Shown in pieces: positions 1 through 64,000 of a stretch of DNA of 64,000 nt. The notes beneath the pieces are model-generated. The model was not told the origin of the DNA, searched no databases, and saw only the letters and a list, made by a program, of their open reading frames with translations. The stretch lies in NCBI GenBank assembly GCA_050949045.1, contig JBMNEZ010000001.1, positions 416,001 through 480,000 on the forward strand, read 5' to 3'. A program made the translations under genes and the position numbers. Positions within the stretch are counted from its first letter, which is position 1. Each line of letters begins with the position of its first letter. Source of the DNA: Candidatus Izemoplasmatales bacterium. GTDB taxonomy: Bacteria; Bacillota_I; Bacilli_A; Izemoplasmatales; Hujiaoplasmataceae.

Positions 1-2
1 TC

Positions 3-404
3 GGCTTTGGCGTCAAGATGCTCGTCTTCCTGGCAGCCCTCCAGGGCATCCCCGAGAGCTACTACGAAGTGGCTCGGTTGGAAGGAGCCACCAAGTTCCA
101 GCAATTCCGGAAAATCACCCTGCCTTTGATTACCCCGATGCTTTTCTTCAATGTCATCTTGATCACGATCGACGGACTGAAAGCCTTCAACCTCGCTTTC
201 GTGATGGGCAACGGGCAGGGCTTTCCGGCCAATTCGACCTTGCTTTTTCCAATCTACATGTTCATGACCGCCTTTAACATGCCCTTCCGCCTCGGCTACG
301 CCGCGGCGATGGCCTGGCTGTTCTTTCTTCTGATCCTCGCGCTTACGGGCATCAACTTTCTCCTCTCGCGCTACTACGTCCAAAAGGATGTGAGCGTTTC
401 ATGA
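3..404 (+). CDS. Carbohydrate ABC transporter permease (5' truncated by window)
   Basis: EAA-loop-like 'IPESYYEVARLEGATKFQQFRKITLP', hydrophobic helices, 'GYAAAMAW'; frame open to the window edge. Confidence 0.9.
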   Translation, partial: GFGVKMLVFLAALQGIPESYYEVARLEGATKFQQFRKITLPLITPMLFFNVILITIDGLKAFNLAFVMGNGQGFPANSTLLFPIYMFMTAFNMPFRLGYAAAMAWLFFLLILALTGINFLLSRYYVQKDVSVS

Positions 405-1282
405 GTACCTTGAAAATGACAAGGAAGAAAAAGAAAACCAAGGACGCTTGGGTCTATCTCCCGCTCGTTTTGTTTGCGATCGTGGCACTCTTGCCACTAT
501 ACTACTTGATCATCACTGCTTTCAAGAGCGTCGAGGAAGCCTCGCAGCTGGCGACGATGTGGCCGCGGTCCAACGAACTGATAAACAACATCAGATTCGT
601 GCTCTCCCATCCCGATTACCGTGTAGCGAGAATGTTCATGAACACGATGGTGATCTTCGCGCTCAAAACCTTGGGCACCGTGCTCACCTGTTCCCTTGCG
701 GGCTATGCATTTGCAATGTACAAGTTCCCGGGCAAAAAAATCATCTTCGCCGTCTTGCTTTCGACGATGATGATTCCCGGAGAGATCCTCGGGATCCCGA
801 TCTATGAGTTCATGGTCAACACCGGACTCAAGGAGATCGCCTACATCCCCCTTTGGATCGCCGCCTGGTTTGGGACCGATGTCTTCATGATCTTCTTGTT
901 CAGACAGTTTTTCCAGACCATACCAAAACCGCTTATCGAAGCTGCCAGGGTCGATGGGATGAGCGAACTAGGGATCTTCTTTAAGATTGTCGTGCCGCTC
1001 AATGTACCGGTAATTTCGACCGTGATCGTGCTTTACTTCGTCGGCACCTACAATGACTTATACGGACCGGCACTATATATCTCACAAAAATCCAATTGGG
1101 TGATGGCCAACAGCATCTCGATCTTCGAGAACCTTTATCGCACGGGTTCGGGGAACTACATCGTCCCTTGGAACTATGTCGCCGTTGCCAGTTTGATCGC
1201 GCTGGTTCCGGAAGTCTTGTTATTTGCGTTCATGCAAAAGAAATTCATGCAAAGCGTCGCCGGAACGGGGATCAAATCATGA
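401..1282 (+). CDS. Carbohydrate ABC transporter permease (MalG-like)
   Basis: 'FRQFFQTIPKPLIEAARVDGMSE' EAA motif; ATGA overlap with upstream permease. Confidence 0.92.
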   Translation: MSTLKMTRKKKKTKDAWVYLPLVLFAIVALLPLYYLIITAFKSVEEASQLATMWPRSNELINNIRFVLSHPDYRVARMFMNTMVIFALKTLGTVLTCSLAGYAFAMYKFPGKKIIFAVLLSTMMIPGEILGIPIYEFMVNTGLKEIAYIPLWIAAWFGTDVFMIFLFRQFFQTIPKPLIEAARVDGMSELGIFFKIVVPLNVPVISTVIVLYFVGTYNDLYGPALYISQKSNWVMANSISIFENLYRTGSGNYIVPWNYVAVASLIALVPEVLLFAFMQKKFMQSVAGTGIKS

Positions 1283-2211
1283 TTGAATTTGTAAGTAAAC
1301 CGACACCGCTCGTTGAACTGCTCAAAGAAAAATCAAAGAGGCAAGAAAAGATCCGGCCGCGGAAACTGAAATTCAGGGGAGCGCTCGGCTTTGATCTCTA
1401 CAATCCGAGCCATGAGTTCAACTTTGACGGTGATTGTTACATCGCCGTCAGGGTCGAGAAACGCGACTCGGAGATCTCGGGTGTCCGGATCTTCAAAAAA
1501 AGCCCCGATAATGTCTATGACATCACCGATTTTTCTTTCCAATTGCTTCAAGATCCTTTTGTGACCAAAATCGAAGGCGAGATCGTTTTCGGGGGCACGG
1601 CGATCGAAATCGATGGAAAAAGGAAAATCGTCAACTGGCACACCGACTTCTACAAGGGACCTTCGCTCAAAGAATTGAAGTTCTTCCTGAAAGCGCCCGA
1701 CAAGATGAAGGATGTCCGCCTCCACGAGCATGAGGGGATCCATGTCTTCACCAGGCCTCAAGGAGGAACGGCGGGGCCCGGCAAGATCGGATACTTCAAG
1801 GCAAATTCTCTTAAAGAAGTGACGAGTGAAAAGATCGCCGACGCCGCTGTTCTCGATTCCCATTTCGCCTCCGGCGAATGGGGCGGCGTCAACCAGGTTT
1901 TGACGCTTGACAATGGCCTGCTCGGGATCGTTGGCCATATCGCCAAAATGACGGGAAATGGGACCCGCAATTACTACGGCATGGTCTTTTGTTTCGATCC
2001 TTTTACCAAATCATCGTCAAAGATCAAGATCATCAGCGAAAGAAGCGACTTCCCCCCGGGGCCAAGCAAAAGAAGCGATCTTTACAACGTCATCTTCCCC
2101 GGCGGGATCATCCGCCAGAAGAAAGGTTTCGCGACGCTCTACGCCGGTTTATCCGATGCTCAGATAGCCAGCGCCATCATTCCTGACCCCTTTAAAGAAT
2201 ATGAGGAGTAG
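1279..2211 (+). CDS. DUF1861 family beta-propeller glycoside phosphorylase-like protein (GH130/GT108-related)
   Basis: Motifs LQDPF, KMKDVRL, VFTRPQG, EWGGVNQ, GHIA, VIFPGG, LYAGLSDA; start re-called at ATG 1279 (ATGA overlap); no signal peptide. Confidence 0.75.
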   Translation: MIEFVSKPTPLVELLKEKSKRQEKIRPRKLKFRGALGFDLYNPSHEFNFDGDCYIAVRVEKRDSEISGVRIFKKSPDNVYDITDFSFQLLQDPFVTKIEGEIVFGGTAIEIDGKRKIVNWHTDFYKGPSLKELKFFLKAPDKMKDVRLHEHEGIHVFTRPQGGTAGPGKIGYFKANSLKEVTSEKIADAAVLDSHFASGEWGGVNQVLTLDNGLLGIVGHIAKMTGNGTRNYYGMVFCFDPFTKSSSKIKIISERSDFPPGPSKRSDLYNVIFPGGIIRQKKGFATLYAGLSDAQIASAIIPDPFKEYEE

Positions 2212-2214
2212 AAG

Positions 2215-3648
2215 ATGAAGAAAGGAATCGCCATCATCCTAATGCTAATAGCCGGTTTTGGTCTTTTTGCCTGCGACAGTGTCACCTCGACGACAGTGAC
2301 GACCACCGCTTCGATCACGACCATTCCAGACTCGACTAGTGCGACCACTATGGACGCGCCTTTGGTGATGGAATTCGATTTCGATCTTCCAAGCGATGTC
2401 TCGACCTCTTCTTTGTCTTTGACTGATTTCATCATTATTTCCGGTCATAACCTCACATCAGCCGACTATGAGGTTGATCTTGAAAGAGGAGTACTGACTT
2501 TCAAGAAAGAATATCTTGCCTATCTAAATCCTGGCATCTACACCTATACCTTGCATCGCAGTGATACTGAAGAAAAGTTCAATTTGAATATCATCGATAG
2601 AAACCAACAATACCGCCTCGTCAACGAGGGCTTTGAGACCGGTGACCTCTTTGGCTGGGAACCTCAGACCATCTTCAAGGGCGAAAGCAACCTGCTCGCC
2701 TTTGATGACGGTGTCGTTGTCGAAAACGGCATGATAACCGGCAGTGAAACCGCCTATGGCGCGGAAGGCGAATATCTGGTGGGGATCGATAGCGGGATCG
2801 CCCTTAGTTTGTTTGAAGAACGGATGGGCAAATTGAGATCAACGACCTTCATCCTTGGGGGTTCCGGCTACATCACCTTCCGCCTTGGAGGCGGCGGGAA
2901 TCCGGCTCTTGGTTATTTGTCGGTTCGAAACAGCATGGATGATACCGAAGTCGCGCGCTTCTATCCGGAAATAGCCGCGACGCATCCGGCCGAGCTGATT
3001 CTCTACAAGGCGGATCTCAGCGAAGCGATCGGAGAAAGGCTCTATCTCGAACTAATTGATCTTTACGGTCATGAGGGGGATTATCTGACTTTCGATGACT
3101 TCCAAGTCTACCATCAGAGCATTCCTGAGGAAGGGATGCTAGCGACCAGCATCCTGCCTACATTTGCGGTCGCATACGTTCCCAACCAACTTCCAAACGG
3201 CAACTTTGAAAACGGACTTGAAGGCTGGATCGAGGTGTATGGCGAAGCCTTCAGAGTAGAAAATAACACCCTGAAAAGCAATCAAGGCGGCGATGAGGCC
3301 GTCGGCGTCATCCGCTCCTCGTTATTCAGAGTCGATGGCAGCGGTATCGCGAGCGTCACCATCTCTGCCGCCCAGGGAGCCCGTTATGACAAAGACACTT
3401 TCATCTCGGTCAAAGAAGCAAGCACCAATCGAGAGATCCTGCGTTTTGCGAACCGCAACCATGACGGGATCTTCCCGGTCACCTATTATCTCGATCTTGG
3501 CGAATATCTGGGGAAGAATCTCTATTTTGAGATCGTTGATAATGCCAAAGGCAGTTACGATACGATCTTCGTAAGCGATATCGTCACCTATTATCAGGAA
3601 AGACCTGATTTTACCTACAAGGATCTTGCCTTGAATCTCAACGAATAG
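2215..3648 (+). CDS. Lipoprotein with X2/Ig-like domain and tandem CBM-like module
   Basis: Lipobox LFAC, Thr-rich linker, 'NEGFETGDLFGW' and 'NGNFENGLEGW' domain starts. Confidence 0.75.
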   Translation: MKKGIAIILMLIAGFGLFACDSVTSTTVTTTASITTIPDSTSATTMDAPLVMEFDFDLPSDVSTSSLSLTDFIIISGHNLTSADYEVDLERGVLTFKKEYLAYLNPGIYTYTLHRSDTEEKFNLNIIDRNQQYRLVNEGFETGDLFGWEPQTIFKGESNLLAFDDGVVVENGMITGSETAYGAEGEYLVGIDSGIALSLFEERMGKLRSTTFILGGSGYITFRLGGGGNPALGYLSVRNSMDDTEVARFYPEIAATHPAELILYKADLSEAIGERLYLELIDLYGHEGDYLTFDDFQVYHQSIPEEGMLATSILPTFAVAYVPNQLPNGNFENGLEGWIEVYGEAFRVENNTLKSNQGGDEAVGVIRSSLFRVDGSGIASVTISAAQGARYDKDTFISVKEASTNREILRFANRNHDGIFPVTYYLDLGEYLGKNLYFEIVDNAKGSYDTIFVSDIVTYYQERPDFTYKDLALNLNE

Positions 3649-3651
3649 GAT

Positions 3652-6600
3652 GTGGACAAGATCAAAAAGCTAGTTTGGTTGTTCATCTTCATCGGTTTTG
3701 CCTTCACCTTCATCCTTGGATGCAAGGATGTTTCAACGACGATCGTTGAGACGACTTCGACGACAACTTTGGGCGTAATCAGCACCACCACCTCAAGCGG
3801 AAAGACTTCGACTGCGACGACCACCGCTCCGATAACGACCTCATCCACCATCTCCACGGACTTGACGACGGTAATAACGACCGCTCCACCTACTGTGACC
3901 ACGACGGTTCCATCTACTTTGAGCACGGCCGTCACCACCACTGTGGCATTTCCTGAGCCGACGATGGATTTTTCGGGTGAAACCGGCTGTCACACCATCG
4001 GTCTTTCGAACGATTTGGTTCTTTCGCTTGACCTTGGCGGGGCGGATATCACCGAACTTAAGTTGGGGACTACGGTCCTAGCCGCCAAAGATTACCGTTT
4101 GAGCGACGATGAATTGACGATCTTTAAGGAGTTCATCGATCGTTTTCAGCCAAGCGCAAGTTCCTTGCTTAAACTGACGACTGGTGGCGGAACCGCCACT
4201 CTCGACCTTGTCATCAACGATATCCCGGATATCAAGAACAAATCCGACTTCATCAAGTTTCCCGGAGAAGCGATCGTCAATGAGGATTTCAGAGGCCTCG
4301 TCATCGATGAAGTCGGGGCTTTGACCTATGAGTTTTCGATCGCTTCCGATGATCATCTGTTGGTCGATCACGGCAACGGCACCTTTGACTTCACCCCAGG
4401 CTTTGTCTTTGTGGGCGATCTTGCGATCACTTTCAAGGTGACCGACGAATATGGGGCAGGAGTCCAAAGAGACATCAACTTGAATTACAAAGAGGTCGAT
4501 CCTTATATCTTTGACGCCGGAGGCGAGAAGACATTTGAAAAGATGACCGCCGCCGCCGATCTTGTGATGATGGTCAATACCTATGGAAGCGAACCCGACA
4601 CTCTTTATTATGAGATGACGGATGTCTTGTTGTCAAAGGCTTCGATCGGCAGCGACAACTACCTTTTCAAAACCGATGACAATCCCAAGCTTTTCTCCCT
4701 CAAATATGAATATTTAATGGCTCTTCCTGTCGGAATTCACACTTTCACATTGACGACCGAGGCCGGACAGGCCGAGTTTATTGTCAATATTACGGATTCG
4801 AGGCCGGTAGAGGCGACTCCGAATGAGGCGGAATACACCCTCGGTGTTTCCTCGCAAAACCTCGATTTTGCTTTGGTTATTTATAACAATCAGATCACGG
4901 GAACCAGCTTTGAGCTCGATGGAACGACGCTTCTTTGCGACGAGTATACTTACAGCGATCAACTGCTCAGTTTACAGGTTGGTTTCCTGGAGACCTTGAC
5001 TCCCGGAAACCACCGCTTGAGCTGTAACGGCACGCAAATTGCATTGATTACTATTTTGACACCGCAAACGCCAAAATTGGGCGAAATCGATGAACCGGTC
5101 ATCTTTGAAAAAACAAACCCAAATGATTTGGTGATTCCGATCGAGCTCCATGGCTTTGCAAGTGTTACCGATATCTTTGATTCCCAGGTTAAACTTGAAA
5201 CCTCTGCTTACAGTCTCACCGAAACAACTCTCACCATCAAGAAAGCTTATCTTTCCGAACTGGCCTACGGGAACCATGAGTTCTTTATTGTGAACTCTCA
5301 AGGCTCGGCATCGTTCTTTGTGGCGATCACCGACAAACCAAAGCCGTCTTCAACCGATCAGAATGTGACCAAGTTCACCTACGAGACGATATCGAGCGAA
5401 GCGTTGAGGGTCTTGCAACCCGGCGGCTATGAAATCGAGCGCTTTGAACTGCTTTCGGTCGGCTTCTACAACTATGTTGAAACCGCGAGCGGAACCGCTC
5501 TAGAAGCCGATCTTGATGAATCGCTGCTTGAGGCGACCGGCGGCTTTGGCTCGCTTACCATCAGCGAGACCGCCAAAGCCTTCGCCTTTATCAGAAACTC
5601 CGGCTGGTACGGCGTGGTCGTCTTCACCTATGTCGCCCTTGATGAACTCGGTCTCTCAAGCGCTCCGATCACGATGGAAGTCGTCTATAAGCCTATGCCC
5701 CCGGCGATCGCCGACAGTACTTCCAAGCACTATGTGAAAGGCGATTTGACCGATGTTGTCTACACCGTCACCAACATGTCCGGCAATTCTTACTTCCCGA
5801 TCGAGAAGATCTTCTATGGAGAAACCGAACTGGTGCTTGATAGCGATTATACGGTCGGGCCGCAGGAAGGAAGCAACCTCTTCTTCACGATTAAAGCCAC
5901 ATACTTAGAAACTTTATCGCTCGGAACGAAAGCTTTCCTGCTTCGAACCGGAGGCGGACAGGCCGAGTTCTCGCTTGAAATCAATAGCGCTTTGAATATC
6001 AGCGATCCCGACGGCGAGTTCGACAAAAACATTCCCGAAACCATTGTGTTTGCGGTTTCGGGTCAGCCGAACGTCATCCAGACATTGAAAAAAGCTGGGA
6101 CCGTCCTTCCTTCCGATCATTACACTTTCACGGATGGATCCCTCTCGATCAAGTCTACCTATCTGAACAATCTTCCTTATGGAGAACACCACTTCACGAT
6201 CAATAACGGGTATGGAGAAAGCGAACTAAAGATTACGGTGATGGACTCTAGAACGCCCGTCTTGGTGTCAGAGACGATAACCTACTATGAGGGCAGTCTG
6301 GAAAATGTCAGCGTCGCCGTCAATCTTTACGACAAGTCGGTTACGGGGTTGTTGCTGGGAGAAACTGAAGTAAGCAGCAGCAATTACTCGGTTTTTGAAA
6401 ACACCGTTACGCTCACAGGTCCGTATCTTGAAAGCGTCGGCGTTGGCCGGGAAGAACTCGCCTTCACGATCGTCTGCTCGGAAGGAAGCATTTCTTTCAC
6501 GGTTTTGATCGAGATTCCGGTCGCTGGTCCAACTATCACGCAGATATCCCCGGATTTCAAAATCGACACCATCGAAGATGTGACCTACAGCATCAATTTG

Positions 6601-9117
6601 TCGGGCAACACCTTCACGAGCCTCAGGTATCAGGGGATCGTCCTCACCGAGGGAAGTGACTACACCTTCAATGAAACGACGGGAGAACTTGTCCTCTTGG
6701 GTGAATTCCTGATCAGGCTATACAACCATGAAGACAGCACTTATGGCTTCACTCTCCATACGCTTGAAGCTCCGCCCAAAGCTTTCAGCCTGACTTATCA
6801 AAACTCTTCCTATCTTCTTTTGAACGGCGGCTTTGAAACGGGCGACCTCTTTGGTTGGGCGCCTTACGCGCTTTGGAAGGACGAAGCGGTTTTGACCGCT
6901 TTTAGGAATGAAAGAGTCGTGGACACCCTCTATTACGGCTCGGCGGGAACTAACCTCTATAACAAGGACGGCACCTATCATTTCGGTCTTTACATCGATC
7001 CTTACGACAATGCCAACAAGGATCTGAACCAGGAGCGGATGGGGATGCTGAGGTCGGAGAACTTCACCCTTTCAGGTTCTGGGGTCATCTCCTTCAAACT
7101 CGGAGGCGGCAAGAACACCGCAACGGCCTACATAGCAATCCATGACGCCTCTAACAATCAGGAACTTGCCCGCTTCGGCAACCGTCATTTTGGGAACACC
7201 GCCCTGAGCGGCACCGAAAACGCCGAAGGGTACATGTTCCAATATTACTATGATCTATCCGAGCATCTGGGGAAAGAACTCTACTTCCTGATTGTCGATA
7301 GCGCCAGCCATGAATGGAATGTCCTCGCTTTTGACTCTTTTATCACCTATTATATAGAAAAACCGACTTACAACGCCGATGAGACGGCACAAGACATCAA
7401 ACCGACAATTTACGCCGCCGGCGCGGCGACCAACCAGATCATCAATGGCGCCCTGACCGCCAATCTCGACAATTGGGAAAACCCGAATGGCGTTTTCAAA
7501 ATCGACAATGGCGGCGCCATCAGCAGCCATGGCGGCAACGCCGCTCTCGGAGCGCTCCGCTCGCCGGCATTCACCGTTAATGGCGCAAATGTCTATCTCA
7601 CCTATGAATTTGCCGGCGCGATCCAGCGCGACAAGCAAGTCTTCATCTTGATCAAGGAAGTCGGCACCAACCTTGAAGTATTGCGGTTGACGAGGAGAGC
7701 GGACCAAGCCTCCAGTTCGGATTCGGGGGATTTCAAGCCACACTGGTACGATCTGTCCGGACTTGATCCTCTGAAAGAATACTATTTGGAAATCATTGAC
7801 AACCGCGACGGTGAATGGGGCGTGGCCTTGGTCCGAAATATAAACTTGGTTTCCGGCGGCTATGGCGCTGATAATCAAGCAGCCGTGAACGCCTTCTACG
7901 GCTTGAACCAGCACGACCCGGAAACGGGGATGCACTGGAAAAGAGTGTCTGAACTTGAAGCAAGCGCTCTAGCTATTCCCCATTTCGTAATTGCGACACT
8001 TGGGGAAAACGCTTCAAGCGGTTTCAGCATCAACTACCATTCGCCTTATGAAACGACTTATCTCGAGTATACCCAGGCAAGCGATCCTACTTTTGCGAAC
8101 GCCTCAAGAATCAAGGTGACCGGCGCGTTGTATCAAGCCGAGATCAGTGAAACCGGAAACATCGTCTACGGTTTCACTCCGAGATATGTTCACAAAGCCG
8201 CTATCACCGGCCTTGATCCAAACGCCGAGTATATCTATCGGATCAGGGAAGGCTATGCGATTTCAGAGGTCAAAAACATCAAAACCGCCCCACTTGACAG
8301 CTACCGTTTTCTCTACTATACCGATACCCAGGCCGAAAACAAGGGTCAAACGGCGACTTTTTCTATCCTGATCGAAGAAGCTTACCTTTATCATGATGAC
8401 TATCTTTTTGCCCTTGTGACCGGCGATCTGGTCGAAAAAGGAGTATCGGAGACGATGTGGGACTGGTTTTATGATGCAGGGCCTGATGCGTTGCCGTTGA
8501 TGACGGTTCCTGGAAACCACGACTATCAAAACCAGGCCGGGGAGATCGTTTCGGCCGGATACTATAACAGTTTGTTCAATAACCCCCAGAATGGGAGTTC
8601 AAACTATCTTAACTCGTCTTACTATTTTCTCGTCAATAACACTCTTTATATAATGCTCGACACGGTGACCGGCACTGATTTGGCTTCGCAACAGGCTTGG
8701 CTGATTGATACCGTGACTGCCAATCCAAGCGACTTTGTCATCGTCGCGACCCATTACAGCATGTATGGCACCTATCATGAGCCGACCGCAGCCCAGATGA
8801 TCAGCGACTGGCTGCCGACCTTCGATTCGGCCGGCGTCGACCTGGTCTTATCCGGGCATGACCACATCTATGCGAGAACGCCAAAAATGGCCGGAGGCAT
8901 CAAAGTCACCGAAGGGGAAGGCACCTACTATTTGATTGGCGGCACCGCCGGATACAAGTACCGCTATGTCGAAGAAGGCGAAGGCGACGTCTTCGAATTC
9001 TTCATCGAGGACACGATCTCGACGATCTCGATGATCGAAGTGAGCGCTGCTCAAATTGCAGTCCAGACGATCGATACCGAAGGCACCATCGTCGATTCTT
9101 TCACGATCCCCGCCTGA
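3652..9117 (+). CDS. 1821-aa surface lipoprotein: X2/Ig-like repeats, tandem CBM-like module, C-terminal purple-acid-phosphatase-type metallophosphoesterase
   Basis: Lipobox ILGC and Thr-rich linker; repeated 'LTI..[AS]YL..L..G.H.F'; metallophosphoesterase motifs TDTQ, GDLV, GNHD, H, SGHDHIYAR. Confidence 0.85.
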   Translation: MDKIKKLVWLFIFIGFAFTFILGCKDVSTTIVETTSTTTLGVISTTTSSGKTSTATTTAPITTSSTISTDLTTVITTAPPTVTTTVPSTLSTAVTTTVAFPEPTMDFSGETGCHTIGLSNDLVLSLDLGGADITELKLGTTVLAAKDYRLSDDELTIFKEFIDRFQPSASSLLKLTTGGGTATLDLVINDIPDIKNKSDFIKFPGEAIVNEDFRGLVIDEVGALTYEFSIASDDHLLVDHGNGTFDFTPGFVFVGDLAITFKVTDEYGAGVQRDINLNYKEVDPYIFDAGGEKTFEKMTAAADLVMMVNTYGSEPDTLYYEMTDVLLSKASIGSDNYLFKTDDNPKLFSLKYEYLMALPVGIHTFTLTTEAGQAEFIVNITDSRPVEATPNEAEYTLGVSSQNLDFALVIYNNQITGTSFELDGTTLLCDEYTYSDQLLSLQVGFLETLTPGNHRLSCNGTQIALITILTPQTPKLGEIDEPVIFEKTNPNDLVIPIELHGFASVTDIFDSQVKLETSAYSLTETTLTIKKAYLSELAYGNHEFFIVNSQGSASFFVAITDKPKPSSTDQNVTKFTYETISSEALRVLQPGGYEIERFELLSVGFYNYVETASGTALEADLDESLLEATGGFGSLTISETAKAFAFIRNSGWYGVVVFTYVALDELGLSSAPITMEVVYKPMPPAIADSTSKHYVKGDLTDVVYTVTNMSGNSYFPIEKIFYGETELVLDSDYTVGPQEGSNLFFTIKATYLETLSLGTKAFLLRTGGGQAEFSLEINSALNISDPDGEFDKNIPETIVFAVSGQPNVIQTLKKAGTVLPSDHYTFTDGSLSIKSTYLNNLPYGEHHFTINNGYGESELKITVMDSRTPVLVSETITYYEGSLENVSVAVNLYDKSVTGLLLGETEVSSSNYSVFENTVTLTGPYLESVGVGREELAFTIVCSEGSISFTVLIEIPVAGPTITQISPDFKIDTIEDVTYSINLSGNTFTSLRYQGIVLTEGSDYTFNETTGELVLLGEFLIRLYNHEDSTYGFTLHTLEAPPKAFSLTYQNSSYLLLNGGFETGDLFGWAPYALWKDEAVLTAFRNERVVDTLYYGSAGTNLYNKDGTYHFGLYIDPYDNANKDLNQERMGMLRSENFTLSGSGVISFKLGGGKNTATAYIAIHDASNNQELARFGNRHFGNTALSGTENAEGYMFQYYYDLSEHLGKELYFLIVDSASHEWNVLAFDSFITYYIEKPTYNADETAQDIKPTIYAAGAATNQIINGALTANLDNWENPNGVFKIDNGGAISSHGGNAALGALRSPAFTVNGANVYLTYEFAGAIQRDKQVFILIKEVGTNLEVLRLTRRADQASSSDSGDFKPHWYDLSGLDPLKEYYLEIIDNRDGEWGVALVRNINLVSGGYGADNQAAVNAFYGLNQHDPETGMHWKRVSELEASALAIPHFVIATLGENASSGFSINYHSPYETTYLEYTQASDPTFANASRIKVTGALYQAEISETGNIVYGFTPRYVHKAAITGLDPNAEYIYRIREGYAISEVKNIKTAPLDSYRFLYYTDTQAENKGQTATFSILIEEAYLYHDDYLFALVTGDLVEKGVSETMWDWFYDAGPDALPLMTVPGNHDYQNQAGEIVSAGYYNSLFNNPQNGSSNYLNSSYYFLVNNTLYIMLDTVTGTDLASQQAWLIDTVTANPSDFVIVATHYSMYGTYHEPTAAQMISDWLPTFDSAGVDLVLSGHDHIYARTPKMAGGIKVTEGEGTYYLIGGTAGYKYRYVEEGEGDVFEFFIEDTISTISMIEVSAAQIAVQTIDTEGTIVDSFTIPA

Positions 9118-9157
9118 ATCAGTTCATGAACAAATAATTGTCAAGGAGGAAAACCCG

Positions 9158-11665
9158 ATGAAAACAAGAATACTCGGATTATTGATGGTTAGCTTAACCC
9201 TCGTTTTCCTTTTTGCTTGTAAAGAAACTTCGATCACCACGGCCTTGACCGATTCAACTACAACTGCGATCACAACCAAGACCAGTGTTCCCACAACCGC
9301 GACTGAGGCGACGACCACGACAACTGCCAACGATGATTTTCTGATCGCCAATCCCGGCTTTGAAAGCGGCGATCTTAGCGGTTGGACGGTGCTTTCAGGC
9401 GAAGCTTTCGCTTCGGAATATGTCACAAATGCTTCTCGCATTGGCTCCGCACCGTACAACAAAGCCGGCAACTATCTCTATGGCGCCGCTCCGGAAGCGT
9501 TGATTGGAAAGATGCGCTCTGAGAGTTTCCGAGTTTCGGGCAGCGGCTATGTGTCCTTCCTACTAGGTGGCGGCTATCTATCTGCTTTATGCTATGTCTC
9601 TGTTGTCGAGGAATCAACGCATCTGGAACTCTTCCGGATCGGCAATGAGGCTTTAGAGATTGTCGAACACTTCGGTCAGATGACGAGGCACTATGCCGAC
9701 TTATCGCCCCATCTTGGAAAAGAGGTTTACTTCCTTGTGGTCGATGATCAGACGGCCAACGGCGGCTATCTGGTTGTCGATGATTTCATATCCTATTACG
9801 CCAGCACGCCCAATACTGATCAGGGAATCCTCGCAACGGACATCAAACCGAGTTTTCCGGATCTGACAACGATCCCGAACAGTCTCGATAACGGCGATTT
9901 CGCAACAAGAACGCTTGAAGGCTGGACAATCAGCGGCGAAAAGGGCGTCTTTCGCGACTCGCATATCAACGAGAGTGGAAGGCTCTCGAACCGTCCCGAT
10001 GAGACCAAGATCGGCGTCCTCCGCTCCCCGGCCTTCAAAGTCAGTGGGAAAAACATCATCTCCTTTCGGCTCGGAGCGACCAAACACGCTGATCTAACTT
10101 ATCTGTCGATCAAAGAAGTGGGCACGAACATCGAAGTCTACCGGACTTACAGCGATCGCTGGATCGACGCTCATGAGGAGGCAACCCATCTTTATTACAT
10201 CGATCTTGGAAAGCACAGCGGACAGGCTTTGTATTTGGAGTTTGTCGACAACTCCCGGGGTGATTGGGGACTCCTCACGATCGAGGATATCATCACCTAT
10301 TACGACAGCGATCCCGTCGTCACCGACGAGATCGGCTGGAATCTGCTTAATGAAATCGATCATAGACGTGATTATGATAATATGCGCGACTATATCGATC
10401 CGCTAATTGCCTCAATCTCCGATGAGGCTGAACGGATTACCTTCCAAAAAACCTTCTATTCAACCGTCGATGGCATCAAAAACAACAAAGGCGACTGGCC
10501 CGGCGTGCTCCACTACAAGGACAACGGAATGACTTTTGTCTATACGGGGGACATCCACGCGATGTGGCTAAGGGATTCGAGCGCTCAGGTCCTGCCTTAC
10601 CTCCAGTTCATGGAAATGGATCAGGATGTGAAACATATGGTCAGAGGCTTGCTTTTGCAGCAGTTCGAGCAGATCCGCCGCGATCCCTATGCCAATGCCT
10701 TCAACCCCGACGGGAGCGTCTTTGAAAAGAAATTTGAGATCGATTCGCTTTGTTATCCCTTGTGGCTCGCTGATAAGTATTACTCGCTTACAGCTGACGA
10801 TACGATCTTCGACTACTTCTTTGAGCTGACCGTCCGGAAGGTGATTGAGACCCTGAGAAACGAGCAGAACCATTCCGATCATAATTACCGGATCGAGAAC
10901 GAATACGACCGTTCGGTCGGCTCAAATGACTTCAATCCGGAAAGCAAGTTGATTTGGAGCGGCTATCGTCCAAGCGACGATGTCTGTCACTACAAGTACT
11001 TCATCTCCGGCAATATGTTCGCTGTCGCCACTCTGGAAAAAATGGCTATCCTATTTGAAAATCTCGGTCTTGACGATGAACTTCGCCTGGAGATGGAAGA
11101 CCTGGCGGAGGAAGTAAGAACCGCGATTGAAACCTACGGCGTCTATGATCACCCCGTCTATGGCAAGATCTATGTTTTCGAGACGACCGGCCTGACAAGC
11201 GATTCGGGTTCGGCAGCCGAAAAAATCTTGGCCGATGCGGCCAATATCCCGAGTTTGTTGGCGGCTCCGTGGCTTGGTTATCTCGAGGTCGACGATCAGG
11301 TCTACCAGAATACCAGGGCCTTCATCCTGAGCGATGATAATCCGTATTACCATGAAGGGACCTATGCGAGCGGCATTGGCGATCCCCACGACAGCATCTA
11401 TCATGAAAACCCCGCCCTTCCCGTCGTTTGGCACATGGCGCTCGCCATGCAAGGTCTCACGGCCACTGACCCCGATGAGATCGATTTGATGCTTGCCTAC
11501 ATGAAAAATACGACTGCGGGCACTTATGTAATGCACGAGGCCTTCAATGCCAACAACCCCTCCCAGTACACCCGTGATTTTTTTACCTGGCCCTGCGCCC
11601 TTTATGCCGAACTTTATCTCAGAAACAAACTCAACATCAACCTTGATCAAGGAGTGACGCCATGA
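9158..11665 (+). CDS. Lipoprotein glycoside hydrolase family 125 (exo-alpha-1,6-mannosidase-like) with N-terminal CBM-like module
   Basis: Start re-called at ATG 9158 after AAGGAGG; lipobox LFAC; GH125 motifs TGDIHAMWLRDS, DPYANAF, EKKFEIDSLCY, RPSDD, MHEAF, FTWPCALYAE. Confidence 0.88.
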   Translation: MKTRILGLLMVSLTLVFLFACKETSITTALTDSTTTAITTKTSVPTTATEATTTTTANDDFLIANPGFESGDLSGWTVLSGEAFASEYVTNASRIGSAPYNKAGNYLYGAAPEALIGKMRSESFRVSGSGYVSFLLGGGYLSALCYVSVVEESTHLELFRIGNEALEIVEHFGQMTRHYADLSPHLGKEVYFLVVDDQTANGGYLVVDDFISYYASTPNTDQGILATDIKPSFPDLTTIPNSLDNGDFATRTLEGWTISGEKGVFRDSHINESGRLSNRPDETKIGVLRSPAFKVSGKNIISFRLGATKHADLTYLSIKEVGTNIEVYRTYSDRWIDAHEEATHLYYIDLGKHSGQALYLEFVDNSRGDWGLLTIEDIITYYDSDPVVTDEIGWNLLNEIDHRRDYDNMRDYIDPLIASISDEAERITFQKTFYSTVDGIKNNKGDWPGVLHYKDNGMTFVYTGDIHAMWLRDSSAQVLPYLQFMEMDQDVKHMVRGLLLQQFEQIRRDPYANAFNPDGSVFEKKFEIDSLCYPLWLADKYYSLTADDTIFDYFFELTVRKVIETLRNEQNHSDHNYRIENEYDRSVGSNDFNPESKLIWSGYRPSDDVCHYKYFISGNMFAVATLEKMAILFENLGLDDELRLEMEDLAEEVRTAIETYGVYDHPVYGKIYVFETTGLTSDSGSAAEKILADAANIPSLLAAPWLGYLEVDDQVYQNTRAFILSDDNPYYHEGTYASGIGDPHDSIYHENPALPVVWHMALAMQGLTATDPDEIDLMLAYMKNTTAGTYVMHEAFNANNPSQYTRDFFTWPCALYAELYLRNKLNINLDQGVTP

Positions 11666-14163
11666 AAAAGCTGATTCTTTTGATTCTGACCATTATTCTC
11701 ACTTTTGCGCTCCTGCCCTTTTATTCAAGTGTGAGAGCGGAAGCGCCCCTCAGGGAGTATGGAGCCGATCTCGCCTTTAAAAGGCGCGTCGTCTCGAGTC
11801 CGAATACCGATCAAAACCTCAACATCAATGCCGTTGACAACGATCCTTCAAGCCGCTATGCGGCCGTGAAGGATGATTCTGCCTTTTTCTATGTCGATCT
11901 CGGATCAGTGGAGAAGATTGGCAAGGTCGTAATCGCTTTCGAAGCGGCCTATGCCAAAAAGTATCTGCTTCAACTGTCAAACGATGCCTTGACGTGGACG
12001 ACGGTGGCGACGGTGACCAATACCAAGGCGACGGTGAATGAAATCATCTTCCCCGAGTACCTTGAAGCCAAGTTTGTCCGTTTTCAGGGCGTTGAAAGGG
12101 GCATGGTTGATTATGGCTATTCATTCTGGAGTTTCGAGGTCTATGGACCCAAAAACCTGGCAGTGGGGGCCAATGTCGTCTTTGTTTCCTCAAATGAAAA
12201 CGAAGTCGAACTGAACAAAAGCTGTCTGACCGACGGCCTTGCCCACACGAGGTGGGCATCCGGCGTCGCTGATGGCCAGCATGTGATCATCGACCTTCTT
12301 GAAGCCAAGACTTTCGATCTCATCAAGATCCGCTGGGAAGTCTCCTTTGCAAGACGGTTTGCCATTTATGGCTACGAGGGAACACCTGATGGCGCTTATC
12401 CCGAAAGAGACGATGCTTCCTGGTTTGAAATCGAGAGATCGGATGTCGGTCTTGGCGAAGTCGATACTTTCAAACTTGATGGTGATCAGACCACAAGATT
12501 CATCAAACTCGAACTGATCCAAAGGGAAACGAACGAAGTGACGAAGAAGACCGGACGTTTTCCCTGGGAATCGACCTTCTCGATTTATGAATTCGAAATC
12601 TATGACTGGGATGCCATCCACGCAGCTCCTCTGGGCAGCGTCATGGAATTTTCCAAAGCCGCTCCCGCCTGGACGGCGATGGCCAACATAACCTTGAATG
12701 AAAGCGGGTTATTGCTGGCGCCGATCGGTTATCCCATTGAAGCCGATGGCAAGGTGACCGACCTTGCGAGCATCGCCAGTGGCGACATTCCCGGTTTTGA
12801 ATCTTATGCTGTTTATAATCCCGCCGTCATTTATGATGATGAAAGGGAAATGTTTCATATGATCTACCGAGCGGAACTCCCCGATAACTTCCATCACTAT
12901 TTCGGGGAGAAATATCCGCTTGGCCATATGTCCAGCCTGGCTTATGCTTTTTCCTTCGACGGCATCAACTGGGAAAGAGGAGCCGAAAATCCGATCGCCT
13001 GGGCGACATCCGCCGATGAAAAAGGCGGCGGCCTTGAGGATCCCAGGATGTTCAAAATCGAAAATGACCCTAATCGGGGGGGACTGACAACCTACTACAT
13101 CACCTACACGATGTATGACAACAACATGACTCGTGAGGGCATCATCTACACCCATGATTTTGTGACTTTCACCAAGGTCGGCAGACTCGCTCCCGATTAT
13201 CCAAACAACAACAAATCAGGAACCTACGTGACAGACCCCGAAGGGAATGCCGTGCTGATCAATGACCCAAGGCCGGGCAAGACCGGCAAGGTCTACATGA
13301 TCTACATGAAAGACGGAGGTTACACGAGAATCGGCTTCACGACCGATGTCATCAGGATCGAAGCCGAAGACATCATCGATATCGACACTTCAGGGTTTGG
13401 TTCAAACCATATCGAAGCCCTGACCAAGGGCAATGAGTCGTGCATGGCCTTGACCAATATCTATGGAGAAGAAGATCAAGATATTTATCTGATGTATGGC
13501 GGCGGCGTCCTGAGCGATCCGGAAATCAAGAACCAACAACCAAACGCCAGCGGCTGGTTTTATGCCTTGGGCGTTCTCAAAACGACCAAAGCGAATCCGT
13601 TTGAACTCACCCATTTCGATTATGATCTTAATGAACCCTCGATGTATCCCACCGATACGAACAAAATCGATTACGGCCTCTTCGACAAGTGCATGTTCGC
13701 CGATTCGCTGATCCGCCATGACAATCAATGGTATCTCTACTACGGAGCTGGCGACATGTATGTGGGAGCCGCCCTTGCAAGAGCGGATTTCACCGCCCCC
13801 AGCGCCACCTATGAACTCGAAGGCACCACTTTGATCGCAAGCACCACCGCTCTAAACAAGAAATACAAAGACGAGATGACGCCGCTGCTTGTCGAATTCG
13901 CGGTTGACGTCTACAACCTTGACGGCACCTTGCTCGACACGGTTGTGAAGAGTTATGAGATCGAGCACTTCACCATCTCGCCAATTGGCATTTACGAACA
14001 AGGCACCGAAATCACGGTAGCGGTCGATTTAACAAAGATCAGCGCGCTGGAAACGGATTACTATGTCATCGGTTACATCCGCGATCAACTTACAAAAGAA
14101 CGGCTGAACAATCCTTCAAGTTATCTGCACGTCACACCGATCATCATTTATCCTGAAGGTTAG
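11662..14163 (+). CDS. Secreted protein with two F5/8-type-C (CBM32-like) domains and a GH130-like beta-propeller domain
   Basis: Signal peptide ending VRA-E; discoidin motifs 'AVDNDPSSRY..VDLG..FEAAYA..', 'TDG..TRWAS'; GH130-like 'VYNPAV', 'GLEDPR', 'YYITYT', 'LYYGAGD'. Confidence 0.75.
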   Translation: MKKLILLILTIILTFALLPFYSSVRAEAPLREYGADLAFKRRVVSSPNTDQNLNINAVDNDPSSRYAAVKDDSAFFYVDLGSVEKIGKVVIAFEAAYAKKYLLQLSNDALTWTTVATVTNTKATVNEIIFPEYLEAKFVRFQGVERGMVDYGYSFWSFEVYGPKNLAVGANVVFVSSNENEVELNKSCLTDGLAHTRWASGVADGQHVIIDLLEAKTFDLIKIRWEVSFARRFAIYGYEGTPDGAYPERDDASWFEIERSDVGLGEVDTFKLDGDQTTRFIKLELIQRETNEVTKKTGRFPWESTFSIYEFEIYDWDAIHAAPLGSVMEFSKAAPAWTAMANITLNESGLLLAPIGYPIEADGKVTDLASIASGDIPGFESYAVYNPAVIYDDEREMFHMIYRAELPDNFHHYFGEKYPLGHMSSLAYAFSFDGINWERGAENPIAWATSADEKGGGLEDPRMFKIENDPNRGGLTTYYITYTMYDNNMTREGIIYTHDFVTFTKVGRLAPDYPNNNKSGTYVTDPEGNAVLINDPRPGKTGKVYMIYMKDGGYTRIGFTTDVIRIEAEDIIDIDTSGFGSNHIEALTKGNESCMALTNIYGEEDQDIYLMYGGGVLSDPEIKNQQPNASGWFYALGVLKTTKANPFELTHFDYDLNEPSMYPTDTNKIDYGLFDKCMFADSLIRHDNQWYLYYGAGDMYVGAALARADFTAPSATYELEGTTLIASTTALNKKYKDEMTPLLVEFAVDVYNLDGTLLDTVVKSYEIEHFTISPIGIYEQGTEITVAVDLTKISALETDYYVIGYIRDQLTKERLNNPSSYLHVTPIIIYPEG

Positions 14164-14171
14164 GAGGAATC

Positions 14172-16292
14172 ATGATGAAAAAATACTATCTGCTCTTCCT
14201 CCTTATTCTCTTGACTGCTCTTGGCGGCTGTCAAGAGGAAACGACTCTGCCCACAACCCTGCCGGTCACAACTGCCTCAACCACCACTCTGTTGGCGCTT
14301 GAGGCGCCCGGCAATCTTGTTTTGGCCGACAGGACTCTGAGCTGGGGCGAGGTGCCGGGGGCGAATGAGTACATCGTCAGGATCGACGGCAGGGAAACAA
14401 ACGTTTCGACAAACTCCTACCTTATCCCGGAATCCGTTTACGGCAAACTCTCGATCAGTGTCAAGGCCAAAGCCGGGACAGTGGAATCACCGTTTTCAAA
14501 TCCGATACTGAGAACGATCTACTATGTGTTGTCACAGCCGGAAAATATAGCCCAGAACGGCACCTTGATCACCTGGGATGAAGTTCTATGTGCGAGCGGC
14601 TATGTCATCAAGGTGAACGGTGTCGAGATCGTCCTTGAAGACAATGAATACAATATCGATATCGCCACCTCTAAAACGATCAATGTGAGAGCGATCTGTC
14701 CCTCTGATTCCTATATCATCAATAGCGATTTCACTGTTGATTTTGTGACCAAGACCAGACTGCAAACGCCCTCGGGCATCCGCTATGAAGAAGGCAGGCT
14801 GGTTTGGGATGCGGTCGCAAACGCTGATGGTTACCGGCTGACGATCGGGGCTTCCAGTTACCAGGTCGCGATCAATGTTTTTACCGATGTTTCGGCTTAT
14901 CGCGGAGAAGAAACAGTCACTGTGACAGCCAAGAACACTCTGGGGCTGTATCTTGATTCGATTGCGGCTTCAGCGATCATCGATTTTCCGATCCAGAGAC
15001 TTCCAAAAGTGACCGGCATAGAAGTCTCTGGAAACAATTTGAGGTTTGAGGGAAGCGCCGGCGCCACCGTTTATGATATCTACTATGGCGGGAACTACTT
15101 TGCGACGATCACGGAAACAACCTACCTCATACCCCCCTCGATCATGGCTGATCCAGACAGCTATCTCCAAGTCGTTGCCAAAGCCGATGGCTTCCATGAT
15201 TCGCCTCTGAGCGAGAAGGTCTTCGTCAACTATGAACTGATCTCGACCGAAGCGGAACTGATCGCCATGACCGCCGGCGGGCACTATGTTCTCGCAAACG
15301 ATATCGCGCTTACTGCGCCCTGGATTCCGCTTGATTTCTCAGGAAGCTTAAACGGCAACGATTTCGAGATTTCAAACATCGTTATCAGCGACGCATACCA
15401 GAACACCGGTTTGTTCGGCGTCTTGAATGAAGCGACGATCACCAATCTCAACCTGAACGGCGACATCAATTTCATCAGCGGTTTGTTTGCGGTCAATGTC
15501 GGTTCTCTCGCAGGAACGATCACAAGTTCAGAGATCGCCAATGTCAGCGCCAGATTCACGATCAACGCAGCTTCCCATAACGGAGTGGGAACAGTTGGCG
15601 GCCTGGTCGGCCTGCTTGAAAACACCAATCTCTATCGAAGCCATTTTGCGGGCGAAATAACAACCGCCAATATGACCACCGGCGGCCTCATCGGCAAGGC
15701 CCAGAACCCACTCGCATCCTCATCAGTCCACCAGTCAAGCGTTACAGCCGCCATCTTTAGTTCGGGCGGCCTTGAGAGCCCGGCGGGCGGTTTCATCGGC
15801 GTCATGAACAACAATTATCTTTCAATCAGCGAAGCTATGGCGAGGGTTGAAGTGGTCGGCGCAAACACCGTCGGCGGTTTTGTCGGCCGACTGGACTTTG
15901 GACATATCAGCGACAGTTACGCTATCGGAACCGTGGAAGCGACAAACACCGAATTTGTGAGCCTCGGCGGCTTCATCGGCATGCTTGTGGGCTACAACGC
16001 GACCGTCGTCAATATCTTGTCGGCTGTCGATGTCGTTGATCCTTTGGGCAACATTGAAGTCTACGCGGGCGGCTTCACGGGACTTACACCCGGAGGCAGT
16101 TACGCTCTCATGTATGACAATTGTCACTACCAAAGCCTGGCAAATCCGATTGACCGGATCGGCAACGCCGAAACCGGCAGAGGCGATGGCATCGCCCTGC
16201 TTGTCGGCTTAGAAGACATTTCCGGCTTCAGCCCATCAATCTGGGATTTTGGGACATTCTTCAAGTTAGTATGGGAAAAAGAAGCAGACTAA
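14172..16292 (+). CDS. Lipoprotein with FN3-like repeats and GLUG-type beta-helical region
   Basis: Lipobox LGGC, Thr linker; repeated 'P.N/G......WD.V..A.GY'; 'GHYVLANDI', 'GLFG', multiple 'VGG[LF][VI]G' repeats. Confidence 0.75.
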   Translation: MMKKYYLLFLLILLTALGGCQEETTLPTTLPVTTASTTTLLALEAPGNLVLADRTLSWGEVPGANEYIVRIDGRETNVSTNSYLIPESVYGKLSISVKAKAGTVESPFSNPILRTIYYVLSQPENIAQNGTLITWDEVLCASGYVIKVNGVEIVLEDNEYNIDIATSKTINVRAICPSDSYIINSDFTVDFVTKTRLQTPSGIRYEEGRLVWDAVANADGYRLTIGASSYQVAINVFTDVSAYRGEETVTVTAKNTLGLYLDSIAASAIIDFPIQRLPKVTGIEVSGNNLRFEGSAGATVYDIYYGGNYFATITETTYLIPPSIMADPDSYLQVVAKADGFHDSPLSEKVFVNYELISTEAELIAMTAGGHYVLANDIALTAPWIPLDFSGSLNGNDFEISNIVISDAYQNTGLFGVLNEATITNLNLNGDINFISGLFAVNVGSLAGTITSSEIANVSARFTINAASHNGVGTVGGLVGLLENTNLYRSHFAGEITTANMTTGGLIGKAQNPLASSSVHQSSVTAAIFSSGGLESPAGGFIGVMNNNYLSISEAMARVEVVGANTVGGFVGRLDFGHISDSYAIGTVEATNTEFVSLGGFIGMLVGYNATVVNILSAVDVVDPLGNIEVYAGGFTGLTPGGSYALMYDNCHYQSLANPIDRIGNAETGRGDGIALLVGLEDISGFSPSIWDFGTFFKLVWEKEAD

Positions 16293-16451
16293 GAATTTTG
16301 GATAGATAAACATAGGATTGTAGGAGGTGGTGCCTTTGATTGAAAGAAACATCGAGGCGCGAACAACAATGAGAAACGCATCTAAGGGATTGCTTGTGCT
16401 CAAAAGCGAATTACCAGACAAACGAGAAGCAACTTATAAAGGAGAATGTGT

Positions 16452-16583
16452 ATGAAAGAAAAACAGACAAAAAAACAATATGAAAGGCCGATGCTTGAAG
16501 TGATCGAATTTGACCTCGAAGACAGCATCGCGACGAGCATGGATTTCGGCCCTTCGACGATTTGCGGTGAGCAGACATGGTAA
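16452..16583 (+). CDS. Putative RiPP precursor peptide A1 (43 aa: MKEKQTKKQYERPMLEVIEFDLEDSIATSMDFGPSTICGEQTW)
   Basis: Translated by hand; RBS AAAGGAG upstream; YxxP leader motif; paralog at 23101 with an identical 21-aa segment differing only by synonymous changes; stop overlaps ATG of next gene. Confidence 0.88.
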   Translation: MKEKQTKKQYERPMLEVIEFDLEDSIATSMDFGPSTICGEQTW

Positions 16584-19057
16584 ACATCAAAAAGGCTTTG
16601 GCCTGTTTTCTCGTCGTGACGCTGTCACTCTTGACGGTGGCCTTTCTTGCGAAAGAAACGACCATCAAGGCAACAGGGGGACAACAAACAGCTGAAAGCG
16701 TGGAATTGACCCTCGTGAGCTACTTTGACCAGGAAAACACGATCACATCCGTGTTTGAGATTCCCGAGGAGGGAACGCGGTGGTTTGATGAGTCGACAGA
16801 CAAGCTCCATGTCTATACTTCTGGAGCCTGGGACGCGGGAACAGCTGTCCCCGTTGTCGCCCCTGAGATGCCATCAACCGGCGACATGTGGTTTGACGAG
16901 GCAAAGAACACGCTCTACACTTACCTGGCTGAAGGTTGGGATGCCGGCGAGGTACTGCCGACCGCGGAACCCGATCTCAAGTATGGACAGAAACTGTCGT
17001 TAAACAGCAGTTTGGCATCAATGCCGGGATATTCATTTCTCTTTTGGGAAGTGAACGGATCGATTCGTCATGATTATGCTATCGATCACGTGTTCACTCT
17101 AACCAAAACAAATGTCATCAAGGCTGTTTTCAGCCCTTCTGACAGGCACGCGGTGGTTTTTGTGGATGCCAACAGTGAGATCCTTAAAGTCGAGTATGTC
17201 GCAGATAACGGAACTGCCACCCCGCCGGAGACCCTACCATCAAAACCGGGATATTCAACCAACGGGTGGGATGTCAGTTATGAAAATGTCACCGATGATG
17301 TCGTGACGGTGTTGCAGTATACTGCCACAGACACGACTGAGTATCTGGTTACGGTCGAAAACGGCACCGGCGATGGCAGTTATGCTTATAACACTGTTGC
17401 GACCGTTACTGCGGACGTCCCTTCACAAGGAAATTATTTTCATCATTGGTCGGTCGGCGACGAGATCGTCAGTTATCAATCGACTTACAAGTTTTCTGTC
17501 TATGGTGCGACAACGATAACCGCAGTTTATGAGGGTTCAGCGCCTTCCGACAATCCCTACGTGGTGCTCGGGGATGATCTGGCGATCAGATCCGGCTCAA
17601 AAACCTATGTCGGTCAGTTCTATGTTCCAACCGGCTACACATTGATCGAATACGGGATCTTGACATCGATCAGCGAAGCGGAAATCAATCTCGACACCAT
17701 TAGGACAACAAGGTATCCTGGCTATAAGTACAATGCGGCCACCAAAGAATTCGTGATGAGTTTTGAAGAAAACGAAATCACCGCCGCCAGGGCTTATTTG
17801 ATTTGTAGTGATTCGGAAGATGCTATCCACACTTATTACAGCGGCCATAGATACTCGTCTTCCATCTATCAAGTCAAGAATGGCGGATTTGAGTTTGAAG
17901 ACGGCGCCATAACCGGTAGTCTCGATGGCTGGTATGGATACAACATTTGGAAGAACGAAAAGGGAATGCAATCATTCCTTCGTTGGGACGATGGGAATGG
18001 AAAATTTGTCAATCTTGATGACCGCGTCGTGAACACAACGTATTTTGACAATCATCCTTATAACAGAGATGGCAGTTACAATCTCGGGATCACATGGCCG
18101 GGAGGCAGTTGGGATCAAACATCAGAAAGAATGGGACATCTCCGTTCATCTAATTTCACGCTTGGCGGAAGCGGATGGATCAGTTTCAAACTCGGGGGAG
18201 GCAAGTCTAGCTCTTTCGCTTTCGTATCCGTTAGAAGAGCTTCGGATAACTATGAGGTCGCCCGTTTTGGAAACAAGAACTACAACAATACTGCAATCGC
18301 GTCGGCACAATACGGTTCGGCCATAACCAATGCGGAAGCATTCTTATTCCAATACTACTATGACTTAAGCGAATATTTGGGCACAGAATTGTATTTCCTC
18401 ATCACAGAATCATCATCAAAAGAATGGTGTATTCTCTCAGCCGACTCATTCGTGACCTACTATCCAATAGCGCCCTCAACTGATTCGGATACCTTAGCCA
18501 CAAATATCCTGCCAACGATTTACAATGCCGGATCCTCAACGAACCAGTTGGCAAACAACCTTAATGGCAATGTTAATAATTGGGGGAACCCAAATAATGT
18601 GTTCCGTTGGGATGATGGGGCAGGAAGAACTAATGCTATTAGTGGAGATAACGATTTGGGAGTCGCCCGTTCATCAGCGTTTAATATCAATGGGCCCAAC
18701 ACCTATCTATGGTGGCAGTGGGAAGGCAATATCAGTCAAGACAAACAATTGTTCATATCCATCAAAGAGGTCGGGACAAACATTGAAGTTTTGCGATTGG
18801 TAAGAAGAGACAACTTGTCAGGAAAAACAGGTGGTGGATTTGACAATCACTGGTTTGATCTCAGCGGGCTTGATGCCGGCAAGGAGTACTATGTTGAACT
18901 ATGTGACAATTTGACCATTGGTTGGGGCTTGATCAGTATCAAAGATATTTATCTGGCACAGAATAATCAAAGCGACAAGGTTGGGTCGGCTCAACCAAAT
19001 GACGTGGCGGTTTCAATCTCAGGAATTGAAACCGAGTTTGCTTACGAGGAACCTTGA
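16577..19057 (+). CDS. Secreted multidomain protein: shared N-terminal 'YFD' region plus C-terminal tandem CBM-like module
   Basis: Signal peptide; N-terminal region aligns by eye with 23242 and 25825 proteins; C-terminal half aligns with the module in the 3652 protein (ERMG.LRS.NFTL.GSG.ISFKLGGGK). Confidence 0.8.
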   Translation: MVNIKKALACFLVVTLSLLTVAFLAKETTIKATGGQQTAESVELTLVSYFDQENTITSVFEIPEEGTRWFDESTDKLHVYTSGAWDAGTAVPVVAPEMPSTGDMWFDEAKNTLYTYLAEGWDAGEVLPTAEPDLKYGQKLSLNSSLASMPGYSFLFWEVNGSIRHDYAIDHVFTLTKTNVIKAVFSPSDRHAVVFVDANSEILKVEYVADNGTATPPETLPSKPGYSTNGWDVSYENVTDDVVTVLQYTATDTTEYLVTVENGTGDGSYAYNTVATVTADVPSQGNYFHHWSVGDEIVSYQSTYKFSVYGATTITAVYEGSAPSDNPYVVLGDDLAIRSGSKTYVGQFYVPTGYTLIEYGILTSISEAEINLDTIRTTRYPGYKYNAATKEFVMSFEENEITAARAYLICSDSEDAIHTYYSGHRYSSSIYQVKNGGFEFEDGAITGSLDGWYGYNIWKNEKGMQSFLRWDDGNGKFVNLDDRVVNTTYFDNHPYNRDGSYNLGITWPGGSWDQTSERMGHLRSSNFTLGGSGWISFKLGGGKSSSFAFVSVRRASDNYEVARFGNKNYNNTAIASAQYGSAITNAEAFLFQYYYDLSEYLGTELYFLITESSSKEWCILSADSFVTYYPIAPSTDSDTLATNILPTIYNAGSSTNQLANNLNGNVNNWGNPNNVFRWDDGAGRTNAISGDNDLGVARSSAFNINGPNTYLWWQWEGNISQDKQLFISIKEVGTNIEVLRLVRRDNLSGKTGGGFDNHWFDLSGLDAGKEYYVELCDNLTIGWGLISIKDIYLAQNNQSDKVGSAQPNDVAVSISGIETEFAYEEP

Positions 19058-19079
19058 TTTTTTTACTTGCCGTGATTCA

Positions 19080-19112
19080 AAACCCCCGATGACACGCCGT
19101 TGTCGGGGGTTT
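19080..19112 (+). terminator. Intrinsic terminator-like hairpin
   Basis: AAACCCCCGATGAC-loop-GTTGTCGGGGGTTT inverted repeat after the 16577 gene. Confidence 0.7.
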
Positions 19113-19179
19113 CATAATGGTTGAGGGAAATTCAAGCAAATGATGCTAGCTCAGATGTTTTATGATAAAATACAAATAG

Positions 19180-20187
19180 GTGATCTCATTGACTGACTAT
19201 CAAGGCTTAAAATCTAAAATCATCAGACTGGGAGCGCTTCAAAGAGTCCCGGTTCTTGGCGAGTTTGAACTGACCTCGAAATGTAATTTCGCCTGTCCCA
19301 TGTGTTATGTCAAAGACAATAAGCCAAAAAGCGAGCTGGCCAAGGAAGAGTGGATCTCGATCTTTGAAGAAGCGGTTGTCGAAGGATTGGTCTACGCCCT
19401 TTTGACCGGAGGGGAGCCCCTCACAAGGAGCGACTTTGTGGAACTGTATGAGTTCCTCTATGACTATGGAGTCAAGATAACGGTTTATACAAACGGCTAT
19501 CATTTAACCAAAGAACAGCTTGAGGCCTTCACGAACAGGCCCCCGGAGATGGTTGCCATCACTCTTTACGGCGCAAGTGACGATACCTATAACATCGTGA
19601 CGGGCATCAAGGATGGCTATACAAAAGTAACAGAAAACATCCTCAAACTGAAAAAAAGCAAGATCAACATCGCCTGCCGGGTAATTCCGATTCCCGAGGT
19701 CTACGCCGATCTTGATGATATCTTGAAGTTTATCAAAGAAAATAACATTCCCCTAGGGTATTTCCTCTATCTAGCTCCGTCGAAGAAAAAGGATTACCAC
19801 GGAAGATTATCTCCCGAGCAATTAGTTGATTTCGAGCAGCGGCTTCTTACTTTCAAAGGAAAGCAAAAACCCTCCAAGGATTTTGATACTTTATCGAGTT
19901 GCGCCGCTCTTAAGAGCGGCTATGCGGTGAACCACCGAGGATATATGCAACCATGTACTTTGATGGCTCATCCAAGAAAGAAACTGGAACGCGGGACATT
20001 TCTCACAACCTTTCGGGAACTAAGTGATAAATGGCAGAATCTTGAGAAGTCCCATGACTGTGAGTCCTGTGATTTAAGCTCATCATGCATTCCCTGCCCC
20101 GCCAGAAGATATTATGAAGGCGATCCTCACAAGTGTGCTCCCTACCTCCTTGAAATCGCCAAGGAAAGGAAAAAACGAAATGACTGA
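19180..20187 (+). CDS. Radical SAM protein with SPASM domain (peptide maturase type)
   Basis: CNFACPMC (CxxxCxxC), LTGGEP, YTNG; SPASM Cys set C..GYMQPC..CESCDLSSSCIPC..C; true start may be TTG 19189 after AGGTGA. Confidence 0.92.
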   Translation: MISLTDYQGLKSKIIRLGALQRVPVLGEFELTSKCNFACPMCYVKDNKPKSELAKEEWISIFEEAVVEGLVYALLTGGEPLTRSDFVELYEFLYDYGVKITVYTNGYHLTKEQLEAFTNRPPEMVAITLYGASDDTYNIVTGIKDGYTKVTENILKLKKSKINIACRVIPIPEVYADLDDILKFIKENNIPLGYFLYLAPSKKKDYHGRLSPEQLVDFEQRLLTFKGKQKPSKDFDTLSSCAALKSGYAVNHRGYMQPCTLMAHPRKKLERGTFLTTFRELSDKWQNLEKSHDCESCDLSSSCIPCPARRYYEGDPHKCAPYLLEIAKERKKRND

Positions 20188-21031
20188 CACCTATAAGATC
20201 GGTAATGTTTGTCTTAGATTTAAGTATATCTACGACAAATATTTTGCATCGAGGATACGTTCATACAAAAGCGATGAATCACCTGAATATCAAATGCGGG
20301 TTGTTATTAAGAAAGATTTGATGTTTCCCGAAGGAAAACCGAAATATAGATTTCAAGACCGTCAGATTTATGAAGATGGACAAAAAGGAGTCATTGTCAA
20401 ACATGATGACAAAAACAATATTACCCACCTAATCACCTATTCGCTCGATTTCAAGGATATTCTAATCGAGCTGTCGGAGTCATTGGGATCAAGATTGGCC
20501 GAAGTGGAATACAAAATCAGCGGAATGATGTTTTTCGAGATTGCGATCAGGAATGGTTTGATCCCGATTCACGCCTCAGCTATCGGCTACCAAGACGAAG
20601 CTATCCTTTTCTGTGGTTCCTCCGGAACCGGCAAATCGACTCAGGCGGAGCTTTGGAAACAAAATCTTGACGAGGTGATCTTCATCAACGACGACAAGCC
20701 TTTGCTTTATGAGGCCGGCGACGGACTCTATGTCACTGGCTCGCCTTGGTCGGGAAAGACATCAAGGAATGAAAACGTCAAAATGAAGGTGAAAGCGATC
20801 GTCTTCATCAAGCAAGCCCCCCACAACAATCTCATTTCTCTCACTGTCTATGACAAGATAACCAACTTCTTAAGAAACATCTATCGACCGAGGGAAGAGG
20901 CCAAGATCGAGAATGTGCTGGAACTGATCGAAAAGATGATCTCTGATCTTCCGGTTTACAAATATTATTGCACAAAAGAGAATGATTCTTTCGAATACTT
21001 GTATCAGGCACTTTATAGAAGGGATTACTGA
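20180..21031 (+). CDS. HPr-kinase-like P-loop kinase (RiPP-associated type)
   Basis: 'IHASAI..EAILFCGSSGTGKST', 'INDD', 'GSPWSGK'; start re-called at ATG 20180. Confidence 0.8.
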   Translation: MTDTYKIGNVCLRFKYIYDKYFASRIRSYKSDESPEYQMRVVIKKDLMFPEGKPKYRFQDRQIYEDGQKGVIVKHDDKNNITHLITYSLDFKDILIELSESLGSRLAEVEYKISGMMFFEIAIRNGLIPIHASAIGYQDEAILFCGSSGTGKSTQAELWKQNLDEVIFINDDKPLLYEAGDGLYVTGSPWSGKTSRNENVKMKVKAIVFIKQAPHNNLISLTVYDKITNFLRNIYRPREEAKIENVLELIEKMISDLPVYKYYCTKENDSFEYLYQALYRRDY

Positions 21032-21033
21032 AG

Positions 21034-21306
21034 ATGAAACTGAAAGCAAACTATGTTTTAAGAGAAGTCGCGGGCGAGAATATCGTCATCCCTGTCGACA
21101 GCGAGGCCATCAACTTCAACGGCATCATGACGCTCAATGAAACCGGTAAGTTTTTGTGGAACCAGTTGAAACAAGAGGTGTCGGTCGAAAGCTTGATTGC
21201 GTCCATCGTCGATAACTACGAAGTCGACAGAAACACCGCCGCCCAAGACGTGACGGCATTTATTGAAAAGCTTAGAAAACACAATGTTCTTGAAGATGGC
21301 AAGTAA
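21034..21306 (+). CDS. PqqD-family stand-alone RiPP recognition element (RRE)
   Basis: 90 aa; 'LREVAGENIVIP', 'LNETGKFLW', 'YEVDRNTAAQDVTAFIEKL'. Confidence 0.92.
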   Translation: MKLKANYVLREVAGENIVIPVDSEAINFNGIMTLNETGKFLWNQLKQEVSVESLIASIVDNYEVDRNTAAQDVTAFIEKLRKHNVLEDGK

Positions 21307-21745
21307 GAAAGAGACAAAAAACGGCATCTTGCCGCTGATCGAGGAACAACTGCTTCTCGGCAAACAAGTGGCCTTTAAAGTCAAGGGAACAAGCATGTTC
21401 CCGTTTTTGCATTCGGGAAGAACCGAAGTCACGCTCCATAAGCCAACCGTCGAACCGAAAAAATACGACATCGTCCTTTTCAAAACAAAAGACCACTATG
21501 TTTTGCACCGGATCATCAAGCGTCGCCGCGATGTTTACATCGTCATGGGCGACGCTTTAAAGAAAAAAGATTATGTCAAGATCGACCAAATCATCGGTGT
21601 CGTCAAAGAGATCAAAGTCGATGGCAAACCGGTCGACATCCATGAGAAGAAATACAAGCGTAAAGTCAGATGCTGGGTCGCTTTCCGGGCCGCCAGGAGA
21701 TTCCTCCTCTACTACTTGAGGCGTTCACAGAAGGATATAAAATGA
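21296..21745 (+). CDS. S24/S26-family peptidase (candidate leader peptidase)
   Basis: 'VKGTSMFPFL' catalytic Ser box, 'DIVLF', 'VLHRII', 'MGDA'; no N-terminal TM anchor. Confidence 0.8.
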   Translation: MASKKETKNGILPLIEEQLLLGKQVAFKVKGTSMFPFLHSGRTEVTLHKPTVEPKKYDIVLFKTKDHYVLHRIIKRRRDVYIVMGDALKKKDYVKIDQIIGVVKEIKVDGKPVDIHEKKYKRKVRCWVAFRAARRFLLYYLRRSQKDIK

Positions 21746-22935
21746 GCATCCTCTACGATCAATTGATCTTTATCAGCAAATGCGCCCTGAACAACCTTGA
21801 ATACGAAGAGGCCATCGACAACATCAAAGAACTGTTTCGTCTTGCCCGGGAAAACGGCCTGTCGGGGCTCTTTTACGCCGTTTTGAAAAACAACCAGTCA
21901 GTCATTGATGAACAGCGATTGCTTCTCAAAGAGTACTATCTCTACCAAGCAAAAGACATAATTCAAAAGCAGGCGATTGCGGAGATCACCTCTTTTTTCA
22001 ACCATGCCCGGATCGATCATATCTATCTCAAGGGCTCGGCCATCAAGAAACACTATCTTGAGAGCTATATGCGCTCGATGGGCGATATCGATCTTATCAT
22101 TAAGCCGGAAGATTTAGAGCGTTCACGAATGATTTTAAAATCAGCCAACTATAAACTCGACATTGAAGGCTCGACTCATGACGTCTATTTCAAAGGCAGG
22201 GACATCATAGTTGAGGTCCATCCCGGAGTCGACCATCACCTTGATTCGGATCATTTAACCGCTTTGGGCGACGTCTTCGCCGACGGTCTTCCCATCAGCG
22301 GATGTTTATTCGAGTTATCTCCCGAAAAAGAACTTGTCTATCTTTTATCCCATCTCAAGAAGCACTTTCTTTCATCGGGTGTCGGCTTGCGTCAAGTCCT
22401 TGATATCGGCGTCTTTTTAGACAAGATGGAAGCCAAAATCGATAACGAAAAGTTATTTGACCTTCTCAAAACTGCTAATCTTACAAACTTTGCAAAGAAC
22501 ATGATCTCCTTCAATAAGCAAGCCTTCGGCTTCCGGATTGGAGAATTTATCCTGTCCGGATACCGGATGGCGGATGCTCTCTTTGAAGAAACCAAAGCAT
22601 ATGTCATCGGTTCTGGAGTCCATGGGACCGCTAGGGATTTCAATCGCAGTGTTCCGGTGCTTACGAAACATTCACTCAAGACCGGTAAGACTAGAGGCAG
22701 CAAGATTCGTTATTTGATCCGTATTCTTTTCCCCAAGCGGATCGATCTGATGTCAACTGAGAAGTATCTGAAAAAACATGGTTGGCTGTTGCCGTACGCC
22801 TGGATCAAAAGGTGGATCAGGCTTGTTTTCAAGAAAACAAGAAGAAGCATCGCCAAACTGAAAGCTTTGGATGCGGTTGACAAAGAAATGCTTCAGAGTA
22901 ATCTTGATCTATATCGTAAACTAGGTATTAACTAA
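21742..22935 (+). CDS. Nucleotidyltransferase family protein (NTP_transf_5-like)
   Basis: 'IYLKG', 'RSMGDIDLII', 'VEVH', 'H..KH....GVGLRQVLD'; start re-called at ATG 21742 (ATGA-like junction). Confidence 0.85.
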   Translation: MSILYDQLIFISKCALNNLEYEEAIDNIKELFRLARENGLSGLFYAVLKNNQSVIDEQRLLLKEYYLYQAKDIIQKQAIAEITSFFNHARIDHIYLKGSAIKKHYLESYMRSMGDIDLIIKPEDLERSRMILKSANYKLDIEGSTHDVYFKGRDIIVEVHPGVDHHLDSDHLTALGDVFADGLPISGCLFELSPEKELVYLLSHLKKHFLSSGVGLRQVLDIGVFLDKMEAKIDNEKLFDLLKTANLTNFAKNMISFNKQAFGFRIGEFILSGYRMADALFEETKAYVIGSGVHGTARDFNRSVPVLTKHSLKTGKTRGSKIRYLIRILFPKRIDLMSTEKYLKKHGWLLPYAWIKRWIRLVFKKTRRSIAKLKALDAVDKEMLQSNLDLYRKLGIN

Positions 22936-23100
22936 AGAATGCGCACGCATCGTATATAGTAAACAATAGGTGGTATTCCGAATATTATACATACAGATTT
23001 ATCATTAATTGTTTTATCAATATGGGCAATATGATAAAATATCTGTGGTATGCGCTTGATCGATACATAATATTTTTCTTGAAGGAGATGACGTTTAAAA

Positions 23101-23235
23101 ATGAAACAAGTCAATGACAAGAAATCGCAATATGTGAAGCCCGACATCGAAGTGATTGAATTCTCGCTTGAAGACAGCATCGCCACCAGCATGGATTTTG
23201 GCCCGTCGACAATCTGCGGCGAGCAAACGTTTTAG
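23101..23235 (+). CDS. Putative RiPP precursor peptide A2 (44 aa: MKQVNDKKSQYVKPDIEVIEFSLEDSIATSMDFGPSTICGEQTF)
   Basis: Translated by hand; AAGGAG upstream; YxxP leader; paralog of 16452 peptide; stop codon TAG is embedded in the RBS (TAGGAGGT) of the next gene. Confidence 0.88.
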   Translation: MKQVNDKKSQYVKPDIEVIEFSLEDSIATSMDFGPSTICGEQTF

Positions 23236-23241
23236 GAGGTA

Positions 23242-25683
23242 ATGATGATGAAAAAGGGATTTATTTTTTGCTTGTTGTCGCTTTTCCTGTTCGCTTTGCC
23301 GGTAAGGTATGTTAAAGCTGAATCAATGGCAAATGTCGATGTTCAAGTAAAAGCCTATTTTGATGAATATAACATTCTAACAACAAACGTAAATGACCAG
23401 CCATACGCCAGCAAAATATCTGCCTCTCTTCATATCCCTGAAGCCCCAGAAGGATATTCTTCATATCAGTTCTTCTGTTGGGTTGTCAATGGGGTTGTCA
23501 GGCAAGACCTTCCAGCTGATTATGAGTTTTTTGTTAGAAACACGACCGTTCTTACAGCCATCTACAGGCCGTCTGACAGACATGCGGTTCTTTTCATGGA
23601 CTCCAACGGAACTGCAATAAAAGTTGATTATGTCAGTAATGGTGAAGATGCAACACCGCCGGATGTATCAAGTTATTCCAAACCGGGGATGGTCGTCTCA
23701 TCAACCAGTCCTTGGGGCGAAGTAAGTCTAACCAACATCACAGAAAACAAAATCGCGTATCTCGAGTATGATTTTGATACTTCGGAAACCTTTAATGTCA
23801 CAGTTGTGAACGGTAGCGGCAGCAATGAAGCGGCGTCATACGGATCAGTATTGACTGCTGTCGCCAATGCTCCCGAAGGAGATTTGGAATTCTTTCATTG
23901 GACCGATGAAAACGGCAAAATTGTAAGTCATAAACCATCATACTCATTCACGGCCTACAAAGACACAACGATTACCGCGGTTTATGAAAACATGCCGTCG
24001 GTTGATATTCCGTATGTTGTGATAAGTGATCTGTTGTTGCTGAGAGATGGCAAAAGCACATTCATTGGTCAGTTCAACATTCCCGATGGATATACTATGG
24101 TTGAATATGGATTTCTTGCAGCTAATACTCAATTTGATTTTAAACTCGATACCGAAGGTGTCATTAAATACCAATCGGAAAAATCAAATGCGCAAACTAA
24201 CGAGTATATGATTAGTTTTCCATTTGTAAATGGGCAATCCGTCAAAGGTTACATTGTTGTTAAAAACGCCTTAACCGGTTTATTAGAATACCATTATAGC
24301 AGTACTGAGAAAATTTCTTTCTTGATGATCAGCGAATATGGAGAAGGTTCGAGCTACAACAAATGGATTGAAATTTATAATCCAACCGATGAAATCGTCG
24401 CGCTTTCTGATTATAGGGTTGAACTTTATGTCAATGGCGCTACCACAGCAAGTAATCCGCTATCATTTACTACTGAATCGATTTTTCCTGGAGATGTCTA
24501 TGTTATTGCTCACCCTGATTCAAACGCAGATATTCTAAGTCAATCGGATGTTACCAGCGAAGTAACTAATTTCAATGGAGACGATGCGGTTGCATTGCTG
24601 AAAAATTATGTTGTGATCGATGTCATTGGTGTTATTGGAACTGATCCAGGAACAAAATGGGATGTAGGAGAAGGATCCACTCTTGATCATACACTGGTAA
24701 GGAAACCAAGTACGGATTATTATCCGAATGGTGCTTGGAAACCTTCGGATTGGGATGTCTATGATTGTGATTACATAGGCAATCTTGGATATCACGAAGA
24801 TGTAGAACCCTTGTCAATTTCGATTATCGGTGCTACTGAAGTGATGAAAGATGCATCTCTACCACTAGCAGTAATGTATAACCCGATCAATTCGATAAGG
24901 GGAGTCGAATGGGAAAGCAGCAACACTTCGATTGCCACGGTTAATAGTAATGGACTTGTGACTGGGGTTGACGTGGGAGAGGTTACTATTACTGCCAGGT
25001 CCGCACTCAATGGAACTATTTTAGATACACATCCAGTTACGGTTACTTCACCTGTCTATTATTCTGTCAGTGCATCATCTTCTGACGAATTAAAAGGTTC
25101 AGTCAGCGCGAGCCCAACTTCGGTTTTATCTGGCGGCTCTTCGACAATCACAATTTCGCCAGCAACAGGATATCAAGCCTCAACAATCACAATTAATAGC
25201 GAAGAACCTATTGATATTACTGGACAGACATCATATTTGATTGAAAACATCTTTGAAAATAAGACGGTTGTAGTAAATTTTGTTGAAGGTATTACGGAAT
25301 TAGTGTTCTCAAAGACTCTTACTGGTACAACAGGTAATCCCCCTTCAGGGTGGACCTATAGTGGCTTAGGTAGTGCATATAAAGACGGCTCACTAAAAAT
25401 GGATACCACTGGCGACTATATTATTTCTGAATCGTTTGCTCTTCAAACATCGGCAATTTTGTATATTGAATTGAAAGGCAACGGTTTTTCTGGAGGTAGT
25501 ATTAGTTTCTACGATCAAGAAAATAACCTTCTCAAGACTTTTTCAACTGAAATCGAAAATTTGCAAAAAACACTATCATTTACCATTTCAGATACTTCGG
25601 TTACTTCTGTAAAATTTGTATATAATAAATCAAGCGGAAATGTTGGAATATACTCAGTTGAGTTAAAACACATAGTTGACTAA
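23242..25683 (+). CDS. Secreted protein: shared N-terminal 'YFD' region, lamin-tail domain (LTD), Ig-like group 2 domain
   Basis: Signal peptide VKA-E; LTD 'ISEYGEGSSYNKWIEIYN..FNGDDAVAL..IDVIG'; Big_2 'WESSNTSIATVNSNGLVTGV..GEVTITA'. Confidence 0.8.
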   Translation: MMMKKGFIFCLLSLFLFALPVRYVKAESMANVDVQVKAYFDEYNILTTNVNDQPYASKISASLHIPEAPEGYSSYQFFCWVVNGVVRQDLPADYEFFVRNTTVLTAIYRPSDRHAVLFMDSNGTAIKVDYVSNGEDATPPDVSSYSKPGMVVSSTSPWGEVSLTNITENKIAYLEYDFDTSETFNVTVVNGSGSNEAASYGSVLTAVANAPEGDLEFFHWTDENGKIVSHKPSYSFTAYKDTTITAVYENMPSVDIPYVVISDLLLLRDGKSTFIGQFNIPDGYTMVEYGFLAANTQFDFKLDTEGVIKYQSEKSNAQTNEYMISFPFVNGQSVKGYIVVKNALTGLLEYHYSSTEKISFLMISEYGEGSSYNKWIEIYNPTDEIVALSDYRVELYVNGATTASNPLSFTTESIFPGDVYVIAHPDSNADILSQSDVTSEVTNFNGDDAVALLKNYVVIDVIGVIGTDPGTKWDVGEGSTLDHTLVRKPSTDYYPNGAWKPSDWDVYDCDYIGNLGYHEDVEPLSISIIGATEVMKDASLPLAVMYNPINSIRGVEWESSNTSIATVNSNGLVTGVDVGEVTITARSALNGTILDTHPVTVTSPVYYSVSASSSDELKGSVSASPTSVLSGGSSTITISPATGYQASTITINSEEPIDITGQTSYLIENIFENKTVVVNFVEGITELVFSKTLTGTTGNPPSGWTYSGLGSAYKDGSLKMDTTGDYIISESFALQTSAILYIELKGNGFSGGSISFYDQENNLLKTFSTEIENLQKTLSFTISDTSVTSVKFVYNKSSGNVGIYSVELKHIVD

Positions 25684-25703
25684 ATAAAAATACCATTTAC
25701 ATT

Positions 25704-25726
25704 AGGGCGCCAATCATCGGCGCTCT
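25704..25726 (+). terminator. Hairpin, possible terminator
   Basis: AGGGCGCC-loop-GGCGCTCT after the 23242 gene; weak U-tract. Confidence 0.45.
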
Positions 25727-25824
25727 GTTATTCACTAGGTGTAATGTCATAGTATGTACATAATACAATTATTATATTCACATCGTGATGAGCTATACTA
25801 TATAATTTTTTATTAGGAGATTAC

Positions 25825-30038
<4,214 letters not shown>

Positions 30039-30039
<1 letters not shown>

Positions 30040-30701
30040 TGAAGAAGAAAATACTGATCATTTTGTTTCTGGTTCTCGGTGTCACGCTGTTTGGATGCAA
30101 GGGTGAAACGACTGTCACGACCACAAAAGCCCCGCAGATAAGGACAACCACCGCCTTTTTGATCGTGAACACCCTCGAATATTCCTATGACAAGGTCTCG
30201 GACAGCGATCTCGAGATCAACCTTTCTTCGCAGTCGGCTACGATTACCGAACTCCAAACCGAATCGGGAACATCCTTTTCGAGTGAATGGGTCACCTACA
30301 CGGAAGGCAAGGCTCTGATCAATTCACGTTATCTTGAAGGCTTGCCGCTCGAGACAAATCGCTTCCTGATAGAGACTTCGGCCGGCCTCTTCGAACTGAG
30401 GATCACGATCAGCGATACCCGCAAACCCGAGATCATCGGCTCCCTATCCGTCAATTACCAGATGGATGTCGATCTAGTCTTCGAGTATGAAGCTTATGCG
30501 GGATCGTTCCAGATGATCTCGGGAAATGACATCACCAGCGATGATTACACATTTGATGGGTATACCTTCACGATCGATTTCGACTACATCCATGGCAAAT
30601 TCACAGAAAACCCCGAACGGAACGCTTTAATTCTCCAGGTGTTTTTCAATTATCCCGAAGGCGTCGTCTTTAGTTATATCTTCATCTACAAACCCGAATA
30701 A
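30039..30701 (+). CDS. Small lipoprotein with X2/Ig-like domains
   Basis: Lipobox LFGC, Thr linker, 'INSRYLEGL','DDYTFDGYTFTI' resembling repeats of the 3652 protein. Confidence 0.7.
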
Positions 30702-30715
30702 TTAATTCTCATAAC

Positions 30716-30747
30716 GGGGCCGTCAATGATTGACGGCCCCTTTTTTT
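30716..30747 (+). terminator. Rho-independent terminator
   Basis: GGGGCCGTCAA-tga-TTGACGGCCCC followed by T7. Confidence 0.9.
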
Positions 30748-30973
30748 ATCATTACTTTAAAAAAGCGGCGTAACCTTTTTTTATGTAAAATTTTCATTGA
30801 GAAAATGGCACTTTCACTATATAATGTTAGGTATATATGAAAATCGTCTGGCCAATAGCAGTCGCAAATTGATCAACCGTTCCACAAATCATGCTAATCA
30901 TTTTCGTTCGTTTCGAATCCTGATCAAGTGAAGAACAGATAAAAAAACAATCGATTGAAGCGAGGGTAAGTAA

Positions 30974-32320
30974 ATGTTTGAAAGCGAGTATTTGAATGAT
31001 TTATTCAAAAAGGTTTGCGCCCGTAACGAAAATCAAAAAGAGTATCTCCAAGCAGTCGAAGAATTCTTTGAGTCGATGGATTTAGTCGTGCCTTCCGACT
31101 CAAAGATCCAGAAATACGCGATTATGGAACGAATTATCGAACCGGAACGGCTCATCAAGTTTCGCGTCACTTGGATCGATGACCAGGGAAAAATCAACGT
31201 CAATCGCGGTTACCGCATTCAATTCAATTCGGCGATCGGACCGTATAAGGGCGGAATCAGATTCCATCCGTCCGTGAACGAGTCGATCCTCAAGTTCCTG
31301 GCCTTTGAACAGACATTCAAGAATTCTCTGACCGGTCTCCCGATGGGTGGGGGGAAAGGGGGAGCGGATTTCGATCCGCGCGGCCATTCAGAAGGCGAAA
31401 TCATGCGTTTTTGCCAGAATTATATGCTCGAACTCTTCCGGCATGTCGGTCCCAACACGGACGTTCCCGCCGGCGACATCGGTGTCGGTCCCCGAGAAAT
31501 CGGCTATATGTTTGGTATGTATAAGAAAATCACCAATGAATTCACCGGCGTCCTAACCGGCAAGGGACTTACCTACGGCGGCTCGCTCGGGCGAAAAGAG
31601 GCGACCGGCAACGGTTTGCTTTATTTCGCTCAGGAAATGCTCAAAGCCTATCGCAACGACACAATAAAAGGTAAAAAAGTCATCGTTTCCGGAGCCGGCA
31701 AGGTCGGTTTTTATGCCGCTCTCAAGGCCAATGAACTCGGAGGCAAGGTCGTCGCCTTGTCCGATGTCAACGGCTTTGTCCATGATCCGGACGGCGTCGA
31801 TCTCGACATCGTCAGGAAACTCACTGAGAACGTTCCCGAATTCTCGACCAAGTACTCTGAATACCGTCCAAAAGCCACCTACAATGCCAACCCGATGGAG
31901 ATTTGGAAGGTTCCTTGCGACATCGCCTTTCCTTGCGCCACCCAAAACGAACTTCCGCTTGAAGGTGCCAAAGCCCTCGTCAAGAACGGCTGCTTCCTCG
32001 TCGCCGAAGGCGCAAACAAGCCGACGACGCTCGAAGCGACCAAGCATCTCCAAAACGCCGGTGTCCTGTTCGCTCCCGGAAAGGCCGCCAATGCCGGCGG
32101 CGTCGCCGTCAGCGGGCTCGAGATGAGCCAAAACGCGATGCATTATTCCTGGACCTACCGGGAAGTCGATGAGAAACTCCAGCGCATCATGAAGTCCATT
32201 TTCCAACTCGCTGATTTAGAAGCCCAAAAGTATACCAAAAGCCGTAATCTCGTGATCGGCGCCAATATCGCCGGATTCATGAAGGTTTATCAAGCGATGC
32301 TCGATCAGGGTGTGTATTGA
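30974..32320 (+). CDS. gdhA: NADP-specific glutamate dehydrogenase
   Basis: 'GPYKGGIRFHPSV','FEQTFKNSLTGLPMGGGKGG','DVPAGDIGVG','PGKAANAGGV'. Confidence 0.96.
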   Translation: MFESEYLNDLFKKVCARNENQKEYLQAVEEFFESMDLVVPSDSKIQKYAIMERIIEPERLIKFRVTWIDDQGKINVNRGYRIQFNSAIGPYKGGIRFHPSVNESILKFLAFEQTFKNSLTGLPMGGGKGGADFDPRGHSEGEIMRFCQNYMLELFRHVGPNTDVPAGDIGVGPREIGYMFGMYKKITNEFTGVLTGKGLTYGGSLGRKEATGNGLLYFAQEMLKAYRNDTIKGKKVIVSGAGKVGFYAALKANELGGKVVALSDVNGFVHDPDGVDLDIVRKLTENVPEFSTKYSEYRPKATYNANPMEIWKVPCDIAFPCATQNELPLEGAKALVKNGCFLVAEGANKPTTLEATKHLQNAGVLFAPGKAANAGGVAVSGLEMSQNAMHYSWTYREVDEKLQRIMKSIFQLADLEAQKYTKSRNLVIGANIAGFMKVYQAMLDQGVY

Positions 32321-32321
32321 T

Positions 32322-33521
32322 ATGGCGGTCATCGAAATCCCCGAATTATTGTTGCCAAAGCCTAATATAGATCTTCACAAATGGGCTTGTATCGCCTGTG
32401 ATCAGTTCACCAGCGAAATCGAGTATTGGAACGCTCTCCAGCAATTAGTGGACAATGTTCCCTCGACTTATCGTTTGATCCTCCCTGAAGCCTATCTCGA
32501 AATGCCTTTCGAGACAAGGATCAAGGCGATCAATGAGAACATGGACCTCTATCTCCGTTCGAATATCTTCACCGGTTTGAAGGGCATCGTCCTTGTCGAC
32601 AGGAAGACCCCGATGAATCCGCAGAGGACGGGACTGATGGTGTTGATCGACCTCGATAGTTACGAATACATTGAAGGCCGCCGGGGCAAGATCATCGCTT
32701 CGGAAAAAACCGTTCCGGAACGGATTCCTCCCCGAGTCAAGATCCGTGAAAACGCAAAACTGGAGCTTCCGCATGTCCTCGTTTTGATCGATGATAAAGA
32801 AGGCATCATCAACGAAATCCACAGGAAACGCAATAATTACTCGATCATTTACGACTTCGAACTGAATATGAACGGCGGTCATGTGACCGGCTATCATATC
32901 AAAGACTGCGAGCAACTAATCAGCCGCCTGTCGGACGCCGTTTTAAAGACACCCCTCATCGTCGGCGACGGCAACCACTCGGTTGCGGCCGCCAAGGTCT
33001 GCTGGGAGAAAATCAAAGAGACATTGAGTCCGGAAGAACAGGCTCTGCATCCCGCCCGCTATACCCTTGTCGAGTTGATCTCGATCTATGATAAAGGCCT
33101 TGCCTTTGAGCCGATTCACCGCATCATTTATGATGCCGAGGATGATTTCGTCGATGAAATGAACCGAGTCAGCTACGGTTCGGGAGCGTTGAAAATCATT
33201 CACGGAAAAAATGAGGAATTCATTCCTGCGCCCGACAGCCCCTTTGAAACGATCAAGTGGGTCCAAAAATTCCTTGATGATTATCTCGAAAATCATCCCG
33301 AGACGACTATCGACTATGTCCACGGGATGACGAGTCTCAAATCGATAATCAAGCAAAAGAAGAATGCCGTCGGCATCGTCATGCCGCCGCTTGCGCGAGA
33401 CCAGCTTTTCCCCTATGTCATGAATCAAGGAGTCCTGCCGCGCAAAGCCTTCTCCTTGGGAGAAGCCATTGAAAAACGCTATTATCTGGAAGCCAGAATC
33501 ATCACAAATGAGAGGAGATAA
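32322..33521 (+). CDS. DUF1015 family protein
   Basis: 'WACIACDQFTS','SEKTV..RIPPR','GDGNHS','FEPIHR','LPRKAFS'; start re-called at ATG 32322. Confidence 0.8.
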   Translation: MAVIEIPELLLPKPNIDLHKWACIACDQFTSEIEYWNALQQLVDNVPSTYRLILPEAYLEMPFETRIKAINENMDLYLRSNIFTGLKGIVLVDRKTPMNPQRTGLMVLIDLDSYEYIEGRRGKIIASEKTVPERIPPRVKIRENAKLELPHVLVLIDDKEGIINEIHRKRNNYSIIYDFELNMNGGHVTGYHIKDCEQLISRLSDAVLKTPLIVGDGNHSVAAAKVCWEKIKETLSPEEQALHPARYTLVELISIYDKGLAFEPIHRIIYDAEDDFVDEMNRVSYGSGALKIIHGKNEEFIPAPDSPFETIKWVQKFLDDYLENHPETTIDYVHGMTSLKSIIKQKKNAVGIVMPPLARDQLFPYVMNQGVLPRKAFSLGEAIEKRYYLEARIITNERR

Positions 33522-33524
33522 ACA

Positions 33525-34607
33525 ATGAAACGCGTCTTCAACTTCTCCGCCGGACCGGCGGTGCTCCCGGAGCCTGTTTTGGAAAAAGCGGCTGCCGAGA
33601 TGCTGAACTACAACAATACCGGAATGTCCGTAATGGAAATGAGCCATCGCTCGAAAGCTTTTGAGGCAATCATCCTCGAGGCCGAAAGCAATCTCAAGAA
33701 ACTGATGAGCATCCCCGATAATTACAGGGTTTTGTTCTTACAAGGCGGAGCCCACCTTCAATTCTCGATGGTCCCCTTGAACCTGATGAGAAACAAGGTC
33801 GCCGATTTTATTATTACCGGTGTCTGGGCCAAACGCGCTTTCGCCGAAGCAAAACGCTACGGCGATGCCCGCAAGATCGCCTCGAGCGAGGACAAAATGT
33901 TCTCCTACATTCCCGACTGCTCCGATCTTTTGATTTCCGAGGACGCCGATTATGTTTATATCTGTGAGAACAACACGATCTACGGGACTAAATTCCACAC
34001 CTTGCCCAACACCAAGGGCAAAGACCTCGTCTGCGACATGTCTTCTTGCATCCTGTCAGAACCCGTCGATGTTTCCAAATATGCCTTGATCTTCGCCGGC
34101 GCCCAGAAGAACATCGGTCCCGCGGGGACGGTCGTCATCATCATCCGCGAGGATTTGATCACCGAAAACTTCCTTCCGTTCACGCCGATGATGCTGCAAT
34201 ACAAGATCCACGCGGATAACGGTTCGATGTACAATACGCCGCCGACCTATGGCATCTACATCTGCGGACTCGTTTTCCAGTGGCTTCTTGATCTTGGTGG
34301 CTTAGAGAAAATGAAAACTCTCAACGAGGAAAAAGCCAAATTGCTCTATGATTTTCTCGATGGTTCGACTTTGTTCAAGGGCTCGGTCGAAAAGAAAGAC
34401 CGCTCTTTGATGAATGTCACTTTCGGCACCGGCAAGCCCGAACTTGACGAACTCTTCGTCAAGGAAGCCAAGGCTCAAGGCTTCGACAATCTGAAAGGCC
34501 ACCGCAGTGTCGGGGCGATGCGCGCTTCGATCTACAACGCGATGCCGAAGGCAGGCGTCGAGGCGCTTGTCGGGTTTATGCGGAATTTTGAGAAGGTGCA
34601 CGGATGA
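33525..34607 (+). CDS. serC: Phosphoserine aminotransferase
   Basis: 'NFSAGPAVLP','EMSHRS','AGAQKNIGPAG','NTPP','GHRSVGAMRASIYN'. Confidence 0.96.
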   Translation: MKRVFNFSAGPAVLPEPVLEKAAAEMLNYNNTGMSVMEMSHRSKAFEAIILEAESNLKKLMSIPDNYRVLFLQGGAHLQFSMVPLNLMRNKVADFIITGVWAKRAFAEAKRYGDARKIASSEDKMFSYIPDCSDLLISEDADYVYICENNTIYGTKFHTLPNTKGKDLVCDMSSCILSEPVDVSKYALIFAGAQKNIGPAGTVVIIIREDLITENFLPFTPMMLQYKIHADNGSMYNTPPTYGIYICGLVFQWLLDLGGLEKMKTLNEEKAKLLYDFLDGSTLFKGSVEKKDRSLMNVTFGTGKPELDELFVKEAKAQGFDNLKGHRSVGAMRASIYNAMPKAGVEALVGFMRNFEKVHG

Positions 34608-35758
34608 TGAAAGTAGCCTGCCTGAATAAGATATCCCCTCTTGGAACCAAGAGACTACCCAACAATTACGAGATCATCGAAGATCCGAATAATGCCGAAC
34701 TGATTCTGGTCCGCAGCGCCAACATGCACGAATTTCCGATCCCCCGAGGATTGCTCGCTGTCGCCAGGGCCGGAGCCGGTGTCAACAACATCCCGCTCGA
34801 CAAGATGGCCGAGGCGGGTGTCGTCGTCTTCAATACTCCCGGTGCGAACGCCAACGGGGTCAAGGAACTTGTCCTCGCGGGCTTATTGCTTTCGGCCAGG
34901 GATGTTGTCGGCGGCATCAACTGGGTCAAGGACAACAAAGCCGACCCCGACATTAACAAGACCGTAGAAAAGGCGAAAGCCGCCTTTGGCGGCACCGAGA
35001 TTTTCGGCAAGACGATCGGCGTCATCGGCCTTGGCGCCGTCGGCGCCAAAGTCGCCGAGGCGGCGGTGGGTCTCGGCATGAAGGTCATCGGTTACGATCC
35101 CTATCTAGCTCCGGAGTCGCAAGCTAAGTTGCCACAAGACATCAAGATCGAAACCCGGCTTGACGATGTCTATGCCGAAAGCGACTATCTGACGCTGCAC
35201 TTGCCTTTGCTTGACTCGACCAGACATTTGATCGATGCCAAGGTTTTCCAAAAGGTAAAACCCGGAGTGGTCCTTTTGAACTATAGTCGCGACCAGCTCG
35301 TCGATGACAACGCTTTGGAAGAAGCCTTGAAATTAGGCATCGTCAAGAAGTATGTGACCGACTTTCCAAACCATAAGACCGCGAATATGGCCGGTGTGAT
35401 CGCCATTCCCCATCTCGGGGCTTCCACCGAGGAATCCGAAGACAACTGTGCGATGATGGCCGTCGACCAATTGGTCAACTTTGTTGAAGAAGGTTCGATC
35501 AAGAACGCTGTCAACTACCCGAATATCTGTGCCGGCAAACCGAGCGTCGTCAGCCGCGTGCTGATTTTAAGACGCGCCGATGACGGTTTCCTTGCCAAAC
35601 TGGATAAGGCACTTTCAGGAAAGGTTGAAGTCAAAAACATCGCCGACAAGACCAACCAACAATATGCTGTAACCGTCGTTGATTTCGCCTTGAAGTTCTC
35701 CAATACTGATTTGATTGATCAGCTTGATGGTGTCATCAGAACGCGGATTGTTAAATAA
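34604..35758 (+). CDS. serA: D-3-phosphoglycerate dehydrogenase
   Basis: 'RAGAGVNNIP','GVIGLGAVG','PHLGASTEES'; follows serC. Confidence 0.9.
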   Translation: MMKVACLNKISPLGTKRLPNNYEIIEDPNNAELILVRSANMHEFPIPRGLLAVARAGAGVNNIPLDKMAEAGVVVFNTPGANANGVKELVLAGLLLSARDVVGGINWVKDNKADPDINKTVEKAKAAFGGTEIFGKTIGVIGLGAVGAKVAEAAVGLGMKVIGYDPYLAPESQAKLPQDIKIETRLDDVYAESDYLTLHLPLLDSTRHLIDAKVFQKVKPGVVLLNYSRDQLVDDNALEEALKLGIVKKYVTDFPNHKTANMAGVIAIPHLGASTEESEDNCAMMAVDQLVNFVEEGSIKNAVNYPNICAGKPSVVSRVLILRRADDGFLAKLDKALSGKVEVKNIADKTNQQYAVTVVDFALKFSNTDLIDQLDGVIRTRIVK

Positions 35759-35921
35759 AATCGATAAGGCCGGACGATCCTTAAAAGGAGAGGCCGGCTT
35801 TTTCATTTTAATCGCATATTTGATAATTGTCAGTCTTTTGTCAAGGCAAATGTGATATGATGATTAATGGTGACATCAATATTACCGTTTCTCAAATATT
35901 ATTTGATCGTGAGGTGACCGG

Positions 35922-37664
35922 ATGGAGATTCTAACTTTAAAAGGCAGAGATTTGTATCTCGCTTTTATTGCCGGCGCCCGCAAACTGATCTGCAAAAAAG
36001 ATCATTTGAACAAGATTAATGTCTTTCCCGTTCCCGATGGGGACACCGGGACCAACATGTCATATTTGATGCAGACGATCATCAACGAGGCGAAGCCCTC
36101 CGATGATCTTTCGGTGACAATGGATTCGATCGCCAATGCCGCGATCACCGGTTCAAGGGGCAACTCCGGGATCATCATCTCCGAGTATTTCAGCGGCCTC
36201 GCCGAAAAACTCAAAGGCAAGGCAGCCGCCGGGCTCGCCGATTTCAAGGAAGCGATCGCCCATGCCGTAAACAAAGCCTACCGTGCGCTCATCAATCCGG
36301 TCGAGGGGACAATTTTGACCGTGCTCAGGAAAGCTTTCGACATCCTCGACCATCAAGACAGCTTCAACTCCTATTTCAAGACCTCGCTCGCCAATGCGAA
36401 GATCGCCCTGGAAGAAACGACCAAAGAGCTTGAAGTCTTGAAAAAGAACAATGTCGTCGATGCCGGAGCTGAAGGTTTCACCGCTTTTTTGGAGGGCATC
36501 AACTACTATCTCGAGACCGGTGACTCCCAAGTCCCGACCGCGCAGGCAGAGGTTGAGCCCTTCCTTGATGTCCACGACATGGTCGTTACCGAAAGATACT
36601 GCACCGAAGCGCTTCTAATCAATGTCAACCGCACTGCGGAAGATCTCCGCAGTCTGTTCAAGGATGACGGCTCGAGCCTGATTGTTTCCGGAAAGCATGA
36701 GAAGATGCGGATCCATATCCATACCGATCATCCGGACCGCTTTTTCCTCAAACTCCGGAATTACGGTCAGATTCTCGACCAAAAGGTCGATGACATGATC
36801 CGCCAACAGCGCTCTCTGAGGCCGGACCGGCCGAGGATCGCGCTCGTGACCGATACGATTGCGGACATCCCTTCGGAGTTGCTCGACCAATACAATATTC
36901 ACCAGTTGCCGATGAATTTGATGGTCGATGATGTTTCTTACATCGACCGCTTCTCGATCTCGGCCACGACTTTCTATGAACTCCTCAAGAAGGCGAATTC
37001 GTTTTCTTCGACGCAACCCGACAAACGCACGATCGAACGCACCTTCGATTTTCTCAGTGATCACTATGACCAGATTCTCGTGATCACGGTTTCAAGCAAG
37101 ATGAGCTCCACCTACAACACCTTGGTCCAATATCAGAAAACAAACCCCAAGCTGACTGTTTTCGATTCGCGCCAAAATTCCGGGAGCGAGGGGCTGATCG
37201 TCCTCGCCGCCGCACGGCTGATCGAAGCGGGAAAACCATTGGATCTGGTTGTAGAAGAACTGAGTAACATCGCGAAGCGGACCAAGATCTATGTCTCTGT
37301 CAAAACCCTCAAATACATGGTCAAGCAGGGGCGGGTGTCCAAAGTTACCGGATTGTTGGCGAAGATCATGAATTTGAAGCCGGTCGTCTCGATCGACAGC
37401 GAGGGCAAGGGGATCATCAAAGAGAAAGCGCTCAGTCTCAGAAGAAATCAGAAACAGATCGTCAAACTGCTTCAGAAACGTCCGCTTGAAGAGTATGTCA
37501 TCGTTCATGCTCTAGAGCCGGAACGGGCTCAGAAACTGGCTCAAAGAATCGAGAAAGCGACCGGCAAGAAAGCTTCCTATATCACGGAGATCTCGCCGAT
37601 CGTCGCCATGAACGCAGGCATCGGCGCCGTCGCCGCCGCTTGTATCTATCAAGAAGAGATCTAA
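35922..37664 (+). CDS. DAK2 (FakA-like)-DegV (FakB-like) fusion, fatty acid kinase-related
   Basis: 'INVFPVPDGDTGTNM','RGNSG','VVDAGA','HIHTD' then DegV 'SSKMSSTY','DS','GRV'. Confidence 0.85.
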   Translation: MEILTLKGRDLYLAFIAGARKLICKKDHLNKINVFPVPDGDTGTNMSYLMQTIINEAKPSDDLSVTMDSIANAAITGSRGNSGIIISEYFSGLAEKLKGKAAAGLADFKEAIAHAVNKAYRALINPVEGTILTVLRKAFDILDHQDSFNSYFKTSLANAKIALEETTKELEVLKKNNVVDAGAEGFTAFLEGINYYLETGDSQVPTAQAEVEPFLDVHDMVVTERYCTEALLINVNRTAEDLRSLFKDDGSSLIVSGKHEKMRIHIHTDHPDRFFLKLRNYGQILDQKVDDMIRQQRSLRPDRPRIALVTDTIADIPSELLDQYNIHQLPMNLMVDDVSYIDRFSISATTFYELLKKANSFSSTQPDKRTIERTFDFLSDHYDQILVITVSSKMSSTYNTLVQYQKTNPKLTVFDSRQNSGSEGLIVLAAARLIEAGKPLDLVVEELSNIAKRTKIYVSVKTLKYMVKQGRVSKVTGLLAKIMNLKPVVSIDSEGKGIIKEKALSLRRNQKQIVKLLQKRPLEEYVIVHALEPERAQKLAQRIEKATGKKASYITEISPIVAMNAGIGAVAAACIYQEEI

Positions 37665-37777
37665 CCACAGACAGGCTGACACCTGTCTTTTCTTTGTCTA
37701 ACAATCGTGAAACTGATTTAAATAAACCATGGTATAATCATTAATAGGAGAAAGATGAGCGTATTGAGGAGAATTTT

Positions 37778-38656
37778 ATGGTTATAAGATTACACCCTTT
37801 GTTTGCCCCGAAGCTTTGGGGTGGGAATCGAATCCGGGCGATTTACGGCGATCACGTCAGCTCAAAAATCGGTGAATGTTGGGGTCTGTCCGCCCACAAG
37901 TCGGCGAGCAATCTAGTCGCCAATGGTCCTTATGTGGGAACCACTCTTAGGGAACTCTACCAGAAAGAACGCCCGCTTTTTGGAAATTACCCCGCGCCCG
38001 AATTTCCGATTTTGATGAAGTTGATCGACGCCGCCGATGATTTAAGCATCCAGGTCCATCCCAACGAAGCTTACGCGCAAAAATTGGAGCATCAGCACGG
38101 CAAGGATGAGTGCTGGTATGTTCTCGACGCCGCCGGCGATGCTTCGATCATCATCGGGCATAACGCCTCAAGCCCCGAGGAATTTTTAAGGTTTGTAGAA
38201 AACGGCGATTACGAAGGCTTGATGCAAAGGCATCCGGTGAAACCGGGAGACTATTTCTATATCCCCGCCGGAACCGTCCATGCCATCTGTAAAGACACGC
38301 TTTTGTTTGAAGTCTCGCAATCGAGCGATCTTACCTACAGGCTCTACGACTACGACCGTCTCAATGATGGGCATCCGCGGGAGTTGCATCTTGAAAAAGC
38401 GCTTGCGGTCATCGACTACCAGAATAAGGAGCTCATCAGAACCCATCAAGCTCGGTTTTTCAAGTTTCAACTCATGGATAATAACGGGCAACGAGGCGTA
38501 ACGGCCGACCGTTACGGCGATTATCTCCATGTTTTGTCTGGCTCTGGAACTATCGATGGTGAAACGCTTAAAGCCGGCGACTTTCTAATGGTCCCGGCGC
38601 TTGAAAAATACGCATTGCAAGGCTCATTCAAGTATGTCTTGGTCAATCTGATGTGA
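37778..38656 (+). CDS. manA: Mannose-6-phosphate isomerase, class I
   Basis: 'WGG','LSIQVHP','KDECWY','PAGTVHAI','EVSQSSDLTYRLYDY'. Confidence 0.9.
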   Translation: MVIRLHPLFAPKLWGGNRIRAIYGDHVSSKIGECWGLSAHKSASNLVANGPYVGTTLRELYQKERPLFGNYPAPEFPILMKLIDAADDLSIQVHPNEAYAQKLEHQHGKDECWYVLDAAGDASIIIGHNASSPEEFLRFVENGDYEGLMQRHPVKPGDYFYIPAGTVHAICKDTLLFEVSQSSDLTYRLYDYDRLNDGHPRELHLEKALAVIDYQNKELIRTHQARFFKFQLMDNNGQRGVTADRYGDYLHVLSGSGTIDGETLKAGDFLMVPALEKYALQGSFKYVLVNLM

Positions 38657-38796
38657 ATCAGTGAAGCAACTCAAAGGGATCGATTATCAATGCGGCTGTC
38701 GATCCATTTGGACGTTGAAGATTTCCGGTCATTTCTACTTGCATTTTAGTATAAAAAAAGATACAATATAGCAGTGACTGATTGGAGGATTCAAGA

Positions 38797-38946
38797 ATGC
38801 GCGTTCAATTTATATTAAGATGCACCGAATGCAATGAGGAAAATTATAATTATTCCAAAAATAAAAAAACCCATCCTGACCGCATGGAAGTAAAAAAATA
38901 CTGCCCGCGATGCCAGAAGCAGACGCTTCACAAGGAGAAAAAATAA
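38797..38946 (+). CDS. rpmG: 50S ribosomal protein L33 (Zn-binding C+ form)
   Basis: Hand translation [57 protein letters not shown]; below ORF-track cutoff. Confidence 0.95.
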
Positions 38947-39003
38947 CTTCAGCGATGAAGTTTTTTTCTTCTTATAGATTCTTAATCTAGAAAGGCGAGA
39001 CCA

Positions 39004-39639
39004 ATGACAATCAAAGTTTTCAATGACAATACCATTGAACAAAATGCTTATCTCCTCGTAAAAGGCAAGGATGCCATCATCATCGATCCCGGTTTCAATG
39101 GCGAGGCCATCCTTGAAGAGTTGCGGGTCTTGGGAGTGAAATTGACCGATGTTCTCATCACCCACGGACACTTTGATCATATCCGCGATCTCGTTTTGAT
39201 CGGGGAAAACCATAATTTCTCCATCCATATCCATGAGGCCGACGCATCATTTCTAAAAGACGACGAAAAAAACTGCGCGAGATTATTCAACTCGCATTTT
39301 ACCCTGCCACTGACTTTTAAAGTGATCACCCACTGCGACGGCGATGTGATCGAGACCTTGGGGGAAAGGATAACTGTTTTCCATACACCTGGGCATACCG
39401 CCGGCAGCGTCTGTTATCATCTGGGCGAGCGTCTGTATACCGGCGATACCCTGTTTCAAGACGGCATCGGCCGTACCGATCTCTACAGCGGATCCCTGAA
39501 GGCGATCAAGATCTCGCTCGCCCGCATCCGGGATAGTTTTTCCCGGGCAATTGATATTTATCCGGGACACGGTCCCAATGCACCTCTCGGTGACATTTTG
39601 AAGAGAATTCCATATCTGTGGAGACTTCCGGCTAGTTAA
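39004..39639 (+). CDS. MBL-fold metallo-hydrolase (glyoxalase II/YcbL-like)
   Basis: 'THGHFDHI','HTPGHTAG','TGDTLF','PGHG'. Confidence 0.88.
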   Translation: MTIKVFNDNTIEQNAYLLVKGKDAIIIDPGFNGEAILEELRVLGVKLTDVLITHGHFDHIRDLVLIGENHNFSIHIHEADASFLKDDEKNCARLFNSHFTLPLTFKVITHCDGDVIETLGERITVFHTPGHTAGSVCYHLGERLYTGDTLFQDGIGRTDLYSGSLKAIKISLARIRDSFSRAIDIYPGHGPNAPLGDILKRIPYLWRLPAS

Positions 39640-39761
39640 GACTGTAATCACCGATGATTTTTTTGACGGCGAATTGGCGGTGCCTACTGAAAAAGAATAA
39701 TTGTCGACCACATAATAAAGCGGACTGATCCAAAGACCAGCCCGTTTTTTTATTTACTTTC

Positions 39762-40880
39762 TCAGTAGATGATCAGGAGAACTCCGGAAATGATGAGGAT
39801 GTAGACAACGCTGATGAACGTGTAGGTCAACAAGTAGTTTTTGCCTTCCCGAGGGAATTCCCGCAACACGAACTTGAGCGTGATCAAACTGGCAAGCGAG
39901 CCGATGATCGAACCCATCGCGCCCACATTTACTCCTTGGACCAGACTTTGCCAGTATGTTTTCGGAGTGAAAGTCGAAAGCAAGACCGCCGCCGGGACAT
40001 TCGACATGAACTGGCTGAACATCAGCCCACTCAGATATACTTTGAGCGAACTGTCAAGGAACTTGGAACTGAAATCGACGAGCGGTTGCCAGCGGCTGAT
40101 GTTGTAGGTGAAGATAAAGAAACTGATGAACGTCAATAGCAGGTGATAATCGACTTTTTGGAACAAATGGGGATAGAAGGCGGCTGTGATGACGATGGCG
40201 GCGATCAGAGCCCAAAAGGCCGGCAGGACTCTCAGGATGACCAACAGGACGATCAAAAACAAAACGATTTCAATTATGAGTTTGCGATTGTCTAGTTTTG
40301 GTTCGACCAAGACCGGCTTGATGAAGGTATTTGGTAAGAGGAAATAGGTGGTGCCGACGATCAGGATGAAAGCCGTCACGGTGATCGGCCAGGTCGCACC
40401 CATAAACTCACCGAAGCCAAGTCCGTAAAGTTGGTAAAGGTAGATATTCTGCGGATCGCCCATCGGGGTGAGAGAACTGCCCATATTGGCCGCAAATGTC
40501 TGCAAGATCACAATCGTGAGCGAATAGCGTTCCGATTGGGTTTGTTTCATCACAATCAAGGTAAAGGGAACAAGCGTCAGCAACACTGCATCGTTGGTGA
40601 TCCACATTCCGATGAAGAAAGTCGCCATGACGATGATCAGGCCGACATAGCGGATTGTGAAGACCTTGCTCGTGAGCGTGATCGCGATTTTGGTGAAAAG
40701 ATTGGCTTCACCCATCCCGGCGATTGAGAGCATCAGGGAAAACATGATGATGATCACATCAAAGTTGATCGCTTTGACGGTGGACAAGGTCGGTGGGAAG
40801 AAGAATAAGGACAAAAGCGCAAGCGAACTTGCGATCAAAAAGACCTTGTCCCGCCAGAAAAAACCCGCGATCCGCCGCAC
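39762..40880 (-). CDS. ArsB/NhaD/SLC13-superfamily anion permease (YbiR-like)
   Basis: Polytopic membrane protein; 'TNDAV','ANMGSSLTPMGDPQN','SNVPAA','SLASL'. Confidence 0.8.
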   Translation of the reverse strand: MRRIAGFFWRDKVFLIASSLALLSLFFFPPTLSTVKAINFDVIIIMFSLMLSIAGMGEANLFTKIAITLTSKVFTIRYVGLIIVMATFFIGMWITNDAVLLTLVPFTLIVMKQTQSERYSLTIVILQTFAANMGSSLTPMGDPQNIYLYQLYGLGFGEFMGATWPITVTAFILIVGTTYFLLPNTFIKPVLVEPKLDNRKLIIEIVLFLIVLLVILRVLPAFWALIAAIVITAAFYPHLFQKVDYHLLLTFISFFIFTYNISRWQPLVDFSSKFLDSSLKVYLSGLMFSQFMSNVPAAVLLSTFTPKTYWQSLVQGVNVGAMGSIIGSLASLITLKFVLREFPREGKNYLLTYTFISVVYILIISGVLLIIY

Positions 40881-40995
40881 AAGAAACGCCCCCTCGGTAA
40901 CATCGCCTATATTATAGCGTTTTTGATGAAAATAGCAACCGCTAACCTCGCGATACGCCCTGTTTTTAGGATCAGGGAGCGTTAATAAGAATATC

Positions 40996-41069
40996 TTAGC
41001 ACTCTATGCTTGACTTTGCTAATTAGCTCTTGTATAATGGTGTTAGCATTCAAATAGATTGAGTGCTAA
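40996..41069 (+). promoter_or_regulatory. Sigma-A promoter with two CIRCE elements (HrcA operators)
   Basis: TTAGCATTC-N9-GAGTGCTAA at 41043-41069; degenerate TTAGCACTC-N9-CTTTGCTAA at 40996-41022; -35 TTGACT 41010 and -10 TATAAT 41033, 17-bp spacer. Confidence 0.92.
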
Positions 41070-41080
41070 GGGGTGAGGAT

Positions 41081-42094
41081 GTGTTGACCAAAAGACAGGA
41101 AACGATCCTGAAACTCATCGTTGAAGAATATGTGAAGACGGCGGAACCGGTCGGCTCCAAAAGCCTCACCACTTTTCTTGATTTTTCGCCCGCCACGATC
41201 AGAAACGAGATGAGCGACCTTGAACAGCTCGGCTATCTCGAGAAGACTCATACTTCGAGCGGGCGCATCCCTTCGGAGAAGGGCTATCGTCACTATATCG
41301 AACAAATCGGGAAAGATCTCGAAAACGACACGGAAGGTTATTTTGAATTTGAAAAGATCTTCGCAAAACGCGACATTCAGCGCGAGGAGATCATCAAGCA
41401 GGCGATCGACCTTTTAAGCCAGGTCACGAACTGCACGGCGATCGCCCTCGGGCCGAACGCCTACAATTCCCGGGTCAAGAAAGTTCAGATGATCCCGCTC
41501 AAGGAGACCCAGGCCCTGATCCTCGTGATCACCAACTTCGGCTATGTCGAGAATAAGCAGATTACGCTTTCGGAAGATATGGACGTTGAGGAAATGATCA
41601 AGGTCATCGATCTTTTGAATGAGATGCTCGTCGACACACCGATCTCGAAAGTGTCGGAGAAACTGCACTATGAGATTCAGCACAGTCAGATCAAGGAACT
41701 GCTCAAGTACCGTGACACGATCGTCGATTCCTTTATTGAGGCTTTCGCTAAGTTCGCCGAAACCCGTTACTATCTGACCGGGCATTCAAACATGCTCTAC
41801 CAGCCTGAATACAACAGTATCTCAAAACTCCGCGAATTCATCCAGACGATCGAAAACAACGAGATCTTCAAGGTTATCGACACTTCGGTCGACGGAGTCA
41901 GCGTCAAGATCGGCACCGAAAACAAGGTCACAGCGATGCAGGATTGCACCGTCGTCAGTTCGACCTATGACACCGGAGACGGGGAGAAAGGCACGATTTC
42001 AGTCGTCGGCCCTACGAGGATGGATTACCGCAAAGTCATCAAACTGATCCAATATATTGCCAAAAATATTGAAAAGTTATACGAGGAGGAATGA
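41081..42094 (+). CDS. hrcA: Heat-inducible transcription repressor HrcA
   Basis: 'LTKRQETILKLIVEEY..EPVGSK','SPATIRNEM','HTSSGRIPS','VVGPTRMDY'; start re-called at GTG 41081. Confidence 0.96.
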   Translation: MLTKRQETILKLIVEEYVKTAEPVGSKSLTTFLDFSPATIRNEMSDLEQLGYLEKTHTSSGRIPSEKGYRHYIEQIGKDLENDTEGYFEFEKIFAKRDIQREEIIKQAIDLLSQVTNCTAIALGPNAYNSRVKKVQMIPLKETQALILVITNFGYVENKQITLSEDMDVEEMIKVIDLLNEMLVDTPISKVSEKLHYEIQHSQIKELLKYRDTIVDSFIEAFAKFAETRYYLTGHSNMLYQPEYNSISKLREFIQTIENNEIFKVIDTSVDGVSVKIGTENKVTAMQDCTVVSSTYDTGDGEKGTISVVGPTRMDYRKVIKLIQYIAKNIEKLYEEE

Positions 42095-42098
42095 CTTA

Positions 42099-42722
42099 AT
42101 GCCCGATAAGGAAAAAAAGCAGGACAATGTTCCAGTCGCAGAAACTATCCCGGAGACAAAAAAGCCCGAAGAAGGCAAGAAAGAACAGCCTAAGAAAAAG
42201 AAAAAGGACACCGTCGAGGAACAACTGGAATTGATAAAAGAGGAACTGACGGAGATCAAGGACAAGTATCTCCGCACTCTCGCCGAAGCTGAAAATTTGA
42301 AAAAGCGCACTTCCGAGGAATTGAAACGCGAACGGAAATACGCCGGCATGCAGCTCTGCGACAAACTGATCGACCAGCTTGAAGTCTTCGACCAGGCCTT
42401 GAATATCCAAACCGAAGACAAACAGCTCCAAAGTTTCCTTCAAGGTTTCAAAATGATCAAGGACATGCTCTACCAGTCGCTTGAATCAGAAGGCGTGAAA
42501 GCACTTGACACCAAAGTCGGAGCGGAGTTCGATCCCAATTACGAGCACGCATTCGACACCAGATATGAGCCCGATAAGCCGGAACACACGATTCTAGAAA
42601 TCCTGAAAAAGGGTTATCTGTACAAAGATCGGCTCTTGCGGGCGGCACTCGTCATCATCAACATCAAACCCGAGACGATGCAAAAAGACAATAATGAAGA
42701 AATTGGCGACAATGTCGCATGA
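42099..42722 (+). CDS. grpE: Nucleotide exchange factor GrpE
   Basis: 'YLRTLAEAENLKKR','FDPNYEHA','KGYLYKDRLLRAA'; operon position. Confidence 0.93.
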   Translation: MPDKEKKQDNVPVAETIPETKKPEEGKKEQPKKKKKDTVEEQLELIKEELTEIKDKYLRTLAEAENLKKRTSEELKRERKYAGMQLCDKLIDQLEVFDQALNIQTEDKQLQSFLQGFKMIKDMLYQSLESEGVKALDTKVGAEFDPNYEHAFDTRYEPDKPEHTILEILKKGYLYKDRLLRAALVIINIKPETMQKDNNEEIGDNVA

Positions 42723-42744
42723 CACTATAACGAAAAGAGGATGA

Positions 42745-44571
<1,827 letters not shown>

Positions 44572-44579
44572 TTATAACT

Positions 44580-44602
44580 AAAAAGCAGCCAGTCTGCTTT
44601 TT
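44580..44602 (+). terminator. Short intrinsic terminator between dnaK and dnaJ
   Basis: AAAAAGCAG-loop-CTGCTTTTT. Confidence 0.6.
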
Positions 44603-44624
44603 ATCTAGTTGACGAGGTGCACCA

Positions 44625-45740
44625 ATGAACAAACGCGACTACTATGAAGTGCTGGGAGTAAGTAAAAACGCGACAGATGACGAAATCAAGAAAGCTTACC
44701 GCACACTTGCCAAAAGATACCATCCCGACGTTTCCAAGGAACCGAATGCCGAGGCGAAATTCAAAGAAGTTCAGGAAGCCTACGAAGTTTTGACGGATGA
44801 GACAAAAAGAGCCCAATATGACCAGTTTGGCCATCAGGGCCCCCAATCGGGTTTTGGCGGTTTTGGCGGCGGTTTCGACGGCTTTGATTTCGGCGATATT
44901 TTCTCCGCGTTTTTTGGCGGTCAGTCGCGGACAAGTCAAAGCCAAAGAACCAGACCCCGCAAGGGTTCCGACATTCAAAAGCGGATGACGATCACCTTTG
45001 AGGAGTCTATTTTTGGCAAAAAGGAGAAAATCAAGGTGCCGGTCTACGAGGAATGCCATGTCTGTCGCGGCAGCGGCGCCGCATCTCCCAAGGATATCCA
45101 AACCTGTTCAAAATGCCGTGGCAACGGCCAGGTGACCATGGAAACCCAAACCTTGTTTGGGCGAACCCAAACTAGGACGACCTGTCCCGTTTGCGGCGGT
45201 ACCGGGAAAGAAATTACGAAAAAGTGTTCCAACTGCAACGGCGAAGGCCTGGAAAGAATCGTCAAGGAAGTGGAGATCAAGGTGCCGGAAGGCATCGAAA
45301 CCGGCCAACAGATCCGGCTCGAGGGCTTTGGCAACAAGGGTTCGGGCGGCGGTCCGAGCGGCGATCTCTACATCGTCTTTGAGGTTCGTCCCTCAGACAC
45401 CTTCGTCCGCGAGGGTGACGATATCGTCATCAAGGTGCCGATCACCTTTTCACAGGCGGCTCTCGGAGCCGAGATTGAAATCCCGACGGTATATGGCAAA
45501 GTGCTTCTCAAGATCCCCGCTGGGACCCAATCCGACACCAAATTCCGGATCCGCGGCAAAGGCGCCCCCAATGTCCGGACCAAGGTGAACGGCGATCAGC
45601 ACGTGATCGTCTCGATTCAAACACCGACCAAACTCACGAGCGAACAGAAGAGCCTTTTCGAACAGCTCTCAAGAATCGAAGACAACCCTGAAAGCAAGTC
45701 GATGTGGGAGCGGTTCAAAAGCAGTTTCAGCCGCAAGTAA
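44625..45740 (+). CDS. dnaJ: Chaperone DnaJ
   Basis: J-domain HPD, G/F region, four CxxCxGxG motifs. Confidence 0.97.
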
Positions 45741-45779
45741 AAGCCCTTTTTTTGATTCGGATATCTATAAGTACAAAAC

Positions 45780-45807
45780 AAAAGTTCCCTGTTGCTAGGG
45801 AACTTTT
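45780..45807. terminator. Bidirectional terminator between convergent genes
   Basis: AAAAGTTCCCT-loop-AGGGAACTTTT. Confidence 0.75.
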
Positions 45808-45823
45808 GGTTGTTAAGCAGTGC

Positions 45824-46486
45824 TTATTTGCCCTCGTAGAGGCCGATCGCGTCCCGGACGTCCTGGACGAAGATGATGCCCTTGCCTGGTTCATCGATCA
45901 ATAGTTCTTTGCGGATACTCTCGGTGATCGGCTTCACAAGCTCTTCTTTGCAGATGATCAGGACGAGTTCTTTTTCCGGCTCGATCGCAATCTGGAAGAT
46001 TTTCTCCTTTTCGTGGATCCCCGAGCCTCTGGCGTTGATCACCGTTCCGCCGTTGGCGCCGCCTTTACCGGCGGCCTCGAGCACGTCTTCGGCCTTGCCC
46101 TTATCCACGATCGTATAGATTGCCTTGTATTTCTTCATTGTTGGTTCCATCCTTTCTTTGTCCTCGTGAACTGAGGAACAACCGATGATACTGTCAAGGT
46201 CGAAAGCCAAGATGATGCCTTGCCCCGCTTTTTCAAAGCGCATTTTTTGAGCGATTGCGACCATCGCCTGGTCGCCTTCGCTTCTGTTGCCTGCCATCAA
46301 GACGATCTCCCTTTTGGAATTGGCAAGGCCGAGCAATTGCAAGATGCCTCCCGGCCTTGACCCGCGCCCTAGAAAGAGGGTGCTGCCAGTAAGACCGTTT
46401 TCCTTGGCGATTTTGAAAGCGATCCTGCCTTTTTGATCAGGGACGATCGCCAAATAAAGCGAGATATTATTGGTAAAATCAGTCAT
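45824..46486 (-). CDS. PII-family signalling protein with two tandem PII-like domains
   Basis: Two repeats 'G.T...[GA]RGS..' / 'K[RE]E[IL]VL' / 'G[QK]GII'; adjacent to DUF1538. Confidence 0.8.
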   Translation of the reverse strand: MTDFTNNISLYLAIVPDQKGRIAFKIAKENGLTGSTLFLGRGSRPGGILQLLGLANSKREIVLMAGNRSEGDQAMVAIAQKMRFEKAGQGIILAFDLDSIIGCSSVHEDKERMEPTMKKYKAIYTIVDKGKAEDVLEAAGKGGANGGTVINARGSGIHEKEKIFQIAIEPEKELVLIICKEELVKPITESIRKELLIDEPGKGIIFVQDVRDAIGLYEGK

Positions 46487-46490
46487 TTTG

Positions 46491-47939
46491 TCAACTCCTC
46501 TTTCTTGCTTTGACTTTATAGATGACGCCGAGAATCTCGATGGTGATGACCGGCATCATAGCGATCAAGCCGATCATCCCGAAAGCATCTGCGATCCCGA
46601 GTGTCGTACTTCCCTTGCCCATGGCGATGCCCTGGGAGAAGGCTAAGATGAAGGTGGCGGACATCGGTCCGCTCGCGACCCCGCCGGCATCAAAGGCCAT
46701 ACCAACAAACATTTTTGGGGAAACAAACATAAGAACGATGGCGATTAGATAACCAGGAAGCAGAATATGCCAGAGAAGGAACCCTTCGATTTGGATTCTG
46801 AGAACATTTAATACCAGAGCGAGCCCGACGCCAAGCGACAGCGAAAGCAAGACCAATTTTTTGGATACCGAACCCGTGGTGACTTCGTAGATCTGGTTTG
46901 TCAAGGGGTAGACCGCCGGTTCGGCGAGAACCGCAAAGACCCCCAGCAGGAAACTGATGGTGAGCACGAGGAACATTGAGTCGCCACTGACGTTTTGGCC
47001 GATGGCCGTGCCGACGGCGAGAAAACCCGAATAAACGCCATACAAGAACAATGTCAGTCCGATGAAGGAATAAAAATAGCCGAATAAATAACGGCCAAAA
47101 CGCCGGAACTTGATTTTAAAAAAGAGGAAATTGCTTATTAGGGTAATCACGAAGATCGGCGCTATCGCTAGGAAGGCATCAAGCATTGTCTCCAAAAATC
47201 CGTGAGATGAAACAGAGGGCTGATATTCGAGGCTAAAGGTTTTCGGATTGCTGGCTATCAAAACAATTAAACAAGCGATGATCGCCCCGGCGGTGGACAT
47301 GCCGACAAGGCCAAAACTATCTGTTTCGGCGCTTTTGCCATCGCGTCGCATCGAAGCGACACCGAGTGTGATCGCCAACAGAAATGGAACGGTGATCGCT
47401 CCGGTAGACGATGCGGAGACGTCGAAGGCGACGCCGTGGAGCTCCGGAACGATGAAAAGCGCAAGGATGAAGACGACCAAGTAGGTGATGCCGAACATAA
47501 GATGAAGGGGAATTTGAAAAAGGATTCTGATTATGGCAACACCGATCATGATACCGAAAAAAGCAGCCACCATCACCACGAGAGCGACTTGCTTGACATC
47601 GCCCTGGGTAATCATCTCTGCCATATTGCCGACAATCATCAAGTCGGGTTCGGCGATTGTGATCAGAAAGCCGAGCACGAAAGAGCCACAGATAATGATC
47701 CAGATGTTTTTGGATTTTGCGATCGTCTTTCCAAAGAGTTCGCCAACCGGGCTGATGCCTACTTCGACGCCGAAGAGGAAGATGCTGAGGCCGATCCAGA
47801 CAAAGAAGGCACCGAGAAAAAAGCGTCCTAACATCCCTGGTTCGAGCGGTTCGACGAACAGATGGATCATGGTGACGACGACGATTATCGGTAGTATCGA
47901 AAAAAAGACTTCTTTTAGTTTTTTGCCAAGTTCTTGCAA
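46491..47939 (-). CDS. DUF1538 family membrane protein (two fused repeats)
   Basis: Two halves each with 'AEP', 'AFD..[AG]..[ST]G', 'FG[LM][VI]G'; many TM helices. Confidence 0.8.
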   Translation of the reverse strand: MQELGKKLKEVFFSILPIIVVVTMIHLFVEPLEPGMLGRFFLGAFFVWIGLSIFLFGVEVGISPVGELFGKTIAKSKNIWIIICGSFVLGFLITIAEPDLMIVGNMAEMITQGDVKQVALVVMVAAFFGIMIGVAIIRILFQIPLHLMFGITYLVVFILALFIVPELHGVAFDVSASSTGAITVPFLLAITLGVASMRRDGKSAETDSFGLVGMSTAGAIIACLIVLIASNPKTFSLEYQPSVSSHGFLETMLDAFLAIAPIFVITLISNFLFFKIKFRRFGRYLFGYFYSFIGLTLFLYGVYSGFLAVGTAIGQNVSGDSMFLVLTISFLLGVFAVLAEPAVYPLTNQIYEVTTGSVSKKLVLLSLSLGVGLALVLNVLRIQIEGFLLWHILLPGYLIAIVLMFVSPKMFVGMAFDAGGVASGPMSATFILAFSQGIAMGKGSTTLGIADAFGMIGLIAMMPVITIEILGVIYKVKARKRS

Positions 47940-47982
47940 AGTGCTCCGCCTCTTTCTCTAAATATCGTAACTGACTTGACTG

Positions 47983-49257
47983 TCATTTCCAGTAATTGCT
48001 TTCAAGTTTCACTTTAAGTCCGTTGTTGGTCAAAAAGCGGAAGAAAACAGTCTCTAAACTCTTGTCCTGATAATTGCTCGTGAAGGCGATCGCCGCCTGA
48101 TTGTTCAAGGTTACACACGCAATTCCGGGTTTTGACCCCGAGGCAAGATTGAAGAAAATGCTCTTGATTTCATTTGTCATCGTTTTTGGAAAGGTGATTT
48201 CACCGAAATTAGTGAAGGAAGAGGTAATCGGCTTATGGGCGATGATGGAATAACCGATCTTCATTAACAATTTTTTCAGAAACAAAGGCATGATCCTGAT
48301 CAAAAAGTTTTTTTCAAACGACATGTTATGGTTGAGTTTGTTTTGTAGGTGTTCTTTGGTGAGGCCAACCGCAAAATCGCTTTTGATTTTCTCGAGAACA
48401 GCATCGAAAGTGATGCCTTCGGCGTATTGGTATGCGGTGTTGAAATAAAGCGAGAAGTTGCGCAATGATTTTGAGGGGAAGTGTCGCCTGAGATTAACCG
48501 CCACACTGACCGTTACCGGATGTTTCAGAAGTTTTTTCTGATCGCCGGTCAGGATGATAGAAAAGAGCAGATTGGCAGCCAAAAATTGCGAAACGCTTGC
48601 GCCGTAGCTTCTGGCCACTTCTTTCAACTTGGCGGCGTCGACCAAACCGGTGTTGATGCTGATGCCTTTTCTTTTGTAGTTTTTGCCGGTTATGTGGTAA
48701 GCGGGGATGAAAGAGTCTTTTATAATCTTTCCTTCTTTATAATAGACTTTATAACTGTCCACCAATTCCTCTTGATCCGGCAGATCGTCAAGTTTGAAGA
48801 CAGTGCCATCATTCACCTGGGGTTTGCCCATCGACTCAAGATACTTGAAAATGACAGCTTTGAGAAACTCGAGAGCTCCACTGCCGTCTGCCAGAGAGTG
48901 AAACATTTCCATAGATATCTTGGTTTCATGAAAGAAGAAAGTGAATAAATGATGATTGTTAGAATGGACATTGATGCTTTGACAGATATAAGGTGATTCG
49001 GGGAAAACCAAGGGATCCTTTTCGTTGGTATCGTAATAATACCAGAAAAAGCCACGCCTAAGTCTCACAAAAAAGGAAGGGAATCTGTTTTTACAGGCAA
49101 GAATCGCTTCCTTCAGTTTCATAGGATCGACCAATTCCTTCATATTGACAGACATCCGGAAAAGGCCTGAGGTCTTAGCACTATGAATTATTGGATAGAT
49201 CTTAGCAGCGTTGTCGAGCTTGAACCAACGTTTTTCGGTAATTGCTTCTTTGATCAT
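47983..49257 (-). CDS. Alcohol acetyltransferase/condensation-fold acyltransferase
   Basis: 'WFKLDNAAKIYP','RRGFFWYY', HxxxDG motif 'FHSLADG','VNLRRHFPSKSLRNF'; start re-called at ATG 49257. Confidence 0.78.
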   Translation of the reverse strand: MIKEAITEKRWFKLDNAAKIYPIIHSAKTSGLFRMSVNMKELVDPMKLKEAILACKNRFPSFFVRLRRGFFWYYYDTNEKDPLVFPESPYICQSINVHSNNHHLFTFFFHETKISMEMFHSLADGSGALEFLKAVIFKYLESMGKPQVNDGTVFKLDDLPDQEELVDSYKVYYKEGKIIKDSFIPAYHITGKNYKRKGISINTGLVDAAKLKEVARSYGASVSQFLAANLLFSIILTGDQKKLLKHPVTVSVAVNLRRHFPSKSLRNFSLYFNTAYQYAEGITFDAVLEKIKSDFAVGLTKEHLQNKLNHNMSFEKNFLIRIMPLFLKKLLMKIGYSIIAHKPITSSFTNFGEITFPKTMTNEIKSIFFNLASGSKPGIACVTLNNQAAIAFTSNYQDKSLETVFFRFLTNNGLKVKLESNYWK

Positions 49258-49552
49258 CAGGCAGTCACTTTCTTTCCCATACAAAGGCATTATATAAAAA
49301 AAACCAATTATTGTAAAGCGTGTCAATATGTTTATTTCCCAAAACGATTTAAGGAATCAGACATAAATCGTTAATAATAATTAAAGAGTTTGATGCGATA
49401 TATTAATATACAAGGGATAAATTATTGTAGACAATCATTTATAAAAACGCCATTTGAATATCAATAATTGATGTCTTTTTTTGTCTTCAAATGATCGTTT
49501 ATAAGAAATAATCAAAAAAAACAAAATAATTGTTTACAACTCGATATGTAAT

Positions 49553-49642
49553 CAGTTATAATATAACCAGTTTATGCATAAACAGTATATGCATAACGTG
49601 AATATGCAAAAACAATTTATATATAAACATCTTATATAGTGA
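49553..49642 (+). repeat. Six degenerate 15-bp tandem repeats over the promoter/5' UTR of padR-jetABC
   Basis: CAGTTATAATATAAC, CAGTTTATGCATAAA, CAGTATATGCATAAC, GTGAATATGCAAAAA, CAATTTATATATAAA, CATCTTATATAGTGA; includes palindrome GTTTATGCATAAAC (49570-49583). Confidence 0.7.
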
Positions 49643-49655
49643 AGGGGGTGAGGTA

Positions 49656-50015
49656 ATGACGAATTCCGGCGAATACATCAGGGGATTCACCGATTTCATT
49701 GTATTGTCAATCCTTTCAAAGTTCGACAGCTACGGTTATGAGATGAGCAAGATTATCGAGAGCGTCAGTGATCAATCGTTGCAAGTCACGGAAGCAGCGC
49801 TCTATTTTGCATTGAAGAGACTGATGGAAGACGATAAGATTGATTCTTATCGACGAAAAAATAAAAAGGGCATGAACCGGCGTTATTACCGCATTACTCC
49901 CGAAGGCGAAAAGGCGCTGAAGGATTTTCGCAAGGACTGGGTTTTGATCGAGAGCACATTGTCGAGCCTAGTTGGCGGCAAGTTCGAATATACACGGGAA
50001 GATAGTTTGGAGTAG
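49656..50015 (+). CDS. PadR-family transcriptional regulator
   Basis: 'VLSILS..DSYGYEM','EAALYFALKRL','RRYYRITPEG'. Confidence 0.92.
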   Translation: MTNSGEYIRGFTDFIVLSILSKFDSYGYEMSKIIESVSDQSLQVTEAALYFALKRLMEDDKIDSYRRKNKKGMNRRYYRITPEGEKALKDFRKDWVLIESTLSSLVGGKFEYTREDSLE

Positions 50016-50026
50016 GAGTGATATTG

Positions 50027-51421
50027 ATGGATCTATTCAACATTATACCGGCGAATTTCTTCAATCTATTGACCGGTAAAAACCAAAACATGTATGTTAA
50101 CGCCCTCTTCCAGGTTTTTAAGGCCTATGAACAAGGGTCGGTGCTTGGGATGGACAAGCAGATTGCACAACAGGCAATCATTGATTTTTTAGAGATGAAT
50201 CCCGATCTTGAAGTCGATGATGTCGACTTTGACGCGACGGTCAGAGACAAGGCCAATCAGATTTTGAGGCGTTTCGAGGAATGTGAGTGGATTGACATCG
50301 ATGTCAACAACGACTATGTCGAGATCCTCAACTTCCGTGATTACGCGATCACAATCATCGAAGCCTTGAAAGAAATCACGACCGACACCGGCTATGGCTA
50401 CAGCGATGAAACACACGAGTTTCGCGGTTACATCTTCACCGCGTATTCGCTTTTGATGAACGACCATGGCGAATACGCGATGGTCATCGATCAAGTCTAC
50501 AAAAACACGATTGCTTTTGTCAGAGAAATCCGCAAACTTGACTCGAGATTGAAATATTATATCAGACAGATCATCGAGAACTCGGAAATCAAGGATTTGA
50601 TCCATTTATTGGTCAACTACAAGGTAGAACTGATGGATCAGGCGTATTACCGCTTGAAGACAAGCGACAATGTCAACAAATACAAACTTGAAATCATTAA
50701 GAAGCTCGAGCAGTACCAGCAGAATACCGTCATCATGGAGATGGTTGCCTCCGAATACTTGTCGAAGAGCGGGAACAACTACGATCTTGCGAGGATCAAG
50801 GCGAACAAGAAGATCGACGACATTATCGATATCTATAATTCCCTTGAATGGATCATCGATGAAATCGACAACAAGAACAAAGTCTACGTCAATACGACGA
50901 TTGCCAAGATTAAGTTTCTCCTCAACGACGATGAGAACATCATCGGCAAACTGAACCGGATCTTAAAATACACCGCTTCGCGCATCAAGGGTAAAAAGAC
51001 CGACCAGGCTTTGCGAACGATCAAACCTCTGTTTGCGCTGCCAGAGAGCCTGCAAATCTCGCAAAACTCACTGTTCACGCCAAGAGGAGCCTATTCGCGG
51101 AGCAAGGAGCAGTTCCTCCAGAAAAACCTGAACAGTCCGTCGAATCACCTACAGGAGGAATTCTACAAAGAATTCGAAAGCAACTACTCGTCAGAGGTCA
51201 TCAAACGTTATTTGCAGGAATATTTTAAGACCAGACCTTCGATCAAAGCTTCGGAAATCATGAGAAACGATATGTCCGATGAAGCGATCTTAAGGCTCTT
51301 ATACATCCTTATCTACGCGGGCGACGAACTCGACTACTCGATCGTGCCGTTGAAGAACGATATCGAACACGAAAGGTTCCAAATGAGCGACTTTGAAATC
51401 ATCAGGGGGTATGAACTATGA
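50027..51421 (+). CDS. jetA: Wadjet JetA/MksF-like kleisin (DUF5716-type)
   Basis: 'LFNIIPANFFNLL..KN..Y','ILRRFEECEWI','LKTSDNV'; first gene of the ABC trio; start re-called at ATG 50027. Confidence 0.7.
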   Translation: MDLFNIIPANFFNLLTGKNQNMYVNALFQVFKAYEQGSVLGMDKQIAQQAIIDFLEMNPDLEVDDVDFDATVRDKANQILRRFEECEWIDIDVNNDYVEILNFRDYAITIIEALKEITTDTGYGYSDETHEFRGYIFTAYSLLMNDHGEYAMVIDQVYKNTIAFVREIRKLDSRLKYYIRQIIENSEIKDLIHLLVNYKVELMDQAYYRLKTSDNVNKYKLEIIKKLEQYQQNTVIMEMVASEYLSKSGNNYDLARIKANKKIDDIIDIYNSLEWIIDEIDNKNKVYVNTTIAKIKFLLNDDENIIGKLNRILKYTASRIKGKKTDQALRTIKPLFALPESLQISQNSLFTPRGAYSRSKEQFLQKNLNSPSNHLQEEFYKEFESNYSSEVIKRYLQEYFKTRPSIKASEIMRNDMSDEAILRLLYILIYAGDELDYSIVPLKNDIEHERFQMSDFEIIRGYEL

Positions 51422-52023
51422 TTCTCGAAAACTTTGAAAACCTGAACATGGGGCAAAAACAGCTATTCAGCGATACTTGCAACAAACTGCTCTCAACCGG
51501 CTTCCTTGCCCGGGACAAACGCGACAACAAGGAACAATATTATTTCCTATTGAGCTTCAAGAATTACTTCGATGAGTACTTCGGGGTGATCAACTACGAG
51601 ATCCAAATCGACCGGGAAAGAGGAGCCGTCCAACTTGTCAGCAAAGAGAATCGAAACCTCTTGCGTCTCAAGAAAGACGAGTCGTTGATTCTCCTTATCC
51701 TGAGAGTGCTCTACCACCAGCATCTCGTTGAAACTTCGATCAATGACAACGTCGTGATCAAAATCGACGAGATCCACCAGAAATACGACGCTCTTGAACT
51801 GAAGCGGAAGATTAACAAGACCGACCTTGTCCAGATCTTGAGGCTCTACCGGAGATATAACCTGATCGAACCGCTCGGGGATATCACCCAAGGCAACACC
51901 AAAGTAATCATCTATCCAACGATTATGCTTGCGATCAACACCAATGAAATCAGAGATGTCTATGATCTGATCGGCAAAATGGCCGATCACGAAGGAGGGA
52001 TTTCCGATGAAGAAACTGACTAA
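51418..52023 (+). CDS. jetB: Wadjet JetB/MksE-like protein (DUF4194-type)
   Basis: 201 aa; 'LKKDESLILLILRVLY','LYRRYNLI','IYPTI'; lies between kleisin-like and SMC-like genes. Confidence 0.72.
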   Translation: MILENFENLNMGQKQLFSDTCNKLLSTGFLARDKRDNKEQYYFLLSFKNYFDEYFGVINYEIQIDRERGAVQLVSKENRNLLRLKKDESLILLILRVLYHQHLVETSINDNVVIKIDEIHQKYDALELKRKINKTDLVQILRLYRRYNLIEPLGDITQGNTKVIIYPTIMLAINTNEIRDVYDLIGKMADHEGGISDEETD

Positions 52024-55000
52024 GATCAGACTCATCAACTGGCACTATTTCGCCAATGAAACGATTTACATCAAGAACAATACGCTAATTACCGGGCAAA
52101 ACGCGACTGGGAAATCAACGATTGTCGATGCGATTGCTTTTGTGATCACTGCCGGCGACCAGATTTTCAATCTGGCAGCCAACGAAAAGAGCAAGCGTGA
52201 TCTCCGCGGGTATGTCAAGTGCAAGCTTGGCATTGACAATCAGGAATACCTACGGGACGGCGACGTCACCGGACATGTCGCCCTCGAGTTTTTTGACGAA
52301 GTCAAGGAAAAATATTTCACGATTGGCACCGTAATCGATGCCTTTGGCGAAGTTATGGCGCCGAAGTATCTTTTCTACGAACTCGAAGGTCCGATTTCGG
52401 AAAGCCTTTTCGTCGACGATGAGAGCAGAATCAGAACGACCATGCTCTTCAAGAAAGCGAAACTGGCGGACAAGATCTATCCGACCAGACGCGAGGCAAA
52501 ACTCGCCTTCCGCTCCCGTTTCGGCTCGATCAACGAGACCTATTTCCGCTTGTTGCCGAAGGCACTTGCCTTCAAACCGATCGCCGATGTCAAGGATTTC
52601 ATCTACCACTATTTGCTCGAGGAGAAGGTCCTCGACGTCGAATCAATCAAGGAGTCGATCCAGTCTTATCGCGATCTTGAGGCCACTCTCAAAATCATCA
52701 AGCAGAAGATCACGAGCCTCCAGGAGATCAAGGACGTCTACGAGAATATCCAGAAGAACCAAAGCCAGAAAGAATTCCTTGAGTACTTCTTGAAGTTGAT
52801 TGATGTCGAGGTAATCAGGGAAGATATTAGAAAGAAACAGAAGCAACTGGAAAAAATCGCCGTCAGTCGCGAGAAAAACCAAAAACTGATAGCGGAGCTC
52901 GACCATCAGTTGGAAATCCTTGATGATCGTAGCAAAGAAGTCTATTCTCTCCTGCAGTCCGATTCGGCCTTCAAAGCCGGCGAGATTTACGACAAGGAGA
53001 TCATTTCCCTGACCCAGAAAATCGACGAAAAGGAAGAAGTAAAACAGTACCTTTCACGCAAAGTCGAAAAGGTCAAGGTTTTGATCAACGAACTCAAGAC
53101 CGAGTACAAGCGGCCGCTCTACGATCAACTGGCCAAGATCGATTTTCTTGATGTCCCGGACGAAGCCTTTGACAAGACCAGACTGCAACTTACAGATATC
53201 GATCGTCAACTCCAAAGCCAGATCGAGGCCAACCAGAAAGAAAGCGGTCGGCTTGAGGCTGAAAAAAACCAAATGATCGGCGAAATCAACGAAGTCTATC
53301 AGACTTTGAAGGAACTCGAAAACCATCAACTTCGCTACAATCCGATGGTCAAGAGACTTCAGAGTGCGATCGAAGACGGTGTAAAAGAACAAACCGGCGA
53401 GAGTATCAGCGTCCACATTCTCGCAGAACTTCTCGAAGTGACCGATCCAAAGTGGCGTGACACCGTCGAGGACTTCCTCGGGCAACAACGCTTCAATTTG
53501 ATTGTCGAGCCTCGCTACTTCGATGTCGCTTTGAGAATCTACAACCAGATCAAGGACAATCTCAAAATTTACAACATCGGCCTTGTGAACACCAAGAAAA
53601 TCCAACACTTCAACAATCCCGAAGCGAATTCTCTAGCGACGATCATCGTCTCTGACAATATCGATGCCAAACACTTTGTGAACATGATCTGTGGTAACTT
53701 GATCATGGTGGATGCAGTCGAGAATCTCGAGAATCACCCGCAGGCGATTACCAGGGACGGGATGATTTACCGTTCTTATACGGTGAGAAGCCTGAATCGC
53801 AACACCGAAAAGCCGTTCATCGGTAAAAGAGCTCATGAGGAACAAACCGAGAAATGGCGCCATCAAGCCAAAAAATGCAAGGAAGAATTCCAGCATATCC
53901 AAAATAGGCTCCAACGGCTCGAGGAAGAGACAGGCGCCATCGCAGGCCTCGGTATCCCGGGTCTAGTTGAAATGATGGCCCAGACCCGCTCGCTCGCAGA
54001 GCTTAAGGACAAACGCAAGGAGCTCTCCCTCAAGAAACAAAACGTTCCGAAGGAAAGCATGAACCAATTGCGGCTCGAATACGAGGCGATCAAGGAAGAG
54101 ACCAGAGGCTATGCCAACAATCGCCGCAAGGCCTATGAAGAAAACGGCAAACTCCAATCCGACGATTTCAAGATCCAAGAAGAGATCCTCGCGCTCGAGA
54201 CCAGGCTCAATCTTCTCCAGCAGGAAATTGTTCTGCTCGCCAGCGAGAATCTGACGATGGAGGCCGAGGCCAACGAACTTTACAAACAAGAGATCCTCAA
54301 CGCTCCTGACAAGAAGAAAGTCGTCCAGCAATATCAGTTGCGGATCGAGACCGAACTCCAAAACCTGATCAACCTCGAAGACGATCTCAAAGCCAAGCAG
54401 TTCAAGTACACAAGCACTTATAATCTTAGTTATTCTTTCGGCTTTGAGTATATGGCGGAATACCTGCAGGAAATGGACAAACTCGTCAAAAGCGAACTGA
54501 TCAAGTATGAAACCAAAGTCAGAGAAGCGAGAGAAGTCGCCGAGAGACTGTTTAAGGAAGATTTTCTCGCCAAACTCAGGAACTATATCGTCAGCGCTCA
54601 GGAAGAGATCAAAAAGATCAATGATACCCTGCAAACGATCAAGTTCGGGGAAGACACTTACGAGTTCATCTTCCCGAAGAGCAAGGAATACGGCGACTAC
54701 TATGATATGGTCCTTGCGGACGAGTCGATGAAGAGCGGCGGTGAGATCTTCAACTACGAATTCGAAATGAAGTATCAGCGTCAACTTGAGGAACTATTCA
54801 TCAACCTTGCATCAAGCGACCTCAATGATCAGGGCACCATTAACAAATTCACCGACTACCGCACCTATATGGACTACGATATCAAAATCAAGAACAACCG
54901 CGGCGATGTCATCCTCTATTCCAAAGTATTTAAGGAGAAATCCGGTGGTGAGACTCAGGTACCCTTCTACGTAGCGACGCTGGCTTCCTTTGTCCGGGTT

Positions 55001-55249
55001 TTCCAACAAGCCCAGCGCGGGAATGTCAACGATGCGATCGGCCTGATTCTCTTCGATGAGGTCTTCGACAAGATGGATACCTCGAGAATCAAATCGATGA
55101 TGGAATTCATCCAGTGCCTTCCGGTCCAGATCATCCTGGCGACTCCGCCCCAAAAGATGGAGGTTCTGAGCAAATATACGGATACGACAGTGGTTACCCT
55201 CCGAGAAGGACGGGCCGCAAGAGCCTACGAAGTTGTCCAAAAATACTAA
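52007..55249 (+). CDS. jetC: SMC-like ATPase JetC/MksB
   Basis: 'RLINWHYF', Walker A GQNATGKST, long coiled coils with hinge, signature SGGETQ, Walker B LILFDE. Confidence 0.85.
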   Translation: MKKLTKIRLINWHYFANETIYIKNNTLITGQNATGKSTIVDAIAFVITAGDQIFNLAANEKSKRDLRGYVKCKLGIDNQEYLRDGDVTGHVALEFFDEVKEKYFTIGTVIDAFGEVMAPKYLFYELEGPISESLFVDDESRIRTTMLFKKAKLADKIYPTRREAKLAFRSRFGSINETYFRLLPKALAFKPIADVKDFIYHYLLEEKVLDVESIKESIQSYRDLEATLKIIKQKITSLQEIKDVYENIQKNQSQKEFLEYFLKLIDVEVIREDIRKKQKQLEKIAVSREKNQKLIAELDHQLEILDDRSKEVYSLLQSDSAFKAGEIYDKEIISLTQKIDEKEEVKQYLSRKVEKVKVLINELKTEYKRPLYDQLAKIDFLDVPDEAFDKTRLQLTDIDRQLQSQIEANQKESGRLEAEKNQMIGEINEVYQTLKELENHQLRYNPMVKRLQSAIEDGVKEQTGESISVHILAELLEVTDPKWRDTVEDFLGQQRFNLIVEPRYFDVALRIYNQIKDNLKIYNIGLVNTKKIQHFNNPEANSLATIIVSDNIDAKHFVNMICGNLIMVDAVENLENHPQAITRDGMIYRSYTVRSLNRNTEKPFIGKRAHEEQTEKWRHQAKKCKEEFQHIQNRLQRLEEETGAIAGLGIPGLVEMMAQTRSLAELKDKRKELSLKKQNVPKESMNQLRLEYEAIKEETRGYANNRRKAYEENGKLQSDDFKIQEEILALETRLNLLQQEIVLLASENLTMEAEANELYKQEILNAPDKKKVVQQYQLRIETELQNLINLEDDLKAKQFKYTSTYNLSYSFGFEYMAEYLQEMDKLVKSELIKYETKVREAREVAERLFKEDFLAKLRNYIVSAQEEIKKINDTLQTIKFGEDTYEFIFPKSKEYGDYYDMVLADESMKSGGEIFNYEFEMKYQRQLEELFINLASSDLNDQGTINKFTDYRTYMDYDIKIKNNRGDVILYSKVFKEKSGGETQVPFYVATLASFVRVFQQAQRGNVNDAIGLILFDEVFDKMDTSRIKSMMEFIQCLPVQIILATPPQKMEVLSKYTDTTVVTLREGRAARAYEVVQKY

Positions 55250-55287
55250 ATGTAAAAAATAGCTGAGAGATCGGCTATTTTTTACAT
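55250..55287 (+). terminator. Strong hairpin terminator directly after jetC
   Basis: ATGTAAAAAATAGCTGA-gaga-TCGGCTATTTTTTACAT. Confidence 0.8.
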
Positions 55288-55330
55288 AGAGCGACTGATT
55301 TATGATATTATATGCTGAGGTGAACTGAAC

Positions 55331-56059
55331 ATGCAGAGATATTTCGTCGAGCCAGCCAATATCATTGACAATGAGGTCACGATTCAGGGACCGGATGTCC
55401 ATCACATCAGGAATGTGATGCGTTTTTCGATCGGTGATTCCCTCGGCATTTGTCCAAACGACGGTACGCTTCGCCTTGCACGGATAACCGCCATTGAAAA
55501 AAGCAAAGTCACGGCGGCGATCTTCAAGACAATCATCGAGAATCAACCTGAACATAAGATCACAATCGCTCAAGCTCTGATCAGAAAAGACCGGTTCGAA
55601 TGGTTTTTGGAGAAAGCGACCGAACTCGGAGTAACCAAAATCATCCCCACCAGGTTCGCACGTTCGATCGTTCAAATTGATGAAAACAAAAGTACGGCAA
55701 AGCTGGAAAGGTACCGGATGATCGTCAAAGAGGCTAGCGAGCAGTCCGAGCGGAATGTGATGCCTTTGATCACCGCGTTCACCGATCTTCCCGATATCGA
55801 TTATTCCAGATACGATATGATATTCTATGCTTCAGAAAGAGATCAGAAAGCATCGCTGATTCGAGATGTGCTCGCTAAACATCTCAAAAGCGGAAAATAC
55901 CTCTTCTTGGTCGGGCCCGAAGGCGGCATCACCGACGATGAAGTCAGCTTGCTTGAGGCAAAAGGGGCGATCCCGATTTCCCTAGGCAGCCGGATCCTTC
56001 GTTCTGAAACCGCAGGCATCATGGTGATGTCGGCGATTCTGAGTCAGTGGGGTGAGTAG
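55331..56059 (+). CDS. rsmE: 16S rRNA m3U1498 methyltransferase
   Basis: 'HHIRNVMR','EKATELGV','EASEQSER','VGPEGG','LGSRILRSETA'. Confidence 0.94.
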   Translation: MQRYFVEPANIIDNEVTIQGPDVHHIRNVMRFSIGDSLGICPNDGTLRLARITAIEKSKVTAAIFKTIIENQPEHKITIAQALIRKDRFEWFLEKATELGVTKIIPTRFARSIVQIDENKSTAKLERYRMIVKEASEQSERNVMPLITAFTDLPDIDYSRYDMIFYASERDQKASLIRDVLAKHLKSGKYLFLVGPEGGITDDEVSLLEAKGAIPISLGSRILRSETAGIMVMSAILSQWGE

Positions 56060-56060
56060 G

Positions 56061-57344
56061 ATGAAAGTCCGGCTTGTCACCCTTGGCTGCAAGGTGAATA
56101 CCTATGAGAGCGAAGCCGTCGCTGAACTGCTTGAGGCTAGAGACTATGAGATAATCGAGAAGGGCAAGGCCGATGTCTATATCGTCAACTCCTGCATGGT
56201 GACCGCCACCGCCGAGCAGAAATCACGCCAACAGATCCGCCGTTTGTTTCGGGAAAACCAAGAGGGTGTGATCGTCGTGATGGGCTGTCTTTCCGCTCTC
56301 AAACCGGAAGAAATCGCCGCGATTGACGGCGTCGTGATCACGATCGGCACCAAGGATCGGGACAAGATCCCCGATCTTTTGGACGTATACTTTAAAAATA
56401 AAGAGCGGTTCAGACCGCAAAGAGCCGACTTGGTTTCCTCTCAATATGACAATCTGAGCCTGACATCATTTCGAAGTCACCAGCGCGCTTTTCTCAAAAT
56501 CGAGGATGGCTGCGACAACTTTTGTACCTATTGCATCATTCCCTATGCCCGTGGCCCGGTTCGTTCAAAACCAAAGGAATTGGTTATTGAAGAAGCGCGC
56601 AGACTAGCCAAATCCCATCCTGAGATCGTACTGACCGGGATTCATACGGGAGGATATGGAAAGGACTTGGCAAACTATACTTTTCCTGATCTCCTTTCGG
56701 ATTTGGAAAAGATACCAGATCTCAATCGAATCCGGCTTTCATCAATCGAGATCAATGAAATAAGTGATGAACTGATCAGAGTAATCAAGGAATCGAAGAA
56801 AATCGTCAGACATCTTCATATTCCCCTGCAAAGCGGCTCAAACAGAATCTTGAAGTTGATGAACAGGCATTATGACCGGGAAGTCTATCTAAAGAAGATC
56901 GACGAACTGAGAGCAGCTATCCAAGGGCTCGCCCTGACCAGCGATGTTATCGCCGGTTTTCCAGGCGAGACGGAAATGGATTTTAACGACACCCTGGATT
57001 TGATCGAGACCGTTCGATTCAACGAATTGCATGTCTTTCCCTATTCGAAGAGAACGGGGACCGTAGCCGCCAACTATCAAGGAGAGGTGCCCTCGGAGAT
57101 CATCAAAATACGTGCCAGAAGACTGATTGAGGCGGGCGAACGTCTAGCCAAGGCGAAGATTAGGGAGAAAGAGGGTCAAATCCTGAAGGTGATCGCCGAA
57201 AGAAAGCTCGACGGCTACCTCCAGGGGCATAGCGAAGAATACATTCACATCCGCTTTGCGGGTCCGGAAACCCTGATCGCGACCGAAGTCCAAGTAAGAC
57301 TGATTCGGGAGGAGTACCCCCTCAGTCTCGGCGAACTCGTATAA
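56061..57344 (+). CDS. mtaB: tRNA t6A37 methylthiotransferase
   Basis: 'TLGCKVNTYESE','NSC','GCDNFCTYCIIP.ARG','LTGIH','HVFPYSKRTGT'; follows rsmE. Confidence 0.92.
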   Translation: MKVRLVTLGCKVNTYESEAVAELLEARDYEIIEKGKADVYIVNSCMVTATAEQKSRQQIRRLFRENQEGVIVVMGCLSALKPEEIAAIDGVVITIGTKDRDKIPDLLDVYFKNKERFRPQRADLVSSQYDNLSLTSFRSHQRAFLKIEDGCDNFCTYCIIPYARGPVRSKPKELVIEEARRLAKSHPEIVLTGIHTGGYGKDLANYTFPDLLSDLEKIPDLNRIRLSSIEINEISDELIRVIKESKKIVRHLHIPLQSGSNRILKLMNRHYDREVYLKKIDELRAAIQGLALTSDVIAGFPGETEMDFNDTLDLIETVRFNELHVFPYSKRTGTVAANYQGEVPSEIIKIRARRLIEAGERLAKAKIREKEGQILKVIAERKLDGYLQGHSEEYIHIRFAGPETLIATEVQVRLIREEYPLSLGELV

Positions 57345-57356
57345 AAAAAAGCCAAA

Positions 57357-58049
57357 TCAGCGTTTGGCTTTTTGCAATCTTTTTTGTTTGATGGCATCGA
57401 TCTTGGCCTGGGCCTTGATCTCCTTCTTGGAGGGTTTCTTCGCTTTCTGCTTGCGCATATGGCTTCTGGCGTTCTTGACAACATCATAGGAAATCGTCAG
57501 ATCGTTGTCGTGGTTGGTCATCCTGAGCGGAGCGCCTTCATGAATATGGATCGGCAGTTCGAAGAGGTAGCCGATGACGGTCGTCAGCATTTGATTCTTG
57601 TTTATGCCCTTGATCAAACCTTTGAGTTTCCGGGATTTTTCCCATCTGTAGACAACCTTGTCCATCTCGTTCAGAAACAATAAGACGAGCTGGCTTTTCT
57701 TTTTATCAGGCGAGATGAAACTTTTTAAAAACACCAGTTCGGGAAGGTTTTTGACATAGTATTCGAGATACTTCTTGACCTTGCGCTTGCCTTTTGCCTT
57801 TAGTTGTTTGTAGGTGTTGGTATTGTCACGTGAGAAGACGTTGACAATCTCTTCGTTCAAGCTGTTGCCGTTATACTTTTTTTGGATCGTCTTGTCGAGA
57901 CGCTTGTAAAATCTTTTGTACCGGGCCGCGTACTTAGCCTTGTTAATGAAGACCGAAAGGACGATCAAAAGGACGATCACCGCGACGGCGATGGCTACGA
58001 CAAGTTTCCAGTTCTCCAGAAGATCGAATGCTAAAAACATCTTGTTCAC
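57357..58049 (-). CDS. Hypothetical basic protein with a single N-terminal TM helix
   Basis: 230-aa ORF, hydrophobic stretch 'LVVAIAVAVIVLLIVLSVFI', Lys-rich body. Confidence 0.7.
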   Translation of the reverse strand: MNKMFLAFDLLENWKLVVAIAVAVIVLLIVLSVFINKAKYAARYKRFYKRLDKTIQKKYNGNSLNEEIVNVFSRDNTNTYKQLKAKGKRKVKKYLEYYVKNLPELVFLKSFISPDKKKSQLVLLFLNEMDKVVYRWEKSRKLKGLIKGINKNQMLTTVIGYLFELPIHIHEGAPLRMTNHDNDLTISYDVVKNARSHMRKQKAKKPSKKEIKAQAKIDAIKQKRLQKAKR

Positions 58050-58178
58050 CTTCGTTTCGTGTTAAATAAATGATATCATATTAACACGGCAATGGGAATC
58101 GGTTTACCAAAAAAATCGTTTACAATTCGCTGTAAATCTAGTATAATGATTAATGCAAGCGGAAACGGGGTGAAAGCA

Positions 58179-58355
58179 ATGGCTAAAACGGTCGTTAAAG
58201 AGAACGAAAGCATCGAAGACGCACTTCGACGCTTTAAACGCGATGTCTCTCGTGCCGGAACGTTGGCTGAAGCCCGTAAAAGGGAATACTATCTCAAACC
58301 AAGCGTTTCCAAGAAACTCAAACAGCGGCAGAATCAGGGCCGCAGAGGACGGTAG
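58179..58355 (+). CDS. rpsU: 30S ribosomal protein S21
   Basis: '[32 protein letters not shown]'; followed by hairpin and T-run at 58364-58392. Confidence 0.96.
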
Positions 58356-58468
58356 CCTCGAATGCACTTCACATTGTGAAGTGTTTTTTTTCCTAGAATT
58401 CCCCAGTATATTGATATATATGATATAATAATTATTTAATCAGGGTTAATAGGGAGTGATGTCTTGAA

Positions 58469-59437
58469 GTGGCGGATTTGACCATAATCGATCTCGAAGT
58501 CGGCAGTCTCGCGGAAATGGTGACGCTGTTTGGGGTCAACGATAAATATCTGAAACTTCTCTCCGAACTTTGCGGCGCCGAGATCTACTCCAATCACATG
58601 GATCTTATGATCGCTACGAAGAACGAGGAGATCATCGATCATGTCAAGAAAATTTTGAGGATTTTATTACAACTTGTGAAACGAAACACTGTCTTCAACG
58701 AACGCGACGTCATCTATATCCACAATCTATTGGCCGAGGCTTCACCGGAAGAGATCATGGATTTATTTATCGGGCGCAAGGAGATCATCAAGACCTTCAG
58801 CGGCAAACCGATCTATGCCAAGACCCTCAACCAGAAACGCTATCTTGAGGCGATCGAAAAGAAAACAGTGACTCTGGGAATCGGCCCTGCCGGCACCGGG
58901 AAGACCTATCTGGCGGTGTTGATCGGACTGAGAAAACTCAAAGATAACCAGATCCGCAAACTGGTTTTGACCAGACCGGCGGTCGAAGCCGGTGAAAATT
59001 TGGGTTTTTTGCCCGGAGACCTCAAGGAAAAGGTCGATCCGTACTTACGGCCCTTATATGATGCCATGTATGAAATCCTCGGCGTCAAACTCACCGAGGA
59101 ATATATCGAAAAGGGCATCATCGAGATTGCCCCTCTCGCCTATATGCGCGGGCGGACCCTCGAGAATGCCTTCGTCATCCTCGACGAGGCTCAGAACACG
59201 ACGATCAACCAGATGAAGCTTTTTCTCACTAGGCTCGGCTTTGGCTCGAAGATGGTCGTCACCGGCGACATCACCCAAAGCGACTTGCCCCCAAAAGTGC
59301 CTTCGGGATTGGTGACCGCCGCCGCTATTTTGCAAGATGTCGACGATATTGAGATCCTGCACTTCAGCAAGATCGATGTCGTCAGGCATCCCTTGGTCCA
59401 AACGATTATCCAGAGGTTTGAAGATGCCAAGCATTAA
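58469..59437 (+). CDS. phoH: PhoH-family ATPase
   Basis: 'GPAGTGKTYLA','LTRPAVEAGE.LGFLPG','YMRGRTL','DEAQN'. Confidence 0.93.
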   Translation: MADLTIIDLEVGSLAEMVTLFGVNDKYLKLLSELCGAEIYSNHMDLMIATKNEEIIDHVKKILRILLQLVKRNTVFNERDVIYIHNLLAEASPEEIMDLFIGRKEIIKTFSGKPIYAKTLNQKRYLEAIEKKTVTLGIGPAGTGKTYLAVLIGLRKLKDNQIRKLVLTRPAVEAGENLGFLPGDLKEKVDPYLRPLYDAMYEILGVKLTEEYIEKGIIEIAPLAYMRGRTLENAFVILDEAQNTTINQMKLFLTRLGFGSKMVVTGDITQSDLPPKVPSGLVTAAAILQDVDDIEILHFSKIDVVRHPLVQTIIQRFEDAKH

Positions 59438-59855
59438 TATCCATGACCATTATGGCAGTAATAAACAGAATCGCTTGATTATTAGAGAAATCGTGAATGC
59501 CGCCTATAAGTATCTCAAACTCAAAACAAAAATCGTTCTCAGCGTCATTTTGGTCAGTGATGATGAAATCAGAGAATTGAACCGTACTTATCGGATGGTC
59601 GATAGCGCGACCGACGTTCTCAGTTTCCCGACGGATGGTCCCGACAACGAGATCGGCGACATCTTCATCTCGCTTGACAAGGTCAGAATGCAAGCCTTGG
59701 AATACAACCACTCCGAAGAGCGGGAACTCGCATTTCTGACGCTCCACGGGTTTCTCCACTGCCTTGGCTACGACCATGGTAACATCGAAGACGAAGAGAG
59801 GATGTTCTCGCTGCAAAAAGAAATCATCGAATCGACAAGATTCAAGAAAGAATGA
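59424..59855 (+). CDS. ybeY: rRNA maturation endoribonuclease YbeY
   Basis: 'LNRTYR..D.ATDVLSF','HGFLHCLGYDH'. Confidence 0.94.
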   Translation: MPSINIHDHYGSNKQNRLIIREIVNAAYKYLKLKTKIVLSVILVSDDEIRELNRTYRMVDSATDVLSFPTDGPDNEIGDIFISLDKVRMQALEYNHSEERELAFLTLHGFLHCLGYDHGNIEDEERMFSLQKEIIESTRFKKE

Positions 59856-60250
59856 TTATGGAAAAACTGATTAAGCAGGTCATGGACCTGCGGAAAAACT
59901 CTTATTCGCCATACTCCAAATTCCCGGTGGCAGCCGTGCTGGAATTGAAAGATGGCCGCACCTATAACGGCGTCAATATCGAAAACGCCGCTTTCGGGCT
60001 TTCCAATTGTGCCGAACGGAGTGCGCTTTTTTCAGCCTACTCCGACGGTGTCAAGAAGGAAGACATTAAACAAATCTTCGTTCACACCGACCGTGATTAT
60101 TTTGTCTCGCCCTGCGGTTCTTGTCGCCAGGTGATGCGCGAATTGATGGAGCCGGATGCGAAGATTATCCTTGTCAACGGCAAAGGCGAAACTAAGATCA
60201 TCAAGAACGCCGAACTCCTGCCCTTCGGGTTCTCAAAAGAGCAACTTTGA
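59852..60250 (+). CDS. cdd: Cytidine deaminase
   Basis: 'YSPYSKFPV','NIENA..CAER','SPCGSCRQ'. Confidence 0.94.
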   Translation: MIMEKLIKQVMDLRKNSYSPYSKFPVAAVLELKDGRTYNGVNIENAAFGLSNCAERSALFSAYSDGVKKEDIKQIFVHTDRDYFVSPCGSCRQVMRELMEPDAKIILVNGKGETKIIKNAELLPFGFSKEQL

Positions 60251-61143
60251 TGTTCCGCTCGGGTTTCATCGCGATCATCGGCGAACCGAACGTCGGCAAG
60301 TCGACGTTCTTGAATCAGGTTCTCGGCCAGAAACTGGCCATCGTCACCGACAAGCCCCAGACGACGAGAAATGTCTTCTCGGGCATTTATAACGCCGATG
60401 ATTGCCAGTTTGTTTTCATCGACACACCGGGCATCCACCACGGCAAGACCAAACTCGGTCGCTATATGAGCGAAGCGGCAATCAACACAATCAAGATGGT
60501 CGATCTCGTTTTGTTTTTTGTCAATGCCTATGATGATGTGAAAAAGAGCAATCTCGAGATCTTGGAAATATTGAAAACCATCGAGACGCCGATTTTTCTC
60601 ATCATCAACAAGCTCGACACGATCAAAGATATCCCGAGGATGCAAAGGGCGATCGCTCCCTACAAGGAGGCTTGCGATTTCGCCGGCGTCTTTGCGATTT
60701 CTGCCCTCACCGGGCGCCATGTCGATCATTTGCTTGAAGACATCAAACAGATGTTGCCGGAGGGGCCGAAATTCTATCCCGACGGCGCTCTGTCGGATCG
60801 TCCGGAGACCTTCCTGATCCAGGAATTCATCAGGGAGAAAGTGATGATCGTGACTAGAGATGAGGTCCCCCATGCCGTGGCCGTCTATATCGAAAAGATG
60901 GAATACAAGAAACAAGTCGTTGTGATCTATGCGACGATCATCGTCGAGAGGCAATCGCAGAAAGCGATTGTGATCGGCAAGAACGGCGAGCGTTTGAAAG
61001 CGATCGGCTCGATGGCGAGAGGTGATATCGAGAACCTATTGAACAAGAAAGTCTTTCTTGAACTATTCTGCAAGGTTGAGGAAGATTGGCGGAACCGCGA
61101 TCATCAACTCAAGGATCTTGGCTACAAACCGGAGAAAAACTGA
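60250..61143 (+). CDS. era: GTPase Era
   Basis: 'GEPNVGKST','PQTTR','DTPG','NKLD', KH 'VIGKNG'. Confidence 0.96.
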   Translation: MFRSGFIAIIGEPNVGKSTFLNQVLGQKLAIVTDKPQTTRNVFSGIYNADDCQFVFIDTPGIHHGKTKLGRYMSEAAINTIKMVDLVLFFVNAYDDVKKSNLEILEILKTIETPIFLIINKLDTIKDIPRMQRAIAPYKEACDFAGVFAISALTGRHVDHLLEDIKQMLPEGPKFYPDGALSDRPETFLIQEFIREKVMIVTRDEVPHAVAVYIEKMEYKKQVVVIYATIIVERQSQKAIVIGKNGERLKAIGSMARGDIENLLNKKVFLELFCKVEEDWRNRDHQLKDLGYKPEKN

Positions 61144-61144
61144 A

Positions 61145-61870
61145 GTGGAAACGAAGAAGACCGAAGTCATCATCTGCAAGCATCAGGATTACAAGGAATC
61201 AAGCCGCCTGTTGGTCGCTTATTCCCTGAAAGGACGCCTGAGTTTTCTCGCTCAGGGCGCCAATAAACTATCAAGCCCCCTGAGAAGTTCCACAGAAACC
61301 CTGAATCGCGTCCTTGTAAGTCACACCGGCAGAAATCTCCAGATTATCAAAGACATCGAAGTCATCAAGGATTATAGTACACTGAAAACGGATCTCATAC
61401 GTTATACCCATGCCCTGCATCTTCTGGAACTCGTGCTCTTCGTCCTTGAGGGCGATACCGATAACGAGATCCTGTATCCTTTTCTCGTCAAAATCTTGGA
61501 CCGGCTCGAAACCGAGCCCGATTATCAAGTATATGTTTTGATGTTTGAGAGCAAACTGCTCTATTTGATCGGCCTTCAGCCCCGGTTTTCAAGTTGTCTT
61601 GTCTGCGGGGGGAAAGAAGAACTCCTCTTCTCGGTTCCAGAAGGAGGTATGTGCTGTTCGAAGCACCGCTTTTCGGGAAAACTGATTCCCCGGGAACTTG
61701 TCAGATGTTGGGAATACCTCTACCGTTTCGACTTGAACAAAGATGGCAAACCGCATCTCGAAATAGGTCAAATCAGGGATCTCAGAGCTCTCATCGACGA
61801 ATATTATGAGTACCATGTGAACGTCAAAACGAATTCCAGGACACTGATTAGAGATCTGGTCGGTTATTGA
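61145..61870 (+). CDS. recO: DNA repair protein RecO
   Basis: 'DYKESSRL..YS..G', Zn motif CLVCG..CC; follows era. Confidence 0.85.
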   Translation: METKKTEVIICKHQDYKESSRLLVAYSLKGRLSFLAQGANKLSSPLRSSTETLNRVLVSHTGRNLQIIKDIEVIKDYSTLKTDLIRYTHALHLLELVLFVLEGDTDNEILYPFLVKILDRLETEPDYQVYVLMFESKLLYLIGLQPRFSSCLVCGGKEELLFSVPEGGMCCSKHRFSGKLIPRELVRCWEYLYRFDLNKDGKPHLEIGQIRDLRALIDEYYEYHVNVKTNSRTLIRDLVGY

Positions 61871-61989
61871 GTTTTGGCGGAAGCAACACAGCCTGGGACC
61901 GGCTTCTTTATTCTGTTTCACCTTGACTTTATCATGATTAATCATATAATTATAATGAGGTATTTTGGGCTTTCGAAGGGATGATCTAG

Positions 61990-63369
61990 ATGAAATTCAC
62001 GATGGAACAACTCGTCAATTATGCCAAGCAATACGGCTTTGTCTACCAAGGGTCGGAAATCTATGGCGGGCTTGCCAATTCCTGGGACTACGGTCCCGTC
62101 GGCGTCGCCCTCCGCAACAACCTCAAAGACGCTTGGTGGAAAGCCTTTGTCAGCCAAAACAAATACAATGTCGGGATCGATTCCGGTATCATCATCCATC
62201 CCGAGGCTTGGGTCGCATCCGGTCACGTGAGCGGCTTTCAGGATCCGATGCTCGACTGCAAGCTCTGTAAGTCCCGGCACCGCGCCGATAAACTGATCGA
62301 GACCGGCACTAAAGGCAAGGTCGACGCCGATGGCTGGAACATCGAGAAGATGCAAAACTACATCATCGAAAACAAATTGAAATGCCCCGTATGCGGGGGT
62401 TTGGACTATACCGACATTCGTTATTTCAACCTAATGTTCAAGACTCACATGGGCGTCGTCGAAGATTCGAAGAATGAAGTCTACCTAAGGCCGGAGACGG
62501 CTCAGGGAATCTTTCTCGATTTCAAGAACGTCCAGAGAACGTCAAGGAAGAAGATCCCCTTCGGGATCGGGCAGATCGGCAAGGCGTTCCGAAACGAGAT
62601 CACGCCTGGAAACTTCATTTTCCGTGTCCGTGAATTTGAGCAGATGGAACTCGAGTTCTTCTGTAAGCCCGGCACTGAACTCGGCTGGTTTGACTACTGG
62701 CGCGAGTTTTCACTCGACTTCCTTTATTCACTCGGCATCAAGAAAGAAAACCTCAAACTCTATGACCATCCGAAAGAGAAACTCGCCTTCTATTCGAACA
62801 GCACCACCGACATCCTTTTCCGCTTTCCCTGGGGTTTTGATGAACTTTGGGGTATCGCTTCGAGAACCGATTACGACCTTAAATGCCATCAGGAAAGAAG
62901 CGGCGAGAATCTCGAATACTTTGATCCCGATACCGAAGAGAAGTACATTCCCTATGTCGTTGAACCCAGTCTCGGCGTCGAAAGGCTCTTCCTGGCCGTC
63001 CTCACCGATTGCCTGACAGAAGAACTGGTCGAAGCGACTGATGAGATGCGGACGCTTTTAAAGATCGATAAGCATTTGGCTCCCTTTACCGTAGCGGTAC
63101 TGCCTCTTGTCAAGAAATACCACCAGAAAAAGACCGAAAGCGTCTTTGAGGAGTTGCTCAAACATTTCCGGGCGACTTATGACGATACCGGCAATATCGG
63201 GAAAAGATACCGGAGACAGGATGCGATCGGCACTCCCTACTGTGTGACGATCGACAGCCAGACGCTCGAGGATGATACTGTCACCGTCCGTTTCCGCGAC
63301 TCCATGGAACAAGACCGCGTCAGACTCGACGAACTGGTTGGTTTCATTGAAAGCGAACTCAATTCCTAA
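61990..63369 (+). CDS. glyQS: Glycine--tRNA ligase (homodimeric alpha2 type)
   Basis: 'EIYGG..WDYGP','LRPETAQGIF','FRNEITP','REFEQME','IGKRYRRQD'. Confidence 0.95.
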   Translation: MKFTMEQLVNYAKQYGFVYQGSEIYGGLANSWDYGPVGVALRNNLKDAWWKAFVSQNKYNVGIDSGIIIHPEAWVASGHVSGFQDPMLDCKLCKSRHRADKLIETGTKGKVDADGWNIEKMQNYIIENKLKCPVCGGLDYTDIRYFNLMFKTHMGVVEDSKNEVYLRPETAQGIFLDFKNVQRTSRKKIPFGIGQIGKAFRNEITPGNFIFRVREFEQMELEFFCKPGTELGWFDYWREFSLDFLYSLGIKKENLKLYDHPKEKLAFYSNSTTDILFRFPWGFDELWGIASRTDYDLKCHQERSGENLEYFDPDTEEKYIPYVVEPSLGVERLFLAVLTDCLTEELVEATDEMRTLLKIDKHLAPFTVAVLPLVKKYHQKKTESVFEELLKHFRATYDDTGNIGKRYRRQDAIGTPYCVTIDSQTLEDDTVTVRFRDSMEQDRVRLDELVGFIESELNS

Positions 63370-63393
63370 ACTAGAAAAGAAGAGGGTGAAATT

Positions 63394-64000
63394 ATGGGTA
63401 TGATCAGCCAGAAGACGATCGACGAGATCAAAAACGCGGCTGATATCCTCGACGTTGTCGGCGAGTTCGTCGCCATACAACCGGCAGGGAAGAACCACAA
63501 GGGGCTTTGTCCCTTCCATAATGAGAAAACACCGTCTTTTTTCGTTTCAAAGGAGCGCAACTGGTTCCATTGTTTCGGCTGCGGTGAAAAAGGCGACTCG
63601 ATCACCTTCATCATGAAGTATAAGAACATGTCCTATGTCGAAAGCCTCAAATACCTCGCCGAGAAATACAACATCAGGATCGAATCCGACGACAGCGATG
63701 TGTCGAAGCCGAACGCCGACAGGTATTATCGGATCAATGAGGAAGCAACCCAATTTTTCGGGCTTCATCTCACGAATCTCGAAAAGGGCAAGCCGGCACT
63801 AGACTATCTGAAAAAACGCGGTCTCGATATCCATACGATCCAGTATTTTGAAATCGGCTACGCCCCCAAGGAAGCGGATCAACTATATACCTATCTCAAG
63901 ACCAAGTACGAAGAGATCGATATGCTCACGATCGGTCTGATCAAGAAATCCAAGCAAGGTTATTACGACCTCTTCCGCGACCGCATCATCTTTCCAATCA
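63394..64000 (+). CDS. dnaG: DNA primase (3' truncated by window)
   Basis: Hand translation MGMISQKTIDEIK..GLCPFHNEKTPSF..FHCFGCG (CHC2 zinc finger); runs off the window. Confidence 0.93.
   Translation, partial: MGMISQKTIDEIKNAADILDVVGEFVAIQPAGKNHKGLCPFHNEKTPSFFVSKERNWFHCFGCGEKGDSITFIMKYKNMSYVESLKYLAEKYNIRIESDDSDVSKPNADRYYRINEEATQFFGLHLTNLEKGKPALDYLKKRGLDIHTIQYFEIGYAPKEADQLYTYLKTKYEEIDMLTIGLIKKSKQGYYDLFRDRIIFPI

Follow-up and report, generated by a model that had tools for sequence, protein, structure and literature searches.

LPP gene clusters encode a peptidase resembling signal peptidase I (SPase I), an RRE, an HprK kinase, an NTP transferase and an exporter that resembles MsbA, as described in the available portion of Popov et al. 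2026 (PMC13381572). According to that portion, Ser3 of the core is polyphosphorylated, leader cleavage is RRE-dependent, the LppA core starts with A-Q-S, and deletion of lppN had no visible effect. The biological roles of LPP are stated there as unknown and the final products as not identified. The same portion centres on the article's own cluster 1 and places a similar-looking RRE of gut Ruminococcus in cluster 9, 'others', with no precursor. A word search of the main text for radical, rSAM, surface, InlB and Izemoplasma gave no match, and the six supplements contain Radical_SAM once, as a column of a domain matrix. Among phosphorylated lasso peptides, PsmN is required for the hexose on the phosphoserine of pseudomycoidin, as reported in the accessible part of PMC6993621.

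The window analysed here is a 64,000-nucleotide stretch of a Candidatus Izemoplasmatales genome. Two tiny ORFs in this window encode precursors of a variant LPP-type peptide that is accompanied by a radical SAM enzyme, and its link to a module of secreted proteins is new here. Neither the peptide sub-family nor the module link is described in the literature searched, most subscription papers being outside its reach. Neither was found in the texts of PMC12710340 and PMC7470986 or in the available text of PMC10288494, whose supplementary dataset lies outside the search and could list the enzyme.

Organization of the locus and comparison with known peptide systems

The two precursor genes and the cassette between them comprise the following features.

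16439..16444, + strand: ribosome-binding site of precursor A, AAGGAG, 7 nt 5' of the ATG at 16452
16452..16583, + strand: precursor A, 43 aa, with YxxP at 16479-16490
16530-16580, + strand: predicted core of precursor A, 17 aa, with a putative cut at I26/A27 placed by analogy with LppA
16536-16538, + strand: core Ser29 of precursor A, invariant and a putative phosphoserine by analogy with LppA
16563-16565, + strand: core Cys38 of precursor A
19180..20187, + strand: radical SAM enzyme (PF04055, E 9e-22) with a SPASM-type Cys-rich C-terminus and without a fused RRE
20180..21031, + strand: HprK-like kinase (TIGR04249, E 1e-7; TIGR04355 and TIGR04352 weak; all below cut-off)
21034..21306, + strand: stand-alone RRE (PqqD; PF05402, E 1e-17)
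21296..21745, + strand: signal-peptidase-I-like (S24/S26) leader peptidase (TIGR02228, E 2e-7)
21742..22935, + strand: NTP_transf_5 protein, LppN/PsmN-like (PF14907, E 4e-42), GDID metal motif intact
23082..23087, + strand: ribosome-binding site of precursor B, AAGGAG, 13 nt 5' of the ATG at 23101
23101..23235, + strand: precursor B, 44 aa
23182-23232, + strand: predicted core of precursor B
23188-23190, + strand: core Ser of precursor B
23215-23217, + strand: core Cys of precursor B

The radical SAM enzyme carries CxxxCxxC at residue 35, seven Cys lie between residues 241 and 319, and its best PDB sequence match is SkfB (E 5e-16). Walker A and NDD motifs of the kinase are intact. The peptidase has GTSM, HR and GD motifs at 42, 82 and 96, which correspond to the Ser-His-Asp set, and no N-terminal hydrophobic anchor is visible in its sequence.

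The locus resembles the LPP cluster of Paenibacillus alginolyticus (LppA/K/B/S/D/N) in having a stand-alone RRE, a SPase-I-like Ser-His-Asp peptidase, an HprK-like kinase and an NTP transferase, a YxxP leader, A-x-S at the predicted core start, 1-3 precursors and no lasso cyclase. When aligned to PbaB1 (PDB entry 9x90), the discrete RRE places Asn opposite G42 and Asp opposite Q79, positions that the available portion of PMC13381572 ties to YxxP selection. Unlike in LPP clusters, a radical SAM enzyme is present here, the core has a near-invariant Cys, and no LppD-like (MsbA-like) exporter is found in the locus or in the genome, whose best ABC matches are 27-31% identical. With 15 candidates scored per genome, such an exporter was found in 0 of 43 genomes of the organism's own family and in 8 of 43 genomes of the sister family f2. 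The leader ends in F-x-L-E-D/E-S-I rather than HQxIxFET, and the Ser follows the Tyr by 19 residues rather than 18. When held against the LPP consensus YxxPxVLxHQxIxFETxxS, the 120 best-scoring matches to the peptide profile described below all have YxxP and the final Ser, and HQ and FET are absent. The cores are short and conserved here, whereas LPP C-termini are highly variable, and the peptide is tied to secreted module proteins, whereas the LPP paper reports capsule and lasso loci. Both ORFs are best explained as YxxP-leader precursors of one LPP-type ribosomal peptide that departs from the type in two membership features, the exporter and the leader consensus.

Other systems share parts of this gene set. 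Like the lasso peptides paeninodin and pseudomycoidin (PsmK/PsmN), the peptide has an RRE-binding leader (NF033524 weak, E 0.05), and the HprK-like kinase and PsmN-like NTP transferase are those of phosphorylated and phosphoglycosylated lasso peptides. The Ser, however, is near the core N-terminus here and at the C-terminus in lasso peptides. Genome matches to the macrolactam synthase family PF00733 are below cut-off and far from the locus, and the B2 peptidase family PF13471 is absent from the genome. A SPASM-type radical SAM enzyme, an RRE and a Cys-bearing core are shared with sactipeptides and ranthipeptides (SkfB, StsB; available part of PMC10288494), and in most genomes the Cys and the enzyme come and go as a pair. 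Unlike those systems, there is a single Cys, no family model matches at cut-off and the enzyme is dispensable in several relatives. The best NCBIfam matches of the radical SAM enzyme and the kinase are to the SynChlorMet proteins ScmE (E 2e-20) and ScmC (E 1e-7) of the set TIGR04248-04251, but the scores are far below cut-off (73 vs 400 and 31 vs 125 bits), one radical SAM enzyme is present instead of two, and none of the ScmC, ScmD, ScmE and ScmF models matched above cut-off.

The co-occurrence of the core Cys and the radical SAM enzyme was counted in 31 peptide-bearing genomes, of which 21 have both, 5 neither, 3 the Cys only and 2 the enzyme only (Fisher p 0.006 by hand count, a value overstated by kinship). 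A further genome, G098, was left out of this count because of its weak match and internal stop. The three Cys-only genomes are fragmented assemblies, one of them cut inside the cassette, and the two enzyme-only genomes have a Cys-less core. Genome G026 contains two partial cassettes (L067, 1879-3752), one with a 627-aa radical SAM ORF directly before the RRE; this ORF is about twice the usual length and is possibly a fusion with the kinase.

Codon evidence for two protein-coding genes

The predicted cores of precursors A and B are the same except for the final residue, W in A and F in B. The initial annotation had reported 10 silent and 0 replacement differences over a segment of 21 codons, and all ten listed codon pairs were reproduced; pairwise comparison of A and B over this segment yields a pS of 0.74 and a pN of 0. 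Two further silent changes in EVIEF were present as claimed. One replaced codon (D/S, three base changes), absent from that annotation, lies between EVIEF and LEDS, and over the stretch from E to T 26 of 27 residues are identical, with a pN of 0.035. Free divergence of the N-terminal ~10 residues was confirmed for the first 9 codons only, as conservation starts upstream at the Y-x-x-P motif. The 21-codon segment had been chosen post hoc, and chance was therefore controlled by simulated random mutagenesis at two rates; at either rate, 0 of 200,000 runs gave a 21-codon identical-protein stretch with at least 10 silent codons.

Thirteen of the 15 base differences between A and B fall at third codon positions, and the other five frames are less conserved, with 14 to 23 identical residues of 26-27. 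It is vanishingly improbable that the conservation stems from an RNA structure or from another reading frame instead of a protein gene. The best other frame, which is antisense, is also identical at 23 of 26 residues, yet it shares third positions with the sense frame, and no RNA structure was shared across a 10-sequence alignment (-0.95 kcal/mol, 0 compensatory pairs). Motif spacing is moreover kept in 257 protein matches and both ORFs have ribosome-binding sites. This explanation was rejected on the lack of a shared fold, the third-position bias and the weaker alternative frames. Codon counts, simulation, family hits and the genome survey support the claim that both ORFs are real genes under purifying selection, as far as sequence comparison can tell.

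The position of the AAGGAG site favours a start of precursor A at 16452 over 16446. Its stop overlaps the start of the gene for secreted protein A by 7 nt. Neither tblastn nor a profile search found further precursor copies beyond the two in the genome, a single contig at 98% completeness.

Precursor A and protein A are each matched in part, at >=99% identity, by contigs from four RNA studies, and one of these contigs spans both; contigs by themselves indicate neither transcription, strand nor a single transcript. The contigs of all four studies end at 19066-19086, near the following feature.

19080..19112, + strand: 14-bp hairpin 3' of protein A, a weak hint of a possible transcript end

Precursor B and most of the cassette fall outside the RNA-library contigs, which proves nothing, and a promoter scan was uninformative (12 sites vs 11.7 expected). 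In one contig of library X1 (depth 8.6), the A7 run of precursor A at 16469-16475 is longer by one A. This additional base would shift the frame of the precursor and is absent from the contigs of X2-X4; it reflects either an assembly error or phase variation.

The peptide family

A profile built from 32 relatives yielded 257 protein matches, and the named ones are hypothetical proteins, mostly of Candidatus Izemoplasmatales. In the top 120 matches Tyr, Pro, Phe, I-A-x-S, Gly at Ser+4 and Cys at Ser+9 are invariant. These are the best-scoring of the 257 and so are skewed to Cys-bearing forms; Cys-less members exist. Of the positions D, F, P, S, T and C that the initial annotation proposed as invariant, the Ser of I-A-x-S and the Cys hold in the top 120 matches and the rest do not; the proposed core P is present in 33 of the 120. 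The same annotation had treated the 21-codon block as all core, a reading that gives way, by LppA analogy, to one in which the block would span the end of the leader (LEDSI) as well as the core, which would start at A-T-S.

Neither window peptide matches any Pfam family, and neither reaches the cut-off of any NCBIfam family. The 32-member alignment gave no convincing NCBIfam match (best E 0.0095) and no PDB sequence match. Among 8000 scored candidates, no long precursor fusion was recognised, which is a weak negative, and four precursor-like matches are longer, at 88-96 aa, by length only.

The precursor gene occurs in 32 of 93 genomes of the order, each at least 85% complete. Patchiness of this kind is deemed typical of conflict genes in the available portion of PMC13381572, and the closest solved radical SAM enzyme is SkfB, both of which would suit an antimicrobial or conflict peptide whose neighbouring secreted proteins merely share a strong promoter or a mobile block. 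The core, however, is acidic and has no Lys or Arg, paralogous cores are identical, no immunity gene or exporter was recognised, and strict one-to-one adjacency to the secreted proteins is kept also at dispersed sites. An antimicrobial role is thus improbable.

Core identity within and between genomes

Over the first 16 core residues, the mean number of differences is 0.17 in 12 within-genome pairs (8 genomes) and 4.5 in 49 pairs of same-slot copies from different genomes. Leader differences are similar within and between genomes (5.5 vs 5.7), as are silent fractions (0.52 vs 0.51). A second, broken copy in G074 was left out of this comparison. The core is therefore not invariant across the family, contrary to the initial annotation. 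Its proposal that the peptide has a fixed role in structure or recognition and is not a diversifying toxin agrees with the evidence and is retained as a proposal.

Cores are identical in 7 of 11 multi-copy genomes and differ between lineages. Three further genomes break the one-core pattern, with 4, 8 and 8 differences; in G069 and in G070 the copies differ at 8 of 16 residues. Slot-A modules of six genomes form one clade (support 99/98), so that the two-copy layout either predates the core differences or has moved as a block. Slot-B modules form no single supported clade. The within-genome identity reflects either old gene conversion or parallel selection, which are inseparable, silent sites being almost saturated within genomes and between them.

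The broken G074 copy (L098, G074:C121:1868-1942) has an internal stop and lies 5' of a module gene.

Secreted proteins and their shared module

Each precursor lies directly 5' of a gene for a secreted protein, and a module of ~320 aa is common to three proteins of the locus.

16577..19057, + strand: secreted protein A, 826 aa, with a signal-like N-terminus, the module at about 16970-17845 and no catalytic domain detected
23242..25683, + strand: secreted protein B, 813 aa, with the module at 23329-24315, a lamin-tail domain and Big_2
23998-24306, + strand: terminal FN3/Ig-like domain of protein B
25825..30039, + strand: secreted protein C, 1404 aa, with the module at 25906-26856 and without its own precursor
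30039..30701, + strand: X2-like lipoprotein, whose relatives recur beside module genes in many loci; a possible alternative anchor partner

The module was predicted with a pLDDT of 92.9 as an all-beta structure that ends in an FN3/Ig-like domain at residues 226-329. Its earlier part resembles InlB B-repeats, and no Pfam family covers the terminal domain. No specific solved relative was identified: Foldseek TM-scores are <=0.23, Atlas neighbours are unnamed clusters, and a VIA search gave generic FN3/Ig-like matches with many ties (best Z 9.1, rmsd 2.5, 96 aligned). The absence of a solved relative does not show a new fold.

Among 150 representatives, 96 have the terminal domain at the N-terminus and 7 at the C-terminus. 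By crude patterns, 60 of 70 module proteins have signal-like N-termini, one of the 70 has a lipobox-like match, and one of 49 complete ones has a hydrophobic tail. The passengers vary and include endonuclease I, phosphatase, subtilase and sugar-binding domains. Protein C carries two lamin-tail domains, Big_3, a metallo-beta-lactamase fold and endonuclease I. Large lamin-tail nuclease proteins have been described in this order, and the available part of that source makes no mention of PqqD or an anchor (PMC8289736).

The region of protein A that follows the module recurs in neighbouring phosphatase and GH125 lipoproteins. Residues 370-794 (17684-18958) share 43% identity with the middle of the phosphatase lipoprotein, and a portion of them shares 32% with the GH125 lipoprotein's N-terminal part; judged by these alignments, the region is an unannotated domain shuffled among secreted proteins. 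An insert with a short repeated W-F-D motif precedes the module in protein A (16700-16970) and is absent from proteins B and C. Upstream of precursor A, a surface-protein block at 3652-16292 contains an acid-phosphatase lipoprotein with X2 repeats, the GH125 lipoprotein, a GH130-like protein with F5/8 domains and a GLUG lipoprotein; in several genomes this block keeps synteny with the precursor-A slot. A 1063-aa frame at G000:C1:263759 matches the module profile weakly (E 2e-9), probably via InlB-like repeats only.

Linkage of peptide and module across genomes

A search with the peptide alone found 48 peptide genes in 35 genomes, and the module starts less than 700 nt downstream of 44 of them. 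The other four are cut by contig ends, three at a contig edge and one before a truncated protein-A orthologue, and none of the 48 precedes anything else. The peptide-module order is kept also where the fetched region has no cassette gene (L055, L058, L061, L064 and L068). Among the 93 genomes, 30 have both peptide and module, 2 the peptide only, 4 the module only and 57 neither, kin among them not being independent. The four members of the order with a module and no detected peptide (G063, G064, G100 and G104) are 87-90% complete. Many module genes, among them that of protein C, come without their own precursor. In P0186, a single-member cluster, module and leader-like tail share one frame, which may be due to a missed stop.

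Outside the order, the terminal domain was detected in 11 of 400 Clostridia genomes, at C-termini. PF14907 is present in 10 of these 11 and in 166 of the 400 overall; in the remaining 156 PF14907-bearing genomes no module was detected, nor in five genomes with LPP-type cassettes. In 3 of the 11 the precursor comes immediately after the module gene, and one of these three has a full cassette including the exporter; in the other 8 no precursor lies next to the module gene. Protein P0138 is assigned by name to Clostridium pascui. One metagenome contig carries a full LPP cassette between two module-ending genes.

In a different arrangement, the module would be an anchor that binds the co-encoded X2 or GLUG lipoproteins in a dockerin-cohesin-like manner, and the peptide would have a separate surface role. 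X2-like and GLUG lipoproteins do recur beside module genes, several of which are without their own precursor. This arrangement is nonetheless a doubtful one, as it leaves unexplained why peptide and module are glued together at every peptide gene with enough downstream DNA, and why the same link exists in Clostridia.

The modified peptide could instead remain in the cytoplasm, as a signal or regulator of module-protein expression or as a secretion chaperone, such that adjacency reflects co-expression. The family has no dedicated exporter, and the precursor runs up to or into the next start codon, in the manner of a leader ORF. However, 8 genomes of family f2 and Clostridia keep an exporter together with the peptide-module order, the Clostridia precursor lies after the module gene, a position unfit for an attenuator, and no regulator gene recurs in the loci. 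A cytoplasmic role is therefore considered unlikely.

In six loci, five of gut Clostridia and one of an order member (L027, L033, L039, L040, L045 and L110), a Cys-less precursor whose leader is similar follows a large protein. These large proteins mostly have a signal-like N-terminus, and some of their C-termini show faint module-like E-x-G and A-Y patterns, which are not significant. Remote module homology upstream of the gut-Clostridia precursors was not detected by profile search, and hhalign probabilities were <=6.6%.

Complex modeling of the module with the precursor yielded a score of 0.38 (runs 0.82, 0.35 and 0.38), against 0.00 for the best control, with contacts agreeing at >=23% and a partner pLDDT of >=41. 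Of 157 solved pairs, 116 reached the mark applied to such models, as did 2 of 215 mismatched pairs, and at scores <=0.60 it was reached by 18 solved pairs and both passing mismatches. The model lends weak support to docking. That weak support, and the single core per genome in 7 of 11 multi-copy genomes, differing between lineages, would also suit a diffusible lineage-specific signal or self tag with the module as its receptor or sink. The module proteins, however, contain neither a membrane-spanning nor a signalling part and carry hydrolases and binding domains as passengers, which makes a signal or tag of this kind quite unlikely.

A candidate pathway and its consequences

A functional tie between the peptide product and the co-encoded secreted module proteins is probable. 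In the proposed pathway, the RRE would bind the YxxP leader, the kinase would (poly)phosphorylate the invariant Ser of I-A-x-S, and the SPase-like enzyme would remove the leader, most likely before Ala, to leave a 17-residue acidic core with phospho-Ser3. By analogy with LppA/K/B/S, leader binding, Ser (poly)phosphorylation and leader cleavage are very probable. The cut is placed between Ile and Ala, giving the 17-residue core, because the invariant A-x-S parallels A-Q-S of LppA; the site is a guess because the leader end departs from the LPP consensus. The radical SAM enzyme is likely to cross-link core Cys12 as a thioether. NTP_transf_5 would then add a sugar to the phosphate, a step to which the analogy with PsmN gives roughly an even chance.

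In the favoured reading, the mature peptide would be a ligand that is bound by the module and linked via the phospho-sugar to a glycan or glycolipid of the surface. Nucleases, phosphatases and sugar-binding domains that have neither a lipid nor a membrane anchor would thus be held on a peptidoglycan-free cell. Dockerins, SLH domains and choline-binding repeats are likewise terminal modules reused on many secreted passengers, at either end; to our knowledge, no ribosomal peptide serves as a ligand in those systems. The full docking chain, in which a peptide ligand on a surface glycan or glycolipid retains the module proteins, is plausible and falls somewhat short of likely. Against it, export is without explanation in the organism's own family, which has no LppD-like exporter, and the peptide product is a prediction from gene sequence. 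The more specific proposal of a ribosomal peptide as the anchor of a protein-display system, tied by kinase and NTP transferase, stapled by the radical SAM enzyme and docked by the module, is tentative and somewhat unlikely.

The linkage provides a specific candidate partner for an LPP-type peptide, namely an unannotated module carried by secreted nucleases, phosphatases and proteases that have no anchor. With a 17-residue peptide and a 35-kDa domain the partner question is directly testable. The variant also predicts a thioether-plus-phosphate product class, and the answer could reach far, since PF14907, one cassette marker, is present in 166 of the 400 sampled Clostridia genomes. If the display reading is true, LPP-type clusters gain a role in Izemoplasmatales, which are wall-less, and in some Clostridia; should docking prove wrong, the finding reduces to an LPP sub-family that is uncharacterised and has a radical SAM enzyme. 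No Mur ligase is present in the genome, in line with the description of Izemoplasma as wall-less in the available part of PMC7301438. A phosphatase region (1049-1820) follows a lipobox and an X2 stalk in the window, and its counterparts in G021 and G024 (51-55% identity) follow the module.

Follow-up and report, generated by a model that had tools for sequence, protein, structure and literature searches.

Genetic organization of the peptide locus

The window, being the complete stretch of 64,000 nucleotides of the Candidatus Izemoplasmatales genome that was analyzed, contains two short precursor genes (A1 and A2), each directly followed by the gene of a large secreted protein (Y1 and Y2, respectively), a set of predicted maturation genes located between these pairs, and a third gene of this kind (Y3) further downstream. 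The corresponding features are as follows:

16452..16583, +, precursor A1, 43 aa (leader with YxxP, a Ser that is nearly invariant, and CGEQTW at the end of the core)
16577..19057, +, secreted protein Y1, 826 aa (signal peptide; module at approximately residues 121-423)
17519..17845, +, D4 of Y1 (Fn3-like, no Pfam family)
19080..19112, +, 14-bp hairpin closing the A1-Y1 unit, with a weak U tail
19189..20187, +, radical SAM/SPASM enzyme (TTG start likely; open reading frame from 19180)
20180..21031, +, HprK-like kinase (with the motifs HAS, Walker A and NDD; resemblance to ScmC below cut-off)
21034..21306, +, putative PqqD/RRE leader-binding protein
21296..21745, +, putative soluble S24/S26 (SpI-like) leader peptidase (Ser, His and Asp invariant)
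21742..22935, +, NTP_transf_5 nucleotidyltransferase (E 3e-42)
23101..23235, +, precursor A2, 44 aa
23242..25683, +, secreted protein Y2, 813 aa (module at approximately residues 32-355, LTD, Big_2)
23974-24306, +, D4 of Y2
25703..25727, +, 9-bp hairpin after Y2 (z -3.8)
25777..25806, +, promoter-like TTCACA-18-TATAAT before Y3 (11/12)
25825..30039, +, secreted nuclease Y3, 1404 aa (not accompanied by its own peptide gene)
30039..30701, +, 220-aa lipoprotein (C-terminal domain conserved and found together with the system; candidate membrane partner)
30716..30740, +, intrinsic terminator closing the Y3-lipoprotein unit

A1 is preceded by the ribosome binding site AAGGAGA, and an extended -10-like element, TGATAAAAT, was spotted by eye at 23032-23040 ahead of A2, the core of which differs from that of A1 solely in its last residue. 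The radical SAM/SPASM enzyme carries a CxxxCxxC motif and seven invariant C-terminal Cys residues. The C-terminal domains of Y1, common to this protein and the upstream lipoproteins, match no known family, while Y3 combines the module (D4 at 26524-26850) with two LTD domains, a Big_3 domain, a metallo-beta-lactamase fold and an endonuclease I domain.

The junctions described in an earlier, sequence-only reading of this DNA are borne out: the A1 stop codon overlaps the start of the 826-aa gene (ATGGTAA, 7 nt shared with the Y1 ATG), the TAG of A2 is part of the ribosome binding site TAGGAGGT, located 6 nt ahead of the Y2 ATG, and the hairpin at 19080-19112 separates the first unit from the enzymes (-25 kcal/mol, z -3.9, 0 of 200 shuffles as good), although the U tail of this hairpin is weak and a terminator scan left it uncalled. 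Contigs from RNA libraries span the A1-Y1 junction in three studies and end at 19066 and 19086 in two studies, with one contig reaching 19154; their cover of the maturase genes and Y3, seen without a DNA control, is patchy, and such contigs cannot rank expression. From the spacing, translational coupling of peptide to secreted protein may be inferred. The start codon lies within -14 to +15 of the upstream stop in 54 of 56 peptide/module pairs (the misses being one at +18 and one frameshifted gene); however, tight spacing is not special by itself, since 314 of 653 co-oriented neighbours in the same genome (48%) are equally close.

A maturation cassette of the LPP type

The predicted maturases find their match among the linear polyphosphorylated peptides (LPP), a family specified by lppA-K-B-S-D-N (Popov et al. 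2026, PMC13381572). Common to LPP clusters and the current locus are an RRE in discrete form, a kinase resembling HprK, a soluble SpI-like peptidase with Ser, His and Asp, and an NTP transferase, as well as precursors that carry a YxxP leader and, 18-19 residues further on, a conserved Ser. The PqqD protein is a discrete RRE (PF05402, E 1e-17; best PDB match 9x90, a paeninodin-type RRE, E 1e-6), and does not match LppB (9x8z) at E 0.01. The peptidase (TIGR02228, E 2e-7) and the kinase (TIGR04249, E 1e-7) both score below cut-off, the former with Ser, His and Asp invariant in 8 of 8 aligned sequences (an alignment without LppS), while the nucleotidyltransferase belongs to PF14907. Upon comparison with the LPP motif YxxPxVLxHQxIxFETxxS, the Tyr and Pro are invariant and the Ser is at least 90% conserved in 56 precursors, whereas the middle part differs (ExIEFxLExSIAxS here versus VLxHQxIxFETxxS in LPP) and the Tyr-to-Ser distance is 19 as opposed to 18.

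Unlike LPP clusters, the current locus specifies a radical SAM/SPASM enzyme together with a core Cys, and its peptide genes are tied to genes carrying the D4 module. The cassette lacks a lasso cyclase, and the radical SAM/SPASM gene may crosslink the product; relatives without this gene fit the linear-product definition of LPP. The combination of a SPASM radical SAM enzyme, an RRE and a core Cys is a ranthipeptide/QhpC-type trait. The enzyme partly tracks the core Cys: its gene was found in 26 of the 33 genomes whose peptides contain Cys and in three of the nine whose peptides do not. In other families, a scan of five near-complete genomes, each of them Cys-less, found it in none (0 of 5), with no positive control in that scan. 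Among the matches listed, the Cys is kept in the best 120 of 120 peptide homologs, and both Cys and radical SAM gene are missing in other lineages. Three genomes combine the radical SAM gene with Cys-less peptides only, a point against the overall reading proposed below.

Pairing of peptide and module genes within the order

A survey of 158 genomes from the order yielded 55 intact precursor genes, and 54 of these are located directly 5' of a YFD-type signal-peptide gene (48 through a profile match, six at contig ends with only the N-terminus visible), counts which include kin and, being non-independent, overstate the number of events. The proposal that 'peptide + secreted YFD-region protein' constitutes the repeated unit is thereby upheld for a conserved, duplicated and relocated pair. 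Peptide homologs occur in 42 of the 158 genomes; 40 genomes encode both peptide and module, two the peptide only, five the module only and 111 neither, so that in the co-occurrence and adjacency analysis proposed with that reading neither peptides without YFD proteins (2 versus 40 genomes) nor the reverse (5 versus 40) are the usual case. These counts exclude G135 (a peptide match with an internal stop, E 2e-4), G045, G086 and G088 (module matches to repeats only), L250 (which repeats L187), L211-L215 (a single 76-aa remnant lacking a peptide) and the false match L218; the module search further returned G098:C88, G015:C37, G103:C1 and 10 weak repeat-only matches outside the count, and module scoring left out G176 and G219. 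In the literature searched, the scope of which did not extend to subscription journals and bioRxiv supplements, no description of such pairing was found. The terms 'secreted', 'surface', 'InlB' and 'radical SAM' are absent from the main text of PMC13381572, as are 'Flg_new', 'InlB' and 'Izemoplasma' from six of its supplements.

The units are often far from the maturase genes: they are detached from the cassette in six loci (L031, L033, L035, L038, L072 and L137), and one genome (G179) has a single cassette and four scattered peptide-module units. The view that precursors are coupled to the YFD protein and not to the maturases holds for the current locus; in genus g12 the peptide gene also lies approximately 17 nt behind the nucleotidyltransferase gene (L036, L073, L136). 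Conversely, 27 of the 78 module genes in the order are without their own peptide gene (13 alone, 14 second in tandem). Two fragmented genomes that are 89-90% complete (G048, G150) carry module genes, while peptide, PqqD and nucleotidyltransferase were not found in them; a C-terminal module in L124 has no peptide on either flank; a terminator-like hairpin follows the peptide gene in G137; and the cassette of G201 is decaying.

Cores are near-identical (homogenised) within a genome (0.86 within versus 0.41 between genomes), and although paralogous modules are only 36% identical, their peptides are 94-100% identical in 10 of 13 pairs. This conservation of peptides while modules diverge points to selection or gene conversion acting on the peptide. 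Strict one-to-one cognate pairing is thereby weakened, as it is by the many modules lacking their own peptide, and the notion that each YFD-region protein has its own peptide is at odds with Y3. Across lineages the core sequences vary widely, some Clostridia-like loci having only 6-10 residues past the Ser, and short, variable cores offer little sequence for a domain to read, which counts against a peptide-binding reading.

Pairing outside the order

Three further families of the class contain 23 module genes, of which 18 are each accompanied by a separate peptide gene. D4 is homologous (98.5%, E 3e-15) to a Clostridial C-terminal domain, the sources of which bear the names Clostridium pascui, Ruminococcus sp. 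and R. flavefaciens. On Clostridia-like contigs D4 takes the C-terminal position, and each intact gene there (11 of 11) has the peptide gene directly downstream. Adjacency is therefore kept across two classes, with the gene switching sides along with the domain. The peptide gene is followed by SLH proteins in two Clostridia-like loci (L204 by Pfam, L205 by likeness) and by a protein with a C-terminal hydrophobic tail in L208-L210. A second secreted-protein domain (named here after its motif GASIR) is coupled to a second peptide class, and did not match D4 in a profile comparison (0.3%, with eight shallow rows only).

In one sequence from one contig (P0044), the module and a peptide-like tail share a single frame, which may reflect a lost stop codon or an error; in L203 the module and peptide open reading frames are in frame, one stop codon apart. 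The predicted fold of the C-terminal 295 residues of P0044 shows domains with pLDDT mostly above 90 and an undocked tail (37-63); since this tail is atypical, unmodified and without aligned relatives, and no control was run, the fold gives evidence neither way.

The shared module and its D4 domain

The region shared by the YFD proteins consists of three B-repeat-like domains and the Fn3-like D4. Complete Fn3/Ig domains can be aligned with D4 over 84-99 residues (Z up to 8.5, rmsd 2.5-3.3), and D4 is predicted at a pLDDT of approximately 90 without peptide, the whole module being predicted to fold well alone. Arg16, Gln25, Glu36, Lys62, Glu69 and Tyr85, in the numbering of the analysis, are conserved D4 positions. 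No Pfam family was matched by D4 in 54 members, fold searches returned generic Ig/Fn3 matches only, the ESM Atlas gave unnamed clusters only (recognition being below the Atlas threshold), and the B-repeats were the sole match in a plasmid search. The module is nearly always terminal and is joined to variable cargo, namely nucleases, arrays of LRRs and of B-repeats, and domains without a name, a pattern as in anchoring domains. Among the roles previously suggested for the peptide, that of a cofactor is weakened by cargo domains being unrelated to one another, and that of a structural strand by the prediction of D4 as a complete sandwich without it; ligand or surface tether would be the most plausible of those options.

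Retention and export

As had been stated, the signal peptides of Y1, Y2 and Y3 look cleavable, and these proteins have neither a lipobox nor a later hydrophobic segment. The genome encodes a normal signal peptidase I, so that cleavage is possible in principle; anchoring by signal peptides left uncleaved for lack of this enzyme was ruled out on that ground. The 220-aa lipoprotein is encoded in 38 of the 158 genomes, of which 33 are module-positive, and its domain was not detected in the Clostridia-like loci; a comparison gave no support for a single domain shared by the lipoprotein and SLH partners. In a single case (G471, 97% complete) a module protein has a lipobox, and peptide and PqqD were not found. 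LPP clusters and sister lineages possess an MsbA-like exporter, which was not found in the current family (0 of 70 genomes): it is absent from the locus (best match in the genome only 27-36% identical), and is present in the cassette in 14 of 77 genomes of the sister family, in other families and in Clostridia-like L204.

Discussion

The pairing is kept across distantly related bacteria and beside the same unnamed domain, which makes a functional partnership between peptide and module proteins highly probable. Building on the observed gene anatomy, conserved adjacency and domain structure, a route can be proposed for the chemistry, export, binding and tethering. By homology to LPP, PqqD would bind the YxxP leader, the kinase would phosphorylate the conserved Ser (Ser30 of A2) and the nucleotidyltransferase would put a group on the phosphate; the S26 peptidase would cut the leader after Ile27 if that Ser corresponds to position 3, or alternatively after Asp25, and a Cys thioether is the probable contribution of the radical SAM enzyme in this lineage. 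The product would be a single species-wide tag. Signal-peptide proteins whose cargo is interchangeable would bind it extracellularly through their terminal module, most likely through D4, and either the co-occurring lipoprotein or an adduct of lipid or glycan would hold it on the cell, thus keeping the cargo on the surface. A peptide gene copy beside each major module gene would let tag supply scale with cargo synthesis. A probability of roughly 0.45 is assigned to this reading of the phosphorylated, decorated peptide as a shared surface docking tag for D4-bearing secreted proteins. Of its parts, direct binding between peptide and module appears somewhat more probable than its absence, and the tether role falls a little short of even odds.

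The family-wide lack of the exporter would also suit an intracellular or translocon-level role of the peptide, in which it chaperones the module or escorts its sorting and is no lasting surface part; co-translation would place both products together, and one generic core serves divergent modules. This is considered unlikely, given the exporter in the cassettes of other lineages and a module that is predicted to fold unaided. Genome-specific, homogenised cores, as found in self-recognition signals, would fit a diffusible signal or an intercellular adhesion tag, with modules that capture the peptide or are merely co-regulated and provide no self-tether, and LPP clusters do sit in capsule loci (PMC13381572), as do L206, L208 and L238, judged from their gene sequences. 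Yet a signal would not call for a gene copy next to every cargo gene, or for one that switches side with the domain, and annotation lists reveal no conspicuous two-component or regulator gene near the peptide, all of which leaves this explanation with a small share of the probability.

A covalent link between the module protein and the core or its group, made by the peptidase or the nucleotidyltransferase as a trans-encoded modification tag, draws on P0044 and L203 and on LppN, a nucleotidyltransferase that had no visible substrate and showed no activity without some unknown partner (PMC13381572). It is nonetheless improbable, considering that leader hydrolysis is the sole activity demonstrated for LppS (PMC13381572), that the enzymes are cytoplasmic and the module Sec-exported, and that the P0044 fusion is a single sequence. 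Little weight is likewise given to the absence of any functional link, in which the small gene would hitchhike in a mobile island, being the part of a duplicated unit nearest to the promoter: tight spacing is common, the distribution is patchy, and lone module genes and a decaying cassette occur, but the adjacency lasts across two classes and reverses with domain position, and peptides remain near-identical where modules have diverged. Most improbable is a structural strand or catalytic cofactor of the cognate neighbour, similar to QhpC; the retained Cys and the precedent of a radical-SAM-crosslinked, exported RiPP subunit (PMC7876137) speak for it, and the complete Fn3/Ig match of D4, the unrelated cargoes and the lineages without Cys and radical SAM gene against.

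For LPPs, whose biological role, like that of paeninodins, is stated as unknown (PMC13381572), the locus provides a candidate partner in the form of an unnamed domain paired with them across two classes. If the docking-tag reading is true, it represents a new anchoring route beside sortase, lipobox, SLH and dockerin, explains how Izemoplasmatales, to which many extracellular nucleases are attributed (PMC8289736), might hold nucleases on the cell, and gives a function to an unannotated terminal domain of large Ruminococcus and Clostridium proteins. More generally, and tentatively, LPP-type RiPPs may be ligands of an unrecognised Bacillota surface-display system, in which a phosphorylated, nucleotidyltransferase-decorated peptide, fixed to the envelope through a lipoprotein, a lipid or a polymer of wall or capsule, would recruit secreted proteins via a dedicated Fn3-like domain and perhaps a second domain family; a RiPP would then serve as an anchor, and not as a toxin or signal, whether the cells have a wall or not.

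Comparison with known systems

Phosphorylated and phosphoglycosylated lasso peptides (paeninodin, pseudomycoidin) share with the current locus an HPr-kinase homolog, a nucleotidyltransferase, an RRE and a YxxP leader; according to PMC8498205, the kinase acts on Ser and the nucleotidyltransferase adds a hexose to the phosphate. In contrast to those systems, the Ser is here internal and not C-terminal, and neither a macrolactam synthase (lasso cyclase) nor a B2 cysteine peptidase family is found among the cassette genes. QhpC, the gamma subunit of quinohemoprotein amine dehydrogenase (QhpD, QhpE, QhpF), is, according to PMC7876137, a radical-SAM thioether RiPP which undergoes leader removal, ABC-transporter export and assembly with large secreted proteins encoded alongside. 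The likeness lies in a RiPP encoded beside large secreted proteins, the thioether being a presumed one here; QhpC is a cofactor-bearing subunit of one enzyme, whereas here cargo varies, the core is approximately 17 aa, and kinase and nucleotidyltransferase steps are added.

SynChlorMet clusters (ScmC, ScmD, ScmE, ScmF) resemble the current locus in grouping radical SAM/SPASM, PqqD and kinase-like genes, although their models score far below cut-off (ScmE 73/400 bits, ScmC 32/125). SLH, choline-binding and dockerin systems rely on terminal anchoring domains whose ligands are wall carbohydrates or proteins. CBM37 of Ruminococcus albus, for which non-covalent cell retention has been proposed (PMC4081043), is similar to the module in being a terminal domain on many unrelated secreted enzymes; D4 itself has a generic Fn3/Ig fold match and no Pfam match. 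In contrast to the wall carbohydrates or proteins bound by these anchoring modules, the proposed ligand of D4 would be a RiPP.

Gene organization and transcription of the locus

The genome of the window consists of one contig of 1.36 Mb, in which A1 and A2 are the only peptide precursors. The gene order is A1, Y1, a hairpin, five close-packed maturase genes (radical SAM/SPASM, HprK-like kinase, PqqD, S24/S26 peptidase and NTP_transf_5), A2, Y2, Y3 (a secreted nuclease) and a lipoprotein gene. Upon re-examination, both junctions and the hairpin matched the sequence-only reading, which had the A1 stop overlapping the Y1 start, the A2 stop forming part of the ribosome-binding site of Y2, and the hairpin separating the first unit from the maturases. 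A promoter-like site is located 5' of Y3, with further ones, judged by eye, 5' of the maturases and of A2. RNA-library contigs from three studies span A1-Y1, two ending at 19066 and 19086 and one reaching 19154; they suggest, if weakly, that A1 and Y1 share a transcript.

Features in and around the first unit (window coordinates, forward-strand numbering)
401-16292: glycan-use cluster upstream (ABC permease, DUF1861, 1821-aa phosphoesterase lipoprotein, GH125, GH130, GLUG lipoprotein)
16468-16476: RNA-library contig X3 has an additional A in the A-run of A1, which would change the reading frame
16476: C to G in RNA-library contig X2
16715-16950: two short inserted repeats, W-F-D-E...LY(T/V)Y...WD.G, in the first module domain of Y1

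The X3 and X2 differences could represent assembly error, strain difference or slippage. Locus L029 carries the Y1-type repeats in more copies plus a second insert, and an unnamed domain is common to Y1, the GH125 lipoprotein and the 1821-aa protein.

Conservation of the peptide-module pairing

Tight spacing is by itself no more than chance: by crude ORF calls, 314 of the genome's 653 co-oriented neighbours are spaced as tightly. Conservation of the pairing is more than that. Searching every one of the order's 158 genomes with a peptide profile gave 57 places, being one false match, one frameshifted pseudogene that keeps its place 5' of a module gene (L086, upstream of 1849 in G077:C121) and 55 intact peptides. 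Of the intact ones, 48 lie 5' of a module-profile match and six lie 5' of a signal-peptide gene that is truncated where the contig ends; the remaining one, in G137, has a terminator-like hairpin behind it. Peptide and module occur together in 40 genomes, peptide only in two, module only in five and neither in 111, these adjacency counts deriving from non-independent kin and mostly fragmented genomes. Of the 62 near-complete genomes, 20 carry both; in G099 a contig end falls at the start of the peptide's partner, and G150 carries the module without the peptide. The 78 module genes checked (L133 and L086 reassigned by hand) comprise 48 with their own peptide, 14 second in tandem (Y3 type), one with a broken peptide, two at contig ends and 13 alone, and peptide-module units also occur far from any maturase. 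The repeated unit of peptide plus YFD-region protein, as originally proposed, is thereby borne out.

Several loci depart in detail. Within a glycan operon, between GH125-like and GH130 genes, three genomes that carry peptides elsewhere have a module paralog without peptide (L120:8543, L121:5027, L122:5683). In family f7, two genomes carry module genes that frameshifts or stop codons have disrupted (L178:8282-11044, L180:9053-10547). L089:1879-9015 (G042) holds two maturase cassettes, one with radical SAM and kinase joined in a single frame, and a similar joined ORF is present in L247 (G047).

Structure and breadth of the module

The AlphaFold2 model of the Y2 region is confident (pLDDT 90.7) and shows four domains. 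Three resemble B-repeats, and the last, D4, aligns with Fn3/Ig sandwiches at a middling Z of 8.5 (rmsd 2.5, 84 residues); none of 54 D4 members had a Pfam match. Within this order the module stands at the N terminus, whereas in some very large proteins, from clusters that carry the names Ruminococcus sp., R. flavefaciens and Clostridium pascui, it stands at the C terminus and has a homologous D4. Its cargo is free to differ from protein to protein (endonuclease I, metallo-beta-lactamase fold, LTD, LRR, B-repeat arrays, GLUG).

D4 is present in 22 of 399 sampled phylum genomes, including three families of other orders in which a peptide gene accompanies 18 of the 23 module genes; G179 combines one cassette with four scattered peptide-module units. 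When metagenomes were scanned with the Clostridial D4, 17 loci were obtained, with near-duplicates (L206 and L207; L208 and L210) and inferred taxonomy. The D4 gene is intact in 11 of them, and each time the peptide gene is immediately downstream, with maturase genes further along the same contig in most; therefore, the peptide gene's side tracks the end of the gene encoding the module. L124, a module without peptide, is a counter-example, and in the single sequence P0044 a peptide-like tail and module share one reading frame. The pairing is real and conserved across two classes.

In gut metagenome contigs, a D4 remnant of 76 aa recurs among mobile-looking genes, with no peptide (L211-L215). 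Judged from sequence, polysaccharide-synthesis-like genes flank the cassette at L206:13306-19344, L208:7888-11460 and L238:2839-7926, and such flanking genes are reported for clusters of linear polyphosphorylated peptides (LPP) in PMC13381572. L248:4294-15966 (G201) has an exporter gene split in two, no nucleotidyltransferase nearby, a weak D4 and no peptide found, and is apparently decaying.

At three loci (L230:5615-15306, L231:4997-13931, L232:5827-11739; G223, G296, G179), peptides of a second class, which have a YxxP leader and a core that ends in DWWFEG or similar, are coupled to secreted proteins sharing another recurring domain (motif GASIR). This class has a kinase and an S24 gene of its own, and GHL10 hydrolases there bear the GASIR domain too. 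In G030, whose family yielded no module, a peptide gene at L242:173-2064 lies immediately 5' of a gene for a secreted protein that ends in a GASIR-like domain, beside a complete set of kinase, PqqD, S24 and nucleotidyltransferase genes.

Proposed shared tag and surface retention

The sequence-only reading had the peptide as a ligand, structural strand, cofactor or surface tether of its partner. The pairing is conserved. Cores within a genome have a mean identity of 0.86 (13 pairs; 10 at 0.94-1.0, three near 0.47) versus 0.36 for their partnered modules; cores across genomes average 0.41. A single core would thus serve modules that have diverged, and peptide-positive genomes also hold module genes that are lone or in tandem. 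Both observations favour a tag that the modules share, with gene copies setting its dose, over a private ligand, strand or cofactor.

As noted earlier, the secreted module proteins have no lipobox and no later membrane segment; signal peptidase I is encoded in the genome. The Izemoplasmatales are wall-less. A lipoprotein whose C-terminal domain is conserved accompanies the system, occurring in 38 of 158 genomes (33 module-positive), including 18 of 21 near-complete peptide-positive ones. In five Clostridia-like loci an SLH protein, or one with a C-terminal hydrophobic tail, lies next to the peptide, downstream, with no detectable homology to this lipoprotein. G471 has a lipobox on its module protein, and neither peptide nor PqqD was found there. 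As an alternative to the lipoprotein, the peptide might be held by a glycan or lipid link, which is plausible because the pseudomycoidin nucleotidyltransferase adds hexose to phosphoserine (PMC8498205). Against retention by the tag stand the absence of an exporter in the window's family and the modules of G048 and G150, where no machinery was detected. That peptide and D4 constitute a new surface-display mechanism, with putative binding, is a tentative reading to which we assign a probability of about 0.4. No description of peptide-D4 pairing was found in the literature covered, which excludes subscription journals and bioRxiv supplements, nor in the accessible part of PMC13381572.

Comparison with known systems

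The maturase cassette matches the LPP family, for which PMC13381572 describes phosphorylation of core Ser3 by the kinase LppK, leader cleavage by the peptidase LppS with RRE help, a nucleotidyltransferase, LppN, without visible activity, and a function given as unknown. Compared with that account, the present precursors retain Tyr, Pro, Ile and nearly always Ser, and lineages without the radical SAM gene, having an exporter and Cys-less cores, fit well, whereas the window's own family has a radical SAM gene and core Cys and no exporter. The radical SAM gene is partially linked to Cys (26 of 33 genomes with Cys peptides versus 3 of 9 without). Taken together, these features make the window's system an LPP-like variant rather than a strict member. 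QhpC provides a precedent of a RiPP joining secreted proteins (PMC7876137), and the role proposed here resembles that of CBM37 as an anchoring module (PMC4081043), in this case supplied by LPP chemistry.
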